Of a DNA stretch of 64,000 nucleotides, positions 1 to 64,000 are shown piece by piece. Origin of the DNA: an uncultured Gammaproteobacteria bacterium (GTDB taxonomy: Bacteria > Patescibacteriota > Microgenomatia > Daviesbacterales > UBA10151); assembly GCA_964393525.1 (NCBI GenBank), contig CAYMTV010000002.1:23001-87000 (forward strand), written 5' to 3'. The number at the start of each line of letters is the position of its first letter. The first letter of the stretch is position 1. Under the pieces are notes generated by a model, which made no database searches, was not told where the DNA came from, and saw only the letters and a list, made by a program, of their open reading frames with translations. A program made the translations under genes and the position numbers.

Positions 1-1970
1 CTTCGTCTGACCTCGTCAATATTGTGGTAGCCAAATTTCAGATTGTATTCTGGGTTTTGCAGTGCATACAACCACCTCATTACATCAACACCGGCTTTAT
101 CTGCCGCTTCGTTAAATTCTATAGCATTGCCTTTGGACTTGTGCATCTCTTCACCCTTTTCATCAACCACATTGGCAAAACCCAAGAGGTTTTTAAAAGG
201 ATAGGTCCGTTTAAGAGCAGTACTCATGGCAATCAGGGAATAAAACCAGTTTTTAAACTGACCGGGAAATCCTTCGGTTACAAAATCCGCCGGAAACCAA
301 CTAGCGGGCATAGTTGAAAAAGGGACAATTCCGGCATCAAGCCAAGGATTTCCAACATCAGGGATTCTGGAAACAATTTCGCCGCAATCCGGACATTTTA
401 TTTTTATCTGATCTATCCAGGGTCTGTGTGGAGAATTGCCTTCAAACTTATCCCAACCTAAAGTTGCTTGAGCCTTCAGCTCATCTTTCCCGCCTAAAAC
501 AGTAAACTTGCCGCATTTATCACATTCCCAGATTGGCAGCGCCAAGCCCCAAAATCTTTTTTTTGAGATCAGCCAGTCATGCATATTCTTAAGCCAGTCC
601 AGTTCCCGATCGTATCCCCATTTTGGCATCCAGTTAATATCTTTTACGACCTCAATCATCTGCTCCCTGTATGTTTTGCCGGAATCATCTTTAATATCCA
701 TTGCAATATACCACTCATCAACAACTCTCCAAACAAGCTCGGTTTTGCACCTCCAGCAGGTTGGATACCTGTGGGTATAATCTTCTGCTTTAAATAAAAA
801 TCCGTGCTTTTCCAAATACTCAATGATTGGTTCTCTTGCCTGCGTCACATTAAGCCCAGTTAGGAAATCAAAACCTTCTTCGTAAATTGCCTCTTCATTA
901 ATGGGTGCTACAACCGGAAGGTTATCTCTTTTGCCCAATGCAAAATCCTCTGTTCCCCCGCCGGTTGCAATATGTACTAAACCCGTACCTTCCTCGGTAG
1001 AAATGGGTAAAGTTAAAGGATCATTGGTAATTACCCTGTGGGTATAATTTTTAAATGCCTCTTTTACTGCGGGAAGATCATCAAACGGCCCGTCATAGGA
1101 AAGACCAATAAGCTCCTTACCTTTGTAGGTCTTAACAACTTTGCCGGAAACTAAATCTTTTTTCTCAAAAACTACCATATACTTATCACCTTCTGATTCC
1201 ACTTCGACATACTTAAAGTTTGGATCGACAGCAACGGCAACATTTGCCGGGATTGTCCAGGGGGTTGTGGTCCAAACCAGAAGATAAGTATCCTTTTTTC
1301 CCTTTACAGGAAGTTTAAAATAAACAGATTTATGGGTTAATTCTTGATATTCTTCAGTCAAAATCTCATGTTGGGAGATGGCTGTACCACAGCGCGGACA
1401 CCAAGGCACAGAATCTCTTCCTTTATATAACCAGCCTTTTTGATGGACGGTTTTTAGATATTTCCATATCCAGTAGTTATTTTCCTCTGAAGAAGTATGA
1501 TAAGAATTATCCCAGTCCATAAAGTAACCAAGTCTTTTTGATTGTTCTGTCTGAATGCCAGAGAATTTTTTTACCCTTTCCTTGCAGAGGTTAATAAATT
1601 TTTCCAAAGAGGCAAATTTATCGCCGGGGACCAGATTCTCAATATCTTTTTTGGTTTTTAAACCCAGCTCTTTTTCGACTTCTACTTCAACCCAGAGACC
1701 CTGTTCGTCAAAACCGTTCTGAAAACGCTGCCTAAACCCGCGCATATTATAAAAACGCTGGAAGACATCCTTGTAGGTTCTACCCCAGGCATGGTGCACA
1801 CCCATGGGGTTATTGGCGGTAATTGGTCCGTCCAAAAAGGAGAATTTATGGTCAGAATCCTGGTTTTTTTCTAAGTACTTCTCAACAATACCCTCCTTGT
1901 ACCAATAATCCAAAAGCTCTATTTCAAGAGCCGGGAAATCCACAGTTGATGAAACGGGCTTAAAACTCAT
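1..1970 (-). CDS. ileS: Isoleucyl-tRNA synthetase, N-terminal ~656 aa. The gene starts at 1970 and continues past the window start. It was missed by the ORF track because it has no stop inside the window.
   Basis: I translated the minus strand by hand: MSFKPVSS...LDGPITANNPMGVHHAWGRTYKD. This is a class I HIGH-region analogue with the IleS-type LDGPP-ANG spacing. The CP1 editing-domain motif WTTTPWTIPANVAVAV is IleS-specific. Zn-finger-like CWRC / CDKCG / CPDCG motifs are present. A KMSKS-region analogue GEEMHKSKGN lies near the window start (about nt 110-135). Confidence 0.75.
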   Translation of the reverse strand, partial: MSFKPVSSTVDFPALEIELLDYWYKEGIVEKYLEKNQDSDHKFSFLDGPITANNPMGVHHAWGRTYKDVFQRFYNMRGFRQRFQNGFDEQGLWVEVEVEKELGLKTKKDIENLVPGDKFASLEKFINLCKERVKKFSGIQTEQSKRLGYFMDWDNSYHTSSEENNYWIWKYLKTVHQKGWLYKGRDSVPWCPRCGTAISQHEILTEEYQELTHKSVYFKLPVKGKKDTYLLVWTTTPWTIPANVAVAVDPNFKYVEVESEGDKYMVVFEKKDLVSGKVVKTYKGKELIGLSYDGPFDDLPAVKEAFKNYTHRVITNDPLTLPISTEEGTGLVHIATGGGTEDFALGKRDNLPVVAPINEEAIYEEGFDFLTGLNVTQAREPIIEYLEKHGFLFKAEDYTHRYPTCWRCKTELVWRVVDEWYIAMDIKDDSGKTYREQMIEVVKDINWMPKWGYDRELDWLKNMHDWLISKKRFWGLALPIWECDKCGKFTVLGGKDELKAQATLGWDKFEGNSPHRPWIDQIKIKCPDCGEIVSRIPDVGNPWLDAGIVPFSTMPASWFPADFVTEGFPGQFKNWFYSLIAMSTALKRTYPFKNLLGFANVVDEKGEEMHKSKGNAIEFNEAADKAGVDVMRWLYALQNPEYNLKFGYHNIDEVRR

Positions 1971-2074
1971 GAGATGTATTGTAGAGGAATTATTTTAGTT
2001 GTTCAATATCAGGCTCTAGGTGAGTTGGTCGGGGATTGGCTATCAAGTCGTTCCATTTCTGCTATCTGCCATAT

Positions 2075-3271
2075 TTATCCTGCGGTTTTGCGAAGAAAGG
2101 CGGGGATCTCTAAATCATCAAAAGGTTCATCCGGCTCTTCGGGTCGTTCTGATATTCTTTTCTCTTCAGTTTCATCAGCAGAAGATGCTTGGGTGGTTGT
2201 AGCAGTTTGCGCAGGAAAAGACGGGTTTTGGGTAATTCCGGACATTATTGGATTTAAGGTTGCAGCACCCATTTGGTTGATTCGGTTAATCCCTGCATAC
2301 TCCCTGAGTCTTTCCCGGGTTTCATCAAACCCTGTGGCAATAACTGAGACTTTAACCATATCTACCAAGTCTTCTTTGATAGTTGCACCAAAGATGATAT
2401 TTGCATCAGGCTCAGCGGCTTGAGCGATAATTTGGGCCGCATCATTAACCTCGCTCATTGAAAGATCCGGACCACCTACAATATTGAACAAAATTCCCTT
2501 AGCTCCTTCAATTGAGATCTCAAGCAACGGTGAAGCAATAGCCATCCTGGCCGCTGTAGCAGCCCTATTTTCTCCTCCAGCCTGACCAATCCCCATCAAA
2601 GCCGAACCCGCATTGCTCATAATGGCTCTAACATCCGCAAAGTCTACGTTAATTAACCCAGGCATAGTAATTAGATCTGAGATTCCCTGGACTCCCTGAC
2701 CCAACACAGAATCTGCCAGCTTAAATGCTTCCTGTAAGGTCATGTTTTTATCAACTACCTCAAGTAACCTCTGGTTTGGAATAACAATTAACGCATCAAC
2801 CTTGTCCTTCAGCCTTTCTATACCTTCTTCGGCCACCAACATTCTTCTTGAGCCCTCAAACATGAAAGGTTTTGTGACAACAGCAACGGTTAAGGCTCCA
2901 AGCTGCTTGGCAACGGTTGCTGCGATGGGCGCGGAACCGGTACCCGTCCCCCCGCCCATTCCGGCAGTAATAAAAACCATGTCCGCATCTTGTAGAACAT
3001 CCTGAAGTTTTTGGGTTGATTCCTCAGCAGCCGCCTGACCGATCTCCCAATTCCCCCCTGAACCTAAACCTTTGGTCAAAGATTCACCTATTTGAACTTT
3101 AGTTGGAGCGGGATTCCCGAGCAATGCCTGGGCATCGGTGTTAACTGAAACAAAATCTACACCTTGGATCTGCTGAAGAGAAATCATTGAAGAAATCGCG
3201 TTTCCACCGCCACCTCCAAGGCCTAGAACCTTAATCTTAGCGAAGCGTTGGACATCTGGTTTAATTAACAT
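2075..3271 (-). CDS. ftsZ: Cell division GTPase FtsZ
   Basis: Tubulin/FtsZ signature GGGTGTG (ITAGMGGGTGTGSAPIAA), N-terminal GLGGGGGNA, and a low-complexity C-terminal tail. TAA stop. Confidence 0.97.
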   Translation of the reverse strand: MLIKPDVQRFAKIKVLGLGGGGGNAISSMISLQQIQGVDFVSVNTDAQALLGNPAPTKVQIGESLTKGLGSGGNWEIGQAAAEESTQKLQDVLQDADMVFITAGMGGGTGTGSAPIAATVAKQLGALTVAVVTKPFMFEGSRRMLVAEEGIERLKDKVDALIVIPNQRLLEVVDKNMTLQEAFKLADSVLGQGVQGISDLITMPGLINVDFADVRAIMSNAGSALMGIGQAGGENRAATAARMAIASPLLEISIEGAKGILFNIVGGPDLSMSEVNDAAQIIAQAAEPDANIIFGATIKEDLVDMVKVSVIATGFDETRERLREYAGINRINQMGAATLNPIMSGITQNPSFPAQTATTTQASSADETEEKRISERPEEPDEPFDDLEIPAFLRKTAG

Positions 3272-3340
3272 TTTGGATTAGGAGAATAGTTTGGGGGCAG
3301 TGTAGCACACCGTTTATTTAAGCGTCAATATAGCTCAAAA

Positions 3341-4633
3341 TTATGGGAGAAATGATTTGATCAGATCGGCCACTTTTTGAGTCACTGCTTTTAAAGGTAA
3401 CCCTTTCCCTAAAACCGGTAAACTCATTTCCGAACTTCCTGCCGATTTTGCGCCGTATAAAATCAGGCCGGCTGCAGTAGCAAAGACAGGAGAATCTATT
3501 TCATCAATTAGACCAAATAAACCATCTGTCTTGCCTATTCTCGAGGGAAACCCTAAAACAAACTTTGACTGTTCTAAAACTCCCACAGTTAGAGCTCCAC
3601 CACCGCAAAGAACCAGCCCCGAAGGAGTTTGGGTTCCAAATCCACTTTTTTTGATTTCTTTTCCGACATATTTAAAAATCTCCTGAATTCGCGGCCGGAT
3701 AATTCCGTCCACAACCGCTTTTCTTGAAACCTTTACATCATCTGGAATTCCTAGTGCGTTTAGGTCCAGTATATCTTCCTCTTTCTTTTTTTTCTCATCC
3801 AGCTTAAGAGGTTCCCTATCTTGAGGCATTGCCAAAACTTTTGGTTTTTCACCTAACTTTTGCTTAATAATCTCCGCCGACTCTAAAGAGACCCGTAGGC
3901 CGACTGCTATGTCTGAAGTTACATGCCGACCTCCCAAAGGAATAACCGAAGAATAAGCAATCGCTCCGTCAACAAAAATCACCACATCAGTTGTTTCACC
4001 ACCTATATCCACAAGGATCACTCCAAGCTCTTTCTCTGTCTCGGTTAAAACCGCCTGTGAAGAAGCAATCCCTGAAAAGACCAGTTCTTCAACATCAACT
4101 CCAACCATACCAACACATTTGGCCAGATTTCTCATTGAGGTTGTGGGACCGGTTACAATGTGGGTATCGGTTTCAAGCCTAACTCCGGTCATACCTATCG
4201 GGTCGGATATGCCCTCCTGGCCATCAACAGTAAAAGTTCTCGGGACAACATGGATAATCTCTCTTGAAGCTGGCAATGCAATTGCCCTGGCTGCTTCATT
4301 GACTCTTAAAACGTCATTTTCTTTTATTTCTCCACCCGGATGTGCAACAGCCACCACTGCATGTTGATTAATGCTTTCTATTTGTGGACCACCTACCGAA
4401 ACAAAGGCCGAAGATATGGAATAACCTGCCATTCTTTCGGCACTATCAACGCTGTCGGTTATGGCCTGAACTGCTGCCTCTATATCTACAATTTGACCTT
4501 TTTTTACACCCTTAGATGATGTTGCTGAAACACCAATCAGGTTTATCCTGTCTTCCTCACTTAAACTACCAATAAGTGTCGCTATTTTTGATGATCCAAC
4601 ATCAATTCCGCAAATAATTTTGTCCTTAGCCAT
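3341..4633 (-). CDS. ftsA: Cell division protein FtsA (actin-like ATPase)
   Basis: N-terminal phosphate-1 motif GIDVGSSKI, actin-fold layout, ~430 aa, immediately upstream of ftsZ in conserved order. Confidence 0.93.
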   Translation of the reverse strand: MAKDKIICGIDVGSSKIATLIGSLSEEDRINLIGVSATSSKGVKKGQIVDIEAAVQAITDSVDSAERMAGYSISSAFVSVGGPQIESINQHAVVAVAHPGGEIKENDVLRVNEAARAIALPASREIIHVVPRTFTVDGQEGISDPIGMTGVRLETDTHIVTGPTTSMRNLAKCVGMVGVDVEELVFSGIASSQAVLTETEKELGVILVDIGGETTDVVIFVDGAIAYSSVIPLGGRHVTSDIAVGLRVSLESAEIIKQKLGEKPKVLAMPQDREPLKLDEKKKKEEDILDLNALGIPDDVKVSRKAVVDGIIRPRIQEIFKYVGKEIKKSGFGTQTPSGLVLCGGGALTVGVLEQSKFVLGFPSRIGKTDGLFGLIDEIDSPVFATAAGLILYGAKSAGSSEMSLPVLGKGLPLKAVTQKVADLIKSFLP

Positions 4634-4768
4634 ATATTTTGGGCTTTTCTGTCAAACCTGAATCTAGTATGGAGTCACGTTACCGAAAAGCCCATTACAT
4701 AACGCGATCTATTAATTGAGTTAAATTTTTTAAGAGTTTCAAGTTGCTTGTATCTAAATTCTTCATTC

Positions 4769-5593
4769 TCAATTCTTTTTCTTGGGGGAGTAAATTACAA
4801 CCGGCTTATCAAAACGTAAGTCGATAAATTCTATCGGCTTTAAATCTATTGTAGCTTTTTGCAAGATTAGTTGTAAAGAGGCTAGTTGGCGGTTTATCTC
4901 TTTAGAAAGCGACAAAACCACATTTTGCTCACCACTAACAAAAAGCATGTCTTCTTTAACTGTTAATGTATTAAATGAAAAGTTTATACTTTTGATTATT
5001 GTTAAAGTTTTGGGGATAATCGAGTTTTCTATTATAAAAGCCTGCTTGCCAAAATTTACCAAATAAACTCTCGGAAGTCCTGCAAATTCAGAGAGCTCAT
5101 TTCCTAAAGATGAGATGATGAATCCGCTTTTATCTACCAAAACGCGACCGCTTTCCGTTGCAATTTCAATATCGAAACGGAAAAGTCCGGCTGTTGAACT
5201 GGCAGCAGAAGCTTCCGGTAAGTCAAGCTCAAGTTTTTTTTCTTTTTCAGTTGCAAATGTAACAATCATCTCAGGAACTCTTTCGTGCAAAGAAATCTCA
5301 AGCTTATCCGGGTAGATTTTTTTGATAGTTAAATTGTCCAAGCAAGAAAATTTTTGTTTGACTTTGGAAATTATTATTGATTCATCAATTAAAATTATAT
5401 TTTTACCCTTAAGATCCAAAAAGCCTTCAATAGAATTAGTGTTTGTACAACGTTTGAGATCACTTTTGAATCTAACCTCACTTACCTTTAACAAGTTTGT
5501 GTTAAAAAAAACAAAAAGTCCGAGAATAAAAAATACAAAAAACAAAAAGTATATTAAAGGCTTATTTGTTAATTTCCTTCTAAGATTTGGCAT
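4769..5593 (-). CDS. ftsQ: Cell division protein FtsQ/DivIB-like (single TM plus POTRA domain)
   Basis: N-terminal TM helix (LIYFLFFVFFILGLFVFF) followed by a POTRA-like segment (VSEVRFKS...KIYPDKLEISLHERVP). Sits between murG and ftsA. TGA stop. Confidence 0.65.
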   Translation of the reverse strand: MPNLRRKLTNKPLIYFLFFVFFILGLFVFFNTNLLKVSEVRFKSDLKRCTNTNSIEGFLDLKGKNIILIDESIIISKVKQKFSCLDNLTIKKIYPDKLEISLHERVPEMIVTFATEKEKKLELDLPEASAASSTAGLFRFDIEIATESGRVLVDKSGFIISSLGNELSEFAGLPRVYLVNFGKQAFIIENSIIPKTLTIIKSINFSFNTLTVKEDMLFVSGEQNVVLSLSKEINRQLASLQLILQKATIDLKPIEFIDLRFDKPVVIYSPKKKN

Positions 5594-6719
5594 AATTTTC
5601 GGAAGTTGTTAGAACAAGCTGGGCAATTCTTTTAGACGCATCCGGGATAACCAATTCTTTTGCAAGTTTGGCCTTTTCTATAAAACTATCAATCTCTTTT
5701 AACATTTCATAAACTGCTTTCAGAATGTGATCTGGATTGACCTTTTCTTGAGGTAGCACCCTGCATAGTCCTTTCTGGCTGAAAAACCTAGCATTTATTT
5801 CCTGCTCATTTCTAAACAAAAAAGGCAGAGGTATTACCAAAGACGGAATTCCAAAATACGCCAGCTCATAAAGAGTATTAATACCTGCTCTGGATATAAC
5901 AAGGCTAACATTTTTAAATATTACGGACATGTCCTTTGAATCAAACCATTTACTGACAAAGTATCTTTCTTTTTTTAAAAGTGAGCTCTTTTTCTCTAAA
6001 AGCTTTTCAAAGAAATTTTGTTTGGAATCGCCTGTTTGGTGTATCACAAAAAATTTATTTGTTAGTTCTTCCAGGATTGATTTAACACTTTTATTGACCA
6101 TATCCGAACCCTGATTTCCACCAGTGATATACAAAATCGGAAGCTTTTGATTTTTTGCTTGTTTAATAAATTCGGTTAATTCTTTTGACAAAGCAATATT
6201 AGGATTTAAAAGGTCTTTTCTAATCGGATTGCCAGTTAATATAAATTTGTAAGTGTCGAGCGGCTTTTCACTTTCAAAAGTAATAGCCACTTTATCTGCA
6301 AAAAAACGACCAATTGAATCTGCCAAACCCGTAATTAAAGTTTGTTCATGGGTAATAATTGGGATGGATAAGATCCAACCGCAAAGTACAACCGGGACAC
6401 TAACATATCCTCCAAAAGAGATAATTATATCCGGTTTTTCTTTTAATAAAATGAAAAAAGATTGCACAAAACCTATCGGAATTCTTAAAAGCGACAAAAT
6501 AGTATAAAAATCCCAAACCCTTCTCAGTCTTCCGGCAATAATCGGAATAAATTTGACTCCAAGTTTTGGGAGCACCTGTGATTCAACAGAAATTGACGGA
6601 TCACCTTCCTGGGTGTACTTTCTTCCAACATAAACAATTTGGATACCAGAAAATTTCTTTAGTTCCTCAATAACTGCCTGTGCCGGAGTAAAATGTGCCC
6701 CGGTAAATATTACCTTCAT
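5580..6719 (-). CDS. murG: UDP-GlcNAc:lipid I N-acetylglucosaminyltransferase MurG (GT28)
   Basis: N-terminal KVIFTGAHFTPAQAV, GGYVSVPVV and ITGGNQGS motifs; GT-B fold; dcw position. Confidence 0.9.
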   Translation of the reverse strand: MKVIFTGAHFTPAQAVIEELKKFSGIQIVYVGRKYTQEGDPSISVESQVLPKLGVKFIPIIAGRLRRVWDFYTILSLLRIPIGFVQSFFILLKEKPDIIISFGGYVSVPVVLCGWILSIPIITHEQTLITGLADSIGRFFADKVAITFESEKPLDTYKFILTGNPIRKDLLNPNIALSKELTEFIKQAKNQKLPILYITGGNQGSDMVNKSVKSILEELTNKFFVIHQTGDSKQNFFEKLLEKKSSLLKKERYFVSKWFDSKDMSVIFKNVSLVISRAGINTLYELAYFGIPSLVIPLPFLFRNEQEINARFFSQKGLCRVLPQEKVNPDHILKAVYEMLKEIDSFIEKAKLAKELVIPDASKRIAQLVLTTSENYAKS

Positions 6720-6744
6720 TATTAAAGTATATCAAAGTCAAACT

Positions 6745-7866
6745 TCAAGGGGCCTTTGCAGATTTTGAGATATTGAATAAAATACCTATTGCCACAAGAT
6801 TTGAAAGTAGAGCCGAACCGCCATAAGAAATAAATGGCAAGGGAACCCCGGTAAGAGGGATTAAAGCTACCATTGCTCCCAAGTTGATTGAAGACTGAAT
6901 TGCCAACCAAAAAGTAATACCAAAGGCCAGCAGTTTCCCAAAATTATCTTCGGCGTTTATTGCTATATAAAAACCGCGGTAAATAATAAAAGCTATCAAT
7001 CCAATCAGGATTAAGCTGCCTATAAAACCAAACTCCTCCCCAACGATTGCAAATATGGAGTCAGTTGTAACTTCGGGGATATATTCAAATTTCTGCCTGG
7101 ATTGACCCAATCCCAACCCAAAGATTCCGCCGCTTCCGATTGCCATAAGAACTTGAGAAATATGGTAGGAGAACCCCTGAGGGTCTGCAAAGGGATCCAA
7201 AAACGCCAATATTCTTTGTTTTCTGTAGGATGATGAAATTACAAAAAGCCAAAAACCGATGAAAGACATGGGTATAAGGGCAATAAAGTAAAATACATTT
7301 GCCCCAGCTACCAAAAACATTGCCAGCGATGTCAGGAAAAACACAATAGTAGTACCTAAATCCTTCTGAAATAACCCTATTATCAGTGAAATCAAAAAAA
7401 CAATTATTGCAAAAGGTAAAGGCCTAGCCCTTTTTTCAAACAAAGTTGCCAAAAAAATAATTGTCGTAAGTTTAATTATCTCGGCAGGTTGAATAGTCAG
7501 ATTGCCTATTTTCAACCACCGGTGGGCACCCCCGGCTGCAGTACCAAATCCGGGGATTAATACCGCAATTAAAAGCAATAAGGATAAAATAAAAATTACA
7601 AAAGCTATTTTCTTAAAGTTGTGGTAATTAAAAAAAGAAAAAAAAGTTAACCCGGTGAGTCCTAAAATAACCCAAATCAATTGCTGTTTAATATAAAAAT
7701 ACTTATCTCCAAAATCTTTATGAGCCTGGATGACTGATGCATCATAAACCATCATGAGTCCAAATCCAACTAAGAATAATATTCCCAAAAGAAGCGGGTA
7801 ATCTAATTTCTTTTCCTGAGTCTTAGTTGAAACCCGTGAGCCGGGTGGAACCTTCATTCTTCTCAT
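6745..7866 (-). CDS. ftsW: SEDS-family peptidoglycan glycosyltransferase FtsW
   Basis: About 10-TM polytopic protein of FtsW/RodA type located between mraY and murG. TGA stop. Confidence 0.88.
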   Translation of the reverse strand: MRRMKVPPGSRVSTKTQEKKLDYPLLLGILFLVGFGLMMVYDASVIQAHKDFGDKYFYIKQQLIWVILGLTGLTFFSFFNYHNFKKIAFVIFILSLLLLIAVLIPGFGTAAGGAHRWLKIGNLTIQPAEIIKLTTIIFLATLFEKRARPLPFAIIVFLISLIIGLFQKDLGTTIVFFLTSLAMFLVAGANVFYFIALIPMSFIGFWLFVISSSYRKQRILAFLDPFADPQGFSYHISQVLMAIGSGGIFGLGLGQSRQKFEYIPEVTTDSIFAIVGEEFGFIGSLILIGLIAFIIYRGFYIAINAEDNFGKLLAFGITFWLAIQSSINLGAMVALIPLTGVPLPFISYGGSALLSNLVAIGILFNISKSAKAP

Positions 7867-7890
7867 TAGAATTTAATGGTAGCAGAAAAA

Positions 7891-8898
7891 TTACTTGGAA
7901 AGGAGAGCCAGCCATAATCCTAAAATTGCGAAAATGCTGCCAGCCAACCAAAACCTCATTACAATTTTTGGTTCTTCCCATCCAATGTATTTAAAATACA
8001 TATGGATCGGTGCAACCTCAAACAACTTTTTTTTGAAAACCTTTTTCCAGAAAATCTGTAAGAAGGAGGAGGCAACAATTATAATATACATACCTCCAAT
8101 AATTCCCAAAGCAATGATTTTTCCGGTAAGTAACCCGACAACCGCTAAAGTTGCTCCAAAGGCAAACCCCCCGGCATCACCCAAAAAAATCCTCGCCGGA
8201 TAAATATTAAAATAGAGATAGGCAAACAGGGAACCTACCCAAATGCCGATAAAAGCGGCTAAATTTAAATCCAAATTCGTCGAAGCAAGAGCCAAAAGTG
8301 CAAACAGACAAATGGTTAAAAGACCAGTTGATAATCCATCTAAACCATCGGAGATATTATATGCATTAGAGAAAGCTACTATTAAAAAAGCTGCTAAGGG
8401 AATATACCAATAGCCTATGATCAGATTACCAATGCCGGATATATAAACATTGTTTAAACCGACAAAATAGTATAACATTGCTCCAATTAGCAGGGCAAAC
8501 AATATCTGAATAGCCAATATCGCTTTTCGGCCAAGACCCAGAAATTTTCCCCTTCTCTTAGTAAAAATCCATCTGATATCATCAACCAGTCCCAATCCTC
8601 CGAATGATAAAAGAGTAAATAGAAGTATTCCTAAATAAGTTGTGTCCGGAGTAACAGTAATTTTTGCATAAGCCATACTAAGTACCGTCAAAATAACTAT
8701 CAGTAAAATACCCCCTCCACTTGGGGTATTTTCATCTCCTTTCATCAAAGCATCATGAATTGGATTCTCGGATGATTTTTTTAAAGGACCTAACTTTTCA
8801 AATTTTCTTTTCAGATAAAAAAGTAAATCTATAAAGGGCACCATAAAAAATGAGGTGATAGCAAAAGATATTAAAACTAAACCTAGTAAATTTACCAT
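7891..8898 (-). CDS. mraY: Phospho-N-acetylmuramoyl-pentapeptide transferase MraY
   Basis: MraY motifs NAYNISDGLDGLSTG, LGDAGGFAFG and APIHMYF; polytopic. Confidence 0.95.
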   Translation of the reverse strand: MVNLLGLVLISFAITSFFMVPFIDLLFYLKRKFEKLGPLKKSSENPIHDALMKGDENTPSGGGILLIVILTVLSMAYAKITVTPDTTYLGILLFTLLSFGGLGLVDDIRWIFTKRRGKFLGLGRKAILAIQILFALLIGAMLYYFVGLNNVYISGIGNLIIGYWYIPLAAFLIVAFSNAYNISDGLDGLSTGLLTICLFALLALASTNLDLNLAAFIGIWVGSLFAYLYFNIYPARIFLGDAGGFAFGATLAVVGLLTGKIIALGIIGGMYIIIVASSFLQIFWKKVFKKKLFEVAPIHMYFKYIGWEEPKIVMRFWLAGSIFAILGLWLALLSK

Positions 8899-10175
8899 TA
8901 AATTTTTTTATGTTTTGAGATCTTTTTTACCACTTCATCAAGTCTTTGATCTAACCCTCCATTAAATAAAACAATATCACCCTTCGCCAAAATACTAAGA
9001 AGTGTATTTACAAGCTGAGGGTTCGTTAAATTAGTTCTTAGCTTCTCCTTTAAAAACCCCAGTTTATTAAGTTCATCTGCTATATACTTGTGAGATTGAC
9101 CCATCAAAAAAACCAGATCAATTTTATCTTTATATAATACTCTGGCTATTTCTCTTTTAATCTTCTCATGCGTTTCCCCCGGTATCAAGTCTCCTAGTAT
9201 CAAGATCCTTCTTCTAGCACTAACAATATTTAATGTTTCAAGAGCATATTCGAAGGATAATAGTTCCTCCTCTTTAGTATTATCGATGATTAAGGAATCA
9301 CTGTATCCGGGACAAAGCTGCATAATATGATCTAATTGATCAATTCCCTCCAGTATTTTTTTAATCTTTATCAAAGGTATATTAAAACTTACCCCAAGTG
9401 AGGCTGCGCCCAAAAGAGCATACAATTGGTGTTTGCCTAAAATTCTCGAATTAACCTCCACCCTTTCAACACCGTAATTTAATTCAAACTTCACTGCATA
9501 ATTTTCGACCCTAATGTTCCCGGCCCAAACCGAACAAGTTTCAGCACCTAAACCGAATGTTAATACTTCAAATGGATATTCCTGGCGAACTCTTTTAGAA
9601 ATAGCCTCATCGCCATTTAAAATAACTACACCGTCTGAGGGTACATTTTTAAAAACTTTTTGGAAAAGCTGAAAGTTTAGATCAGCTTCCTTCCCGTCCT
9701 CGAAGCGGCTTGGGTTGAAATTGGTGACTAGAACTGTTTTTGCTTTTATCAGGCTGGAGTAGTAATCAATAAAATCCTCTGTTTCCTGATATATTCTGTA
9801 AATAAGATTATGCTCTCTAACAGGGGATTTTAAGATATCCGAAATTAATTGTGACTTAGGATCTATTCTAGGATTGTTTTCATTTGACGCTAAATAAGTT
9901 TCGCTAAACTTTGAAATTACAAAAAATGCAGCTTTTGTAGTAAGTTTGCTTGATAAGTTGCCTGCAATTGTAATAAGCCTTGAGGGCGAAATGAGTTTTA
10001 TATACTGCCGGGCAATAAAATTCTTAGCAGTATTAGTTTTATTTCCGAAGGAAAGAGACCGAATGGACTCATTTCCGAAGGAAAGAAGCCGACTTAATAA
10101 ACTTCGACCATTCTTGGTTGAGGAGGCTTCATTTTTAATAAATTCTGATGCTTTTGGATCCAATAAGTTTATCAT
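8898..10175 (-). CDS. Mur ligase family protein, MurF-like, with a divergent ATP-binding loop
   Basis: Central and C-terminal Mur ligase motifs align with E. coli MurF (GKHQLYALLGAASLG ~ GRHNIANALAAAAL; ILILGDLIPGE...LMGQSHKYI ~ VLVVGDMAELG...SVGKQSH). The P-loop is ITIAGNLSSKLTTK instead of TGSSGKTS. The N-terminus carries an in-frame 30-bp tandem duplication (about nt 10043-10102). Confidence 0.6.
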   Translation of the reverse strand: MINLLDPKASEFIKNEASSTKNGRSLLSRLLSFGNESIRSLSFGNKTNTAKNFIARQYIKLISPSRLITIAGNLSSKLTTKAAFFVISKFSETYLASNENNPRIDPKSQLISDILKSPVREHNLIYRIYQETEDFIDYYSSLIKAKTVLVTNFNPSRFEDGKEADLNFQLFQKVFKNVPSDGVVILNGDEAISKRVRQEYPFEVLTFGLGAETCSVWAGNIRVENYAVKFELNYGVERVEVNSRILGKHQLYALLGAASLGVSFNIPLIKIKKILEGIDQLDHIMQLCPGYSDSLIIDNTKEEELLSFEYALETLNIVSARRRILILGDLIPGETHEKIKREIARVLYKDKIDLVFLMGQSHKYIADELNKLGFLKEKLRTNLTNPQLVNTLLSILAKGDIVLFNGGLDQRLDEVVKKISKHKKI

Positions 10176-10179
10176 ACTT

Positions 10180-10794
10180 TTAATACGCCTTAACCTTAAG
10201 TATTGCTGATATTACAACCTGTCCGTATCTTTTTAAATCCTTGAGTTTACTATCAAAAATCTCTCCATCCTCCCAAATTTTGATATTACTGACAATTTCT
10301 TCAAACTGGGGATCTATTAGAAGGCTTCCGCCTAAAGTTGCCTTAAGCGAACTGAACCCCTGAAATTTCTTAAGGTGTTGTTCACTTAAAAAATCGTTTA
10401 ATTTGGATAAACTTACTCCAGAATCCACCTCTATCAGTGCTTCTTCAATCCCTAAACCCCCTCTACCAATCTTCCCTTTAATACCGCTAATCTTAATGGC
10501 ACTGGTTCTGTTTCGTATAACCAAACCTTTCATTCCTTTTTCGGAAATGAGAATTTTGGTTCCATTTCCAAAAACAAACAGTGGAAGTTTTAACTCATAA
10601 CCTGTATTTAAAATATTTATCAATTCTTTTTGGGTTGTCGCAATATAAAATATTTCTGCAGGTCCCCCAAGTTTTGAAAAAGTATGATACTTCAAAAGTT
10701 CGTCAATTTTAATTCTTTCTATCCCAAAGATTTGGATTAAAATATTAATCTTACTTTGGTAATTTGTCTGACTTGGGGGTTTGAGTTTATCCAT
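10180..10794 (-). CDS. MurB-like FAD-binding domain protein (UDP-N-acetylenolpyruvoylglucosamine reductase homolog). It is truncated and lacks the C-terminal substrate-binding domain.
   Basis: FSKLGGPAEIFY ~ MurB TFRIGGPADYF; LPLFVFGNGTKILI ~ IGNGSNLLV; SLKATLGGSLL ~ GIPGTVGGAV. Only ~205 aa versus ~300 for MurB. I moved the start to the MDKLK methionine so it does not overlap murE. Confidence 0.55.
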   Translation of the reverse strand: MDKLKPPSQTNYQSKINILIQIFGIERIKIDELLKYHTFSKLGGPAEIFYIATTQKELINILNTGYELKLPLFVFGNGTKILISEKGMKGLVIRNRTSAIKISGIKGKIGRGGLGIEEALIEVDSGVSLSKLNDFLSEQHLKKFQGFSSLKATLGGSLLIDPQFEEIVSNIKIWEDGEIFDSKLKDLKRYGQVVISAILKVKAY

Positions 10795-10796
10795 AA

Positions 10797-12005
10797 CTAT
10801 TCCAAGGCAATTTTGACTGCCTCTAAATCCGACCAAGGGATCTCTTTTTTTCCATTCAAATTCATGCTTGTTTCGTGTCCTTTGCCAAAAATACCAACCG
10901 TATCTCCTCTATCGGCTAATTTATTGATTGCTAACTCTATCGCTTTTTGTCTGTCCAGCTCAATAAAATAGGTTTTACCAAAAGTTGCCCCAGCTCTTTC
11001 TAGACCTTGTGCAATCTGCTTGTTGATTTGATCAATCAGTCCCCTGGGGTCTTCGGCTGTAACAATGGTAACATCGGAAAGCTTACCCGAGATTTCTCCC
11101 ATCAGTGGTCTTTTTTGTTCATCCCGCAAACCGGCACAACCAAAAACTGAGATCAATTTACCTTTTGTTTTTCTTCTTAAAGCTTTTAGCGCACTTTCCA
11201 ATCCATTCGGTGTATGGGCAAAATCAATTACTATCTTTATTCCTATATTATTTTCAATCTCCTGCATCCTTCCGGCTAGGGATTTAAAGAGGGCAAGAGT
11301 TTGTTTAATTATTTTTGTTTCAATCTTCAAAGTCACTCCAACCGCAGAAGCTGCTAAGGCATTTAGCAAATTAAATTCTCCGGGCAGGGAAAGCTTAAGT
11401 GGAAATTTTATCGGATTAAACTCTGCTGATTTGGATAATCCAAAACTCAAAACTTTACCTCTGGTTTGTCCGGAGAGTCGCTCAAAGTGTTTTTCACTCC
11501 TATTTAATATGGCTGTTTTGACATTTTTGATCAATTTAGCCTTCGCCTTAAAGTAATTTTCAAAAGATTTGTGGTAATCAAGATGCTCGTGGGTAATATT
11601 GGTAATTACGCCAACCTCAAAGTGAATTCCCCAGAATCTATGCTGATCTAAGGCATGGGATGTAGCTTCCAAAACCATATACTTACTTTCCATATTTACT
11701 GCCTGCCCCAGAAACTTTTGTACATCCATCGGACTTGGAGAAGTAACATGGAAGCCGGTATCATAAACTTGATCACCAATAATGGCATTTATTGTTGAAA
11801 CCATGGAAACTTTTTTCCCTGCGGCTTTCAGGATTTGGTAAATCATATTGGTAGTTGTAGTTTTGCCGTCGGTCCCGGTAACCCCGATAACCTTAAGTTT
11901 TCTGGAAGGAAAACCATATCTTAAGTTTGCCAAAATTGCCACCGGCAAGTGCCAAAAAGTATTGATGAATTTTTGCGGCAACAATTTTCTAAGTAAGCTT
12001 ATCAT
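10797..12005 (-). CDS. murE: UDP-MurNAc-tripeptide synthetase MurE-like Mur ligase, lacking the usual N-terminal domain
   Basis: P-loop GVTGTDGKTTTT at residue ~40; MurE-type GKGHE (IFGKGHETSMN) and an EDPRG analogue of the DNPR motif; FAHTPNG. Confidence 0.7.
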   Translation of the reverse strand: MISLLRKLLPQKFINTFWHLPVAILANLRYGFPSRKLKVIGVTGTDGKTTTTNMIYQILKAAGKKVSMVSTINAIIGDQVYDTGFHVTSPSPMDVQKFLGQAVNMESKYMVLEATSHALDQHRFWGIHFEVGVITNITHEHLDYHKSFENYFKAKAKLIKNVKTAILNRSEKHFERLSGQTRGKVLSFGLSKSAEFNPIKFPLKLSLPGEFNLLNALAASAVGVTLKIETKIIKQTLALFKSLAGRMQEIENNIGIKIVIDFAHTPNGLESALKALRRKTKGKLISVFGCAGLRDEQKRPLMGEISGKLSDVTIVTAEDPRGLIDQINKQIAQGLERAGATFGKTYFIELDRQKAIELAINKLADRGDTVGIFGKGHETSMNLNGKKEIPWSDLEAVKIALE

Positions 12006-12047
12006 TGAAGGTAATTATATATTCAAATTCTAATCTTTACAAAAGTA

Positions 12048-12064
12048 CCCACACCGGGTGTGGG
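12048..12064 (-). terminator. Candidate intrinsic terminator or attenuator hairpin between ftsI and murE
   Basis: Near-perfect palindrome cccacaccgggtgtggg. On the minus strand it is followed by a T-rich tract (GTACTTTTGTAAAG). GC-rich stem in an AT-rich genome. Confidence 0.3.
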
Positions 12065-12089
12065 CAGAATGGACACATAGGGATTCATT

Positions 12090-12155
12090 CTGTTGGAGCA
12101 ATTCCGTAATGAGCAAAGCTCTTACTTCATTGCTCTGTTGGAGCAATTCCGTAAT
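12090..12155. repeat. 21-bp direct repeat (ctgttggagcaattccgtaat) present twice. One copy lies inside the ftsI 3' end (12135-12155) and one in the downstream untranslated region (12090-12110).
   Basis: Exact 21-mer seen twice, 45 bp apart. Confidence 0.8.
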
Positions 12156-13911
12156 AGATAAAAAGGTCTCTGGCGATTTCAAAAAAAGTCGGGGCTGCGG
12201 TTTCCGCACCATAAATGGATGAGGTTGGTTGGTCGTAGCGCACCAGCATAACAAATTTAGGATCATCGGCCGGTGCAAACCCGACAAATGAAGCAATGGT
12301 TTTGCTAGGATCATAATGTCCGGCAACCGGAATTTGAGCTGTACCGGTTTTTCCAGCGATTTTATAGCCCATTACATTATGTAGTTTTTTGGCAAATTTT
12401 GCCTCTCCATCATCAACTGCTTTCACCATCATTTCGGTTATTTCTTTTGCTGTTTCAGGATTGATAGGCGTAGAGATTATCCGGGGACTTATGGTATAGA
12501 TGCCTTTTTCGTCCATTATTTTGGAAACTATGTGCGGTTCCAAAAGTTTACCTCCATTGGCAATTGCCCCAACTGCCCTGATAACCTGCATCGCAGTTAC
12601 AGAAATACCCTGACCAAAGGATGCGGTTGCCTGATCGATTTCTTTCCATGTGTCTTTTTCCCTTAAAGGAGGCGAGGTCTCGTCTTCTAAGTCGATACCT
12701 GTTGTATTTCCAAAACCAAAATCTTTAATGTATTTATAGAACTTTTCAATACCAAGCTTTTTAGAAACAAATACCATTCCGGTATTATCTGAATGAACGA
12801 TTACATCGGTCATTATTAAATCAGGCCGGTACTGGTTATTCCAGGTTCGGATGGTAAACCCTCCAATATTAATGGGTCCCTGGCAAATATCACATTTTGT
12901 GTCTTTTTTAATGACCCCCTCATTAATTCCCGCAGCCATTACCAATACCTTAAAAGTTGACCCCGGTTCATACCCGTCTACGGTAATAGGATTTTTTAAG
13001 CTTTCTTCGGGATACTCTGAAGGTTTTTGGGGGTCATAACCAGGGTAGGAAGCCATCGCCAAAATATTGCCGGTTTTTGGTTCTAAAACAACCGCCGAGG
13101 CTCCTTTGGCTCCATATTTTTCTAACCCTTTTTTTATTTTTTCTTCAACGATATATTGAATACTCCTGTCTATATTTAGAATTAAGTTTTTTCCCGATGT
13201 TGGCTTTTTAGAAAGAAATTTACCGATTAAAATGGGCAGTCCCAAGGCATCTTTTTCCTGGATAACTTCGCCTTTTTTGCCCCCTAATTCACCGTTATAG
13301 TATCCTTCAATACCATGATAACCTTTATCATTGCCATATAAATCAGCAGCTACAAACCCCAAAAGATGCGCTGACGATGACCCTTCCGGATAAAGCCTGG
13401 ATGAACTTGCATCAAATCCGATTCCGGTTAAATTTAGATCTTCAATTTTTTTCTTAGTTTCAAGATCTACTTTTTTTACAAGACTTACCCAAGAAAGGTT
13501 TTTTAAAAGTTTGGTGTGAAGTGCCTCTTCCAGATCTTTGATCTGTTTTATTCTAATATCCGGCTCAATTTCTTTACCTTTGTTTTCTTCTTCCCAGAAA
13601 ATTATGGATAATTTTTGAGCATAATCTCTGACAAAAGTTTTAAAATCATCATCTGATATCTTTTTGTCCTTTTTTATAAGTAACGGCTGGGCAAAAACAA
13701 GATAAGAGGGTTTATTGGATGCTAAAACAGAATTGTCCGAAAATAAAATCTTACCCCGCAAGCCGCTCACCTCTTTGGTTGTCACCCTTTGCCCTTCTGC
13801 CCTGGCAGTTAATTCATCCGCCTTTATTATCTGCCAGAAAGCCAGGCGTACAATAATCAGGATCACCAAAAGAAAATAAATGCTCCTAATTATTTTTAAT
13901 CGGTTTTGCAT
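12127..13911 (-). CDS. ftsI: Penicillin-binding protein 2/3 (FtsI-type class B transpeptidase)
   Basis: N-terminal TM; active-site SXXK (STFK), SXN (SDN), KTG (KTGTA); PBP dimerisation region. Confidence 0.9.
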   Translation of the reverse strand: MQNRLKIIRSIYFLLVILIIVRLAFWQIIKADELTARAEGQRVTTKEVSGLRGKILFSDNSVLASNKPSYLVFAQPLLIKKDKKISDDDFKTFVRDYAQKLSIIFWEEENKGKEIEPDIRIKQIKDLEEALHTKLLKNLSWVSLVKKVDLETKKKIEDLNLTGIGFDASSSRLYPEGSSSAHLLGFVAADLYGNDKGYHGIEGYYNGELGGKKGEVIQEKDALGLPILIGKFLSKKPTSGKNLILNIDRSIQYIVEEKIKKGLEKYGAKGASAVVLEPKTGNILAMASYPGYDPQKPSEYPEESLKNPITVDGYEPGSTFKVLVMAAGINEGVIKKDTKCDICQGPINIGGFTIRTWNNQYRPDLIMTDVIVHSDNTGMVFVSKKLGIEKFYKYIKDFGFGNTTGIDLEDETSPPLREKDTWKEIDQATASFGQGISVTAMQVIRAVGAIANGGKLLEPHIVSKIMDEKGIYTISPRIISTPINPETAKEITEMMVKAVDDGEAKFAKKLHNVMGYKIAGKTGTAQIPVAGHYDPSKTIASFVGFAPADDPKFVMLVRYDQPTSSIYGAETAAPTFFEIARDLFIYYGIAPTEQ

Positions 13912-13981
13912 GTATTAAGTATAGGTACTTGGAAGCTTTGGTGACAAATGCATAAAGCAAAGACGAAGGATTAATCCAAGA

Positions 13982-14293
13982 TTAATGATTAAGAGCCAAT
14001 TCCAGCTCTTTTAAAAATTCTATCTTGCTTACTTTAACAAAACCTAATTTCTTCGCTTTATTTTCAATATTAATTAAAGAGGCTTCGTCGGAAATTTTAT
14101 TTTCCAATATCTGATTTTCCAGCTGTAAAGCCTGTTTAGCAATTTCGATCTTACTGATCTCTACTCCGTAAGTAGCAAGTCTGTTCAGTGACCAAATCTC
14201 CAAGATAGCAAGAGGTATAAGAATCAAAAGCATTAAAAAAAATGCTTTCCTTTTGGTAGTAAATGAGCTGTTTAATGATTTTAGAAGTTTCAT
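13982..14293 (-). CDS. ftsL: FtsL-like small bitopic division protein
   Basis: About 100 aa with a single TM (AFFLMLLILIPLAILEIW) followed by a coiled-coil-like segment. Lies between mraZ and ftsI. I chose an internal Met start to avoid overlapping mraZ. Confidence 0.5.
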   Translation of the reverse strand: MKLLKSLNSSFTTKRKAFFLMLLILIPLAILEIWSLNRLATYGVEISKIEIAKQALQLENQILENKISDEASLINIENKAKKLGFVKVSKIEFLKELELALNH

Positions 14294-14679
14294 ACGTTTC
14301 CAGAGATTATTTGCTTCCATTTTTTGGGATTCCACAATTCAAAGTGATCACCCGCACCGATAAAAAGAACTTCCTGAAAGATTTGAGCAAAGATTATCAG
14401 GGAAGGGTCAATAATAAATCTCCCCTGATAATCAAGCTCACATTTTTGGGCTGATCCAAACAACTGGCGGCGCAAAAACCTGCCTTTTTCTTCAATCATC
14501 GGTATCTCAAGCTGTTTTCTTGCCTCCGCCTCCCAATCCTTCAAAGAAAATCCCCAGATACAACCATCCAAACCTTTTGTTAAAATAATTTCACTGCCTG
14601 ATATCTCTTCCCTGAACTTTTTAGGTAAAATTATGCGATTTTTTCCGGAAAAACGCGTCCTGTAAGTGCCCAAAAACAT
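14290..14679 (-). CDS. mraZ: Transcriptional regulator MraZ
   Basis: Two MraZ-type repeats with the DxxGR pattern (FLGTYRTRFSGKNRIILP; LDYQGRFIIDP). First gene of the dcw operon. TGA stop. Confidence 0.85.
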   Translation of the reverse strand: MFLGTYRTRFSGKNRIILPKKFREEISGSEIILTKGLDGCIWGFSLKDWEAEARKQLEIPMIEEKGRFLRRQLFGSAQKCELDYQGRFIIDPSLIIFAQIFQEVLFIGAGDHFELWNPKKWKQIISGNV

Positions 14680-14887
14680 ATTTCTGGGCAGTATTTCAAT
14701 TCTTTTGGATTACAAGGAGGGCAATGACCAGTCCGCCAAAGGCGGATCATTCCGCTTTTAATCCTTACAATCTCAGGATGTCAGGCTGTTCCTAATCACC
14801 CTTTTTCACCATCTATAACCATTTTGCACCATAAAAGAAAGCCCTGTCAAGACGGAAGAAATGCGAACTCAAAAGATATTGAAGCGA

Positions 14888-15757
14888 TTAATTGGAGGCG
14901 CGTAAAACGGCGAAGATTCCGGCTCCGGAAGCCTGGACTTTGAGTAAATTACCGTCAATTTTTGTATTTAGCTCTTCCCACTTATTGTCTGCCTCCACAT
15001 ACCTGTAGATCTTAGCATCCACTCCAGGTTTATCAACAAGCTCAATCATCACATCACCTTTGGGAAATGTCTTTGTGATCGGCAGATTAAATGCATAGAC
15101 ATTTCCAACTACTTGCTTTCCTTCTGGTAGTTTTGGCGAACCGATCAAATCATGAACTAAGCTAAAGGCTACTGTAGCCAACTCTTCCCTCTCAGCTTTT
15201 GTTTCATATTTAAAATGATCCTCACTTGAGGTAATCTTACCTAAGGCTACGTCCGGTTTTTGCAGATGCCAGGTAGTCTTTACAACATAAGCTTTTTTGT
15301 CCTTTTTAAAGCGTAGTATTAAATTACCATTCTCTACCCCTTTGTCAAAGACACAATGCTCATTGCCCGTAGAAAACCCCTGGGAACAAGTCCCAAGTAA
15401 AATTTCCTGTTCATGATCACCTTTGCCTTTTTCCACCTTAACCCAGGTATTTAAGTCTCCCGCCCCACGCTCTATTCCTTCTTCATCCGAATAGGAAATT
15501 TGATAAGAAAAAGCTTCATATTCCGAAATCCGGAAAATATTTAAGTTTATGGCATTTCCGTCTCTTCGAGGAATCAACATGGCATAAGGCCCATCAGGAT
15601 TAAAGGTAAGTTCAATTTCTTCCAAAACTTCCGGACCCTTAGGGGAAAGGAATATTTTCCAGATACCAAACATAGCAGTACCTAAAATTAAGGTTAAAAT
15701 TACAACAAGGATTAAATTTGTGCGGTTTGCGAGGAATGCTTTGAGTTTTTCAATCAT
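14888..15757 (-). CDS. Hypothetical membrane-anchored extracytoplasmic protein
   Basis: N-terminal TM anchor followed by a ~250 aa soluble domain. No family motif recognised. Confidence 0.5.
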   Translation of the reverse strand: MIEKLKAFLANRTNLILVVILTLILGTAMFGIWKIFLSPKGPEVLEEIELTFNPDGPYAMLIPRRDGNAINLNIFRISEYEAFSYQISYSDEEGIERGAGDLNTWVKVEKGKGDHEQEILLGTCSQGFSTGNEHCVFDKGVENGNLILRFKKDKKAYVVKTTWHLQKPDVALGKITSSEDHFKYETKAEREELATVAFSLVHDLIGSPKLPEGKQVVGNVYAFNLPITKTFPKGDVMIELVDKPGVDAKIYRYVEADNKWEELNTKIDGNLLKVQASGAGIFAVLRASN

Positions 15758-15787
15758 GGACAGGTTCTAAAAATAATTGTACTGGTA

Positions 15788-17113
15788 TTAAGAGAGTTTT
15801 TCAAAGAGGTAATTTTTAAGCTGGTGGATCTTTACTCTTTCCTGCTTTGCACTGTCCCTATCCCTAACTGTTATTGCCTCATCGTTTAAAGTATCAAAAT
15901 CTATGGTTATACAAAAAGGTGTCCCAATCTCATCTTGTGAGGCATATCTTTTTCCGATATTCCCCCGGTCATCCCAGGCCACCATTAGATCTTTTTTTAA
16001 ATCTTCATAAATCCCCTTTGCTCTATCAATCAGTTCTTGTTTATTGGCAAGCAGAGGAAAGACGGCAGCCTTAAACGGAGCAAGCTTAGGAGGAAACTTC
16101 AAGAAGACCCTTCCCTCCTCTGTCTCTGTGTAAGAGTTAATCAAAACCACCAAAACCGACCTATCTACACCCCAGGTAGGTTCAATAACATGCGGCCAGA
16201 ACTCTTCATTTGTTTCAGGATCCCTATATTTGGTATTTTGTCCACTGAATTGTTCATGGTTTTTTAAGTCAAAGTCTGTTCTATATGCTAAACCATATAA
16301 CTCGCTTAACCCAAAGGGAAATTCATACTCAAAATCTATGGTTCTTTTTGAATAATGGGCTCTTTCTTCCTCAGGAATTTCATGTTCATGAATTTTTGCA
16401 AGGTCAATCCCCAGATCATCTGATATCCATTTTTCCATTTCTTCTCTCCACACTTCAAAATACTTATTCCACTGCTCATCAGATTTAGGAGGGTTAATAA
16501 AATATTCAATCTCCATTTGCTCAAACTCTCGGGTTCTGAAGATAAAGTTACCAGGAGTAATTTCATTTCTAAAAGCTTTTCCAATTTGGGCAATTCCAAA
16601 AGGGAGTTTAATCCGCGCAGTATCTACGACATTTTTAAAATCCACAAACATGGCTTGGGCAGTTTCCGGCCTGAAATAGGCAATATTAGCTTGCTCTTCT
16701 GCCGGACCGATAAAAGTTTTAAACATCAAGTTGAATTGTTTAGCTTCAGTCCAATTAGCTTTACCTTCATGAGTTTTTTCATGTTCCTTTATCTGCGACT
16801 CATGATCTGCCCGGAATCTTTCATGGCAGATTTTGCATTCAACTAAAGGATCAGAAAAGTTTGCAATATGACCAGAAGCTTCCCAGACTTTGGGATTCAT
16901 GATTAAGGATGCATCAATCCCCACAATATCTTCCCGCTGATGGACGAATTTTTTCCACCATGCTTGCTTGATATTATTTTTAAGTTCAACCCCAACCGGT
17001 CCGAAGTCCCAGGAGTTTGCCAGCCCACCGTATATCTCTGATCCAGGGAAAACGAACCCCCGGCGCTTACATAAAGCTACTATTTTATCCATTAAATCTT
17101 GATTATTATTCAT
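15788..17113 (-). CDS. glyQS: Glycyl-tRNA synthetase (alpha2 dimeric type)
   Basis: N-terminus MNNNQDLMDKIVALCKRRGFVFPGSEIYGGLANSWDFGPVGVELKNN is a typical class II GlyRS. About 440 aa. Confidence 0.93.
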   Translation of the reverse strand: MNNNQDLMDKIVALCKRRGFVFPGSEIYGGLANSWDFGPVGVELKNNIKQAWWKKFVHQREDIVGIDASLIMNPKVWEASGHIANFSDPLVECKICHERFRADHESQIKEHEKTHEGKANWTEAKQFNLMFKTFIGPAEEQANIAYFRPETAQAMFVDFKNVVDTARIKLPFGIAQIGKAFRNEITPGNFIFRTREFEQMEIEYFINPPKSDEQWNKYFEVWREEMEKWISDDLGIDLAKIHEHEIPEEERAHYSKRTIDFEYEFPFGLSELYGLAYRTDFDLKNHEQFSGQNTKYRDPETNEEFWPHVIEPTWGVDRSVLVVLINSYTETEEGRVFLKFPPKLAPFKAAVFPLLANKQELIDRAKGIYEDLKKDLMVAWDDRGNIGKRYASQDEIGTPFCITIDFDTLNDEAITVRDRDSAKQERVKIHQLKNYLFEKLS

Positions 17114-17122
17114 GATCTCTTA

Positions 17123-17271
17123 AAGCGAGCGAAGTCACAAATTACAAAGTATATTGATAATTTTGTCTGCAGTTGCTTGGTACAAAATTATCACTAAGCG
17201 AGACTAGAGATAAAAATTAAATGATTACTTCCTTAACTAGTCGAGTGGTACTTTGTAATGTGACAAGCGAG
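17123..17271. promoter_or_regulatory. Structured recO-glyQS intergenic leader. It has an 18-bp imperfect inverted repeat (17134-17151 / 17249-17264) and three AAGCGAG direct repeats.
   Basis: gtcacaaattacaaagta ... tactttgtaatgtgac. AAGCGAG at 17123, 17196 and 17265. Confidence 0.3.
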
Positions 17272-17272
17272 T

Positions 17273-17911
17273 CTATCTTGCCAATTCTTTTAACACCTTA
17301 ATACTTTTTAAGCTAGACTCAAGTACCTTCTCCAAATAATATCTCAAAATCCGCTCCAAAGCTATAGCTTGCTCTGCATTTATCTCAATCGTTTCTATTT
17401 CCTGCCAGCTGGAAAATTCCAACCTTCGAAGTAAAATTCTTAAATCTGCGTATAGCTGCCTAACCTCCTCAACGTTCCAAAAACCAAGTGTGGACAAAAT
17501 CTTTACTTCAAAAGCCCTGACAAAAATTTGCCTAGGGTTTTTTTCAAGTATCTGCAGTACTGCTACAACTAAATTATACAGCTGGATATTCTTCTGATTC
17601 TCTGGCACTAACCGGTCTACAAGCTCTATTATATGAAAAGATGTGGTAGATAAGGTTAGGTTTTCTTTAAGTTTAGAGAAAGTTTCAATACTTTCCGCTT
17701 CAGTTAAGTTATAGCTTTTGCCTTTGAAAAGATGCAGCTTAACCCGGTTCAAAAGCTCAATATTACCAGCTCTTCTTGAGGTAATCCTTCTTACCCCACG
17801 AGCAATAACGGAAATCTTGCCATATCTATCAGTGAGCACTGTTAATACTCTATCCGCTTCCCCAAAATTTGATCGCTTAAGAATCAACCCCTCGGTTGTT
17901 ACGGCCGGCAT
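17273..17911 (-). CDS. recO: DNA repair protein RecO
   Basis: N-terminal OB fold (TEGLILKRSNFGEADRVLTVLT...GKISVIARGVRR); ~210 aa. Confidence 0.65.
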   Translation of the reverse strand: MPAVTTEGLILKRSNFGEADRVLTVLTDRYGKISVIARGVRRITSRRAGNIELLNRVKLHLFKGKSYNLTEAESIETFSKLKENLTLSTTSFHIIELVDRLVPENQKNIQLYNLVVAVLQILEKNPRQIFVRAFEVKILSTLGFWNVEEVRQLYADLRILLRRLEFSSWQEIETIEINAEQAIALERILRYYLEKVLESSLKSIKVLKELAR

Positions 17912-17952
17912 TGCAAGAAAAGTCTAAATCTAAAATATGATTAATACAAGAT

Positions 17953-19845
17953 CTAGAGAGAGATTGTTAAGTCCAAATCTGATGATAAATTAAATTCTTT
18001 TTTCTTTCCATTAACTTTTACCTCATATGGAAAATCTTTTGTACCCGGTTGTTTTTGGATTAAGATTTTGTACTCTTTTCCGGAGAATCCACCGGGGAGT
18101 TCATACTCAAATTCCAGTTTTCTTGAATTTTGTGGGCGAACTTCGATGAAAGCTTCAAAAACAGTTTTACCAAGTTCTTCCTCTATTGTTGTCACCTTGA
18201 CATCAGATCCCTTGGATTTAATCAGCTTGGAACCTTTTGGAACATAAATCCTGACATAATCCCGATTTCTTTGATTTAGCCAGGAAGTATATTTTTCCGG
18301 ATTCTTATATTCGATAGTCAGTTTATTTACTACTTTATCCTTTTTGGAACTGATGTCTAATTGAACGCTTTGGGTAACATAAATATTAGATTTGCCTCCG
18401 GCAAAATTTGAGTCATTTATATGCAGGTAGTCGCCTACAGGATTTTTGATTTGCCCTGTCCAGTTTAAATCGAAAAGTGCATTTTGGGTTCTACCATCAT
18501 GCATATAAAACATAACGTGCTTGGAGTTAGCAAGTTTAACTCCCGCATTTATAAATTCCGGGAGTTTATCTGTAGCAGACCCTAAAGCTCTTGCTAAAAT
18601 CTGCTGCATTAATGTCCCTAAAATAGCTTTTCTGTCTTCCTGTCCTTTTTCAATAATCTGAGCATAGTTTTCCAATTCATATATTACATTTGGGCAATTA
18701 CACCTTTTATCATAATCCGCCGAATAAGTAGTTCCAAAAACTTCTACCGGACCGGTAATTTTAATTAGTTCTTCCACAACATGGGTATCAATTAAAATAA
18801 TTCCATCCCAAGGTTTTCCTTCCCCCAAAAGATCATACATTCTTTCAAACTCCCTCATTGAAGTAGGTACATCGGGGGACAAATTTGAATCTCTCATTGC
18901 CCAAACAGTCCGGGGTTTTCCCGTTGTTTCAGGCAAATACTTAACAATTGGTTCAGGAGGCCTTATTGGGCAAACTTTGCTAATACAAACTCTCAAAAGT
19001 TTTTCATCCAGTCGGTAAATATCATCAGACTTAGATGAAGAAATTCTTCCTTTATCTAATTTCAAAAAAGCATAAGCAGTCATAAACCCGCCTGTTGCCC
19101 GAAGTTCTTTGTCGTTTTGGAATATTATCAGGTAGTTTTTGGCTGAAGGTTCTCCTAAAGCACTGGGTGCTACTTCCAAGGCAGGTCTGGCTTGAGAAAC
19201 CGCAATATAAGCACCGGTAATAAAATTCTTGGCAGTATCAATCTGCGATCTTATTCTTCTTGAACCCCATTTCTCCGGGTATTTACCTACATCAACCGAC
19301 TTTACTTCCTCGGCGGCTTTCTTAAACTCCGGCTCTACCTTATCAAGCTGTGGAATAACTTTATCCAGGACCTTAACCATTTGGGCAACCTTATCCTTTC
19401 CGGGCTTTGGCTGGCCGTTAAAACCCAACTCATTTTTATAAGGATCAAGCCCTTCGGCCAGAGTACTTACTGCAGTAAGCTCGTAGCCGGCAGCTTTAGC
19501 AAAGTGCTTCGCATCCCAGTAAAAACCCCCAAAGTATGGAATAAATCCACTCCAGATAAGAAATGTCAAAGAGGTATTAAGCCCGTCACTTCCTTTTTTC
19601 ATTTCTTTTAGGTTCTTTCTAATCTCATCCAGATTATCATTTTTGGCGGCGGCCGAAACAGCCCGAGCCGATGCTACGATTGATTTAGCGGAAGAATATG
19701 CTCCTCTTAAAGGCAGGTAAAGTCCAATAAAAAGGATAAGCAAAATCACCAAAAGTCTGATAAAAAATTTTTTAGGACTTCTTCGGGAAGAGTTGGTATA
19801 GGTTCTTCTACTGTTTAAAGCTCTGTTAAGATTGGTAAAGGGCAT
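17953..19845 (-). CDS. DUF4012-like large membrane-anchored protein of unknown function
   Basis: Basic N-terminus plus a TM helix, then a large extracytoplasmic domain containing the NYLIIFQNDKELRATGGFMTAYAFL motif. This matches the QN-x-ELRxTGG signature I associate with the DUF4012 family. Confidence 0.5.
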   Translation of the reverse strand: MPFTNLNRALNSRRTYTNSSRRSPKKFFIRLLVILLILFIGLYLPLRGAYSSAKSIVASARAVSAAAKNDNLDEIRKNLKEMKKGSDGLNTSLTFLIWSGFIPYFGGFYWDAKHFAKAAGYELTAVSTLAEGLDPYKNELGFNGQPKPGKDKVAQMVKVLDKVIPQLDKVEPEFKKAAEEVKSVDVGKYPEKWGSRRIRSQIDTAKNFITGAYIAVSQARPALEVAPSALGEPSAKNYLIIFQNDKELRATGGFMTAYAFLKLDKGRISSSKSDDIYRLDEKLLRVCISKVCPIRPPEPIVKYLPETTGKPRTVWAMRDSNLSPDVPTSMREFERMYDLLGEGKPWDGIILIDTHVVEELIKITGPVEVFGTTYSADYDKRCNCPNVIYELENYAQIIEKGQEDRKAILGTLMQQILARALGSATDKLPEFINAGVKLANSKHVMFYMHDGRTQNALFDLNWTGQIKNPVGDYLHINDSNFAGGKSNIYVTQSVQLDISSKKDKVVNKLTIEYKNPEKYTSWLNQRNRDYVRIYVPKGSKLIKSKGSDVKVTTIEEELGKTVFEAFIEVRPQNSRKLEFEYELPGGFSGKEYKILIQKQPGTKDFPYEVKVNGKKKEFNLSSDLDLTISL

Positions 19846-19879
19846 ACGTCGCTTCGCTCCAATTCAAAAATAACACACC

Positions 19880-19901
19880 CAATTAGATTTCAATCTAATT
19901 G
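19880..19901. promoter_or_regulatory. Perfect 10-bp inverted repeat (caattagatt-tc-aatctaattg), a candidate operator or weak hairpin between the PGT gene and the DUF4012 gene
   Basis: Palindrome read directly. Lies 35 bp upstream of the DUF4012 start codon. Confidence 0.25.
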
Positions 19902-19980
19902 TAAAATTAAAATGCAAAATTTTTGAACGGAGTAAGAAGTTATTATAATTTTAAACTTTAAACTTTCAACTTTCAACTTA

Positions 19981-20634
19981 TTAGACAGCACCCTTACCCA
20001 TAAGTACTGCAGGAATAGTTTTTAAAATTATATAGATATCAAAAAGAATCGATCTTCTTTGAACATATTGGGCATCCATCTCGACTCTTTTATCAAAATT
20101 AATCTCAGATCTGCCCGATACTTGCCAAACTCCTGTCAGGCCAGGTTTGGCAGAAAGGATAATTTTAACAAACTCTTTAGAACTTGGGTATTTTTTCTGC
20201 TGGTCTTCCAGTTCAAACGGGTAATATGCCCTAGGTCCAACAAGTGTCATATCTCCTTCTAAAATATTGATAAACTGAGGAAATTCGTCAACCGAGAACT
20301 TTCTAATAAATTTTCCCACTTTGGTAATTCTCGGATCATCCGGGATTTTATAGCTGTTTTGCTTATATTGTTTTAGAAGTTGGGGGTTTTTATGAAGGAG
20401 CTCTTGGGCTCCCTGAACCATTGAGCGGAATTTATACATCTTAAAAAGCTTTCCGTGTTTACCAACACGCATCGGGGTATCGGCCATGATCGGCCCTTTT
20501 GAATTAATTTTTATGGCAATAGCAGCAAGGAATAATACAGGAGAAAAAATAACTAGCCCTACTACTGACCCCACAATATCCATCAACCTTTTAACTACGT
20601 CATAAAACATATTTTCAAAGTTTAATCTGTTCAA
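19981..20634 (-). CDS. Polyprenyl-phosphate sugar-1-phosphate transferase (small Bac_transf/PglC/WbaP-type initiating phosphoglycosyl transferase)
   Basis: Re-entrant helix followed by a KFRSM motif and DEFPQFINILEGDMTLVGPRA. Confidence 0.85.
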   Translation of the reverse strand: MNRLNFENMFYDVVKRLMDIVGSVVGLVIFSPVLFLAAIAIKINSKGPIMADTPMRVGKHGKLFKMYKFRSMVQGAQELLHKNPQLLKQYKQNSYKIPDDPRITKVGKFIRKFSVDEFPQFINILEGDMTLVGPRAYYPFELEDQQKKYPSSKEFVKIILSAKPGLTGVWQVSGRSEINFDKRVEMDAQYVQRRSILFDIYIILKTIPAVLMGKGAV

Positions 20635-21682
20635 TAAAGTTTAGCAAATTTTTTTTAAAAATTTCTTTGCTGAATTTTTCGGCATTCTCCCGGCATTTTT
20701 CAGGGTTAATACTCAAAGATCTAAATTTGTTAATAGCCATAATTAAACTTCCAACTTCTTGTCTGTTAAAAAATACTCCGGTTTCTCCTTTCTTTACTGT
20801 CTCCAATGCTCCACCTCTTTTAAATGCAATAACCGGCTTACCCATGGCCTGGGCTTCTATCGCAGTTAAACCAAAATCTTCCTCCCCTGTAATAATCAAA
20901 GCTTTGCATCCCGCCAGTAAATTTATCAACAATCTTTCCGATGCACTTTTTATAAATTCAATATTTGAAGTGGCACTCCCTTTTAAGAAATTCAGCTGTG
21001 GACCCTGGCCGACAATAATTAACCTGTCACCTATCTTATTAAACAACCTTACTGCCAAATATATTCTTTTATACCTGTTGAGCCGGGATATTATTAAAAA
21101 GTATCCGCCATCAAAACTTTCATATTTATTGTATTTTTCTAAATCGACAAAAGGATATAAGACTTCACTTTCTTTTTTATAAATTTTTTTGATTCTTTTT
21201 TTTGCGTTTTTTGATCCTGCTAAATAAAAATCCGCCCTGTTTGATGTAATCTGATCATAAACTTTTAAAAAACTGATTAAGGGAGTGAGTAATTTTGAAA
21301 CTTTCTCTCCTGATAACCCCCAAATAAACCTGGGCGGTGTGTGACAGTAACTTATATGGACGGTCTCCGGTTTGGTGATTATAGATTTTGCAAATCTGGT
21401 GGTATGAGAAATAACTAAATCAAACTTAGAAAAATCAAACTGTTCAAATGCAATTGGATAAAGCGGTAAAAGCGGTTTATAAAGACTTCTCCAGCCCGGA
21501 ATGTTTTGCATAAAAGAAGTTACAATTTTTTTCCCGGAGAAGTTTTCGGCTATGAACTTATTTTTTTCATCATAAACGGCAGTAAAAATTGGAGCATCCG
21601 GAAAGACTTCTGAGATTGCCAGCAAAACTTTTTCAGCTCCACCCCACTGGACTAAATCATCATGCACCAAAGCTATGCGCAT
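20615..21682 (-). CDS. GT4-family (GT-B) glycosyltransferase
   Basis: EX7E region EDFGLTAIEAQAMGKPVIAF; two-domain GT-B layout. Confidence 0.85.
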   Translation of the reverse strand: MRIALVHDDLVQWGGAEKVLLAISEVFPDAPIFTAVYDEKNKFIAENFSGKKIVTSFMQNIPGWRSLYKPLLPLYPIAFEQFDFSKFDLVISHTTRFAKSIITKPETVHISYCHTPPRFIWGLSGEKVSKLLTPLISFLKVYDQITSNRADFYLAGSKNAKKRIKKIYKKESEVLYPFVDLEKYNKYESFDGGYFLIISRLNRYKRIYLAVRLFNKIGDRLIIVGQGPQLNFLKGSATSNIEFIKSASERLLINLLAGCKALIITGEEDFGLTAIEAQAMGKPVIAFKRGGALETVKKGETGVFFNRQEVGSLIMAINKFRSLSINPEKCRENAEKFSKEIFKKNLLNFIEQIKL

Positions 21683-21699
21683 GATATCATTCTACCATT

Positions 21700-22632
21700 A
21701 TGAGCGACTACCATACCCCAGTTATGTTAAGTGAAGTTTTGGAGTATTTAGAAGTGCAAAAAGACCAGTGGTATATAGACTGTAATTTGGGGGGTGGAGG
21801 ACATACTGAAGGGATTTTAAAAAAAGGTGGGAAAGTTTTGGGGATAGATTTAGATCCTGATGCAATTTTAGAAGTGGTAAAAAACCATGATTTAACTAGA
21901 CAATATTCTCACGATCGTGAACTTTTTGTCTCAGAGGATTTGATTATAATCCAAGATAATTTTAAAAATATTTCTGATATCGTTGCTGTTACTCAAGAAG
22001 CAATCTCTAAACCAATTCGAATTCGTGGAATTTTATTTGATTTAGGCGTTTCTACCCATCAATTAGAGGAAGCGGAAAGAGGTTTTAGTTTTAACTTGGA
22101 TGCTCCATTGGACATGCGGATGGATAAATCCTTTACTATTTCGGCAAAGGATCTAGTAAACGGGCTTCATGAAAAAGAGTTGGCGGAGCTTTTTTGGAAA
22201 CTGGGTGAAGAAAATTTTTCAAGACCTATTGCTAAAAAGATAATTGAGTATCGAAAAACAAAATTGATTGAAACTACTAATGAGCTGGCAAATATTATTT
22301 TATCTGTCAGAAGGAGGAGCCCTTCAGATAGAACCCATCCTGCAACCAGAGTTTTCCAGGCCCTAAGAATTGCAGTAAATGATGAGTTAAACTCGCTTAG
22401 GGAAGCTTTACCCAAGGCTTTTGAGGTCTTGGAAAAAGGTGGCAGACTAGTTGTAATTAGTTTCCACTCTTTGGAAGATAGAATTGTTAAAAATTACTTC
22501 CGTGACTGGGAAATGGAGAAGAAAGCCAAAGTCCTTACTGATAAACCAATGGAACCAACTGAAGATGAAGTTTCCCAAAACCCCAGGGCAAGATCAGGTA
22601 AGTTAAGAGCTATTGAAAAAGTTTCCATTTAA
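21700..22632 (+). CDS. rsmH: 16S rRNA m4C1402 methyltransferase RsmH (MraW)
   Basis: MSDYHTPVMLSEVLEYL...DCNLGGGGHTEGIL (SAM-binding GGGGH); C-terminal FHSLEDRIVK motif. Confidence 0.93.
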   Translation: MSDYHTPVMLSEVLEYLEVQKDQWYIDCNLGGGGHTEGILKKGGKVLGIDLDPDAILEVVKNHDLTRQYSHDRELFVSEDLIIIQDNFKNISDIVAVTQEAISKPIRIRGILFDLGVSTHQLEEAERGFSFNLDAPLDMRMDKSFTISAKDLVNGLHEKELAELFWKLGEENFSRPIAKKIIEYRKTKLIETTNELANIILSVRRRSPSDRTHPATRVFQALRIAVNDELNSLREALPKAFEVLEKGGRLVVISFHSLEDRIVKNYFRDWEMEKKAKVLTDKPMEPTEDEVSQNPRARSGKLRAIEKVSI

Positions 22633-22652
22633 TGTTGGAATACAAATCCTAA

Positions 22653-23075
22653 ATGGTTAATGAGATATTACAATACGGCAAGAAAATTACCGGAGATTGG
22701 AATTTTTCTTTTTCTGGAAGGGAAAGATTAGCTTCTCTGGTAATCTTAATGCCAACTGGAATTGCAGATTTATCACTCAGATCCATGCAAAGTGGCCCCG
22801 AGTTTGTTACAAGTTTTGGACATGATATTATAACGGGTTTTGCTAGTTACCATTTATTTAAATTTATGGGCATAAACCCTAAAAGTAAATCCTATAATGC
22901 GGTAATGGGGTTTATTATGCCTTCAACTTATGAAATATCACAAGGTTTAGGTTTATGGAAAGGTACATTTGATTGGAATGATTTCCTGGCTTATGGAGCG
23001 GGTGTAGCCATAGGAGTCGGGATAGACTTAACTTTACATAGAGCGGGTCATACTCAATTTCAGTTAGAAGCGTAG
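22653..23075 (+). CDS. Hypothetical protein (140 aa)
   Basis: Open frame with genome-typical composition directly downstream of rsmH. No TM or recognisable motif. Its 3' end overlaps a convergent GT4 gene. Confidence 0.3.
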   Translation: MVNEILQYGKKITGDWNFSFSGRERLASLVILMPTGIADLSLRSMQSGPEFVTSFGHDIITGFASYHLFKFMGINPKSKSYNAVMGFIMPSTYEISQGLGLWKGTFDWNDFLAYGAGVAIGVGIDLTLHRAGHTQFQLEA

Positions 23076-24229
23076 ATTTTTAAAGTTTTTCCTGCTAAAT
23101 CTTTCCAATTGAATTGCTTATACCTTTTTTGTCCTTTCTTAATTAATTCACTCCTTACTGTTTCACTATTTAATACATCCATTATTTTTTGCTCCATGTC
23201 ACTAGATTCCTCGCGGAGTTTATCTCGAGCGAAGCCGAGAGACTCGGAATGACGAGGAAGGAGAGGATCAAAATACAAAGCAGCATTTCCGCCAATTTCC
23301 GGAAGCGAACCCTTATCTGAAGAAACCACAGGGCATTTGCATGCCATTGCTTCAAGAAGTGGGATACCGAACCCTTCTTCAAATGACGGCATTACAAAAC
23401 ACTTGGCGCTTTTGTATAAACAGATCAAATCCTTATCATCAATATACCCAGTGTAAATAATATCTTTTTGTTTGAACTCCTTTTTAATCCTTTCCCAAAA
23501 ATAATGGTCACTACCAGATAAAACTAATTGTAGATATTGGTAATTGTTTCTTAAATTTAAAAAGGTTTTTATTAACCCTTCCACATTTTTATGCGGATGG
23601 GCATTCCCAACATAAAAGATGAACGGTGGTTTAATTTGATATTTTTTTAAAGCTTTCCCAATTTCACTTTCTGTACAACAAGTCGCGGCCGCGATTAGTT
23701 GTTCTTCAACCCCCTCATAAGTTACTGCTATTTTATCTTGGTTAACATCCCATTTGTTTATTATTTGTTGTTTGACAAAATTAGATGGAACAATAACTTT
23801 TTGAGACTTCTTTAAGGCTGAGTTAAATACTTTTTTATAGCCCCATTGCTTTAATTTATAAACTAAAGGGTTTAAGGTCGTAGCTCTCCTCATCTGGAAA
23901 TGCTCATGGATTAGGTCGTGAATTGTAACAACAAATTTACCTCTGTATAAAATTGGAACATTAAAATGTGGGAAATGAACTAAATCTAATTTATATTTAT
24001 TTAAAAGGATTGGGAATTTAATTTGTTCTGATACTCCATACCATTTAAAATTGGCTAAAACTTTATGAAACTTCTTGTTATGATAGTCTAGTCTATAATA
24101 CTCGGGATGTGCTAAAAAAATATAATACTCATTTTTAGTATCTAACTTTTGTAAATTAAAAACTAAATTTCTGATGTATCTTCCAACTCCGGATTGCGAC
24201 CATAACCTGGCATCAATTCCTATGCGCAT
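23060..24229 (-). CDS. GT4-family glycosyltransferase
   Basis: FEEGFGIPLLEAMACKCPVVSSDKGSLPEIGGNAALYFDP. Carries an unusual GC-rich palindromic segment near its 3' end. Confidence 0.85.
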   Translation of the reverse strand: MRIGIDARLWSQSGVGRYIRNLVFNLQKLDTKNEYYIFLAHPEYYRLDYHNKKFHKVLANFKWYGVSEQIKFPILLNKYKLDLVHFPHFNVPILYRGKFVVTIHDLIHEHFQMRRATTLNPLVYKLKQWGYKKVFNSALKKSQKVIVPSNFVKQQIINKWDVNQDKIAVTYEGVEEQLIAAATCCTESEIGKALKKYQIKPPFIFYVGNAHPHKNVEGLIKTFLNLRNNYQYLQLVLSGSDHYFWERIKKEFKQKDIIYTGYIDDKDLICLYKSAKCFVMPSFEEGFGIPLLEAMACKCPVVSSDKGSLPEIGGNAALYFDPLLPRHSESLGFARDKLREESSDMEQKIMDVLNSETVRSELIKKGQKRYKQFNWKDLAGKTLKIYASN

Positions 24230-25102
24230 TTAAACCACCATTTTCCTTCTTGCCTGCCACTCTCTTAAATTGATCCCAAGATATACCAGCCAGTTTATAA
24301 AGAAAGGGTATTTTTTTTCGTAATGCTTTTTATAAAAAGTCCTCATTGACTCATAAAAAGACTCAAACGCCTTAAGTTTTGTTTGTTTATCAGCCTGGGC
24401 TATATCCTGAGAATGTTTCTTAAGTCCTGAAGATACTCCTTTTTGGTGGATTACTTCCACAGAAGGTTCGTAAATAATTTTATAACCCGACTTTTTGATC
24501 CGAAAACAAAGATCAATATCTTCAGCATACAAAAAATAATCCTCATCAAATGACCCAACCTGATCCAAAACCGATTTTCTGGTAAAGAAGAAAGCTCCAG
24601 CTATACTGTCTACTTCATGAGTTTTAGTCATATCTTTATAAGTTAAATGATAAAGGCTATCGTTTTGAAAAAAGTGATAAAGAAATGAGGCCCAAGGAGT
24701 AGGAAAACCGCGGTGAGCCGTAAGATCAATACTCCCATTTCCCAAAACAATTTTGCAAGTTGCAGCACCGATTTTTACATCCGAATTCATTAGCCCAATC
24801 ATCTTAGACAAAACACCCTTTTGAATTTTCGTGTCGGGGTTTAGAAGAAGAACATATTCGGTTTTAACAGCCCTGAGTGCCAAATTATTGGCTTTACCGA
24901 AACCCAAATTCAGGCGGTTTACAATAAAAGCTACGTCATTAAATTTTTCCTTAGCCTTTTTTATACTGTCATCGGTTGAGGCATTATCGACAACATAAGT
25001 GAAAATATCTGCCTCATCCGAAACTTTTTCTATCGACTCAAGGCATTCGAGTAAATAATCACCCGAATTAAAATTAACAATAATAATAGAAAGTTCAGCC
25101 AT
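24230..25102 (-). CDS. GT2-family (GT-A) glycosyltransferase
   Basis: LSIIIVNFNSGDYL...VVDNASTDDS; DxD-type YAEDIDL. Confidence 0.85.
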   Translation of the reverse strand: MAELSIIIVNFNSGDYLLECLESIEKVSDEADIFTYVVDNASTDDSIKKAKEKFNDVAFIVNRLNLGFGKANNLALRAVKTEYVLLLNPDTKIQKGVLSKMIGLMNSDVKIGAATCKIVLGNGSIDLTAHRGFPTPWASFLYHFFQNDSLYHLTYKDMTKTHEVDSIAGAFFFTRKSVLDQVGSFDEDYFLYAEDIDLCFRIKKSGYKIIYEPSVEVIHQKGVSSGLKKHSQDIAQADKQTKLKAFESFYESMRTFYKKHYEKKYPFFINWLVYLGINLREWQARRKMVV

Positions 25103-26282
25103 GACTTACCTCAATATAGACTCCGTTCAATTTTTGGCTTATCGGTCCCCAATCATATTTTTGACTCACCATTTTTTTGGCATTTTCGGCAAGCTTGTCC
25201 CTTCTTGCTTTGTCTCTTAAAAGCTCCACAGTTGCATCGGCAATTTCCTTGTAACCGTCTCTGATTAATACTTCTTTACCGTCTTCCGCCTCAGTCCCTC
25301 CTATGCCGATCGAGGTTGTTATAACCGGAAGACCGGAGGCAAAAGCCTCAAAATTTTTATATCTGGTGCCCCCCGAGCCATAGATCGGAGCCACCAGCAC
25401 GGTTGCCATCTGGTAGGCTTCCCTGACATCCTCAACTTCATCAACCCTGACATCTTTGCCAGAGAATTTCGAGAAAAAATTTTGGGCGTCTTTTCCGATA
25501 ATCCAAAGTTTGGCATCTGAAACTTCTTTTTTTACCCTTGGCCAAATCCGGTTATAAAGTATTTCAACAGCTTCCCGATTTTGTAACCAGGTGAAGTTGC
25601 CTAGATATAGGATAACGGGTATTTTTGGTTTATCAACTAACTTCTTGGCAAAACTCTCGCTGTCTACGCCGTTTGGGACAATATCAACATCAAGTGAGGG
25701 AATCTGTGATTGCATGATTTTTTTATCTTCATCTGACATGGCAACTACTTTGGCAGCCTGTTTCCAATATCTTGATTCCCAATATTTCATTTTGGCTACG
25801 TCAATATACAAAAGAGGTTTCAATATGGGTATCTTAAAATTATCAACATAATGCTGGTAAACTCTATACTCAATAGTTTGATCAACTAAAACGATTGGAA
25901 TATTAGTTTTTGGGATATGGGGCATTACATAAAAAGTTTCAGCATGGATAAGACCGAATTTTTCTACCGCTAATTTTTTTTCAATAGCTCTTCTCTCACC
26001 GGTTGCCCAATTTCTGATCACCAAAAATGGATAGAAGCTAAATCCGGTGGTTAAAATATTAGTGAGTGTCCAGGGTTTCTCTGGACGCCGAAAAACTTGA
26101 ACTTCTTTACAGAATTTTTCAAGCTCAGGTATATAATTTCTCTCGTGATCTTTCTTAACCAGGCAAAATAGGGTTATCTCATGACCCAGCTCTGATATTC
26201 TTTTAATCAGGTTGTATGAGCGGGTCTGGCCTCCCGTCACCAGAGGATAAGGTAAGTAAGGCGTTAACATTAAAATCTTCAT
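25095..26282 (-). CDS. GT4-family glycosyltransferase
   Basis: EAFASGLPVITTSIGIGGTEAEDGKEVL; GT-B fold. Confidence 0.85.
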   Translation of the reverse strand: MKILMLTPYLPYPLVTGGQTRSYNLIKRISELGHEITLFCLVKKDHERNYIPELEKFCKEVQVFRRPEKPWTLTNILTTGFSFYPFLVIRNWATGERRAIEKKLAVEKFGLIHAETFYVMPHIPKTNIPIVLVDQTIEYRVYQHYVDNFKIPILKPLLYIDVAKMKYWESRYWKQAAKVVAMSDEDKKIMQSQIPSLDVDIVPNGVDSESFAKKLVDKPKIPVILYLGNFTWLQNREAVEILYNRIWPRVKKEVSDAKLWIIGKDAQNFFSKFSGKDVRVDEVEDVREAYQMATVLVAPIYGSGGTRYKNFEAFASGLPVITTSIGIGGTEAEDGKEVLIRDGYKEIADATVELLRDKARRDKLAENAKKMVSQKYDWGPISQKLNGVYIEVSHG

Positions 26283-27421
26283 TGTTGTAATAATTTAAAC
26301 AGTCTTTTTTTTAATAAATTTGACTCATTTAATACCAATATGCCTATTCCAATGTTAATCCAAAAACTTTTAAATAGTACTGTCTCCCCGGTGCCCCAAC
26401 TTCCGGTGCTTAAAAAATTGTAATAATTTACAACCATCATAAACCCAATCAAATAAATCAACACCCACGATGAAGTTTTTAAATTTAAAAATGGCAAAAA
26501 CATATATAACCAAGTGTAATACCATAGTTGCCCGCCTTTAATTTGCAAGTATATAAATATTGCTAAACATAAAAATTTAAAAAAGATAGATCTTAAATTT
26601 TCTTTTAGAAAGATTGCTGGCAACGCCAGGAAACTTATATATTTTACTAGAACGGAAGCCAAAAATGAAAGCCAGCCCAAAATTGGGCGCTTTTTGGATA
26701 AAGCAAACATTGCTAAAAAAAAGAGACTAATCATTATTAAATCATTGTGTGAATTCATAAGTAGTTCTATTATCAAAAGAGGATTCAAAAACCACAAGGC
26801 AAAAACTTTTTTTTCTTGAGTAAGTTTGTAAAGAACTACACCAGATAAAAAGAAAACTAAAGCATTCAAAAGTTTTATTCCAAAAAAATTTAAAATAATT
26901 CTGCTTCCTGAAAATAAAATCGTCGGAATTAGGTAATAGAATAAAGATATCGGTCCGTATTGATAAGTACTGTCTACATTACGCGTAAAGCTTAATGCAA
27001 AATCTTCTTCTATAAATTCTATAGGAAGTACTGTAAATGGATTTACATGATACTGCCAAACCATCTTAGAATAAAACATATAGGAGAAAATATCATGAGA
27101 CAAAAAGGGATAGGAAAAAGAAAAAATTAAGGTGGTAATTGCAAACACTAGGAGTAATTTTTTTAAACTAAACTGTTTTGAAAATTTCGTTAAAAAGATT
27201 AATTGTAGAACAAAAAGTATAAAAGCTAAACTTATAAAGATGGGTGCCAAAAATTCCCTATTGGTATTTCCAAAATCCCTCAAGTTATGCAGGAAATTTA
27301 ACTGCTCGCGGGTTTGAGAAAGTGTCAATATTAAACCAAAATCCACCCAAAAATATGAAAATATAAAAAAGCCAGTCGTAGAAAGAATGAGTGCTGCCAA
27401 AAAAAGGTTGGGCTTACTCAT
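26279..27421 (-). CDS. Polytopic membrane protein, DUF2029/GT87-like (polyprenol-phosphate-dependent mannosyltransferase-like GT-C)
   Basis: About 10 TM helices. First-loop motif LSHDIFSYMFYSKMV resembles the S-x-D-x-x-x-Y signature of GT87/DUF2029. Confidence 0.5.
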   Translation of the reverse strand: MSKPNLFLAALILSTTGFFIFSYFWVDFGLILTLSQTREQLNFLHNLRDFGNTNREFLAPIFISLAFILFVLQLIFLTKFSKQFSLKKLLLVFAITTLIFSFSYPFLSHDIFSYMFYSKMVWQYHVNPFTVLPIEFIEEDFALSFTRNVDSTYQYGPISLFYYLIPTILFSGSRIILNFFGIKLLNALVFFLSGVVLYKLTQEKKVFALWFLNPLLIIELLMNSHNDLIMISLFFLAMFALSKKRPILGWLSFLASVLVKYISFLALPAIFLKENLRSIFFKFLCLAIFIYLQIKGGQLWYYTWLYMFLPFLNLKTSSWVLIYLIGFMMVVNYYNFLSTGSWGTGETVLFKSFWINIGIGILVLNESNLLKKRLFKLLQQ

Positions 27422-27426
27422 GACGC

Positions 27427-28929
27427 TTAGGGAGGCTCTTGCCTTTCCTCAGGTTTATATTTTTGATAGTAATCGGGCTGCTCTTTTGTTAAATCAATAA
27501 TCACAAACTTAGGATTTTGTTCAATAACCGTAAATTTTTTCATTAGCCAGTTTGTTTTGGCGTCGTAATTAACAGAGATATAGTAATTTACGCCGAACCT
27601 GTTTTTTAAATCGTCAATCGGGAAAGCCACCACCGGCCAGCCCGGTCTGTTGACATGATAAAGGAAGGATGTATCTCCCTGATAAGGTGCCACGACTACA
27701 GCATCTTTTGGTAAAATCTTATCCGCGTACTCGCCGGCGATCACTATTGAGTTGTTATTAATTTGATAAAGTCCCTTTACTTCATACCATCCAAAATATA
27801 AAGTTAAAACCAAAAACAGTAAGGCCAGAGGAATGGTCCAAATTCTTGGCAGAAACTGTGGTATTCCACCAATTAATGTCGTAAAACCTCTGGCTGTAAA
27901 TATAACCAGAGCCGGAACAATTAGAGTCTGATAATAATCGTGGGTTACATTCCCTGTTGCAAAAACTATTAAGTATATAAATGATGCTAAAGCCAAAAGG
28001 TGCAAAAGCCACCCTTCTTTTACCTCAGGTTTTTTCAGAAGTCCCAGAAAAAACAGGAATGAACCGGTAACTGTTAAAATCTCTCGGCCAAAACGGTCAC
28101 CTAAAATCCATCTAAAAAATGCCGGACGAAATCTTATTCCATTCCCATTGAGTAACCAGTTTGAAGCAGGTATTCCCTCCGGATGCTGACTTATCCAAAA
28201 TCTCCAGGCAATAAACGGGATTATTGAAGGAATAAACCAAAGAGCATATCTTGATGGAATTGGAAACAATCTTCCCTCCTTTTTATAGTAAACATATATC
28301 AGAGGGAGGAGATAAAAAATGGCAGTCGGTTTTGTCAAAAATGCCAAGGTTGTAAATATTACTGCCCCAAGATAAAGCTTCATTTTATCCTCTCGGATCC
28401 AACGGTCCGTGAAGTAAAACATACCGAGGCAAAAGAATACTAAAGAAGGTTCAGGTAAGACTACCCGGGAGAAAAAAATGTTAAAAGGTAAAAGTCCAAA
28501 AAGAAAAGCCGAAAGCATGGCTGTGGCTCTCCCAAAATACCTTTTTGCAATCAAATAAACAAAAATTAGCGAGCCCAGAGAAAACAGCACCGATGTCAGC
28601 CTGGCAAATCTTATATCAACACCACCGTTTAAAAGGTATGCAAAATAAACCAGGCTGTTATATATTGGAAATTCAACCAGCCGGAAGCGTTCGGTGTTTG
28701 GGTTGGGATTTTCCGCAACCCCTGACATATCATCATACCTTGGTAAAAAAGGATTAAAGCCTTCCTTTAAGAAATTTCTTGATACCGCTGCGGTGTCTGC
28801 TTGTCTCCAGGCGTGCCAGTCAGCGACAGCACTTTCAATCTTATATAACCTGACTGCAAATGCCAAGATGACTATTAGAATCAACCAGAAATATTCAGAT
28901 TTAAGAACTTTAAAAATATAAGTAATCAT
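27427..28929 (-). CDS. GT-C fold glycosyltransferase, ArnT/PMT (GT39/GT83)-like
   Basis: Polytopic. First periplasmic loop DWHAWRQADTAAVSRNF matches the acidic DE/RxxD loop of ArnT/PMT_2. C-terminal soluble domain ~90 aa. Confidence 0.6.
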   Translation of the reverse strand: MITYIFKVLKSEYFWLILIVILAFAVRLYKIESAVADWHAWRQADTAAVSRNFLKEGFNPFLPRYDDMSGVAENPNPNTERFRLVEFPIYNSLVYFAYLLNGGVDIRFARLTSVLFSLGSLIFVYLIAKRYFGRATAMLSAFLFGLLPFNIFFSRVVLPEPSLVFFCLGMFYFTDRWIREDKMKLYLGAVIFTTLAFLTKPTAIFYLLPLIYVYYKKEGRLFPIPSRYALWFIPSIIPFIAWRFWISQHPEGIPASNWLLNGNGIRFRPAFFRWILGDRFGREILTVTGSFLFFLGLLKKPEVKEGWLLHLLALASFIYLIVFATGNVTHDYYQTLIVPALVIFTARGFTTLIGGIPQFLPRIWTIPLALLFLVLTLYFGWYEVKGLYQINNNSIVIAGEYADKILPKDAVVVAPYQGDTSFLYHVNRPGWPVVAFPIDDLKNRFGVNYYISVNYDAKTNWLMKKFTVIEQNPKFVIIDLTKEQPDYYQKYKPEERQEPP

Positions 28930-30362
28930 TCTGCATCTTTAAAATTTCTTATCACAGCCCAAGATACTCCCAGAATAAACCACAAAATACTGGCAACTTT
29001 TGAAGCCTCCAAAACATCTATAAATATACCTGTTAAAAGTACAGCAATCAAAGAACAAAGCGCACCTATGGTAAATGATTTTTCAAAGCTGATATTTTGT
29101 CTTATAAATTTAACCATACTCTTTATTATGAAAATAAATATTAGAGCTAATGCAAGTGTTCCCAAAATTCCTACTTCTCCTAAGGAGCGCAAAAAGTCAT
29201 TATCTGTGGCAATCGTGATTGAAGAGTAACCAGTTCCAAGGAATGGATTTTTATAAAACGCCCGCAGCGCCCTTGGCCACTCTACATCAAACCTAATACC
29301 AAAGGAGCGGGAAACTTCAAGTTCGGTGTAGTTTATGGGTTCTCCCGGGGCAATATCTGCCGGAACTGAAGATATCGTGGCACCGCTTTCTGTAGCTCCT
29401 TGAATTGACTCCCGCAAAATCGCAGCTTTTGAGCTTTCAGACAATTTTCTTAAGTTTGGCGGAGGACCGGCAGGTACATACTTTGGCCCTCCTCCTCCAA
29501 GTAAATTAACTGTTATTGTCGCAACCAGTCTGTGACGCAAATCAGGGACTGCTGCAACCATCCCTAAAGCCAAAATTATAAGCACCCCAACAAGAATTTT
29601 TTTCTGATTTAACCAAAGGCTTAAAGAAAGGGCTATGAGTGTTGCAACAAAAGATACCCTGGCAGCTGTAAGTCCCAGCAGTGCAAAACTCAAGATGCTT
29701 CCCAAAAAAATTGCCAGCTTGCTTTTGAAATTTTTATAGACAAAAAACAAACTTGCGGTAAATGAAAGAACAATTGACAAAAACACCGCCAAATCATAAT
29801 GGCCGGCAAATGTTGAGTTTACCCTGGCCTCGGGGGATAAAAGTAAAATCAGTCCTTTAGAAAACTCCCTGTTGGTGGTTGAAATTACAGGAAACTTTAG
29901 CCACTCCTGACCGAATCCATAAACTACTACTATTAATCCAACAATAAGTCCTGCCTTTAAGATTGTTTTTACCTGAGATAAAGATGTAATGGTGGTCGAA
30001 GCTACGACAAAAAACGTCATATACTCGATCCTTCTTAGCCAATGCAAAACTCCCAAATGCGGCGTAATTGAGTGAGTAATCAGCAGTGCAGAAATAATGG
30101 ATAAACCTCCTATTATCCAAAAAAGAATAAATGCCTGATAAATTGGCTGTTTTAAATACTCAAAAATCTTAAATTGCTTTTTGTAGACCCAAAACAGCGC
30201 AACTGCGGCAAACAGGATGTCCTCAATTCTTATCGCTACATAAGTTTTTGGGATATTTAAAAGGGGGAATTTAGGGTAGAGGGGGATAAAAATCATCAGC
30301 GCAAGCAGAAGCTTAAAAAGAGCTTTGTCGGACTTTAGAAAATTTGCAATTTTTTTAAACAT
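28926..30362 (-). CDS. O-antigen ligase / Wzy-type polymerase family membrane protein
   Basis: 12+ TM helices with a large periplasmic loop. DNDFLRSLGEVGILG resembles the Wzy_C HNxxLxxxxExGxxG motif. Confidence 0.6.
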   Translation of the reverse strand: MFKKIANFLKSDKALFKLLLALMIFIPLYPKFPLLNIPKTYVAIRIEDILFAAVALFWVYKKQFKIFEYLKQPIYQAFILFWIIGGLSIISALLITHSITPHLGVLHWLRRIEYMTFFVVASTTITSLSQVKTILKAGLIVGLIVVVYGFGQEWLKFPVISTTNREFSKGLILLLSPEARVNSTFAGHYDLAVFLSIVLSFTASLFFVYKNFKSKLAIFLGSILSFALLGLTAARVSFVATLIALSLSLWLNQKKILVGVLIILALGMVAAVPDLRHRLVATITVNLLGGGGPKYVPAGPPPNLRKLSESSKAAILRESIQGATESGATISSVPADIAPGEPINYTELEVSRSFGIRFDVEWPRALRAFYKNPFLGTGYSSITIATDNDFLRSLGEVGILGTLALALIFIFIIKSMVKFIRQNISFEKSFTIGALCSLIAVLLTGIFIDVLEASKVASILWFILGVSWAVIRNFKDAE

Positions 30363-31233
30363 TTAAAAGAACCTTTCCATAAATCAAAGCTTTTTCTTTT
30401 TTCCCGGTTAATAAGAAAGCAATTGCCCGTAAAATGATTGCAGCGTAAACAAATATTCTTACGAAAAAACCTGCGATCAATCCAAAATTTTCGTTATAAA
30501 ATCTTATCAGGCCCTGAAATTCTCCCTTCCATTGGGAGAGTCTTGGGTTTTTAGAGCTTGCTCCGCTGATGTGTTTTATCCTTACTTTAGGATTGATCAT
30601 TATTCTGTAACCTACTTTCTTTGCCCTGAAACACAAATCAACATCTTCAAAATACATAAAGTAGTTTTCATTAAAGTAGCCTATCCGATCGAGTATTTTT
30701 TTTCTTGCAAACATAAATGTTCCTCCAACCCAATCAACATCTTTGGCTTTTTGGTAATACTCATTATCAACCCTGTGGAAATTAGGAAAATTTTTAAAGT
30801 CTAAATTAAAAAGCCATGTAAAAAGGGCTACCCCAAAGGGTAAATCCCCACCGTTGGAATCAAGCCCCCCTTTTTGGTCTAACAATATACAACTGCTAAT
30901 TGCACAATCTGGATTAGCATCCATAAATTTAACCATCTCCTGTACTTCAATGCTTCCAAATTCCGTATCCGGATTTAATATTAATACATAATCATCGGTG
31001 ATTTTTTTTAAAATTTTGTTTTGACCTTTTGCAAAGCCAAGGTTTTCCCGGCTTTCTATTAATCCGACATCAGAGAATTCTTTCTTTAACATCTCAACGC
31101 TTCCATCGGAAGAGTTATTATCCAAAACCCAAATATTTAGCTTTTGTGATATTTGCTGTTTTTTTAACTGCTTTAGGCAATTTTTCAAAAAATCTTTGGT
31201 ATTAAACTCGACAATCGATACTCCAACCGGCAT
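30355..31233 (-). CDS. GT2-family glycosyltransferase
   Basis: VSIVEFNTKDFL...VLDNNSSDGS; FEDVDLCFR. Confidence 0.8.
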   Translation of the reverse strand: MPVGVSIVEFNTKDFLKNCLKQLKKQQISQKLNIWVLDNNSSDGSVEMLKKEFSDVGLIESRENLGFAKGQNKILKKITDDYVLILNPDTEFGSIEVQEMVKFMDANPDCAISSCILLDQKGGLDSNGGDLPFGVALFTWLFNLDFKNFPNFHRVDNEYYQKAKDVDWVGGTFMFARKKILDRIGYFNENYFMYFEDVDLCFRAKKVGYRIMINPKVRIKHISGASSKNPRLSQWKGEFQGLIRFYNENFGLIAGFFVRIFVYAAIILRAIAFLLTGKKEKALIYGKVLLNV

Positions 31234-31802
31234 TAATATTCCCTCCAGGATTTAATAAACAATTTATAGAGGGCTATCCCTGTCATCCAAATTCCAACAT
31301 AAACAATTATCCTGGCAAAGGGAGAAGAGGGGTAATATCTTAAGGTTGTTTTTGAATTGTAAAATACTCCGTCTATGTGGATAGTATCGCTGTAAAAACT
31401 GTGAGGAATATGTTGGAGATCATTTAAAACTTTTATGTCAAGTCCGCCGACAAAAATAGAATCTCTTAGTGGATACGTATATTCCTCAAGGAAAGTGGTT
31501 TTTAGCTGGTCTCTGATATAAGTATAAGCGTATTCTGGCGGATGATTTAACTTAATAGCAGGAATAAAGAAAGGCCAAAAATTACTTAACTGGTAGTGTC
31601 TTTTATAAAGACTAGTTATTTCTTCGCGCCTCCAAAAAGAATAATAGGCTGAAACATTTGGAATTTGGATAGTATCACCCTCCTCATTTGACTTTAAAGA
31701 ATCCGGTATAGGAGGAAAATTATCAATTGAAGTGGGTCCTGGATATAAGATATAGATGAAACCAACAATAAATATCAGCCTTAATATGATTTTTCTTACC
31801 AT
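31233..31802 (-). CDS. Hypothetical membrane-anchored protein
   Basis: N-terminal TM (IILRLIFIVGFIYILY) and ~160 aa extracytoplasmic region. No recognised motif. Confidence 0.4.
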   Translation of the reverse strand: MVRKIILRLIFIVGFIYILYPGPTSIDNFPPIPDSLKSNEEGDTIQIPNVSAYYSFWRREEITSLYKRHYQLSNFWPFFIPAIKLNHPPEYAYTYIRDQLKTTFLEEYTYPLRDSIFVGGLDIKVLNDLQHIPHSFYSDTIHIDGVFYNSKTTLRYYPSSPFARIIVYVGIWMTGIALYKLFIKSWREY

Positions 31803-31874
31803 TATTGAAAAAGTCTAGCTCTTCCCAATTTATAATTAGGATTTTTACTTTTGCGTGGCAAAAGAAGAATCCAA

Positions 31875-32525
31875 CTATTGGAATAGACGAGCTCTACCTA
31901 GTTTATAAGTAGGATTCTTATTATTTCTTTCACCAATCACTTTCGCCGGGACTCCACCAACTATCTTAAAGTTTTCTACATCTTTTGTGACAACCGCTCC
32001 TGCGCCAACAACTGCACCTTTGCCAATTTTAACTCCGGGCAAAATTATCACTTTGGGGCCGATAAAAACATAATCACCAATTTCAACCGGAGCGGTTATC
32101 GGATGAAAATCTTCCGAGTGGATATCGTGCTCGGAATTATAAATCATTACATCTGAGGCAATATCAACATAGTTACCAATTGTCAATTTATCTCTTCCAT
32201 CCAAAAAAGCATTCTGTCCGATAATGCTTCCCTCACCAATTGAGATATTTGAAGGGTAAAAAAATTGCGTTCCCATGTGAATGTGAGCACCCTTTCCAAT
32301 TTGGACTCCATCCAGTGTGTAAAATATCCACCTAGCCCAAAAAATTGGTATAAATCCAATAAGTCTTAAGATAAACAGCTCAATATCCAAAAGATAGTTA
32401 TAAAACCTGTTAAAAACCTTGATAATGGCCTGACTAAACTTTAACTCTTTTCCTCCTTTGTCTTTGAAGACAATTTTTGGAATAAAGTTATTGAAGCTTA
32501 ACGATACGTTTTCCGAAAAAAACAT
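31875..32525 (-). CDS. Left-handed beta-helix (hexapeptide repeat) sugar O-/N-acetyltransferase
   Basis: Tandem hexapeptide repeats (IGKGAHIHMGTQ...IGEGSIIGQNAFL...IGNYVDIASDVMI...IGDYVFIGPKVIILPGVKIGKGAVVGAGAVV). Confidence 0.8.
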   Translation of the reverse strand: MFFSENVSLSFNNFIPKIVFKDKGGKELKFSQAIIKVFNRFYNYLLDIELFILRLIGFIPIFWARWIFYTLDGVQIGKGAHIHMGTQFFYPSNISIGEGSIIGQNAFLDGRDKLTIGNYVDIASDVMIYNSEHDIHSEDFHPITAPVEIGDYVFIGPKVIILPGVKIGKGAVVGAGAVVTKDVENFKIVGGVPAKVIGERNNKNPTYKLGRARLFQ

Positions 32526-32565
32526 TATATATAGTTTACCCCTCTAACCAATTATAAGGCAAGGA

Positions 32566-33453
32566 TCATGGAAGATTCTTGAATTTATTTAATATTTCCT
32601 CATCGCTTAAAACCATTTCTTTTTTTTCTTTAGCTCGGGCTTCTGAGATTTTTGGATATTTATTTAATGCGCTAATAAAAGTAAGCCAGTAACTAGGGTT
32701 TAAAAACAGTTTTCTTAAAAGGGCTATCAGATGTTTATTTATCATATTTTTACTGGTGATATTTTTCCAGATAAACAAAAGCTGATTTCTTTGAGCTATT
32801 TTTGAGATATACTCTTTCGAAAAATTCTGCGCTATAACTCCCGGATGCCTGTAATGTTCAACTTGGGCTTTAGGTTCCCAAAGGTTAATATATCCTCTTT
32901 TAACAGCCCGATAGCCCAAATCTACATCTTCCTCATAAAACGGATTAAATACTTCATCCAGTCCACCTAATTTTTCCCATAAATCCTTCCGAAATATTCC
33001 ACTGCCACCGGAAGACCAAAGTGTTTCATGGGTTTCTAGCTTTTCTCCATGTTCCGCTTGAAAGTGCCAGAAGAATCCATCTGTAAAACGTGCCCATGAC
33101 CAATTTCCCTCGGTATTGCAGCTAACCGAGAAGACTTTTGGGTTGTCAAAATGGTTAATAACTTCATTTAAACAATCTTTCTTGGGTACTGCATCTGTAT
33201 TGAGAAGAAATACAAAATCTGCCCTAGCATTTTTTACTCCTACATTTACCGTGGAAGCAAACCCTTCATTCTTATTTTTTTGTATGAGTTTAATTTGAGG
33301 ATATCTAGTTTGCAAAAAATTAACACTATCATCTGTTGATTTATCATCAACAACAATTACCTCATCCACTCCTTCAACCTCTAAAACCTGTGGCAAGTTT
33401 TTTTCAAGCTTATCCTTCCCATTCCAGTTTGGGATTACTATTGATGCATTCAT
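32566..33453 (-). CDS. GT2-family glycosyltransferase
   Basis: ASIVIPNWNGKDKL...VVDDKSTDDS; YEEDVDLGYR. Confidence 0.8.
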   Translation of the reverse strand: MNASIVIPNWNGKDKLEKNLPQVLEVEGVDEVIVVDDKSTDDSVNFLQTRYPQIKLIQKNKNEGFASTVNVGVKNARADFVFLLNTDAVPKKDCLNEVINHFDNPKVFSVSCNTEGNWSWARFTDGFFWHFQAEHGEKLETHETLWSSGGSGIFRKDLWEKLGGLDEVFNPFYEEDVDLGYRAVKRGYINLWEPKAQVEHYRHPGVIAQNFSKEYISKIAQRNQLLFIWKNITSKNMINKHLIALLRKLFLNPSYWLTFISALNKYPKISEARAKEKKEMVLSDEEILNKFKNLP

Positions 33454-34565
33454 ACTGACTTAAGCACTTGAATTACCTCCTTGGCCATTTTTTTGAAAGA
33501 GAACTTTTTCGCCCTTTCTAAACCTAACTTTGATAATTTATCTCTAAGTTTTTTATCCGTTGATATGGTTCGGATTGCCTGCTCTATTTGGTCTGCCGAG
33601 TCGGGATTTACCAGTAGACCAGCGTTTCCAATAACCTCAGGCAGGGATGAAACGTTAGATGCAATGACCGGAGTTCCACAGGCCATAGCTTCAATAACAG
33701 GTATTCCAAAACCCTCCCATAAAGAAGGCAATATGAAAGCTTCTGCGCCATTTATTAAGTAAGGCATCTTGCTGTCTGGGACAAAGCCTGTAAAAACAAC
33801 CTTTTCTTCTATCCCGAGCTCTTTTGGCCTACTTAAAATTTCATCATACATCCAACCTTCTTTCCCATCTCCTTTGGCTTTGCCTACTATTACCAGTTTT
33901 AAGTTCTCAATATTCTTGAAAGACTCTATCAATTTTATAATATTTTTTTTTGGTTGGACTGTCCCTATGAAAATAATATACTTTCCCTCAATTCCATAGC
34001 TTCTCTTAACTTGATTAACCTCATCTGAATCATTAATTGGCATATAAATTGAATTGTCATATCCTGGGTAAGCCACGGTTATCTTTTCCTTGGGAATTTT
34101 GTAGTTTTTTAGTAAGTCTTTTTTTGTAGAATTTGAAATTGTAATTATGTGTGATGAATTTAATATAGAATATTTCGTCCAGTTTATGAGCTTATACAAA
34201 TCTTTTTTTTGAAAAGTTTGCGGAAAATGTAAAAAAGCCAGATCAAAAATTGTGCAAACTCTCTTAATATTCGTTATGTTAGGGATATAATGCGTAGGTG
34301 AAAAGAAAACATGAGGTTTATTCTTAGTAAACTTAATTTTTAAGGGTAAGGCGAGTCTGGTCCAGAAAAATTTTGGTTTTAGAACTTCATACTTAAACCC
34401 TTCTCTTGGAGCAGGCATGTCTAAAACGGGTTTATCCGGCAAAAACACCGTATAATCGTTTTCCAAATCATTCGCCTCAAAGGTTCGAATTAGTTCATAA
34501 GCTATTTGGCCTGATCCAAGCCTTTGAGAAACATTTGCTTCATATCCATCGACCCAAATATTCAT
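33450..34565 (-). CDS. GT4-family glycosyltransferase
   Basis: WEGFGIPVIEAMACGTPVIASNVSSLPEVIGNAGLLVNP. Confidence 0.85.
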   Translation of the reverse strand: MNIWVDGYEANVSQRLGSGQIAYELIRTFEANDLENDYTVFLPDKPVLDMPAPREGFKYEVLKPKFFWTRLALPLKIKFTKNKPHVFFSPTHYIPNITNIKRVCTIFDLAFLHFPQTFQKKDLYKLINWTKYSILNSSHIITISNSTKKDLLKNYKIPKEKITVAYPGYDNSIYMPINDSDEVNQVKRSYGIEGKYIIFIGTVQPKKNIIKLIESFKNIENLKLVIVGKAKGDGKEGWMYDEILSRPKELGIEEKVVFTGFVPDSKMPYLINGAEAFILPSLWEGFGIPVIEAMACGTPVIASNVSSLPEVIGNAGLLVNPDSADQIEQAIRTISTDKKLRDKLSKLGLERAKKFSFKKMAKEVIQVLKSV

Positions 34566-35566
34566 TTTATTAAACTCCTGTACAAGCTGGCAGTTTCTTC
34601 AGCGCATTTTTCCCAACTAAAGAACTTAGCACGTTCCTCCCCTTTTTTTATTACAAAATCTTTTTCGCTTATAGCCTCTTCTATTCCTTTTTTAATTTGG
34701 CTCAGATCTGTGGGATCTACAATTATTGCCGCGTCTCCCGCAATCTCAGGCATTGATGAAACATTGGAGGTAACCACCGGACATCTGCAAGCCATTGCTT
34801 CAATTATTGGCAAACCAAAACCTTCATATAAAGTTGTATAGACTAAGCAATCGGCAGAAGAATATAATAGTGGCGTGTCATCTGCCGGAATGTAGGGTAA
34901 ATCTTCACCCATTATCACTAAATTATAACCATCAGATGCTTGTTTGATCCTTCTTAAATTTTTTCTTTCTCCGATTCCCCCTATTGCTAAAATAAAATGT
35001 TCCGGTAAGCTATATTTTTTCTTAAACTCAAAAACTTTGCGCTCGGGTTGAGGTTTATATATCTCTGAGACCCCCTCATAGATTATTACAATCTTTTCCC
35101 CAGGAATATTGGAAACTGACATTAAATCTTTTTTAGTACTTTCTGAAACTGCTATTACCATATCGATTTCTTTTTCTACTATTTTTAACCTTGTTTTATG
35201 AACTTCGGAAATTTTGGGATGAGACCAGTTTGGGAATTTTATTGGTACAAGGTCGTGATAGGTTGTTACTTTTTTTGCTTTGGTTTTTGGTTGAGTTCAT
35301 TCGGAGCTGTGGAAAATATCATTATTGCCAACAAATGATCCTATTGGAAATTTGCGGTATTTGTTAAACAGAATTTCAAGCAGTGTCGGCGGCATTGGAA
35401 ATTTTGCCACATTTTTAAGACTTCCTTTGTATGGCTTTCGGAGGGACGAATAAAAGAATTTCATTTGAAAATCCCTAATCCTTGACAGTTGTTCTGCAAG
35501 TTTATCGGTGTATACACCTACTCCCCCGCCATGGGCACTTTGTGAGATGTCAAATCCTACTACCAT
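34562..35566 (-). pseudogene. GT4-family glycosyltransferase interrupted by one in-frame TGA (at 35297-35299). The N-terminal fragment is 35297-35566 and the C-terminal fragment 34562-35161, in the same frame.
   Basis: Reading through the TGA by hand gives a continuous GT4 protein: ...NNDIFHSSE*TQPKTKAKKVTTYHDLVPIKFPNWSHPKISEV...EGFGLPIIEAMACRCPVVTSNVSSMPEIAGDAAIIVDP. There is no frameshift, only this single stop. Confidence 0.55.
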
Positions 35567-35587
35567 ATTGTTAATTGTATCAAAGCG

Positions 35588-37432
35588 TTAGACTATTGGC
35601 TTAATATGCATTGGATCTGCCAAAAAAATTGATGTTAAATGCCAAATGTATAGCAAAATAAAAAACCCAACTAATACATTTCTTAATCTTTTGGGAAGCT
35701 TCATTAAAACAATTGCAAAAATAGCCCCAAGTATAATATGTATGGCAGGATACAAAATCACACTGAAAAACATACTATCAAACAACTTTGCCGGATTTAA
35801 CCTTAAGAAAGCTGCTGCCTGAAAAGAGGGAAAATCCTGATTTACAAATATTATTTTTAGTGGCTTTTCAAAAGCGATTCCTATAAATCTTAATGCATCA
35901 ATGGCAAACCCAAAGTAATAAATATTTGATAACTGAATATACCGTAAAGATTGAATTACAGGATCCAACCCAAATGACAACGGTATAAACCAAACAGTAA
36001 ATCTCCTAAATTTAATTGTAATCAAGATTATCGTTAATAGACTTGTTAAAAACAGAATTATTTTAAAAAGAATAGGAAAAGGAAGCTGTGGTCCAAAGAA
36101 AACTGTCCACCCATATAAGTTAAAAGACCTAAAAATTAGTCCAAATGAGGCAAAAGCAAACATTACACCCAAAAACCATAACAAAAATCTTTTTTTAATA
36201 ACCGCATAAGCAAAAGTTAACACCAAAATCAAAATAAAAATAAAATTATAATCTTCGGTATTTTTCTGTTGGAGTTTTAGAGGCAGTCTCCGGTCCAGGA
36301 AATTGCTTTTATCAGGCAAAAAATAATCACTAAAGGATATATTCTGCTCATAGTTTATGAATTCTTTATGAAAAATGCTTTTACGAAGATTTGGATTTAG
36401 TTCCCAAACAGCCTCATTAAGTTGAATTTTTGCCGTCTTTGGAAAGTCCTGAAAAATTCCTTTATACTCATCATAAAATTTTGATAAGGTAACTGCTTTT
36501 AAATTACTGATTTCCTTTAATGATTCAAGCTGTTTTGCATATTCACCTATATAGCCTACACTTTCAATTCCTGTTTCCAAACCCACTGTTATTTGACCTA
36601 TTTTATTTTCACAACTTAAATAAGAATTAACCAGTCGCAAGAAGTAACCTGTATCCTTGCCTTGTCTTATATAATCATTTGCCTGGAGAGAGTAATTTGA
36701 AAACTTGGGTCCATCCCCATAAGCTAAAAAAGAATCTCTTTGCGCCCATTGAAGAATTACAACGTCTTGCTTGACCTTCAAGTTACTGACAGGAGTCAAG
36801 ATGTTTGCTCTAGATGGATAGTATGGCACTCCCCACCACTGCCCCCAGACACCGTAATTATCGGTTGTCTTCTGATCGGCTACAATCATAGCCGCTTTAA
36901 TACCAAACTTTTCTTTTAAATAATTAAGGGAATACGAATCTATCCACCAGGCCCCGACAGATTTCGGAAAATATCCAAACTTATCTTTAAACTCTCTAAA
37001 TAACTCATCAATTAACTTCTTTCTTTCCGATTGCGTATAACCGGAAAGAAAAACAGCCTGCGGATAAAACCAGGCAACATCCTGCGGATAAATCACCCGC
37101 CCTTTTTCCGCCAAGTTTTTTGAAATTTCAAGAAAGACCCCTATTTCCTGTTTGTTGTTAAAAGTTTTGATTTTTGACAAAAGGGCTGCATCATTTAGCG
37201 TATCATATTGAACAAGCCAGGTTGCTTGGAAGTTGTATTTACTAATTAAATCGTACTGATCACTAATCGGTTTGAGGCTTTTATCAGTCCAGAGATCCCT
37301 CCCCCTAACCGGATTTACCAAGGTAAGGTATCTGTTAGGGCAACTAATATTTTCTTGTGCTTTAACAGTCGAAGAATTGACTAAAAGGACTACAGTAATA
37401 AATATTGTGAGAAGTTTATTGCGCTTTTGCAT
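35588..37432 (-). CDS. Hypothetical protein: signal peptide, ~380 aa extracytoplasmic domain, then a C-terminal 6-8 TM domain
   Basis: The N-terminus MQKRNKLLTIFITVVLLVNSSTVKAQE looks like a signal peptide. The Trp/Tyr-rich extracellular domain (GVWGQWWGVPYYP) suggests carbohydrate binding or processing. Hydrophobic C-terminal third. Confidence 0.45.
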   Translation of the reverse strand: MQKRNKLLTIFITVVLLVNSSTVKAQENISCPNRYLTLVNPVRGRDLWTDKSLKPISDQYDLISKYNFQATWLVQYDTLNDAALLSKIKTFNNKQEIGVFLEISKNLAEKGRVIYPQDVAWFYPQAVFLSGYTQSERKKLIDELFREFKDKFGYFPKSVGAWWIDSYSLNYLKEKFGIKAAMIVADQKTTDNYGVWGQWWGVPYYPSRANILTPVSNLKVKQDVVILQWAQRDSFLAYGDGPKFSNYSLQANDYIRQGKDTGYFLRLVNSYLSCENKIGQITVGLETGIESVGYIGEYAKQLESLKEISNLKAVTLSKFYDEYKGIFQDFPKTAKIQLNEAVWELNPNLRKSIFHKEFINYEQNISFSDYFLPDKSNFLDRRLPLKLQQKNTEDYNFIFILILVLTFAYAVIKKRFLLWFLGVMFAFASFGLIFRSFNLYGWTVFFGPQLPFPILFKIILFLTSLLTIILITIKFRRFTVWFIPLSFGLDPVIQSLRYIQLSNIYYFGFAIDALRFIGIAFEKPLKIIFVNQDFPSFQAAAFLRLNPAKLFDSMFFSVILYPAIHIILGAIFAIVLMKLPKRLRNVLVGFFILLYIWHLTSIFLADPMHIKPIV

Positions 37433-38822
37433 ATTGATGAATAAAACCTACTCCCCTAAAGTCATAAGTTTCTATTTTTTTGTATCCTAGAGATTGAAGC
37501 TGTTTTTCCAATAATCTTTCAGGGTCTGTAATACCTGCTAAATACTCAAATAAGTAAATTGGATTTTTACTCATATTGATTATTTTTAAATCTTGCAGAG
37601 TTTGAGCTGGAATTCTTTCTAACCCGGGGGTAGCAATCTTAGGATCTGTCTGGTAGTAGATTACGGGTGCTGGAATTTCATTATTCTCAAATATAATTAA
37701 GGAGTTGGAATTTGCTTGCTGATTGATAAATTTAACAGCTCCTTTCCAATCCTCCCGATGAAACTTAGGGTTTAAAAGATACATCAGGCTGAAAAATGAC
37801 TGCATAACAATTAAAGCTACAAGCGCAATAATTCTAAGCTTGCCTCCCAGCCTTTCCAGACCAATTGAAACCAATAGATAAAATGCCGGAAGTATAAAAA
37901 TAAACCTGAAATAAGAAAACACCGGAACAAAAAAAGATATTAAAAAGGCCAAAAGCGGAGGCACTATTAACCACAAAAAAATGTAATCCAACTCCAAGAT
38001 CTTTTTCCTTACCTTTCCTAAAATCAACAAATAATTTATAGAGACAAACACGGAAACTAAAGCGTACAAAAACATGTTATCAAAAGACACTTTGCCAATT
38101 AAACTTTTAACCCAAAGAAGTCCGATTTCTTTTATTCGAACCCCGCCAACCACTTCTTTCCAACCTGTCAAAGAACTTGCGGTAGTAATTCCTTGGGAAA
38201 ACTGGTCTCGAAAAACCAAAATCCAGGGACTATAGATAATTAAACTTATTAAAAAAGCCTTTTGAACCTTTTGTATTTTTTGTTTTTCATGGAGCAAAAG
38301 ATAAATGATTTGAGCAGGGAACAAAAAGTAAGCTACATAATCTGAGTAAAAGACTAGGGCTGAGGATAAAATATATCCTGTTAAAAATTTCAAATCATTT
38401 TTTTTTAATAACTTGATAAAAAAATATGAAGAAAGGGATACTGCAAATGCGGCCAAGGAATAAGGCCTAGCCTCCTGGGAGTAATAAATATGCAGCGGGG
38501 CAATGGCCAAAAGCATACTCGAGAATATTCCAACTTTCTTAGAGAATTCTTTTCCACTCAGGTAAGTTATATATACTGTAGCTACCCCAAAAAAGACGGG
38601 GAGCAATCTTATAATGACTTCTGAGTTATTAAGACGCACCCAAACCCAAAGTAATGCAAACCATAAAGGCGGATGAAAATCTCCTAATGGATATTTTGTA
38701 ACAAAATCCCAAAAATTAAATCTTTGAGCATAAACCACATTTATTGCCTCATCAAACCATAAACTTTGATTTAAACTAATAACTCTGATGAAAAAAGCAA
38801 ATATTAGTATTAGAAAAATCAT
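37416..38822 (-). CDS. GT-C fold glycosyltransferase (PMT_2/ArnT-like)
   Basis: Polytopic with first-loop motif SLWFDEAINVVYA (the DE motif of GT39/GT83-type GT-C enzymes); C-terminal soluble domain. Confidence 0.6.
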   Translation of the reverse strand: MIFLILIFAFFIRVISLNQSLWFDEAINVVYAQRFNFWDFVTKYPLGDFHPPLWFALLWVWVRLNNSEVIIRLLPVFFGVATVYITYLSGKEFSKKVGIFSSMLLAIAPLHIYYSQEARPYSLAAFAVSLSSYFFIKLLKKNDLKFLTGYILSSALVFYSDYVAYFLFPAQIIYLLLHEKQKIQKVQKAFLISLIIYSPWILVFRDQFSQGITTASSLTGWKEVVGGVRIKEIGLLWVKSLIGKVSFDNMFLYALVSVFVSINYLLILGKVRKKILELDYIFLWLIVPPLLAFLISFFVPVFSYFRFIFILPAFYLLVSIGLERLGGKLRIIALVALIVMQSFFSLMYLLNPKFHREDWKGAVKFINQQANSNSLIIFENNEIPAPVIYYQTDPKIATPGLERIPAQTLQDLKIINMSKNPIYLFEYLAGITDPERLLEKQLQSLGYKKIETYDFRGVGFIHQYAKAQ

Positions 38823-38823
38823 A

Positions 38824-39975
38824 CTAAGAAATATAATAACCTCTGGAAAAAAACATTAATAGAATAAAAAGAAGTACTGGAGAGATTATGAAGTAAATTA
38901 ATTTAAATATTTTATTCTCTATTAAGCCTATGGTAATAAAAATGGGGAATAAAACAATCGTGTATCTTGGAAGGCCTGAAAAAGTACCACTTAATACCGG
39001 AATTAAAAATGCAACTAGCGAGTATATCAGGTAAGAAGTTTTTATTTTTTTCTTCCAAGCAACAACAAGCATGCAGATAACAAAGACAAAAACAGATATC
39101 TCAAGCATAGCAATCCACCACTCAAGTTGAGTTGCAGGTAAATAAAAAAATATTTTCAAATATCTAAATATGGTTTGGAAAGGAAAGACTATTGTATCAA
39201 GTGATCTGCTGTTTCCCTGCGCACCATGGGCATAGAGAAAATTTAAAAAATCTCCCCATTTAAAATATGAATATAGAGAAAAACCTATTAAACCAAAAGG
39301 CACTAAAAGAATACTGAAAAATTTATACATATTTTTTCTCATTTTAAGTAATTCATATAAAATTGCAGGGAAAATGGAGATTCCAACAAGCCTTGTACTT
39401 GTAAGTAGCATTCCAGCAAGACCTGCAAAAAACCAGTTACCTTTTTCTATAAAATAGAACACAACAAGTACTAGCATCAAAAATAGACTTTCAGAATAAA
39501 TTGAACCAAAGAAAAATGACGTCGGAAATAGAGCCATTGAAACTGTTGCTATTTTGGCAGCTTTTTCTGAATACTCCTTTTTAACTAATTTATAAAAAAA
39601 TATTAGCGCTAAGAAGAAAAATAAATTTGCCAGAATTAAACCGCTTAAAAATTGGACTTCGCTATATGCAATCTTATCTCCCAGTAACCCCGATAGAAAA
39701 TTTATTAAGATAGGGAACGAAGGAAAAAAACGACCATCAGTTGTATAGCCATTTCCTGCAATAGAAAGATAATGCACCCCATCAAAATTAGCCCATGGGT
39801 ATACTAAGTAAGATTTAATAAAAGAGTCACTACTTACAAAGTTTAAGACATTGGTAAAATCACTATTTGCCCTATATTGAATATTTTGGCTAAAAATTAA
39901 TGGGATAAAAAGAATTATTCTCCAAATAAGAAAAAATACTAAAACAAATTTGAAATCCTTCATGGATAACTTCAA
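38824..39975 (-). CDS. GT-C mannosyltransferase-like membrane protein (PIG-V / Mannosyltransf_2-like)
   Basis: YPWANFDGVHYLSIAGNGYT resembles the W-D-x-x-H-[FY]-x-x-I-A-x-x-G-Y signature of the PIG-V/GT76 family. About 10 TM helices. Confidence 0.55.
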   Translation of the reverse strand: MKLSMKDFKFVLVFFLIWRIILFIPLIFSQNIQYRANSDFTNVLNFVSSDSFIKSYLVYPWANFDGVHYLSIAGNGYTTDGRFFPSFPILINFLSGLLGDKIAYSEVQFLSGLILANLFFFLALIFFYKLVKKEYSEKAAKIATVSMALFPTSFFFGSIYSESLFLMLVLVVFYFIEKGNWFFAGLAGMLLTSTRLVGISIFPAILYELLKMRKNMYKFFSILLVPFGLIGFSLYSYFKWGDFLNFLYAHGAQGNSRSLDTIVFPFQTIFRYLKIFFYLPATQLEWWIAMLEISVFVFVICMLVVAWKKKIKTSYLIYSLVAFLIPVLSGTFSGLPRYTIVLFPIFITIGLIENKIFKLIYFIISPVLLFILLMFFSRGYYIS

Positions 39976-39976
39976 T

Positions 39977-41671
39977 TCATTCTTTTAATTCCACCTGATA
40001 TAAATTGCATACTTCAAAGCATCCTTTTTGTACCTCGGTTACCTTAAAATTTTTAAATATATCATTGTAGGAAACATGTAGATAACCTTCATTCCCAATT
40101 CCATACCTTGAGAGGTAAAGAGGATATCCTGCCTTAATTTTTTGCTCGTAAAGCGAAACTAAAGATGGGTAATTATATTGACCCCAGACTTTCTCTTTAT
40201 CCAGGTAAAATTCCTGATTAATAGATAAAGGCAGCAGACTATATTTTCCATTAGAAAAAAAGTCTATATAGTAAGGAGGTGCTGCTGATATTACAAACGG
40301 CTTTTTACCGAAATCTTTTTGATTATTGAAAAAATCATTTAGATTTCTAACTGAGATATAATTCCAGGGGGTTTCGCTGTATTTTAAATTCAGTACGATC
40401 TGATTTTTAAGCCTAATGATATTTGTTGCAAAATAAAAAATAGCTACTATGCTAAATACAAGGTAAATTAAATACCTAATCTTATGTTTTTTAACTAAGG
40501 TAAACAAAATCACAAAAAATAATCCAAATCCAGCAGTTAAGCTTGGGATAACATGATAAATATATCTGGCATCGACCGAATAAAAAGTTGATATAAAAAA
40601 AACTACACTAAATATAAAAAGGAGTAAAGCAAGGCTTATAAATCTGTAGTCTTTTTTAAACATCCCTAAAATTAATCCTAAAAGACCCAGCTTACCTACA
40701 AACGCGGGAACTATTGGAGTAAAATCCCACAAAAACCTCATTGAACTTCCATTAAGCGCACCCCAATAAGCAGTGAGATTGTCTTTAAAATAGGCTAGAG
40801 AAAACCAGGCATTTCTGGCTGTGGAAGAAGTTTGTATAGCAGATTCATTTAATTGATGATTTGGAATAATCAGTGCAAGCAAACGTAGAAGGTTAGCAAA
40901 AAGGTTTACTCCTTTAATCAAATATTCATACAAAGAAAGTAGTCCCACAAAGATAAATAAAGAGCCAAAAAAAATGCCATAAGTTTTCACTTTTAAAGAT
41001 CTCTTTTTAATTTCAAACCAAATTTTTAAACTATATAAAAAAGCTGATATGAATACCAAAGGGATACTGGCATATTTGGTTGCATAAAACCCGACAGTTA
41101 CAAAAGCAAAAATTATTAAAGTTTTTGCTGATACCTTGGAGGTAAGTAAAAAGAGTGAGAGGTTAAACAAAAATAAAAACAGTGTTTCTGCCATTGCCAG
41201 ATTAGGAAACCAATATATAAAGTAATTTGAAACGTATAAAAATAAACCAAACCCCAGGATAAAAGGATTTTTACTAATTTTTTTCAAAAACAGATAAAAA
41301 AGAAAAAGTGCTCCTAAACTTAAAGCTATGTTAATAAAATAGAATACCCTTGGGTCTTCTCGGTTTATAAGAAGTATTGGTAAAAGGCTCACCGAATATA
41401 GCGGAGGAACCCTGGGATTTATCTTTCTGTCTTCTCTTTGAAGGTACATCCCCTTCCCTTCTAAAAAGTTTATTGCCGGATTTATATAATGAAGGGTATC
41501 GGGGTATGGTTCTAAATTGGAAATCAAGTTTCTTTCTGAAAAAGGATTTTTTAAAAGTAACAATCCTAACAAAAACAGACTTCCTATAAATATTATTAGT
41601 GGATATCTTCTTGTAAAAAAATCTTTATACATACTACAATAGTGTGTACAATTTAATGCAAAAACTATCAA
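39977..41671 (-). CDS. GT-C-like polytopic membrane protein with a C-terminal soluble domain
   Basis: About 11 TM helices; first loop EPYPDTLHYINPAINFLEGKG (acidic/aromatic loop). C-terminal ~130 aa is soluble. The true start is possibly the internal Met at ~41632. Confidence 0.45.
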   Translation of the reverse strand: MIVFALNCTHYCSMYKDFFTRRYPLIIFIGSLFLLGLLLLKNPFSERNLISNLEPYPDTLHYINPAINFLEGKGMYLQREDRKINPRVPPLYSVSLLPILLINREDPRVFYFINIALSLGALFLFYLFLKKISKNPFILGFGLFLYVSNYFIYWFPNLAMAETLFLFLFNLSLFLLTSKVSAKTLIIFAFVTVGFYATKYASIPLVFISAFLYSLKIWFEIKKRSLKVKTYGIFFGSLFIFVGLLSLYEYLIKGVNLFANLLRLLALIIPNHQLNESAIQTSSTARNAWFSLAYFKDNLTAYWGALNGSSMRFLWDFTPIVPAFVGKLGLLGLILGMFKKDYRFISLALLLFIFSVVFFISTFYSVDARYIYHVIPSLTAGFGLFFVILFTLVKKHKIRYLIYLVFSIVAIFYFATNIIRLKNQIVLNLKYSETPWNYISVRNLNDFFNNQKDFGKKPFVISAAPPYYIDFFSNGKYSLLPLSINQEFYLDKEKVWGQYNYPSLVSLYEQKIKAGYPLYLSRYGIGNEGYLHVSYNDIFKNFKVTEVQKGCFEVCNLYQVELKE

Positions 41672-42381
41672 TTATTATACCTGTTTATAACGAAGAAATG
41701 TTGATTGGCAAAACAATCAGTTCTGTAGCCTCTGCAGATTCTCTTAATATGGTTAAAGAAATTATAGTGGTTGATGATGGCTCGGTTGATAAGACCAAAG
41801 AGGTAACAGAATCATCGATAAAAGATCATAAAAAAGAGAAGTCTTTAATATTCAAAACAATCTTCAGGCCGGAAAATTCCGGTAAAGGCGCCAGTGTTAA
41901 AGAGGGTATACTTGCATCCACCGGAGACATCATCATAATCCAAGATGCTGATTTAGAGTACAATCCGGAAGATTACCCATTACTTCTGGAACCCTTCATA
42001 AGAAATCAGGCCGATGTGGTTTATGGATCAAGATTCATCTCTAATAGACCACACCGCGTTTTATATTTTTGGCATTATGTAATCAATATGGCTTTAACAA
42101 CTTTTTCCAATATGTTAACCAACTTAAACTTAACCGATATGGAAACAGGTTATAAAGCCTTTAAAGGGGAGCTTATTCGGAAAATTTCCAAGGATTTGGA
42201 GAGTAAAAGGTTTGGCTTTGAACCTGAAGTTACGGCAAGATTGGCAAAAATTAAAGGCATTAAGTTCTTTGAAGTTGGAATTTCTTATAGTGGTAGAACT
42301 TACGAGGAGGGTAAAAAAATTGGTTGGGTGGATGGGATGAGGGCCATATGGGAGATAATTAAATTCAATTTGTTTGCTTAA
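41644..42381 (+). CDS. Polyprenol-phosphate glycosyltransferase (GT2, DPM1/GtrB/ArnC-like)
   Basis: LSIIIPVYNEE...VVDDGSVDKT; DADLEYNPED (DxD motif); ~240 aa soluble GT-A of the Dpm1 type. Confidence 0.8.
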   Translation: MYNLMQKLSIIIPVYNEEMLIGKTISSVASADSLNMVKEIIVVDDGSVDKTKEVTESSIKDHKKEKSLIFKTIFRPENSGKGASVKEGILASTGDIIIIQDADLEYNPEDYPLLLEPFIRNQADVVYGSRFISNRPHRVLYFWHYVINMALTTFSNMLTNLNLTDMETGYKAFKGELIRKISKDLESKRFGFEPEVTARLAKIKGIKFFEVGISYSGRTYEEGKKIGWVDGMRAIWEIIKFNLFA

Positions 42382-44153
42382 CTATCCTTAAAAACTTCAA
42401 CCAGCAAAAACTCTTCATCATTAAAAAGTACTTTTACTTGTGAATTTTTCATTATCCACTGGCTGATTAATGTAGCTTTATCTTCATATAAATGACCTTT
42501 ATTAAGCTTAAAGAATTTGACATTTTTATTGTTTAAAAGTTGCCAAAAAACTTCCGGGTCATTTTTTTCAATTGCAGTAAAAAGCTGATTTTCGTATTCT
42601 TCATATTCTCTAGGAATATACCCGCTATACCCATTCACCATTAGGCATTTATGTTTGATGGAAGCCAGCTGAAATTGAGTTCGATAGGTGAGGTTCTCTA
42701 TAACATTATTAGGGGTAATGAACCTTGACATTGGGTACTCTAAAAGTACATGCCCTCCGGCTGCGCAACTTTGCTCGATTGTTTTATAAACTGTAGGATA
42801 GAACTCTTTTTTTCCAGTCAGCTTGTTAACCGGAGCAATTTCCATTAAAAATAGACTCGCAAAAACAGCCACCAATATTAACCCTTTCTTGCTTTTAATT
42901 CCCAGTTTTTTTATTCTGCGAAGCAGAAGTAACTTGTTCATTCCCAGTAAAGCAAAGTAATTTAACCCTAAAAATAAAAGCCACATCCATCTGGCGTTTG
43001 CACGGATAGGCTCAACAAGGGGAACAAACTTTAGGATTAAATAATATGGAAGCGGGATAACTAAATAAGTGCCGTTGACGCTTAATCTCGGTCCTAATGA
43101 AAATAAAAACCCAACGATAATCAGAATAATAAAATAAAAGTTATAAAACGATAAATTAAAACTTAGGGATGAAGCTTTTTTCTCTTTGGTAATATTCAGC
43201 ATGCCCAGTAAGGCTAGAGAGAGTAAAATCACCCCGGGAAAAGCTCCTGATTCGCCAACCGTATGTCTGTTAAAACTATTCCATAAACTCATTATTTTGG
43301 AGGTTGAAGCAATACTGTTAAAGTGGGTCGTAAACAAATAATCAGTTAAATGGGCAGAATATGTAATATACTCACTTGGATCACGGACAATTCCATAATA
43401 CTTCTTTATCTCAATATACTTTAGTAGAAAGGGGCCTGAAAAAACGATAAAGGTAATTAAAACGAGAGCTCCATGAATAAAAATTTTCCAAATTCCTTTT
43501 CTCTGCAAATATTGGCTTACTATCCTAAGCGTATACCAAATACTTACAGCAATTAGCATAAATACACAAATGTATACGCTTGATAGAAATTCAAGCGAAA
43601 TCATTAAACCAATGATTAAAGCATTTTTTATGGAGAATTTTTCTTTAAACAAAAAATATAAGCCAAATAAAAATGGCCACAGGTTAATAATCTGAAAATG
43701 ATTGAACTCCATAAAAAAGTAGGGAGAGAATGCTGTTATTAGTGTTCCGAAAAAGACTAAAAGCCTATCAGAAAAAAATACTCTCCAAAGTAACCAACTT
43801 GCCCAAATATTTAAAAAGATTGTCGTAATAAACACTAAATTAAAAACTAATATTTGGTTTGATGAAAAAAGGTTAAAGATAAACCCTAAGGCTGATGCTG
43901 GCAAAAGCAGGTCAGAAAATAACATGGTTCCCTCTAAAGGATAGAAAATATTTGAATTAAAGAAACTACTAAATTGGAGTTTGCTTACATGATCGATGTT
44001 TTGATAGATTATCCAAACCATTAAAGGATAATCCAACCAATCTATTAGATTAGTACTAATATTAAATAGCAATGATCGAAATATAATGGCTGTTAAAACT
44101 ATAAGTAACAAAATGATCGAAATAATTCTCAAATGTTTTTTTAAGTAAAGCAT
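42378..44153 (-). CDS. Large polytopic membrane protein with a C-terminal soluble domain. It is a paralog of 47798-49579. Putative GT-C/YfhO-like.
   Basis: 591 aa. The N-terminal loop DWLDYPLMVWIIYQNIDH...YPLEG parallels SWYDELFIIWIYQNNTRH...YPFKY in the 47798 paralog. About 12 TM helices followed by a ~150 aa soluble tail. Confidence 0.4.
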   Translation of the reverse strand: MLYLKKHLRIISIILLLIVLTAIIFRSLLFNISTNLIDWLDYPLMVWIIYQNIDHVSKLQFSSFFNSNIFYPLEGTMLFSDLLLPASALGFIFNLFSSNQILVFNLVFITTIFLNIWASWLLWRVFFSDRLLVFFGTLITAFSPYFFMEFNHFQIINLWPFLFGLYFLFKEKFSIKNALIIGLMISLEFLSSVYICVFMLIAVSIWYTLRIVSQYLQRKGIWKIFIHGALVLITFIVFSGPFLLKYIEIKKYYGIVRDPSEYITYSAHLTDYLFTTHFNSIASTSKIMSLWNSFNRHTVGESGAFPGVILLSLALLGMLNITKEKKASSLSFNLSFYNFYFIILIIVGFLFSLGPRLSVNGTYLVIPLPYYLILKFVPLVEPIRANARWMWLLFLGLNYFALLGMNKLLLLRRIKKLGIKSKKGLILVAVFASLFLMEIAPVNKLTGKKEFYPTVYKTIEQSCAAGGHVLLEYPMSRFITPNNVIENLTYRTQFQLASIKHKCLMVNGYSGYIPREYEEYENQLFTAIEKNDPEVFWQLLNNKNVKFFKLNKGHLYEDKATLISQWIMKNSQVKVLFNDEEFLLVEVFKDS

Positions 44154-44196
44154 CTTAATCTATTCTATTCTATACCCATATCCCTTTTAAGAAAAT

Positions 44197-45225
44197 ATGT
44201 ATAATATAAAATTTATGAAGGATATTTCTTTAGCTATCATTGGACTGGGATATTGGGGACCAAATTATGCAAGGGTCATTAGTCAACTTGAAGATGTGAA
44301 GTTGAAATGGTGTTGTGATATTAATAAATTGGCGCTTTCCAAATTTTCCAAATTCTATCCACAAGTTCAAATCACAGATAATATTGAAACACTCGTCAAT
44401 GACAAAGAATTAGACGCGGTAATAATTGTTACCCCTGCTCAAAATCATTTTGAAATTGCCAAAAAACTCCTCTTAGGCGGTAAGGATATTATAGTAGAGA
44501 AACCCTTAACCAATAACCTGGATGAGTCAAAACAGCTGGTAAAGCTGGCGGCAGAAAAGAAGAAAATTATAATGGTCGATCACACTTTTGTATTTAACAC
44601 GGCCATAAAAAAACTTAAGGAATTAATCGCTGATGGCGAGCTGGGTAAGATTTATTACATTTACGGCAATTATAATGCCCTGGGTCCTATCAGAAGAGAT
44701 GTTTCGGCTATGTGGGACTTACCCCACTTTATATATGTAGTAAACTTCCTACTTGGGAGTATCCCACTTTGGGTTTCTGCCTCCGGAAAGGATTATTTGC
44801 AAAAAGGTATGGAAGATGTGGTTTTTTTAAACTTTGAATATCCTGGTAATGTTTTATTTAACCTCAACTGTTCCTGGATTGACCCGGTAAAAGTAAGGAG
44901 ACTGGTAATTGTTGGAGAAAGAAGGATGGTAGTATTTGATGATATGGAGCCAGAAGAAAAAATTAAAATCTATGATAAAGGGGTTGAGATTTCATCTGAT
45001 CCCAACTTTGCTAATTTGCAACTAGTTGTCAGAAATGGTAATACAGTAATTCCTAAACTTGAACTAAAAGAACCCTTAAAAGAAGTTGTTTTAGAGTTCA
45101 TAAAATCAATTAAACTACGCTCTAGTAATTTTTCAAATGGATTAGATGGCTTAAATTTGGTACAAGTTTTGAAAAGTGCCCAGCAGTCACTTAATAAAGG
45201 TGGAAAAAGAATATCAATTAGATGA
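44197..45225 (+). CDS. Gfo/Idh/MocA-family NAD(P)-dependent sugar-nucleotide oxidoreductase (WbpB/GnnA-like)
   Basis: Rossmann N-terminus ISLAIIGLGYWGPNYARVI; EKPL motif (IIVEKPLTNN). Confidence 0.8.
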   Translation: MYNIKFMKDISLAIIGLGYWGPNYARVISQLEDVKLKWCCDINKLALSKFSKFYPQVQITDNIETLVNDKELDAVIIVTPAQNHFEIAKKLLLGGKDIIVEKPLTNNLDESKQLVKLAAEKKKIIMVDHTFVFNTAIKKLKELIADGELGKIYYIYGNYNALGPIRRDVSAMWDLPHFIYVVNFLLGSIPLWVSASGKDYLQKGMEDVVFLNFEYPGNVLFNLNCSWIDPVKVRRLVIVGERRMVVFDDMEPEEKIKIYDKGVEISSDPNFANLQLVVRNGNTVIPKLELKEPLKEVVLEFIKSIKLRSSNFSNGLDGLNLVQVLKSAQQSLNKGGKRISIR

Positions 45226-45902
45226 GTAAGAAAATTTTTAAAAATGTTATTTTGGGGAAAAATGTCACTTTAGAAGATGGAGTCGTGATTGGCCTTCCTC
45301 CATTTGGAAAAAAAGATGGAGAAATAAAAACAATTATCGGTGATAATGCTTTTATCCGTGCCAATACAGTAATTTATGGCGGTGTAAAAATTGGGAATAA
45401 TTTTCAAACTGGACCTGGGGTTTTAATTAGGGAAAACAACATAATAGGGAACAATGTTGTTGTCTGGCATAGTGCGACTTTAAACCCCAATAATAAGATT
45501 GGCGAAAACTGCCGAATTCATGCTGGTTGTTTTTTAGAAATGACCACTTTGGGTAAAAATGTTTTTTTAGGTCCTAATGTGACTTTTACCGATGATCCTC
45601 ATCCAATAATTCCGATTGATTACAGAGGGTGTTGGGGAGGAGCTATAGTTGGTGATGGGGCTGTGATTGGTGGCGGGGCAACTATACTTCCGCATGTGGT
45701 AATTGGTAAACAAGCAGTTGTCGGAGCAGGGTCCGTTGTAGTTGAAAATATACCAGATAAAAAGATTGCTGTTGGAAACCCAGCTCATGTAATTTACGAC
45801 GTTGAAGATGTAATTTGTAAACGGCCGGGTAAAGTCCATTTTCCATATAAGCGAAGCTTGAAATTTTCGCTACGCTCAAATTTTAAAGGCAGAAAAGTAT
45901 GA
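45222..45902 (+). CDS. Hexapeptide-repeat N-acetyltransferase (WbpD-like)
   Basis: Left-handed beta-helix repeats (IGDNAFIRANTVIYGGVKIGNN...IGENCRIHAGCFL...VGDGAVIGGGATILPHVVIGKQAVVGAGSVV). Confidence 0.75.
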   Translation: MSKKIFKNVILGKNVTLEDGVVIGLPPFGKKDGEIKTIIGDNAFIRANTVIYGGVKIGNNFQTGPGVLIRENNIIGNNVVVWHSATLNPNNKIGENCRIHAGCFLEMTTLGKNVFLGPNVTFTDDPHPIIPIDYRGCWGGAIVGDGAVIGGGATILPHVVIGKQAVVGAGSVVVENIPDKKIAVGNPAHVIYDVEDVICKRPGKVHFPYKRSLKFSLRSNFKGRKV

Positions 45903-47065
45903 AAAGTATTCCCCTGGTTGATTTAAAAGCTCAGTATAAAACAATCAAACCAAAGATACATTTAGCGATTAAGAAGGTACTCGATTCATCTTATTTTATA
46001 TTGGGTGATGAAGTTTGGGATTTTGAAAAGAAATTCGCCGAGTATTCTGAAGTAAAATATGCCATTGGTGTAGCCTCGGGGTTAGATGCTTTGGAATTAG
46101 GAATGAGAGCATTAGGGATAGGTGTTGGTGATGAAGTTATAACACCTGCCAACAGTTTTATTGCCTCTAGCTCTGCTATATCTTTTACAGGTGCAACACC
46201 AATATTAGTTGATTGTGAAGAAAACACCTTCAATATAGACCCAGCCAGAATTGAAGAAAAGATAACCAAAAAGACAAAAGCTATTATGCCAGTTCATCTT
46301 TATGGAAGGCCTGCAGATATGGACCAAACTCTAAAGATTGCAAAGAAACATAACTTAATGGTTATTGAAGACGCTTGCCAGGCCCATGGTGCAAGATATA
46401 AAGGAAAACGGGTTGGTTCATTCGGAAATTTTGGAGCTTTTTCTTTTTATCCGGGAAAAAATCTGGGCGCTTATGGAGATGGAGGAATTATTACTACAAA
46501 CAATAAAACGCTTGCCGATACTGTAGCCAAAATGCGCAACTATGGCCAGGCTCAAAAGTACCATCATGATTATCTTGCCTGGAATAGCAGGCTTGATACA
46601 ATCCAAGCCGCAATACTTTTGATTAAATTAAAAAAACTTGATAAATGGAATGGCGGGAGGCGGGAAATTGCTCAAGAATATAACAGGTTACTAAAGAATC
46701 TGCCCATTATTGTACCCGAGATTCCAAAAAACATCGATCATATCTTCCACCTTTATGTAATAAGAACCAAAAATCGTGATGATTTGGCAAAGTATTTAAA
46801 CCAAAAAGGTATCGCAACCGGTTTACATTATCCTATCCCGATCCATTTGCAAAAAGCCTATCAAGACTTAGGTTATAAAAAAGGTGATTTTCCGGTTAGT
46901 GAAAAGCTGGCTGAGGAAATTCTTACCTTGCCAATTTATCCTGAACTTAAAGATTCGGAAGTTGAATATATTGCCATAAGTATAAGACAGTTTTTTAAAT
47001 TTACTAGTTCTTTAAACCCAGTTTTAACAAAAACAGGGGGCGCGCCATTTTCCACCAGTCGATAA
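45899..47065 (+). CDS. DegT/DnrJ/EryC1/StrS-family PLP-dependent sugar aminotransferase (WbpE/GnnB-like)
   Basis: IPLVDLKAQYKTIKPKI...; AIGVASGLDALELG; SFYPGKNLGAYGDGG (Lys-containing PLP region). Confidence 0.85.
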   Translation: MKSIPLVDLKAQYKTIKPKIHLAIKKVLDSSYFILGDEVWDFEKKFAEYSEVKYAIGVASGLDALELGMRALGIGVGDEVITPANSFIASSSAISFTGATPILVDCEENTFNIDPARIEEKITKKTKAIMPVHLYGRPADMDQTLKIAKKHNLMVIEDACQAHGARYKGKRVGSFGNFGAFSFYPGKNLGAYGDGGIITTNNKTLADTVAKMRNYGQAQKYHHDYLAWNSRLDTIQAAILLIKLKKLDKWNGGRREIAQEYNRLLKNLPIIVPEIPKNIDHIFHLYVIRTKNRDDLAKYLNQKGIATGLHYPIPIHLQKAYQDLGYKKGDFPVSEKLAEEILTLPIYPELKDSEVEYIAISIRQFFKFTSSLNPVLTKTGGAPFSTSR

Positions 47066-47753
47066 CAGGCCTTATTTTTGAATATTTTCTAATACCGGGC
47101 AGATAATCTTTTGATACCGGAACCTCCAGTACTTTATATCCTAGCGTCAACACTTTGTAATGAAGGTAAGTTTCTAACTCATATCTGTCAAGCCAATCCT
47201 GAAAGACATTGATTCTTTTATCTTTAAATAACGATAATTTATATGCCCTGAAACCATTTGATGAATCTGTTGATTTAAATCCCGTTAAAAGATAAACCAT
47301 AAATGTAAATCCTTTAATTAATGTCTTCCTTAATAACGGCAAATTTTTAAAGGATCCTCCTGCCAAAAATCTTGAACCTTGGACATAGTCGAAATTTTCT
47401 TTCAAAATAGGCTTCAAAAGAACTGGTATCTCTAAAGGATTATCTTTTCCATTACCGGCCATAATAACGCAGACATCAAACCGATTTTTTAAACCATAAT
47501 TAATGACTCTTCTAATTGCAGCTCCTACTCCTATATTTTTTGGGCTATTTAATAGCAGGACATTTTTTAGTTTTGATCTTTTTAAAAAATTCTTAATTAT
47601 CTTTTTTGTGTCATCCGTAGATCCATCGTTAACAAACAGTACTTTTACATGAATTTTAAGCTTAAGATTTTCAATTCTGGAGAACAGGTCAGTTATGTTT
47701 TGGGATTCATTATAAAATACAATCCCAATAACGATTTTGGTCTTTATTCTCAT
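47004..47753 (-). CDS. GT2-family glycosyltransferase, Dpm1-like (second polyprenol-phosphate sugar synthase candidate)
   Basis: KIVIGIVFYNESQNI...VNDGSTDDT; ~250 aa soluble GT-A. Confidence 0.7.
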   Translation of the reverse strand: MRIKTKIVIGIVFYNESQNITDLFSRIENLKLKIHVKVLFVNDGSTDDTKKIIKNFLKRSKLKNVLLLNSPKNIGVGAAIRRVINYGLKNRFDVCVIMAGNGKDNPLEIPVLLKPILKENFDYVQGSRFLAGGSFKNLPLLRKTLIKGFTFMVYLLTGFKSTDSSNGFRAYKLSLFKDKRINVFQDWLDRYELETYLHYKVLTLGYKVLEVPVSKDYLPGIRKYSKIRPVIDWWKMARPLFLLKLGLKN

Positions 47754-47797
47754 GATATAATCCGAGTGCAGCTAAATTCTAAGCTTTTGTTTCTTAA

Positions 47798-49579
47798 ATG
47801 ATTAAACAATTAGCAGCTATTATATTAGTCCTTTTTCTAATTTTAAACTCCTGGAGAAATATTATCACCAATATTAATACCCATCTGCCTAGCTGGTACG
47901 ATGAACTGTTTATAATCTGGATTTACCAAAACAATACCCGCCATTTCTCAGAGTTTGATTTTGCAAATATCTATGAAACAAATGCCCTTTACCCATTCAA
48001 ATATACGCTATCTTTTGCAGAACATATGTATTTTCCCTCCTTACTTGTATTGGTTATAAATTTTTTTACCAAAAGTCCCATTGCTCAATACAATATCTTA
48101 CTAGTACTAAATCACATCTTAATATTTTTATCTTCCCTCCTGTTTTTTAATAGAATCTTTAAAAACTTCTCTGCAGCTTTATTATCGGCATTCTACACCA
48201 GCTATTCGCCATACTTTTTTGTCCAGCTGGGCCATTTTCAGATGGTATTCTTTTGGCCGCTTTTTTTTAGTTTGTATTCTCTTTCCAGTTATTTCGAGAA
48301 AAGGAGAGTCGTACTACTTTTAGCCAGTGGTGTTTTTGCCGGTTTTCAATTTTTATCTTCAGTTTACTTAGGAGTAATTGGGCTGACCATTATTTCTTTA
48401 TGGTTTTTGATTGAGCTAATTACAAAACTTAAAATTTCCTCATTTATATACCTTAAAGAATATTTCCAGACCTTAAAAGAATTTTTCGTAAAATATCTGA
48501 TTTTTTTGTTAACATTTTTTTTAATTTCATTTATTTCAATATACGGATACATACTGGTCAGTAATGAGTATGATATTAAAAGAGAATACGAAGAGTTTCT
48601 AATTTACTCTGCCGATTTGCTTGATTATTTATTTCCTCCAAGAAATCAAAACTCGCTCCTTTATACCTCTGACCTTTTTACTAACTTACAAAATTATAAC
48701 CGGCATATAGAAGGTGAATTTGCCGCCTTTCCCGGAATAATAGCAATGTTTTTTGCGATATATATGATACTGCCAAAAATCAATATCAAGAAAAAAGTCT
48801 TAATTTTCCAGTTTTTATTAGATCAAAGAACCATCTTCTCTGTTGTCTTAATTATGATTGGAGTCATCTTTTCGTTGGGACCAAGACTATTTATAAATGG
48901 CGTATTTTCTGACCTAATCCTTCCGTACGCTGCGGTTTTAAAATCATTTCCCGCATTTGGAATAATAAGGGTACTAGCCAGGTGGTATTTTTTAGTAGTA
49001 CTTGGATTTTCAATATTATTTGGTTTAGGGTATATAACACTGCAGAAAAGACTCTTCAAATTTTACAATCCTGCAAAAAAATTATTTCCTATTCTAATCT
49101 TTTTATTGCTTACAGCTGAGTTTTATTCACTACAACCTTTTGGAAGCATTTATAAAGATTGGTCTGATAATTCATATGAATTTGTAAAAAGGGATATTTG
49201 TAAGAAACAAGGAAGTGTACTTTTAGAGTACCCTTTCCATTATAGAAATTTAGACGCGGATCTCATCAAAGATGTAAATTATATGGCTCAAATTCTTCTA
49301 AACTCAACTCAACATAGATGCAGAATTTTAAGTGGATATTATGGATTTGAGCCACCAAAATATATTAAAATCCGGGATGAATTTGGTAATGGTTTTGACA
49401 AAAAAGACATAAAAATTATAGATGACTTAAATATAGACTATGTTAAATTTAATAACTATGCCATTACAAAGGAAGAAAAAAACTTTATTGAAAAAAATAA
49501 CTTGCTGGCGGGTTTTAAAAAAGTTTATGAGGATAAAAATACTACGATATTAAAAGTTGGACTAAATGGAACTAATTAA
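47798..49579 (+). CDS. Large polytopic membrane protein, paralog of 42378-44153 (putative GT-C/YfhO-like)
   Basis: 593 aa with the same architecture and conserved N-terminal loop as the 42378 gene. Confidence 0.4.
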   Translation: MIKQLAAIILVLFLILNSWRNIITNINTHLPSWYDELFIIWIYQNNTRHFSEFDFANIYETNALYPFKYTLSFAEHMYFPSLLVLVINFFTKSPIAQYNILLVLNHILIFLSSLLFFNRIFKNFSAALLSAFYTSYSPYFFVQLGHFQMVFFWPLFFSLYSLSSYFEKRRVVLLLASGVFAGFQFLSSVYLGVIGLTIISLWFLIELITKLKISSFIYLKEYFQTLKEFFVKYLIFLLTFFLISFISIYGYILVSNEYDIKREYEEFLIYSADLLDYLFPPRNQNSLLYTSDLFTNLQNYNRHIEGEFAAFPGIIAMFFAIYMILPKINIKKKVLIFQFLLDQRTIFSVVLIMIGVIFSLGPRLFINGVFSDLILPYAAVLKSFPAFGIIRVLARWYFLVVLGFSILFGLGYITLQKRLFKFYNPAKKLFPILIFLLLTAEFYSLQPFGSIYKDWSDNSYEFVKRDICKKQGSVLLEYPFHYRNLDADLIKDVNYMAQILLNSTQHRCRILSGYYGFEPPKYIKIRDEFGNGFDKKDIKIIDDLNIDYVKFNNYAITKEEKNFIEKNNLLAGFKKVYEDKNTTILKVGLNGTN

Positions 49580-49584
49580 GACAG

Positions 49585-51159
49585 CTATATCGCTGAAAGT
49601 AGCCTTAAAAAATTATTTTTGAATGCCTCAAGCGAATAACTCTCATCAATCTTTTTAAAAATATTTTCCCAGTCAAGTTTCTGATTCTCACTGTTTTGGA
49701 AATAAATTGTATTGCTTACTAACTCCTCAATTTTTTTGAAAAGATTTTTTTCTTTACTCAGCCCAACTTTACTGATAAGCTCAGGCAAACCTCCTCCATT
49801 AAATAAGACTGGGATACACTTAGCGCTTAATGCTTCAATTGGGGCAATCCCAAAGTGCTCAAACCTAACCGGATGCAAACCTTCATCTTCCCCAAAACCT
49901 GTAGCATGCCAATAGATTTTTGACTTTAAATAAATTTCTTCAACTTCTTGCCTTGAGGCATTAAGGTGAAAAAAGACCGGATATCCTTTTGATTTTTCTT
50001 TAAGGTACCTGAAGAATTCGATACTCGTCGGCTCATCGCCTAGCCCTCCCACTAGATGCAGCTCCCAATTTTGCGTGTTTTTGTTACAAAGTTTTTTAAA
50101 TGCTTCAATTAAAATCTCCTGTTTTTTGCCATGACCCAGCGTAAAAAATCTCCCAACCGAACAAATCCAGTTATTTTTCTTAAACTTACCTACCGGATAT
50201 TTTTTAAAAAGCAGATCAACAGGGGGGGCTATCACCTTGGGATCCTTATTCCAATATTTTCTAATCCATCTCAAGGCAAAGTAGGAATAGGTAATAATTG
50301 CTTGATAAGTATTTACCCTTTCAGCAAGATTAACAAAAAGACCAGCTCGGAATCTAGTAATAATTCTTTGTCTAAAATCAGTATACAAAAACTTAGGCAG
50401 TCCGGTTAAGTAAATTTTGGGATAAAAAAGATAGACTTTCTCATCTTCGATATTATGATATCCCTGTAGGTTTTGAAAATCTAAGTTTAGATAAGCAGTC
50501 AAAGATTTTGGCATAAATTTAACTGTAAATTCAAGTGAATTAGTTCCATGGTTTACCAGGACAATTTTATCTATAAGTTGAGCATTATCAAAAGATATTT
50601 TTATATTTTCCAAAAAGCTTTTATAAAAGTTTGTCAAATGAATCTTAAAGGAGGCTTCCTGGATTTTGTTCGGGCTTAAATTTGACAGGGCAAACTTATT
50701 TTTATCTCCCAGCAGGAAAACTGGCTTTGAAGTAATTACAGCAGGTGCTTCAATCTGGCTTAAGAATTCTACAGGTTTAATTAGGCGGGAAAGGATCGGT
50801 AGGAGGAATTTGGTAAATATAAGACCCTTAAGGTTATTATAAAGAGTTGTTGGGAAGTTAACATAGTAAATATTTTTTTTGGCAAAACCGATTGAATAAT
50901 CAAGGAATGAAATATTAATAAATAAGTCTGCATCTTTAACCAATTTCTTCAAAGCAATCTCGTCATTCCAAACTTGCTTGAATTCAATATCTTTGATGTC
51001 AACCCTCAGTTTTTCATAAATAACCTCTTTTGGTACTTCCTTTCCGGAAATAAAAAGAACTTCGTAGCCTTTATCTTTTAAAATCCTGGCTAAATTACAA
51101 GCAACAACCTCTCCGCCTCCTAATGAATGTAACCATTTATCGTAGATTACTGCTTTCAT
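49585..51159 (-). CDS. GT4-family glycosyltransferase with an extended (524 aa) architecture
   Basis: EHFGIAPIEALSAKCIPVLFNGGGLPELI; large inserted/N-terminal region. Confidence 0.75.
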   Translation of the reverse strand: MKAVIYDKWLHSLGGGEVVACNLARILKDKGYEVLFISGKEVPKEVIYEKLRVDIKDIEFKQVWNDEIALKKLVKDADLFINISFLDYSIGFAKKNIYYVNFPTTLYNNLKGLIFTKFLLPILSRLIKPVEFLSQIEAPAVITSKPVFLLGDKNKFALSNLSPNKIQEASFKIHLTNFYKSFLENIKISFDNAQLIDKIVLVNHGTNSLEFTVKFMPKSLTAYLNLDFQNLQGYHNIEDEKVYLFYPKIYLTGLPKFLYTDFRQRIITRFRAGLFVNLAERVNTYQAIITYSYFALRWIRKYWNKDPKVIAPPVDLLFKKYPVGKFKKNNWICSVGRFFTLGHGKKQEILIEAFKKLCNKNTQNWELHLVGGLGDEPTSIEFFRYLKEKSKGYPVFFHLNASRQEVEEIYLKSKIYWHATGFGEDEGLHPVRFEHFGIAPIEALSAKCIPVLFNGGGLPELISKVGLSKEKNLFKKIEELVSNTIYFQNSENQKLDWENIFKKIDESYSLEAFKNNFLRLLSAI

Positions 51160-52577
51160 AGAAGATACCAGTCTCCTTTTAGCAGTCTTAAATAGTTTTC
51201 TTTGACAGCTTCTTTATTTCTTGTCCGGCTTCGTCTAATTTTTTCTGCCAGAAGAAACGGTGAATAAACAATAAAGAATACCAATGCTTTAACCATCTGA
51301 ATCCGCCTGAGAAAGTTGGTCTCCCCGCTTTCATTTTTTTTAGATTTTATCCTATAAATAAGGGTTCTGAACCTGAACAAAATCAGAAATAGAGTTAAAA
51401 TGCTGTCTAAACACAGGGAAAAATAGGCTGAGAGAAAAATTTTAAAAGGGAAATTATAATACAAATGAAGCAACCTGCCTTTCTCAACATGGTAGATAAA
51501 AAAAGGAGACCACTCTTTACTAAACAGCGCATGGTGGTGCCTGACTATTGCTTTAGGAGTGTAAACTGATTTAAAGCCGGCAAACCTCGCTCTTTCTGAA
51601 ATTTCAACATCCTCATAGTACATAAAAAAAGATTCGTCCAAATACCCAATTTTATCAAGGATTTTTTTTCTATAAAGCACCGCAGCCCCGCATGCTGCAT
51701 AAACCTCCTTTTCTTTGTCGTATTGATTTAAATCATACTCATGAAACTGTCTATTGCCGCTGACAATTGCACCAATATCCCTTCCGTAGCCATCTTGAAA
51801 AACCATAATTCCTGCATTCTGGATTTTACTTAGTGATTTCTCTGAAATCCTGCGGTTTTTGACTTTAGCGGTTAATTTATACTCAACATCGTCACCGTTT
51901 CTCACAACCTTTGATACTTTTAACCCCCCATTATTAAAGGTAATGATTTTACTTAAATCAATCTGGTCTTTAAGCTTAATTTCCTTTGAATTGAATGATA
52001 TGTTAAACTCAACTACATCATCTAGAAAGGGCTCAAAAGGCAGTTCAATTTCAAAAGAGTTGTCTTTTTTCGAGATAGGTAAATAATATAACCTTGAGTC
52101 AGTACTTTCATACAATTTTGATTTTGACAACCAGGCAAATACAGGTATGAGTTTTGGATTTATCTGGAACCTAACATTAATAAACTTTGGATAAAGGAAT
52201 ATTTTTGAATTAACTGCAAAAATTTTTTCATCGAGAGTTGCTGTTTTTACCAATTGTTTTAGCCAATTTTTCTCAACAACACAATCATTATTTAAGAGTG
52301 CAACATATTCTCCTTTGGCGCTTTTTATGCCAATATTGTTCCCTTTTGAAAAACCTAAGTTTTTGTCTAGATTTATCAGCTTAATATTTTTATGATCCTT
52401 GGCCATTTTAGATAAGATTTCTCGGCTTTTATCTTTCGAATTATTATCAACAACTATAATTTCCAACTTTTCTTTTGGATAATTTAGTTTTAAAAGTGAG
52501 CCAACTACCCCATCAATAACCTTTTCACCAAAGTAATTCAAAACTATTACCGAACAAAAAGGAGTTGATTGTTTCAT
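51156..52577 (-). CDS. GT2-family glycosyltransferase (473 aa, with an extra inserted domain and a C-terminal amphipathic/TM tail)
   Basis: CSVIVLNYFGEKV...VVDNNSKDKS; YYEDVEISER. Confidence 0.75.
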   Translation of the reverse strand: MKQSTPFCSVIVLNYFGEKVIDGVVGSLLKLNYPKEKLEIIVVDNNSKDKSREILSKMAKDHKNIKLINLDKNLGFSKGNNIGIKSAKGEYVALLNNDCVVEKNWLKQLVKTATLDEKIFAVNSKIFLYPKFINVRFQINPKLIPVFAWLSKSKLYESTDSRLYYLPISKKDNSFEIELPFEPFLDDVVEFNISFNSKEIKLKDQIDLSKIITFNNGGLKVSKVVRNGDDVEYKLTAKVKNRRISEKSLSKIQNAGIMVFQDGYGRDIGAIVSGNRQFHEYDLNQYDKEKEVYAACGAAVLYRKKILDKIGYLDESFFMYYEDVEISERARFAGFKSVYTPKAIVRHHHALFSKEWSPFFIYHVEKGRLLHLYYNFPFKIFLSAYFSLCLDSILTLFLILFRFRTLIYRIKSKKNESGETNFLRRIQMVKALVFFIVYSPFLLAEKIRRSRTRNKEAVKENYLRLLKGDWYLL

Positions 52578-52670
52578 CTTTTAATTAGTTTCCAATCTGA
52601 GTATAACTTTTGGCTTGTTACAAATTCAACTGGATTCTTGTTGAATATTAGAAAATGACATATCATTGTT

Positions 52671-53456
52671 TTGATGTTGAGACTTTTTTCAACTCCCTTT
52701 ATATCTTTTCGGTACTTACTCTCCCAGCTTACCTTAAGAGAAATTAAAGCTCGCTACAAACAGTCCATTCTGGGATACGCCTGGGTTTTGTTAAATCCGC
52801 TCATACAGCTTTTAGTATATTCTTTTGTATTTTCTATAGTTTTTAAATTCCCGATGGAGAACACCCCATACTCAATCTTTTTATTCATAGGACTTTTGCC
52901 TTGGATATACTTACATACATCACTTTCACAAGCTGCACTGGTTTTAGTTGATAACTCAGATCTTTTGAAAAAAGTCTATTTTCCAAGAGAAATACTGCCT
53001 TACTCTGTGATACTTGCTAAAAGTATTGATCTATTTTTTGCATCAATGCTTTTGATTGCATTTATGTTTTTTTATAAGCTCCCATTTTATCCCAGCATGT
53101 TTATGATAGTTCCAGTTTTTTTAATCCAGGTTATTTTGATGGGTGGTCTAGCACTTTTTTTGTCCGCAGCTAATTTATTCTACAGAGACATCCAGTATTT
53201 AACTAATCTTATACTTTTGATGTGGATGTATTTAACGCCTGTGGTTTACCCATTATCTTTAGTGCCAAAGGATTTCCTTTGGGTTTATAGTCTAAACCCA
53301 ATGGTTGGGATTATCGAGGGTTATAGAGCCGCAATTTTTAATCGACCCCCGGATTATCCTACTATTGTCTGGTCAGTTTTAATATCTTTGATTATATTTA
53401 TCTTTGGTTTTTGGGGATTTAAAAAAAGTGAAAAAGTTTTTGCAGATATTGTCTAA
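52671..53456 (+). CDS. wzm: ABC-2 type polysaccharide export permease (Wzm/TagG-like)
   Basis: LTLREIKARYKQSILGYAWVLLNPLIQLLVYSFVF is the canonical Wzm N-terminus; 6 TM helices. Confidence 0.85.
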   Translation: MMLRLFSTPFISFRYLLSQLTLREIKARYKQSILGYAWVLLNPLIQLLVYSFVFSIVFKFPMENTPYSIFLFIGLLPWIYLHTSLSQAALVLVDNSDLLKKVYFPREILPYSVILAKSIDLFFASMLLIAFMFFYKLPFYPSMFMIVPVFLIQVILMGGLALFLSAANLFYRDIQYLTNLILLMWMYLTPVVYPLSLVPKDFLWVYSLNPMVGIIEGYRAAIFNRPPDYPTIVWSVLISLIIFIFGFWGFKKSEKVFADIV

Positions 53457-53459
53457 ATT

Positions 53460-54194
53460 ATGGATGAAATAGTCATTAAATTAAAAGACATTGTAAAAGA
53501 GTTCTATCTGCAAGATGATAGAACTTTTAAAGAATTCCTGCCTAATCTTCTTTTAGGCAAACCCTGGGCTAGGAAACTTACAGCTTTAGACAATATTTCT
53601 TTTGAGATTGCTCAAGGAGAAACCGTTGGGATTATTGGTAAAAACGGCGCAGGAAAATCTACTTTACTCAAGCTCATTGCAGGTGTGACTACCCCGACAA
53701 AAGGAAGCATTAAAGTAGCTTATAAAGTAGCTCCCTTGATTGAGGTGGGAGCGGGTTTCCACCATGAGCTGACGGGTTTTGAGAATATTTTCTTAAATGC
53801 TGCAATTTTAGGGATGAGTAAGAAAGAAATTGAAGCGATTGTAGGTAAAATAATCGAGTTTAGTGAACTTTCAGATTTTATTCATACTCCTGTTAAAAGA
53901 TATTCAACCGGTATGTACATGCGTTTAGGTTTTGCGGTTGCAATACACGTTAATGCACCAATTTTACTTATTGATGAAGTTTTGGCAGTAGGTGATGCAA
54001 TTTTTCAAAAAAAATGTATAAATGTTTTAAAAAAAATAAAACAGGATAAAGACAAAACAATTGTTTTTGTCAGCCACAATGAAGGGGCTGTAAAAAGTTT
54101 TTGTGAGCGGGTAATACTTTTAGATCATGGAGAGATAGTCAAAGACGGAAATCCGGAAGAAACTTTTAAAAAATACCACGAAATTTCAAGATGA
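53460..54194 (+). CDS. wzt: ABC transporter ATP-binding protein (Wzt/TagH-like). It has no C-terminal carbohydrate-binding domain.
   Basis: Walker A GKNGAGKST; Walker B ILLIDEVLAVGD; ABC signature region YSTGMYMRL; H-loop SHN. Confidence 0.88.
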   Translation: MDEIVIKLKDIVKEFYLQDDRTFKEFLPNLLLGKPWARKLTALDNISFEIAQGETVGIIGKNGAGKSTLLKLIAGVTTPTKGSIKVAYKVAPLIEVGAGFHHELTGFENIFLNAAILGMSKKEIEAIVGKIIEFSELSDFIHTPVKRYSTGMYMRLGFAVAIHVNAPILLIDEVLAVGDAIFQKKCINVLKKIKQDKDKTIVFVSHNEGAVKSFCERVILLDHGEIVKDGNPEETFKKYHEISR

Positions 54195-54195
54195 A

Positions 54196-55065
54196 ATGGA
54201 AACTCAAATTATTAAACTTTACGTTTTGGCAGGTTTGAAAAAAATTTTAAGACCAATTGGTTCGGTACCCTTAGCTAGAAATCTTTATCCTATCTTAAGC
54301 GAATTCCTTAAAAACCACGGGGAAGTAATTGTTAATATTAAAGATCTTTGGAATTTTAAGATGTATTTAAATGTAACTGATGTAGGGCTAAGCCATATGT
54401 TACTCCTAAACGGGGAATATGAGAAACATGAAACCATACTACTTAAAAACTTAATTAAAAAGGGAGATGTTTTCTTAGATGTTGGAGCTAATTTTGGTTA
54501 TTATACCCTGCTGGCCTCAAAGTTGGTAGGTAAAACAGGAAAAGTTTTTTCTTTTGAACCGGACCCTTATAATTTTTCCATCCTGCAAAGAAATATTAAA
54601 ATAAACAACTGCGCTAATGTTTTATGCGTTAATAAAGCTGTTGGAGAAAGAGATGAAAAAATTTATTTCTACATAGATGCCGATAATCTTGGTCGGCACA
54701 ATATTATCTCAAATTGGAGTAACCATAAATTAAGTGTTGATAAAATCAGTTTAGATAATTTCTTTCAAAAAGGCATTAGGGTGGATCTTGTAAAAATTGA
54801 TATTGAAGGAGTGGAGGAACTTGCGATTTCAGGAATGAAAAAAATTATCCAGACTAACAAGCAAATCAAACTATTAATTGAATTTTTCCCGGAAAGGATA
54901 AGGCAAAATAAATTAAACCCAAATAATTTAAACAAACTTATTAACTCGTTTGGCTTCTCTATTTATGAAGTCAGACAATCAGGAATAACAAAAACTTCCT
55001 TTAATGAAGTTCTCAAAAGGACACGGGGAAAAGGCGAATTAATGAATATATTGCTGAAGATGTAA
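54196..55065 (+). CDS. FkbM-family SAM-dependent methyltransferase (candidate glycan chain-terminating modifier)
   Basis: DVGANFGYYTLLAS...FSFEPDPYNF is typical of the Methyltransf_21/FkbM family. Immediately downstream of wzm-wzt. Confidence 0.8.
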   Translation: METQIIKLYVLAGLKKILRPIGSVPLARNLYPILSEFLKNHGEVIVNIKDLWNFKMYLNVTDVGLSHMLLLNGEYEKHETILLKNLIKKGDVFLDVGANFGYYTLLASKLVGKTGKVFSFEPDPYNFSILQRNIKINNCANVLCVNKAVGERDEKIYFYIDADNLGRHNIISNWSNHKLSVDKISLDNFFQKGIRVDLVKIDIEGVEELAISGMKKIIQTNKQIKLLIEFFPERIRQNKLNPNNLNKLINSFGFSIYEVRQSGITKTSFNEVLKRTRGKGELMNILLKM

Positions 55066-55066
55066 T

Positions 55067-57247
55067 TTAGTCATCTTTTAGAAAACGGTAAGTTTTAAAA
55101 CCCGAGTATATTAAACACAAAATTAAACTGGCAAGCAGTATTAAAAGTGGTAGTTTTGGTATATCCCAATAGATTAGGTATTTAAACCACCAAAAATCAG
55201 GGGTTCTTTCATAAACTTGAGTATGCATCTCCCAAAATCTCCAGGGATCAGTAATGCTTTCTCCGTATGTATTATATTTAACACCCATCATAGCAGGACC
55301 CAAGGAAGAGACATAAGGGAAATCAAAAGTTTCTTTATTGACATCATTACCGTCAATAGCAAAAGAGATTAAACTAAAAATTTGAGGGACATATTTTTTT
55401 GGTTGGGTATTTTTATTTTCGTATTTCGAAGGGTCATCTCTGTATTGGTTTAACTCACTGGACTGGCTCATTGGGGATATAGTTTCAAAACTTACTGTCA
55501 GCCAATTATCTTTATTTTTAAGCAGGTTCCCGGGAATATTTAGATCAATCAGTTTCCTTTCTGCAGGCAGAAACTTTTCACTTTCAAGTATAACATTATC
55601 ATTTAATGATACTTTGATTATTGCTGAATTTGAGGCTTCCTCAATTGGATGGTTAATTAGACCCAGTGAAATTTTTTTGACAGGAAACCTAGTACGGTCA
55701 TCAAATAAGATGTCTCCTTTTCTCTCAATTACCCTCCATCTTTCATTCCCCACCAGGAATGGGAAATCTATCCCGTCATGGAAACGGACATTATAAAGCC
55801 CATGGTCAATAATTTGAGGAAGCGCTTGAAAAAGTTTAACTAGTTCTCTTGAGAGCATAATAACCGGCGAATATCTGGGAATGAAATTGCTATAAGTAAA
55901 ATTTGTAAATTCAGTCGAGTTTACATAGAACTTTTCCTGAAGATCATGGTATTTAATTTGATATGGCATTAAAATACCTAACATATTAATATAAAAGCCT
56001 ATTAATAATAGCGGGAAAAAGATGAATAACTTCTGGGGTTTAGACAGCTTAACAAAAATCCAACTAACTATTAAAATCCCAAAAGGTATTAAAGGGCTAA
56101 GGTACCTTGGCCCCCAACTGGATTCCCCATGCCAAATCGCGGCCACCCCCCTTTGAGCATCAAAGGTACGTTGGGATGCAAAAAATATAATGGTTATTAT
56201 TGAAAGAATTAGAAATACCAAAGTTTCCGGATAAATTACTTTTTTTATTCTATGCCAGAAAAAGATAGTTACTAAAAGGATTGGTGAGTATAGAAAAATA
56301 CTCCTTCCAGGGGAAAATAATTGACCATATATCCCTTCAAAAAAAACTGGTTTTGGTATATCTAAAAAAGGCGCTACTCCTCTGCCTGCTATGTTTAATG
56401 GATTTGCTAAGTTTTGGGTTGTACCTGAGCGAAGATTTTCAAACCAGAGATAAATGATAAGAAGTGGTAAAGTTCCCAGGAAAAAGATTAGCAAATTGCT
56501 TAGCAAAAATTTTATCTTTAAACTGCCTATGAATTTTTTAGGTGATGTGAAGATAAGGCGAAGTTTCGACAAAATCAGGATATAAATACCAAGTGGTATA
56601 ACTGCAAGTAAAAATGTCTGGTTATAAGTAATACTTACCATCCCAAAAGAGGCCCCGGCAAATATTAAAAACAACTTTTTTTTAGTTTGAAAATATTTTT
56701 TTATAAGGAAAAATGCTAACACTAAAAAAGCTGTAAACATCATATGAGGGAAGGAATATTTAGCGTATGGAAGTAGATTGGTTGTAAACAACCCTGCAAA
56801 ACTTATTAATAATGCCTGTTTTTTGGATAATCCCAATTCTAAAAGATACAAAAATATGGTTACTCCTAAAACAGCAGCAAAAAATCCATTAGTAAATGAT
56901 GCTGTTAAAAGTATTAACCAGTCATTTTCTAAGGGAAAATGCACCGGAGGGGATATGTTATAGATCTTATAGACCATATCGGTTATAGCAACAGCCGGTA
57001 AATACGCTAAGGAATATCCTAAACCTGTAGGGCTGTAGGTTTTGCCGTCTCCAGCTACATAAGTACTCATATGGATGTTCTCCCGTATGTTGTAGCCATA
57101 CTCGGGTGCTGTGGGTTCCCCTTTGTAATAAATATTTCTGGCAACAGCTAAATACTGAAAACCATCCTGGGAGTCAATCACCCCGGAGGATAAAATTAAA
57201 AAAGTTGCCAGTAAACTAAAGAAATAGTAAGTGATGAATTTTTTCAT
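55067..57247 (-). CDS. GT-C fold membrane glycosyltransferase-like protein (726 aa), tandem paralog 1
   Basis: First loop SGVIDSQDGFQYLAVARNIYYKGEP (acidic GT-C loop); ~12 TM helices; ~300 aa extracytoplasmic C-terminal domain plus a terminal TM. Confidence 0.5.
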   Translation of the reverse strand: MKKFITYYFFSLLATFLILSSGVIDSQDGFQYLAVARNIYYKGEPTAPEYGYNIRENIHMSTYVAGDGKTYSPTGLGYSLAYLPAVAITDMVYKIYNISPPVHFPLENDWLILLTASFTNGFFAAVLGVTIFLYLLELGLSKKQALLISFAGLFTTNLLPYAKYSFPHMMFTAFLVLAFFLIKKYFQTKKKLFLIFAGASFGMVSITYNQTFLLAVIPLGIYILILSKLRLIFTSPKKFIGSLKIKFLLSNLLIFFLGTLPLLIIYLWFENLRSGTTQNLANPLNIAGRGVAPFLDIPKPVFFEGIYGQLFSPGRSIFLYSPILLVTIFFWHRIKKVIYPETLVFLILSIITIIFFASQRTFDAQRGVAAIWHGESSWGPRYLSPLIPFGILIVSWIFVKLSKPQKLFIFFPLLLIGFYINMLGILMPYQIKYHDLQEKFYVNSTEFTNFTYSNFIPRYSPVIMLSRELVKLFQALPQIIDHGLYNVRFHDGIDFPFLVGNERWRVIERKGDILFDDRTRFPVKKISLGLINHPIEEASNSAIIKVSLNDNVILESEKFLPAERKLIDLNIPGNLLKNKDNWLTVSFETISPMSQSSELNQYRDDPSKYENKNTQPKKYVPQIFSLISFAIDGNDVNKETFDFPYVSSLGPAMMGVKYNTYGESITDPWRFWEMHTQVYERTPDFWWFKYLIYWDIPKLPLLILLASLILCLIYSGFKTYRFLKDD
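56612..56976. repeat. 365-bp near-identical segment (1 mismatch), copy 1. Its partner lies at 58732-59096, offset 2120 bp.
   Basis: I compared the two stretches directly. They are identical except g/a at 56923 vs 59043. They encode the identical ~121 aa segment (KIYNISPPVHFPLENDW...ITYNQTF) of the two GT-C paralogs. Confidence 0.9.
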
Positions 57248-59379
57248 GATTTTAAAGCAAACAATATCTTCAGAGTCTTATTACCGGAGTATATTAAACT
57301 CAAAATTAAAGTAGCAAGTAATATTAAAAGTGGTAGTTTTGGTATATCCCAATAGATTAGGTATTTAAACCACCAAAAATCAGGGGTTCTTTCATAAACT
57401 TGAGTATGTAATTCCCAAAATCTCCACGGGTCAGTAATGCTTTCTCCGTATGTATTATATTTATATCCCATCGCCGTACCTAAGGAAGAAACATAAGGAA
57501 AATCCAGGCTTTCTAAATTGATAGGGGTATCATTAATTGAAAAAGCTATTAACCCTAAGATTTGCTTATGGTTTTTTATAACAGTTTGGTCTTTATAGTT
57601 TACATTAATCACAAGTTTATTATCCTTATCTTTTAAAAGTGATTGTTTAACCGGTAAAACAAAAATATTTCTTTCCTTTGCCTCAAGGGTTAACGGCTGA
57701 TCCGATAATGACTGACCATTAAGAGAGATATTTACTATCGCTTGGGAACCTGACTCCGTAATCGGATGATTTATAAGTCCGAAGGTTAATTTTTTAACCG
57801 TGTCCTTTTTAAAATTATCAAATGATATATAACCTGTTCCTTCAATTACCCTCCATCTCTCCGGTCCAACCGGAAATGAAAAATCTATACCGTCATAGAA
57901 TTTAGCATTATATTTACCATGGTCGATAGTTTGCGGGATGGATTGCGGAAGGGCTCTTAACTTTTTTGACATCTGTATTATAGGCGAAAACCTGGGGATA
58001 AAATTGCTGTAAGTATGGGTGGTAAACTCTGTAGCATTGACAAAAAAATTAGGTTGTAAATCATGGTATTTAATCTGGTAAGGCATAACCACTCCAAGCA
58101 TATTAATATAAAAACCTAAAATCAGAAGCGGAAGGAAAATAAATAGTTTCTGATACCTGGATAGATTTTTAAAAATGCTACCGATTATCAATACCCCAAA
58201 AGGCAAAAGAGGTATTAAATATCTGGGACCCCAGCTCGATTCACCATGCCAGAGTCCGGCAATTCCCTGATCAGGGCCGCCCACACTATACTGAGTAGCA
58301 TAAAAAAGTACATAAATTGCTGATATGGCAATGAAAACCAGAGTCTCGTTTAAAGCTATTTTTTTGATCTTGTTCCAGAATAAGATAATTAGTAGAAAGA
58401 TCGGGGAATATATAAAGATACTCCTCCCGGAAGAGAATAATTGACCATACAACCCTTCAAAAAAGATTATCTTAGGAAGTCGTTGTAAGGGGATTGCCGT
58501 CCTGCTTGCCAGAACAAAAGGGTTTGCCAGGTTTTCAGTCCCCCCTGCCCTTAGATTTTCAAACCAGAAATAGACTACTAAAAGAGGTAAAAATCCAAGC
58601 GTAAAAATAAGCAGATTTTTTAATAAATGGTTTTTCCGAAAGCCCGTTAAGAAGTCTGTTACTGATGAAAGGCTAAATTTAGGTTTTGATAACAAAAGAA
58701 AATATAACCCTAAAGGGATTGCAGAAAGTATAAATGTCTGGTTATAAGTAATACTTACCATCCCAAAAGAGGCCCCGGCAAATATTAAAAACAACTTTTT
58801 TTTAGTTTGAAAATATTTTTTTATAAGGAAAAATGCTAACACTAAAAAAGCTGTAAACATCATATGAGGGAAGGAATATTTAGCGTATGGAAGTAGATTG
58901 GTTGTAAACAACCCTGCAAAACTTATTAATAATGCCTGTTTTTTGGATAATCCCAATTCTAAAAGATACAAAAATATGGTTACTCCTAAAACAGCAGCAA
59001 AAAATCCATTAGTAAATGATGCTGTTAAAAGTATTAACCAGTCATTTTCTAAAGGAAAATGCACCGGAGGGGATATGTTATAGATCTTATAGACCAGGTC
59101 AGTTACCGCCACAGCTGGCAACATCGCTAAGGAAAAACCTAATCCAGTAGGACTATAGGTATTGCCATCTTTTCCTAAATAAGTACTTAGGTGTACGTTC
59201 TCCCTCCTATTATATTCATATACTGGTGCAGTTGGCTTCCCTTTGTAATAAATATTTCTGGCAACAGCCAAATACTGAAAACCATCCTGTGAATCAATAA
59301 CCCCGGAAGAAAGAAGAGAAAAAGTAGCTAATAGGAAGAAGAAAAAATATATCAGGAGCTTTTTCACGACTTTTTCCAT
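57244..59379 (-). CDS. GT-C fold membrane glycosyltransferase-like protein (711 aa), tandem paralog 2
   Basis: Same architecture as 55067-57247. The N-terminal 210 aa and C-terminal ~55 aa are near-identical to the neighbour; the central extracytoplasmic domain has diverged. Confidence 0.5.
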   Translation of the reverse strand: MEKVVKKLLIYFFFFLLATFSLLSSGVIDSQDGFQYLAVARNIYYKGKPTAPVYEYNRRENVHLSTYLGKDGNTYSPTGLGFSLAMLPAVAVTDLVYKIYNISPPVHFPLENDWLILLTASFTNGFFAAVLGVTIFLYLLELGLSKKQALLISFAGLFTTNLLPYAKYSFPHMMFTAFLVLAFFLIKKYFQTKKKLFLIFAGASFGMVSITYNQTFILSAIPLGLYFLLLSKPKFSLSSVTDFLTGFRKNHLLKNLLIFTLGFLPLLVVYFWFENLRAGGTENLANPFVLASRTAIPLQRLPKIIFFEGLYGQLFSSGRSIFIYSPIFLLIILFWNKIKKIALNETLVFIAISAIYVLFYATQYSVGGPDQGIAGLWHGESSWGPRYLIPLLPFGVLIIGSIFKNLSRYQKLFIFLPLLILGFYINMLGVVMPYQIKYHDLQPNFFVNATEFTTHTYSNFIPRFSPIIQMSKKLRALPQSIPQTIDHGKYNAKFYDGIDFSFPVGPERWRVIEGTGYISFDNFKKDTVKKLTFGLINHPITESGSQAIVNISLNGQSLSDQPLTLEAKERNIFVLPVKQSLLKDKDNKLVINVNYKDQTVIKNHKQILGLIAFSINDTPINLESLDFPYVSSLGTAMGYKYNTYGESITDPWRFWELHTQVYERTPDFWWFKYLIYWDIPKLPLLILLATLILSLIYSGNKTLKILFALKS
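58732..59096. repeat. 365-bp near-identical segment, copy 2 (partner of 56612-56976)
   Basis: See copy 1. Confidence 0.9.
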
Positions 59380-60899
59380 GATAGCATTAACTTTGCAAGC
59401 TTTATATCATAAATCTTAAGTCTGAATCCAAGACCTGCGAAAATTACCGTATAGATTATTCCGCTTAAAATAAATTCAAACCAATTCTTGGGTGAAAAAT
59501 GAATTAACCTTATTAGTATGAAAAACGCCAGGGAAAAGATAAAAATTTTTAGGTAAAACTGATACGGTATCTTAAAATCCACAAACTTTTTAATTATAGA
59601 AGTGAATACAATACAAAGCCCGAATCCAGCGAAAGTACTGGTAATAGCTGCACCAATAACCCCAAATTGCCAAATTAAGATTATGTTTAAGCAAATATTT
59701 ATAACTGCCACAATTGTTAATACACGCAACCTTTCTTTAACCTTTCCAATCCCTAATGTAATAATCCCTGTAATTGAAGAAGTCAACACGCCAATATAAG
59801 CTAAAGAAAATATCGACAGGGAGATTTCTAAAAAATCCAGCCATTTTAGACCAAAAATCAAAGCTATTGTAGAGGATGGAAACATAATAACAAACAATGA
59901 AAAATAGACACCGATAAAGGGGATAATTTCGTAAACTTTACTTATTAGGTACCTTAACTTTTTTTTCTCTCCCTCGTAAAGGTGTGAAACCAAGGGAAAG
60001 AGGATGCTGTTTAATGGCGAAAACAATACGAGGGGGATTGAGGCAATTGGAACAACAACATTATAAATTCCTACCTCCTTAACCCCTTTAAGTAACGTTA
60101 AAAGAAAAATATCTGATGACACAAGCAATGAATAAATAAAAGTGGTTAAAAAAGCCGGTAAGGCGTATTTGTATATCGATATAAATATTTGATGGTCCCA
60201 AGACAGGTTATTGGCTGATAATATCCGGTGTCTAGTCCAAAGCAAATACAAAAAAACGACAGTTATAATTGAATACCCAAAAATCCAGGACAGGGCATAA
60301 AAGATGGGCGCATTTAGGTCTACTGCCAGAAAAGTCAAAGAGAAAAATAAAACTAAAACTGACCTTAAGACAATTATTAGTGAGTAGTATTTTGGTTTTT
60401 GCAGTCCGGTAAAAATCTGTAGAATACTATTTAAGATGCTGTTAATTATTAAAAACACACAGAAAACATAAATTAGATACTCGCTTCCAGAAACTTTAAA
60501 ATAGTTCTTAGCTAAAAATGGCGCCAGTATTATCAAAATAAGGGAAATTATCATCGAGACTGCAAATTGGATAATTTGGCCATATGTATAGGCATTCCAG
60601 ACTTTTTTATACTTTTTTGACTTAAAGTATTTGGGGATAAAGTAAACAATAGCTTCCCCAAAACCCAAATCCGCGTGGACAGAAATTATGCTAAAAAAAC
60701 CAAATACCGCATAAAACAAACCGTAATCTTCAACCGACAGTGACCTAGAATATAACACCCTGATAAAATAGGCCAACACTGCCCCTAAAAAGCTTAGAAC
60801 TAGAACTATTACACTCCCCCTAATAACATTTTCTGAAAAAGACATATTGCCAAGTATAACTAACTTAAACACTTTTTGTACATTAATTATTTTCCACAA
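59364..60899 (-). CDS. wzx: Wzx-like polysaccharide/oligosaccharide flippase (MOP superfamily)
   Basis: About 14 TM helices with a Polysacc_synt-type N-terminus (IRGSVIVLVLSFLGAVLAYFIRVLYSRSLSVEDYGLFYAVFGF). The true start is probably the internal Met (MSFSEN) near 60845. Confidence 0.7.
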   Translation of the reverse strand: MWKIINVQKVFKLVILGNMSFSENVIRGSVIVLVLSFLGAVLAYFIRVLYSRSLSVEDYGLFYAVFGFFSIISVHADLGFGEAIVYFIPKYFKSKKYKKVWNAYTYGQIIQFAVSMIISLILIILAPFLAKNYFKVSGSEYLIYVFCVFLIINSILNSILQIFTGLQKPKYYSLIIVLRSVLVLFFSLTFLAVDLNAPIFYALSWIFGYSIITVVFLYLLWTRHRILSANNLSWDHQIFISIYKYALPAFLTTFIYSLLVSSDIFLLTLLKGVKEVGIYNVVVPIASIPLVLFSPLNSILFPLVSHLYEGEKKKLRYLISKVYEIIPFIGVYFSLFVIMFPSSTIALIFGLKWLDFLEISLSIFSLAYIGVLTSSITGIITLGIGKVKERLRVLTIVAVINICLNIILIWQFGVIGAAITSTFAGFGLCIVFTSIIKKFVDFKIPYQFYLKIFIFSLAFFILIRLIHFSPKNWFEFILSGIIYTVIFAGLGFRLKIYDIKLAKLMLSWKKS

Positions 60900-60918
60900 T
60901 TTGATATGATTTTCAACA

Positions 60919-61770
60919 ATGTTTCTTAAGCAAGCTGTAGCTATTGCCTTAATTACCTATTATCCAAAATGGTACGTAGGTAAATTAAAAAAAATCTCTA
61001 ATACCGATAAAGTCAGGGGCGATTTGGCATTGGAATTTATCCAAAAAGCAATTAATTTGGGTTATCAAGTCGTTGCAGTAGATGGTCACAGTTCTAAAAG
61101 CTTTCTAAAACAGTTAAACCAGTTTTCAGAGCTTAAAATTATTAAACGACGTGGCCATAAACGATCCCCTGCCAAAAGACAGGCTTTTAAAGCAGCTTCA
61201 AACCTTTCAGAAGTTAAAGTAATTATTGCTACTGAGGCTGAGAAAGTTTCTTTAATTGACTTTCTTGAAGTCTTAGTAAAACCGGTCCTTGAAGAAAAAG
61301 TAGATATAGTTGTTCCAAAAAGGCAGGATGACTTATTTAGGGAAACTTATCCGGATTACATGTACGAATCAGAGATGGAAGGGAATAAGCTCTGCAATGA
61401 GCAACTTAAGCTTAGTGGAATTCTTCCCAAAGATGCAAATGAATTAGATTTATTTTTTGGACCAAGGGTATTTAAAAATGATAAAAAAGTTTTAGCACTT
61501 TTTTTAAGGAAATTTCTTTTCTCTAAAGAGCATTTTTTAGGTGAATATTTTGATCCTGAGGAACTTGCCAATACTCAATTTTCCCCAGTAATTATAGCTT
61601 TAAAAAAAGGCTTTAAGGTAAAAAGTGTTACTGTGCCTTTTTCTTACCCAAAGGTACAAAAGGAAAACGAAAGCATAGGCGCCAGAGAAGCTTTTGAGGG
61701 AAAAAGGGGATCTCAAAGAATGGGACTTTTACTAGAATTGATGCATTTATTGAATTACTTAAAGAAATGA
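60919..61770 (+). CDS. Hypothetical protein with an alternating beta/alpha (Rossmann-like) pattern, possibly an NDP-sugar-transferase-like fold
   Basis: 283 aa with no TM. Contains VVAVDGHSS and VDIVVP hydrophobic beta-strand-like segments. No confident family motif. Confidence 0.35.
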   Translation: MFLKQAVAIALITYYPKWYVGKLKKISNTDKVRGDLALEFIQKAINLGYQVVAVDGHSSKSFLKQLNQFSELKIIKRRGHKRSPAKRQAFKAASNLSEVKVIIATEAEKVSLIDFLEVLVKPVLEEKVDIVVPKRQDDLFRETYPDYMYESEMEGNKLCNEQLKLSGILPKDANELDLFFGPRVFKNDKKVLALFLRKFLFSKEHFLGEYFDPEELANTQFSPVIIALKKGFKVKSVTVPFSYPKVQKENESIGAREAFEGKRGSQRMGLLLELMHLLNYLKK

Positions 61771-61828
61771 ACCCAAAATGCCATTTGTTCACAATTGTGA
61801 ATTTTTGGTACAGGTTTAGATTTCAAAT

Positions 61829-63049
61829 TTAAGATTTGTTTTCTATATCTTTAAACTCAGGTGTCAGAAAAACTCTTGCCTCTATTTCATCAGCAATTCT
61901 TTCAGAAGCTTTGCCATCTGGTTTATATCTTTCCATTCTTCTTTGCAGCAATCTTTTATAATCATCATCCAAAAGGACACCATTTAGCACATTTCTCATA
62001 TCTTCTAAATTAGTAATAAGTGGACTAGTTTTATCCTCAATAACTGGCACCCAAAGTCCTTCCATAGCTGGATGTTCTCTGAGAATTTGTGGTATAACTA
62101 CACTTCCAACAGGCACTTGCCAAGCAGCAGCCTGTAATGCGATGGTTGATCTCTCCTGAAATAAGGCACTTGAGGCTGCTATTACTAGGTTAGCATCTGA
62201 TACTAAATCTGAGGTTGCATAAATTAGTCGCCTGGAAAAAGGACTTAATAATTCTTGGTAAACTCTAATATTTTCTTTGTCAGCAGGGTGAAATCTCACT
62301 GCCAACATCCAATCCAATAATTCTAAATCTCTTAACCCAGAAAGAAAAACTTTAAAAGATTCTACTGTCCCTTTTCCAACTTGCCCAAACCAGGTGATTA
62401 AATCAACGTTTTTTGGCACTCCTAACTTATTCCTAATCTCTTCCCAAATCTTGGTTTTATCTGCATTTGCGATACTATCAAAAGCCGGCTGGCCTAGAGC
62501 CAATACTCTATCAGAAGTTATTGGATAACCTTCAAGCTTTAAAAGTTCAGCTTCCTTTGCCTGCTCATTCATGACAAATAAAATTCCGGGAGCGGCGTTT
62601 GGATTAGTTCTGATTTTTTCACCCAGAGAATCTATATATGCAGCCGGATAATCCTCAACTGCAAAGGTTGGGATACCTCTTTCCCTGCCAAATGCGTTTA
62701 AAGTAGCATCAAAATCAGGGTTAGAAGACATGCCGGTAATCATTGCATCTGGCTTCAATCTTTCTACTCTGGACAAAGGATTAACTGACCTTGAGCTATT
62801 AAATCCTGCAGAACGAAAAATACCTTCAGCTCTTCCTCTTAACAGCCCATAGACTTCCCAACCTCTTCTATTTAGTTCCAACGCAACTGGCAGGATAGCG
62901 TTAGATTGACCAGTATCCATAGCTCCAACAACTGCTATCTTAGGCTCTCTTTCCTTATTATTTGGAGCAGAAATTAAAAGTAATTTTGATTCCTGAAAAC
63001 CTGGGTCGAAAAAGCCAAAAAATTCTGGTGACAAATTAATTCTACTCAT
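61829..63049 (-). CDS. GT-B-like protein resembling the TagB/TagF (Glyphos_transf) polyol-phosphate transferase / capsule family
   Basis: C-terminal RFHP followed by TSDLVSDANLVIAASSALFQERSTIALQAAAWQVPV resembles the TagF HP motif plus D..L...D.LITDYSS..fD...L.KPVI. N-terminal Rossmann-like KIAVVGAMDTG. Confidence 0.4.
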   Translation of the reverse strand: MSRINLSPEFFGFFDPGFQESKLLLISAPNNKEREPKIAVVGAMDTGQSNAILPVALELNRRGWEVYGLLRGRAEGIFRSAGFNSSRSVNPLSRVERLKPDAMITGMSSNPDFDATLNAFGRERGIPTFAVEDYPAAYIDSLGEKIRTNPNAAPGILFVMNEQAKEAELLKLEGYPITSDRVLALGQPAFDSIANADKTKIWEEIRNKLGVPKNVDLITWFGQVGKGTVESFKVFLSGLRDLELLDWMLAVRFHPADKENIRVYQELLSPFSRRLIYATSDLVSDANLVIAASSALFQERSTIALQAAAWQVPVGSVVIPQILREHPAMEGLWVPVIEDKTSPLITNLEDMRNVLNGVLLDDDYKRLLQRRMERYKPDGKASERIADEIEARVFLTPEFKDIENKS

Positions 63050-63067
63050 AAATTCTATATTATAAGT

Positions 63068-64000
63068 TCAAGCATATGTGGTGGAAGCCTCACTTTTTTG
63101 GAGAACGTTAAATAAATCCTCAACTTTAGTTTGTTTCTTTTTTGTCCCTCTTTTATATTTATTTAGGCGCTTTTTATAGATTTTATTGTCTGGCAGGATT
63201 ATATTAAATAGCCCCGCATCGATCATATGTTCTGCCTCCTCATCGGTAAAAAGCCTCTCGGTCATCTTTTCCTTATCTCTTGCACCAACAATTTTTAAAC
63301 CAATTTTTTTACCATTGCTATACCTTTTAATAAGTTCACTGGCTAATTCATAAATATTATACTTAGGCATCTTTAAAACAAATATCTCGCTCCCTAGCAT
63401 CTTTGATGTAGCCAAAAATACCAAATGAACCGCTTCCTGAATGCTCATGAAGTACCTTTCCATATTTTTATCAGTCACTAGTACTGGCCCGCCTTTTTTT
63501 ATCTGCTCCATCCAAAGTGGCAAAACCGAGCCTCTCGAGTTTATTACATTTCCAAATCTGACAACAGCAAATTTAATTTCAGGGTTGCCAGAATAATTGG
63601 GGGCAGAAACTACCATTCTTTCCATCATCAGCTTGGTAATTCCCATAAAAGTATTCGGATAGACTGCTTTGTCGGTCGAGATTGCTACCATTTTTTCTAC
63701 CCTGTGGTCGATCGATAAGTCAATGACGTTTTGGGTGCCAACAACATTAGTTTTTATTGCCTCAAAAGGATTGTCTTCGCAAAAAGGGACATGTTTTAAA
63801 GCTGCAGCATGAAAGACGATGTCAATATTATTAAACGCCCTGTCTAAACGATCCTTATCTCGGATATCACCGATTAGAAATCGCAGAATTTTTAAGTTTT
63901 TTGCAAGCTGGGAAAATTCCTGACGAAGGTAAAATTGTTTAGTCTCATCCCTTGAGAAAATTCTAATTTGTTTTGGGTTGAATTTAAGAAGTTGTCTCAC
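63068..64000 (-). CDS. UDP-GlcNAc 4,6-dehydratase family (PseB/FlaA1/CapD/PglF-like), C-terminal ~310 aa. The gene continues beyond the window end.
   Basis: IRIFSRDETKQ...IGDIRD...DIVFHAAALKHVPFCEDNPFEAIKTNVVGTQNV...STDKAVYPNTFMGITK is close to PseB-type extended SDR dehydratases. Confidence 0.8.
   Translation of the reverse strand: MRQLLKFNPKQIRIFSRDETKQFYLRQEFSQLAKNLKILRFLIGDIRDKDRLDRAFNNIDIVFHAAALKHVPFCEDNPFEAIKTNVVGTQNVIDLSIDHRVEKMVAISTDKAVYPNTFMGITKLMMERMVVSAPNYSGNPEIKFAVVRFGNVINSRGSVLPLWMEQIKKGGPVLVTDKNMERYFMSIQEAVHLVFLATSKMLGSEIFVLKMPKYNIYELASELIKRYSNGKKIGLKIVGARDKEKMTERLFTDEEAEHMIDAGLFNIILPDNKIYKKRLNKYKRGTKKKQTKVEDLFNVLQKSEASTTYA

Follow-up and report, generated by a model that had tools for sequence, protein, structure and literature searches.

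Genes A and B, two adjacent paralogs on the minus strand whose proteins share 67% identity, are very probably ancient tandem copies of a gene for a GT-C-fold glycosyltransferase, with a mosaic identity produced by homology-dependent gene conversion within the genome. Trees built from different segments of the genes are incongruent, and in discrete tracts the identity between the copies is above chance and reaches synonymous sites. In the proposed history, one very recent event would have covered 365 nt with one remaining difference (tract T1), at least one older event would have copied A-type sequence into the 3' part of B (199–234 nt, 6–11% diverged; tract C), and a short patch at the putative catalytic motif (tract N) may represent a third event.

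Both genes lie in a 64-kb window, that is, the whole stretch of DNA that was analysed. An earlier note on this DNA had described two adjacent minus-strand genes of 726 and 711 amino acids with the same architecture, a description that the open reading frames bear out. The two genes and their immediate neighbours are:

Gene A ("A-type"), 55067–57247, minus strand: downstream gene, 726 aa, member of a GT-C-fold glycosyltransferase family outside all Pfam models.
Gene B ("B-type" paralog), 57244–59379, minus strand: upstream of A, 711 aa.
Overlap of the B stop and the A start, 57244–57247, minus strand: ATGA, read directly from the sequence.
Wzx-type flippase gene, 59364–60899, minus strand: Pfam Polysacc_synt, E 1.5e-21; first gene of a flippase-B-A unit.
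ABC-2 permease and ATPase (Wzm/Wzt-like), 52671–54194, plus strand: Pfam ABC2_membrane and ABC_tran; convergent with A.
FkbM-type methyltransferase gene, 54196–55065, plus strand: Pfam Methyltransf_21, E 2.6e-18; its end and that of A are 1 nt apart.

At its 3' end the flippase gene runs 16 nt into the start of B, and B and A are likely to be translationally coupled through the ATGA overlap. A and B sit in a long region of surface-glycan biosynthesis, with GT2 genes, the flippase and the ABC-2 transporter close by. Orthologous loci in other genomes contain B-A pairs (L060, L062, L063, L064 and L068) or a single copy (L065), and the gene order across syntenic loci is flippase-B-A-(ABC transporter)-GT2-GT1. 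The position of the flippase is kept in L001, L060, L062, L063 and L065, and the ABC transporter is a conserved neighbour, syntenic in L060, L062, L064 and L068/L146. A homologue of the FkbM-type methyltransferase sits between B and A in L062 and L063. The host genome is that of a Daviesbacteria-like member of the Microgenomates, an uncultured, groundwater-type bacterium.

Each protein is predicted to begin with a membrane module of several helices arranged as in GT-C enzymes, followed by an extracytoplasmic beta-sandwich and a final membrane helix. The fold assignment rests on a predicted structure, since searches of Pfam, NCBIfam and PDB sequences gave nothing usable. Two features were located in A:

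D25-S-Q-D28 codons of A, 57164–57175, minus strand: acidic motif straight after TM1.
Beta-sandwich domain of A, 55343–55795, minus strand: carbohydrate-binding-module-like, aa about 485–635; the part by which A-type and B-type are told apart.

The acidic motif, I-D25-S-Q-D28-G, lies in the first extracytoplasmic loop and has an invariant D28 and a D25 conserved in at least 90% of 36 family members (A and B included); its position corresponds to that of the catalytic Asp in GT-C enzymes, whose structures suggest a putative catalytic role for it. A and B share the full set of 89 columns that are invariant in the family alignment. The extracytoplasmic orientation of the beta-sandwich is a prediction taken from GT-C homology, because a crude hydropathy scan lacked the resolution to settle the topology.

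Against Pfam, A and B gave no match at E ≤ 0.01 except a sub-threshold one to DUF5985; in particular, neither matched PMT or PMT_2 at that level or reached the gathering threshold. Weak matches were found for some of the 36 family members, to PMT in 5 (best E 1.7e-5) and to PMT_2 in 4 (best E 3e-6), while the gathering scores of these models were passed only by intermediate relatives, further removed from A and B and about 500 aa long (P0192, P0222, P0251 and P0161). The best curated-family match was NCBIfam NF047440, the LA_3751/LA_3752 family of putative glycosyltransferases from Leptospira (A, E 3.6e-5 and 22.8 bits; B, E 5e-7 and 28.9 bits). This model also matches the distant relatives of about 500 aa (E 1e-12 to 1e-20), yet the scores of A, B and these relatives, 23–71 bits, all fall far below its 200-bit cut-off. 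A search of PDB sequences with A returned nothing relevant, and one with the 36-sequence family profile returned a single match, to the unrelated CtsR (E 0.22). Among 1.84 billion representatives, 79 clusters belong to the family at E ≤ 1e-30, a number that rises to 1,319 when the threshold is relaxed to E ≤ 1e-10. A and B define a GT-C family missed by current domain libraries, with two old subtypes that differ in the carbohydrate-binding-like domain.

Among known enzymes, a close group is formed by GT-C proteins of the PMT/ArnT type (PF02366 and PF13231; GT39/GT83; yeast Pmt1-Pmt2 and Pmt4, Cupriavidus ArnT). The soluble part of A and B differs from theirs: in place of a MIR domain or the periplasmic domain of ArnT there is a CBM-like beta-sandwich, after which comes an additional membrane helix at the C-terminus. 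The Emb proteins are GT-C enzymes encoded by adjacent paralogous genes and carrying extracytoplasmic domains of carbohydrate-binding type, and EmbA and EmbB form a heterodimer. Foldseek placed the mycobacterial arabinosyltransferases EmbA, EmbB and EmbC at the top of its matches (7bve and 7bvf; E 4e-6 to 3e-4), with low TM-scores (0.35–0.38 for the query) and no detected sequence similarity; at about 1,050–1,100 residues, they are also longer than A and B. Predicted fold and gene context point to a glycosyltransferase function in which both enzymes would add sugars from polyprenyl-phosphate-linked donors to a cell-surface glycopolymer at the membrane's outer face; the genes nearby are compatible with such donors. 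The type-specific beta-sandwich would then give A and B different acceptor specificities.

DNA identity between A and B is 45–70% over most of their length; the earlier note had described the central extracytoplasmic-domain region as strongly diverged. Identity rises in the following tracts:

Tract T1, A copy, 56612–56976, minus strand: aa 91–212, end of the first extracytoplasmic loop and about TM2–TM5.
Tract T1, B copy, 58732–59096, minus strand: 365 nt, 1 mismatch to the A copy.
Tract C (older), A copy, 55091–55289, minus strand: aa about 653–718, last extracytoplasmic helices and C-terminal TM helix.
Tract C, B copy, 57274–57472, minus strand: 199 nt, 91% identity to the A copy; probable acceptor.
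Possible short tract N, A copy, 57119–57187, minus strand: aa 21–43, SSGVIDSQDGFQYLAVARNIYYKG, including the D25/D28 motif.
Possible short tract N, B copy, 59239–59307, minus strand: offset +2120 from the A copy.

The extent of T1 and its single differing base had been correctly recorded; the mismatch is at 56933 (G, against A at 59053 in the B copy), and the remainder consists of an exact run of 321 nt and another of 43 nt. On either side, identity falls sharply to about 60–65%. For the 3' block, previously put at about 95%, the block itself is real, with 94% identity (55140–55290 versus 57323–57473, register +2183), but its B coordinates had been placed 11 nt off, at a register where identity is 19%. 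Tract C contains an exact run of 87 nt (55139–55225); beyond a 3-nt indel, weaker similarity runs on to 55324, and blastn reports 89% over 234 nt. Tract N, absent from the earlier note, has 4 mismatches in 69 nt. A self-blastn of the window, which covers 64 kb of the 93-kb source contig, was used to look for an additional donor copy and returned two repeat pairs only.

Divergence along the genes is far from uniform. In T1, dS is 0.013 and third-position identity is 99%; in tract C, dS is 0.43 and third-position identity is 83%. Synonymous sites are saturated outside the tracts, with a pS of 0.76 between A and B over aa 213–640. The longest identical run, 321 nt, compares with a maximum of 47 and a mean of 20 in 5000 permutations that preserved codon position, and with 18–26 nt in control pairs, namely four syntenic pairs from other genomes (L060, L062, L063 and L064). 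Third-position identity in the T1 region is only 49–53% in these pairs, as it is in cross-genome comparisons, and in tract C it is 47–51% in the controls. Tract N reaches 83% versus 48–65% in the control pairs, over 23 codons only; its peptide is strongly conserved across the family and may reflect constraint alone, so conversion is no more than suggested here.

The segments also differ in their phylogenetic relationships, which we assessed by neighbour-joining distances, computing the A-type/B-type split with defined taxon sets. Over aa 431–640, B with its positional orthologs was separated from A with its own in 200/200 bootstraps across five syntenic loci, and A and B were never sisters (0/200). 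They were sisters in 200/200 bootstraps for T1 and in 199/200 for tract C. In tract C, 191/200 bootstraps place B with the A-type sequences, which makes transfer from A to B likely. In T1, no genome shows an A/B split from which the trees could give a direction. Over aa 213–430, B fails to group cleanly with B orthologs (6/200), so a single old duplication is too simple an account of its history there.

Similar tracts occur in other genomes, at positions that vary from one genome to the next. The two genes of L068 share an identical stretch of 404 nt that starts at the ATG, an inverted pair in L078 shares about 180 nt at 98–100%, and copies 1 and 3 of L001 share two tracts at 92–98%. Paralog pairs in three further genomes therefore carry independent tracts of their own. 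An identical copy of the A gene of L068 is present in a second assembly, where the contig stops exactly at the tract edge. Mosaicism extends to single genes: the related single-copy gene of L065 is a B/A hybrid, and P0003 is B-like over aa 20–90 and A-like beyond.

The earlier proposal of gene conversion is strongly supported by the low dS of T1, the length of its identical run and the segment-wise sisterhood of A and B. That of a recent duplication is refuted. It held that a tandem duplication was recent, that the middle of the genes diverged very fast and that conversion kept the ends alike, and the adjacency of the copies, their shared orientation and architecture and the near-identical block would all fit. 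However, synonymous divergence outside the tracts is high rather than low, every bootstrap assigns A and B to separate ortholog groups over aa 431–640, and the B-then-A arrangement is kept in five other genomes, where the pairs share 64–67% DNA identity, or 72% where a pair has its own conversion tract. We consider this scenario highly improbable. Identity could in principle be maintained without recombination, by selection acting directly at the DNA or RNA level (an embedded regulatory element or an RNA) or by extreme protein constraint, and T1 and tract N do lie where the protein family is most strongly conserved. Yet nothing conserves these nucleotides outside the source genome, the same codons having the low third-position identity given above in control pairs and across genomes, and such an origin is barely conceivable.

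An assembly artefact, in which a chimeric strain join, repeat collapse or over-polishing would have created the identical block, is unlikely. The sequence looks metagenome-derived and its relatives are all MAGs; T1 exceeds a typical short-read length; an assembler or polisher could conceivably homogenise two copies that were already very similar; and in a related genome the assembly is indeed broken at the corresponding repeat. Nor was a second assembly of the source genome found, as exact-protein look-ups of A and B in the contig collection gave no record and an exact search of JGI metagenome contigs with a 25-mer from T1 gave no match. Against this, both open reading frames are intact, in frame and full length, the tracts occupy homologous codons, and every flanking segment agrees with the orthologs of its own type. 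With one repeat in two tandem genes, the assembled path is the sole linear one that uses all unique segments. Moreover, one mismatch survives within T1, tract C is too diverged to stem from collapse, and similar tracts are found in independent assemblies of three other genomes. Import of the tracts from a closely related strain by homologous recombination (allelic exchange) is very unlikely. A single genome cannot separate import from conversion between its own copies, and the family is mosaic between genomes, as in P0003; but the closest non-self relatives have just 72–75% DNA identity in T1, and where a donor would have to match the other copy of this genome at 99.7%, that copy itself is the simplest candidate. 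As for an inserted mobile or repeat element, it was ruled out for T1, which is in-frame coding sequence with 74–80% amino acid identity to orthologs.

If the tracts arose by intragenomic conversion, their location in segments conserved throughout the family may be explained by an identity there sufficient to initiate recombination and by swaps that would leave specificity unchanged. It is also conceivable, though we regard it as rather doubtful, that conversion and unequal crossover regularly reshuffle and resize the glycosyltransferase array of Microgenomates or, alternatively, that A and B form an obligate heterodimer comparable to EmbA-EmbB or Pmt1-Pmt2. Under the former, hybrid enzymes such as the one in L065 and strain-to-strain variation in surface glycans would be expected; under the latter, conversion would keep the shared membrane segments of A and B matched.

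Gene conversion is a well-known process, and the finding here is real but ordinary and does not overturn existing ideas. Among bacterial paralogs, tufA and tufB undergo gene conversion and concerted evolution. Further examples are bacterial rRNA operons (PMC8022953), 26 prokaryotic genes under long-lasting concerted evolution (PMC6053082) and repeats of M. tuberculosis (PMC12046097). The A/B case has in common with known bacterial conversion a segment similarity higher between paralogs than between orthologs, identity at synonymous sites and recurrence in several lineages. It differs in being patchy instead of gene-wide, with old paralogs that retain type-specific regions, and in involving surface-glycan enzymes of Microgenomates; in a full-text literature search, no paper on GT-C enzymes of the Candidate Phyla Radiation came up. 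A and B offer a clean, statistically solid case of homologous recombination in a small genome of this radiation, from a gene family in which at least four genomes show patching of independent origin. Trees of this family need to be built segment by segment, identical blocks are an unsafe basis for calling a duplication recent, and such tracts can cause an assembly to break or to be resolved wrongly.

The earlier note had described two adjacent minus-strand glycosyltransferase genes, and both were recovered as intact ORFs encoding proteins that are 67% identical. The stop codon of B and the start codon of A share an ATGA, read directly from the sequence, and the flippase ORF upstream overlaps the start of B by 16 nt, so that flippase, B and A read as a single transcription unit. 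The genes and the segments that A shares with B are as follows.

Genes and shared segments of the A/B locus (window positions)
55067-57247, minus strand: A, 726 aa
57244-59379, minus strand: B, 711 aa
59364-60899: Wzx-type flippase, upstream of B
54196-55065, strand opposite to A: FkbM-type methyltransferase, after A
56612-56976 and 58732-59096: T1, the near-identical tract
55091-55289 and 57274-57472: C tract, 91% identity with an 87-nt exact run
57119-57187 and 59239-59307: short patch, 4 mismatches in 69 nt

In loci from other genomes (L060, L064 and L068/L146), gene order is conserved: flippase, B-position gene, A-position gene, an ABC-2 transporter (ATPase and permease) convergent with the pair, GT2 and GT1. 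This arrangement recurs in the window, where the FkbM-type methyltransferase comes after A. The locus around the pair is rearranged between genomes. A methyltransferase of this type lies between B and A, on the strand of the pair, at two further loci (L062:7063-8004 and L063:7054-8004) and is absent from that position at L060 and L064.

Neither A nor B reached Pfam or NCBIfam thresholds, and PDB sequence searches matched nothing relevant. An AlphaFold model built from a 36-sequence alignment (pTM 0.83) predicts a GT-C fold, in agreement with the earlier assignment, for proteins that belong to no curated sequence family. More distant relatives of ~500 aa score above the Pfam cut-offs for PMT or PMT_2, which joins the family to the PMT/ArnT branch of GT-C by transitive homology. 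The D25-S-Q-D28 motif, immediately behind TM1, is invariant or almost so, and all 89 invariant alignment columns are kept in both proteins, so both look functional. An exhaustive profile search retrieved 79 clusters with an E-value cut-off of 1e-30, rising to 1,319 with 1e-10 and 3,812 with 1e-3; the full A/B architecture is present in only a few dozen. Close relatives in named genomes belong to Candidatus Daviesbacteria and other Microgenomates; the membrane module has distant relatives in Chloroflexota and Eisenbacteria, among others. What separates the A from the B type lies mainly in the beta-sandwich, where identity over aa 541-630 is 23-47% across types vs 39-74% within type. A and B probably transfer sugars onto a glycopolymer of the cell surface, working outside the membrane; acceptor specificity may be set by the beta-sandwich that distinguishes the types. 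EmbA/B/C are a precedent, being, like A/B, tandem GT-C paralogs carrying carbohydrate-binding-type domains.

The 365-nt block is as previously described: T1 aligns at register +2120 with a single mismatch (56933), and just beyond both edges roughly every third base is a mismatch. The 3' block put at about 95% is also real (94% for 55140-55290 vs 57323-57473, register +2183), although its B coordinates had been 11 nt off, a register that gives a 19% match. Similarity of the C tract extends weakly to 55324, beyond a 3-nt indel. By blastn, the 64-kb window holds no further repeats of these genes. Divergence along the A/B codon alignment is far from uniform.

Divergence between A and B by segment (aa numbering of A)
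aa 91-212 (T1): dS 0.013, two differences in 366 nt; third-position identity 99%
aa 213-640: pS 0.76 (saturated), dN 0.36; third-position identity 43%
aa 641-718 (C tract): dS 0.43; third-position identity 80%

Selection on the protein or the DNA is ruled out as the cause of the blocks. Identical runs reach 321 nt, whereas 5000 permutations preserving codon position gave a maximum of 47 nt and a mean of 20, and in control orthologous pairs from four other genomes third-position identity is 49-53% in T1 codons and 47-51% in C-tract codons, with longest identical runs of 18-26 nt.

A protein search found 269 relatives, several as pairs on one contig. Neighbour-joining bootstraps (200) on defined taxon sets were computed region by region.

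Bootstrap support by region
aa 431-640: A and B sisters 0/200; B with B orthologs vs A with A orthologs 200/200
aa 95-212 (T1): A and B sisters 200/200; ortholog-type split 0/200; B on the A-type side 0/200
aa 645-718 (C tract): A and B sisters 199/200; ortholog-type split 0/200; B on the A-type side 191/200

These trees show that the duplication is old, not recent as first proposed, and that the blocks were copied over later; the gene conversion also proposed is upheld. In the C tract, they indicate that B sequence was replaced by A-type sequence. T1 gives no copying direction, the region carrying no A/B signal in any genome. Over aa 213-430, B groups cleanly with B orthologs in only 6/200 bootstraps, which suggests a more complicated history of B there.

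T1 runs from the final part of the first extracytoplasmic loop through approximately TM2-TM5 of the conserved GT-C module, and the C tract corresponds to the last helices outside the membrane plus the membrane helix at the C-terminus. The earlier picture of a converted core and a diversifying ectodomain is too simple, since the latter half of the membrane domain (aa 213-430, pN 0.26) is nearly as diverged as the extracytoplasmic part (aa 431-640, pN 0.31). The tracts coincide with islands conserved family-wide, and the short patch encodes the family's most conserved peptide. Such a location would fit homology-dependent initiation of conversion at these islands, together with tolerance of swaps where both paralogs perform the same job.

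Full-length family genes occur at 67 loci, some of which represent one contig twice; within the fetched flanks, 52 of these loci carry one copy, 13 two and 2 three. Independent conversion tracts were found in three other genomes. In the tandem pair of L068, from a JGI groundwater-type metagenome, 404 nt are identical from exactly both ATG codons (4908-5311 and 7001-7404), upstream of which the DNA is unrelated. The inverted pair of L078 (6944-9049, plus, and 11492-13612, minus) shares ~180 nt at 98-100% at the beta-sandwich start, and copies 1 and 3 of the three-gene array in L001 (3053-5161 and 8836-11103) share two tracts at 92-98%. P0003, a single-copy gene between a flippase and an ABC-2 permease (L065, 2820-4973), is a B/A hybrid: over aa 20-90 it is B-like, with 165/200 bootstraps placing it as the sister of the window's B, and over aa 431-640 it falls inside the A-type clade. 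Such a gene is the expected outcome if tandem B and A cross over and lose the interval between them; conversion with a later loss would give it too.

The identical block could instead have been created during assembly, and the earlier warning was apt in that such tracts do fragment assemblies. A second, independent assembly of the L068 population reproduces the A gene exactly, and its contig breaks off right at the ATG that opens the identical tract (L147:1), at the repeat edge; the repeat is therefore real in the L068-type genome. For the window's genome, exact A and B protein look-ups in the contig collection and a T1 25-mer in JGI metagenome contigs found no second assembly. We nevertheless consider an artefact improbable here: both genes are intact, with tracts at homologous codons, every flank matches its own ortholog type, and T1 keeps a mismatch. 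Moreover, one repeat common to two tandem genes leaves the assembled order as the sole linear path, and the older 3' tract, 6-11% diverged, is impossible by collapse.

The finding is real and can be demonstrated cleanly, and it is of an already well-documented type: gene conversion between bacterial paralogs is known from rRNA operons (PMC8022953), from 26 prokaryotic genes with long-lasting concerted evolution (PMC6053082) and from M. tuberculosis repeats (PMC12046097). That conversion systematically reshuffles an array of surface-glycan enzymes, or keeps an A-B heterodimer matched, seems unlikely; the support for such readings extends as far as the recurrence and one hybrid gene.

A and B lie within ~43 kb (20600-64000; 20-64 kb) of nearly uninterrupted glycan-synthesis genes. 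Several GT4 and GT2 genes, a DegT aminotransferase and a GFO/IDH/MocA oxidoreductase are also present, and a Polysacc_synt_2 dehydratase gene extends past the window end.

Other genes of the glycan region
27427-28929 and 37416-38822: PMT_2-type GT-C genes
28926-30362: Wzy_C-like protein
38824-39975: PIG-V-like mannosyltransferase
61829-63049: TagF-like protein
42378-44153 (minus) and 47798-49579 (plus): large paralogs of 591 and 593 aa, 29-31% identical, without Pfam match
35588-37432 (614 aa) and 39977-41671 (564 aa): large ORFs without Pfam match
34562-35161: ORF of 199 aa, matching only the C-terminal half of neighbouring GT4 genes

The four large proteins without Pfam match may be further uncaptured membrane glycosyltransferases. 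The 199-aa ORF (33% identical to 33450-34565 and 29% to 23060-24229) may be a truncated duplicate or a split gene. The A/B family gene, otherwise typical of Microgenomates, also occurs in the same locus type in numerous MAG records whose title is 'uncultured Gammaproteobacteria bacterium' (binchicken, SRP co-assemblies; L004, L005, L009, L011, L013-L016, L019, L021 and L023), titles that look like placeholder or incorrect taxonomy.
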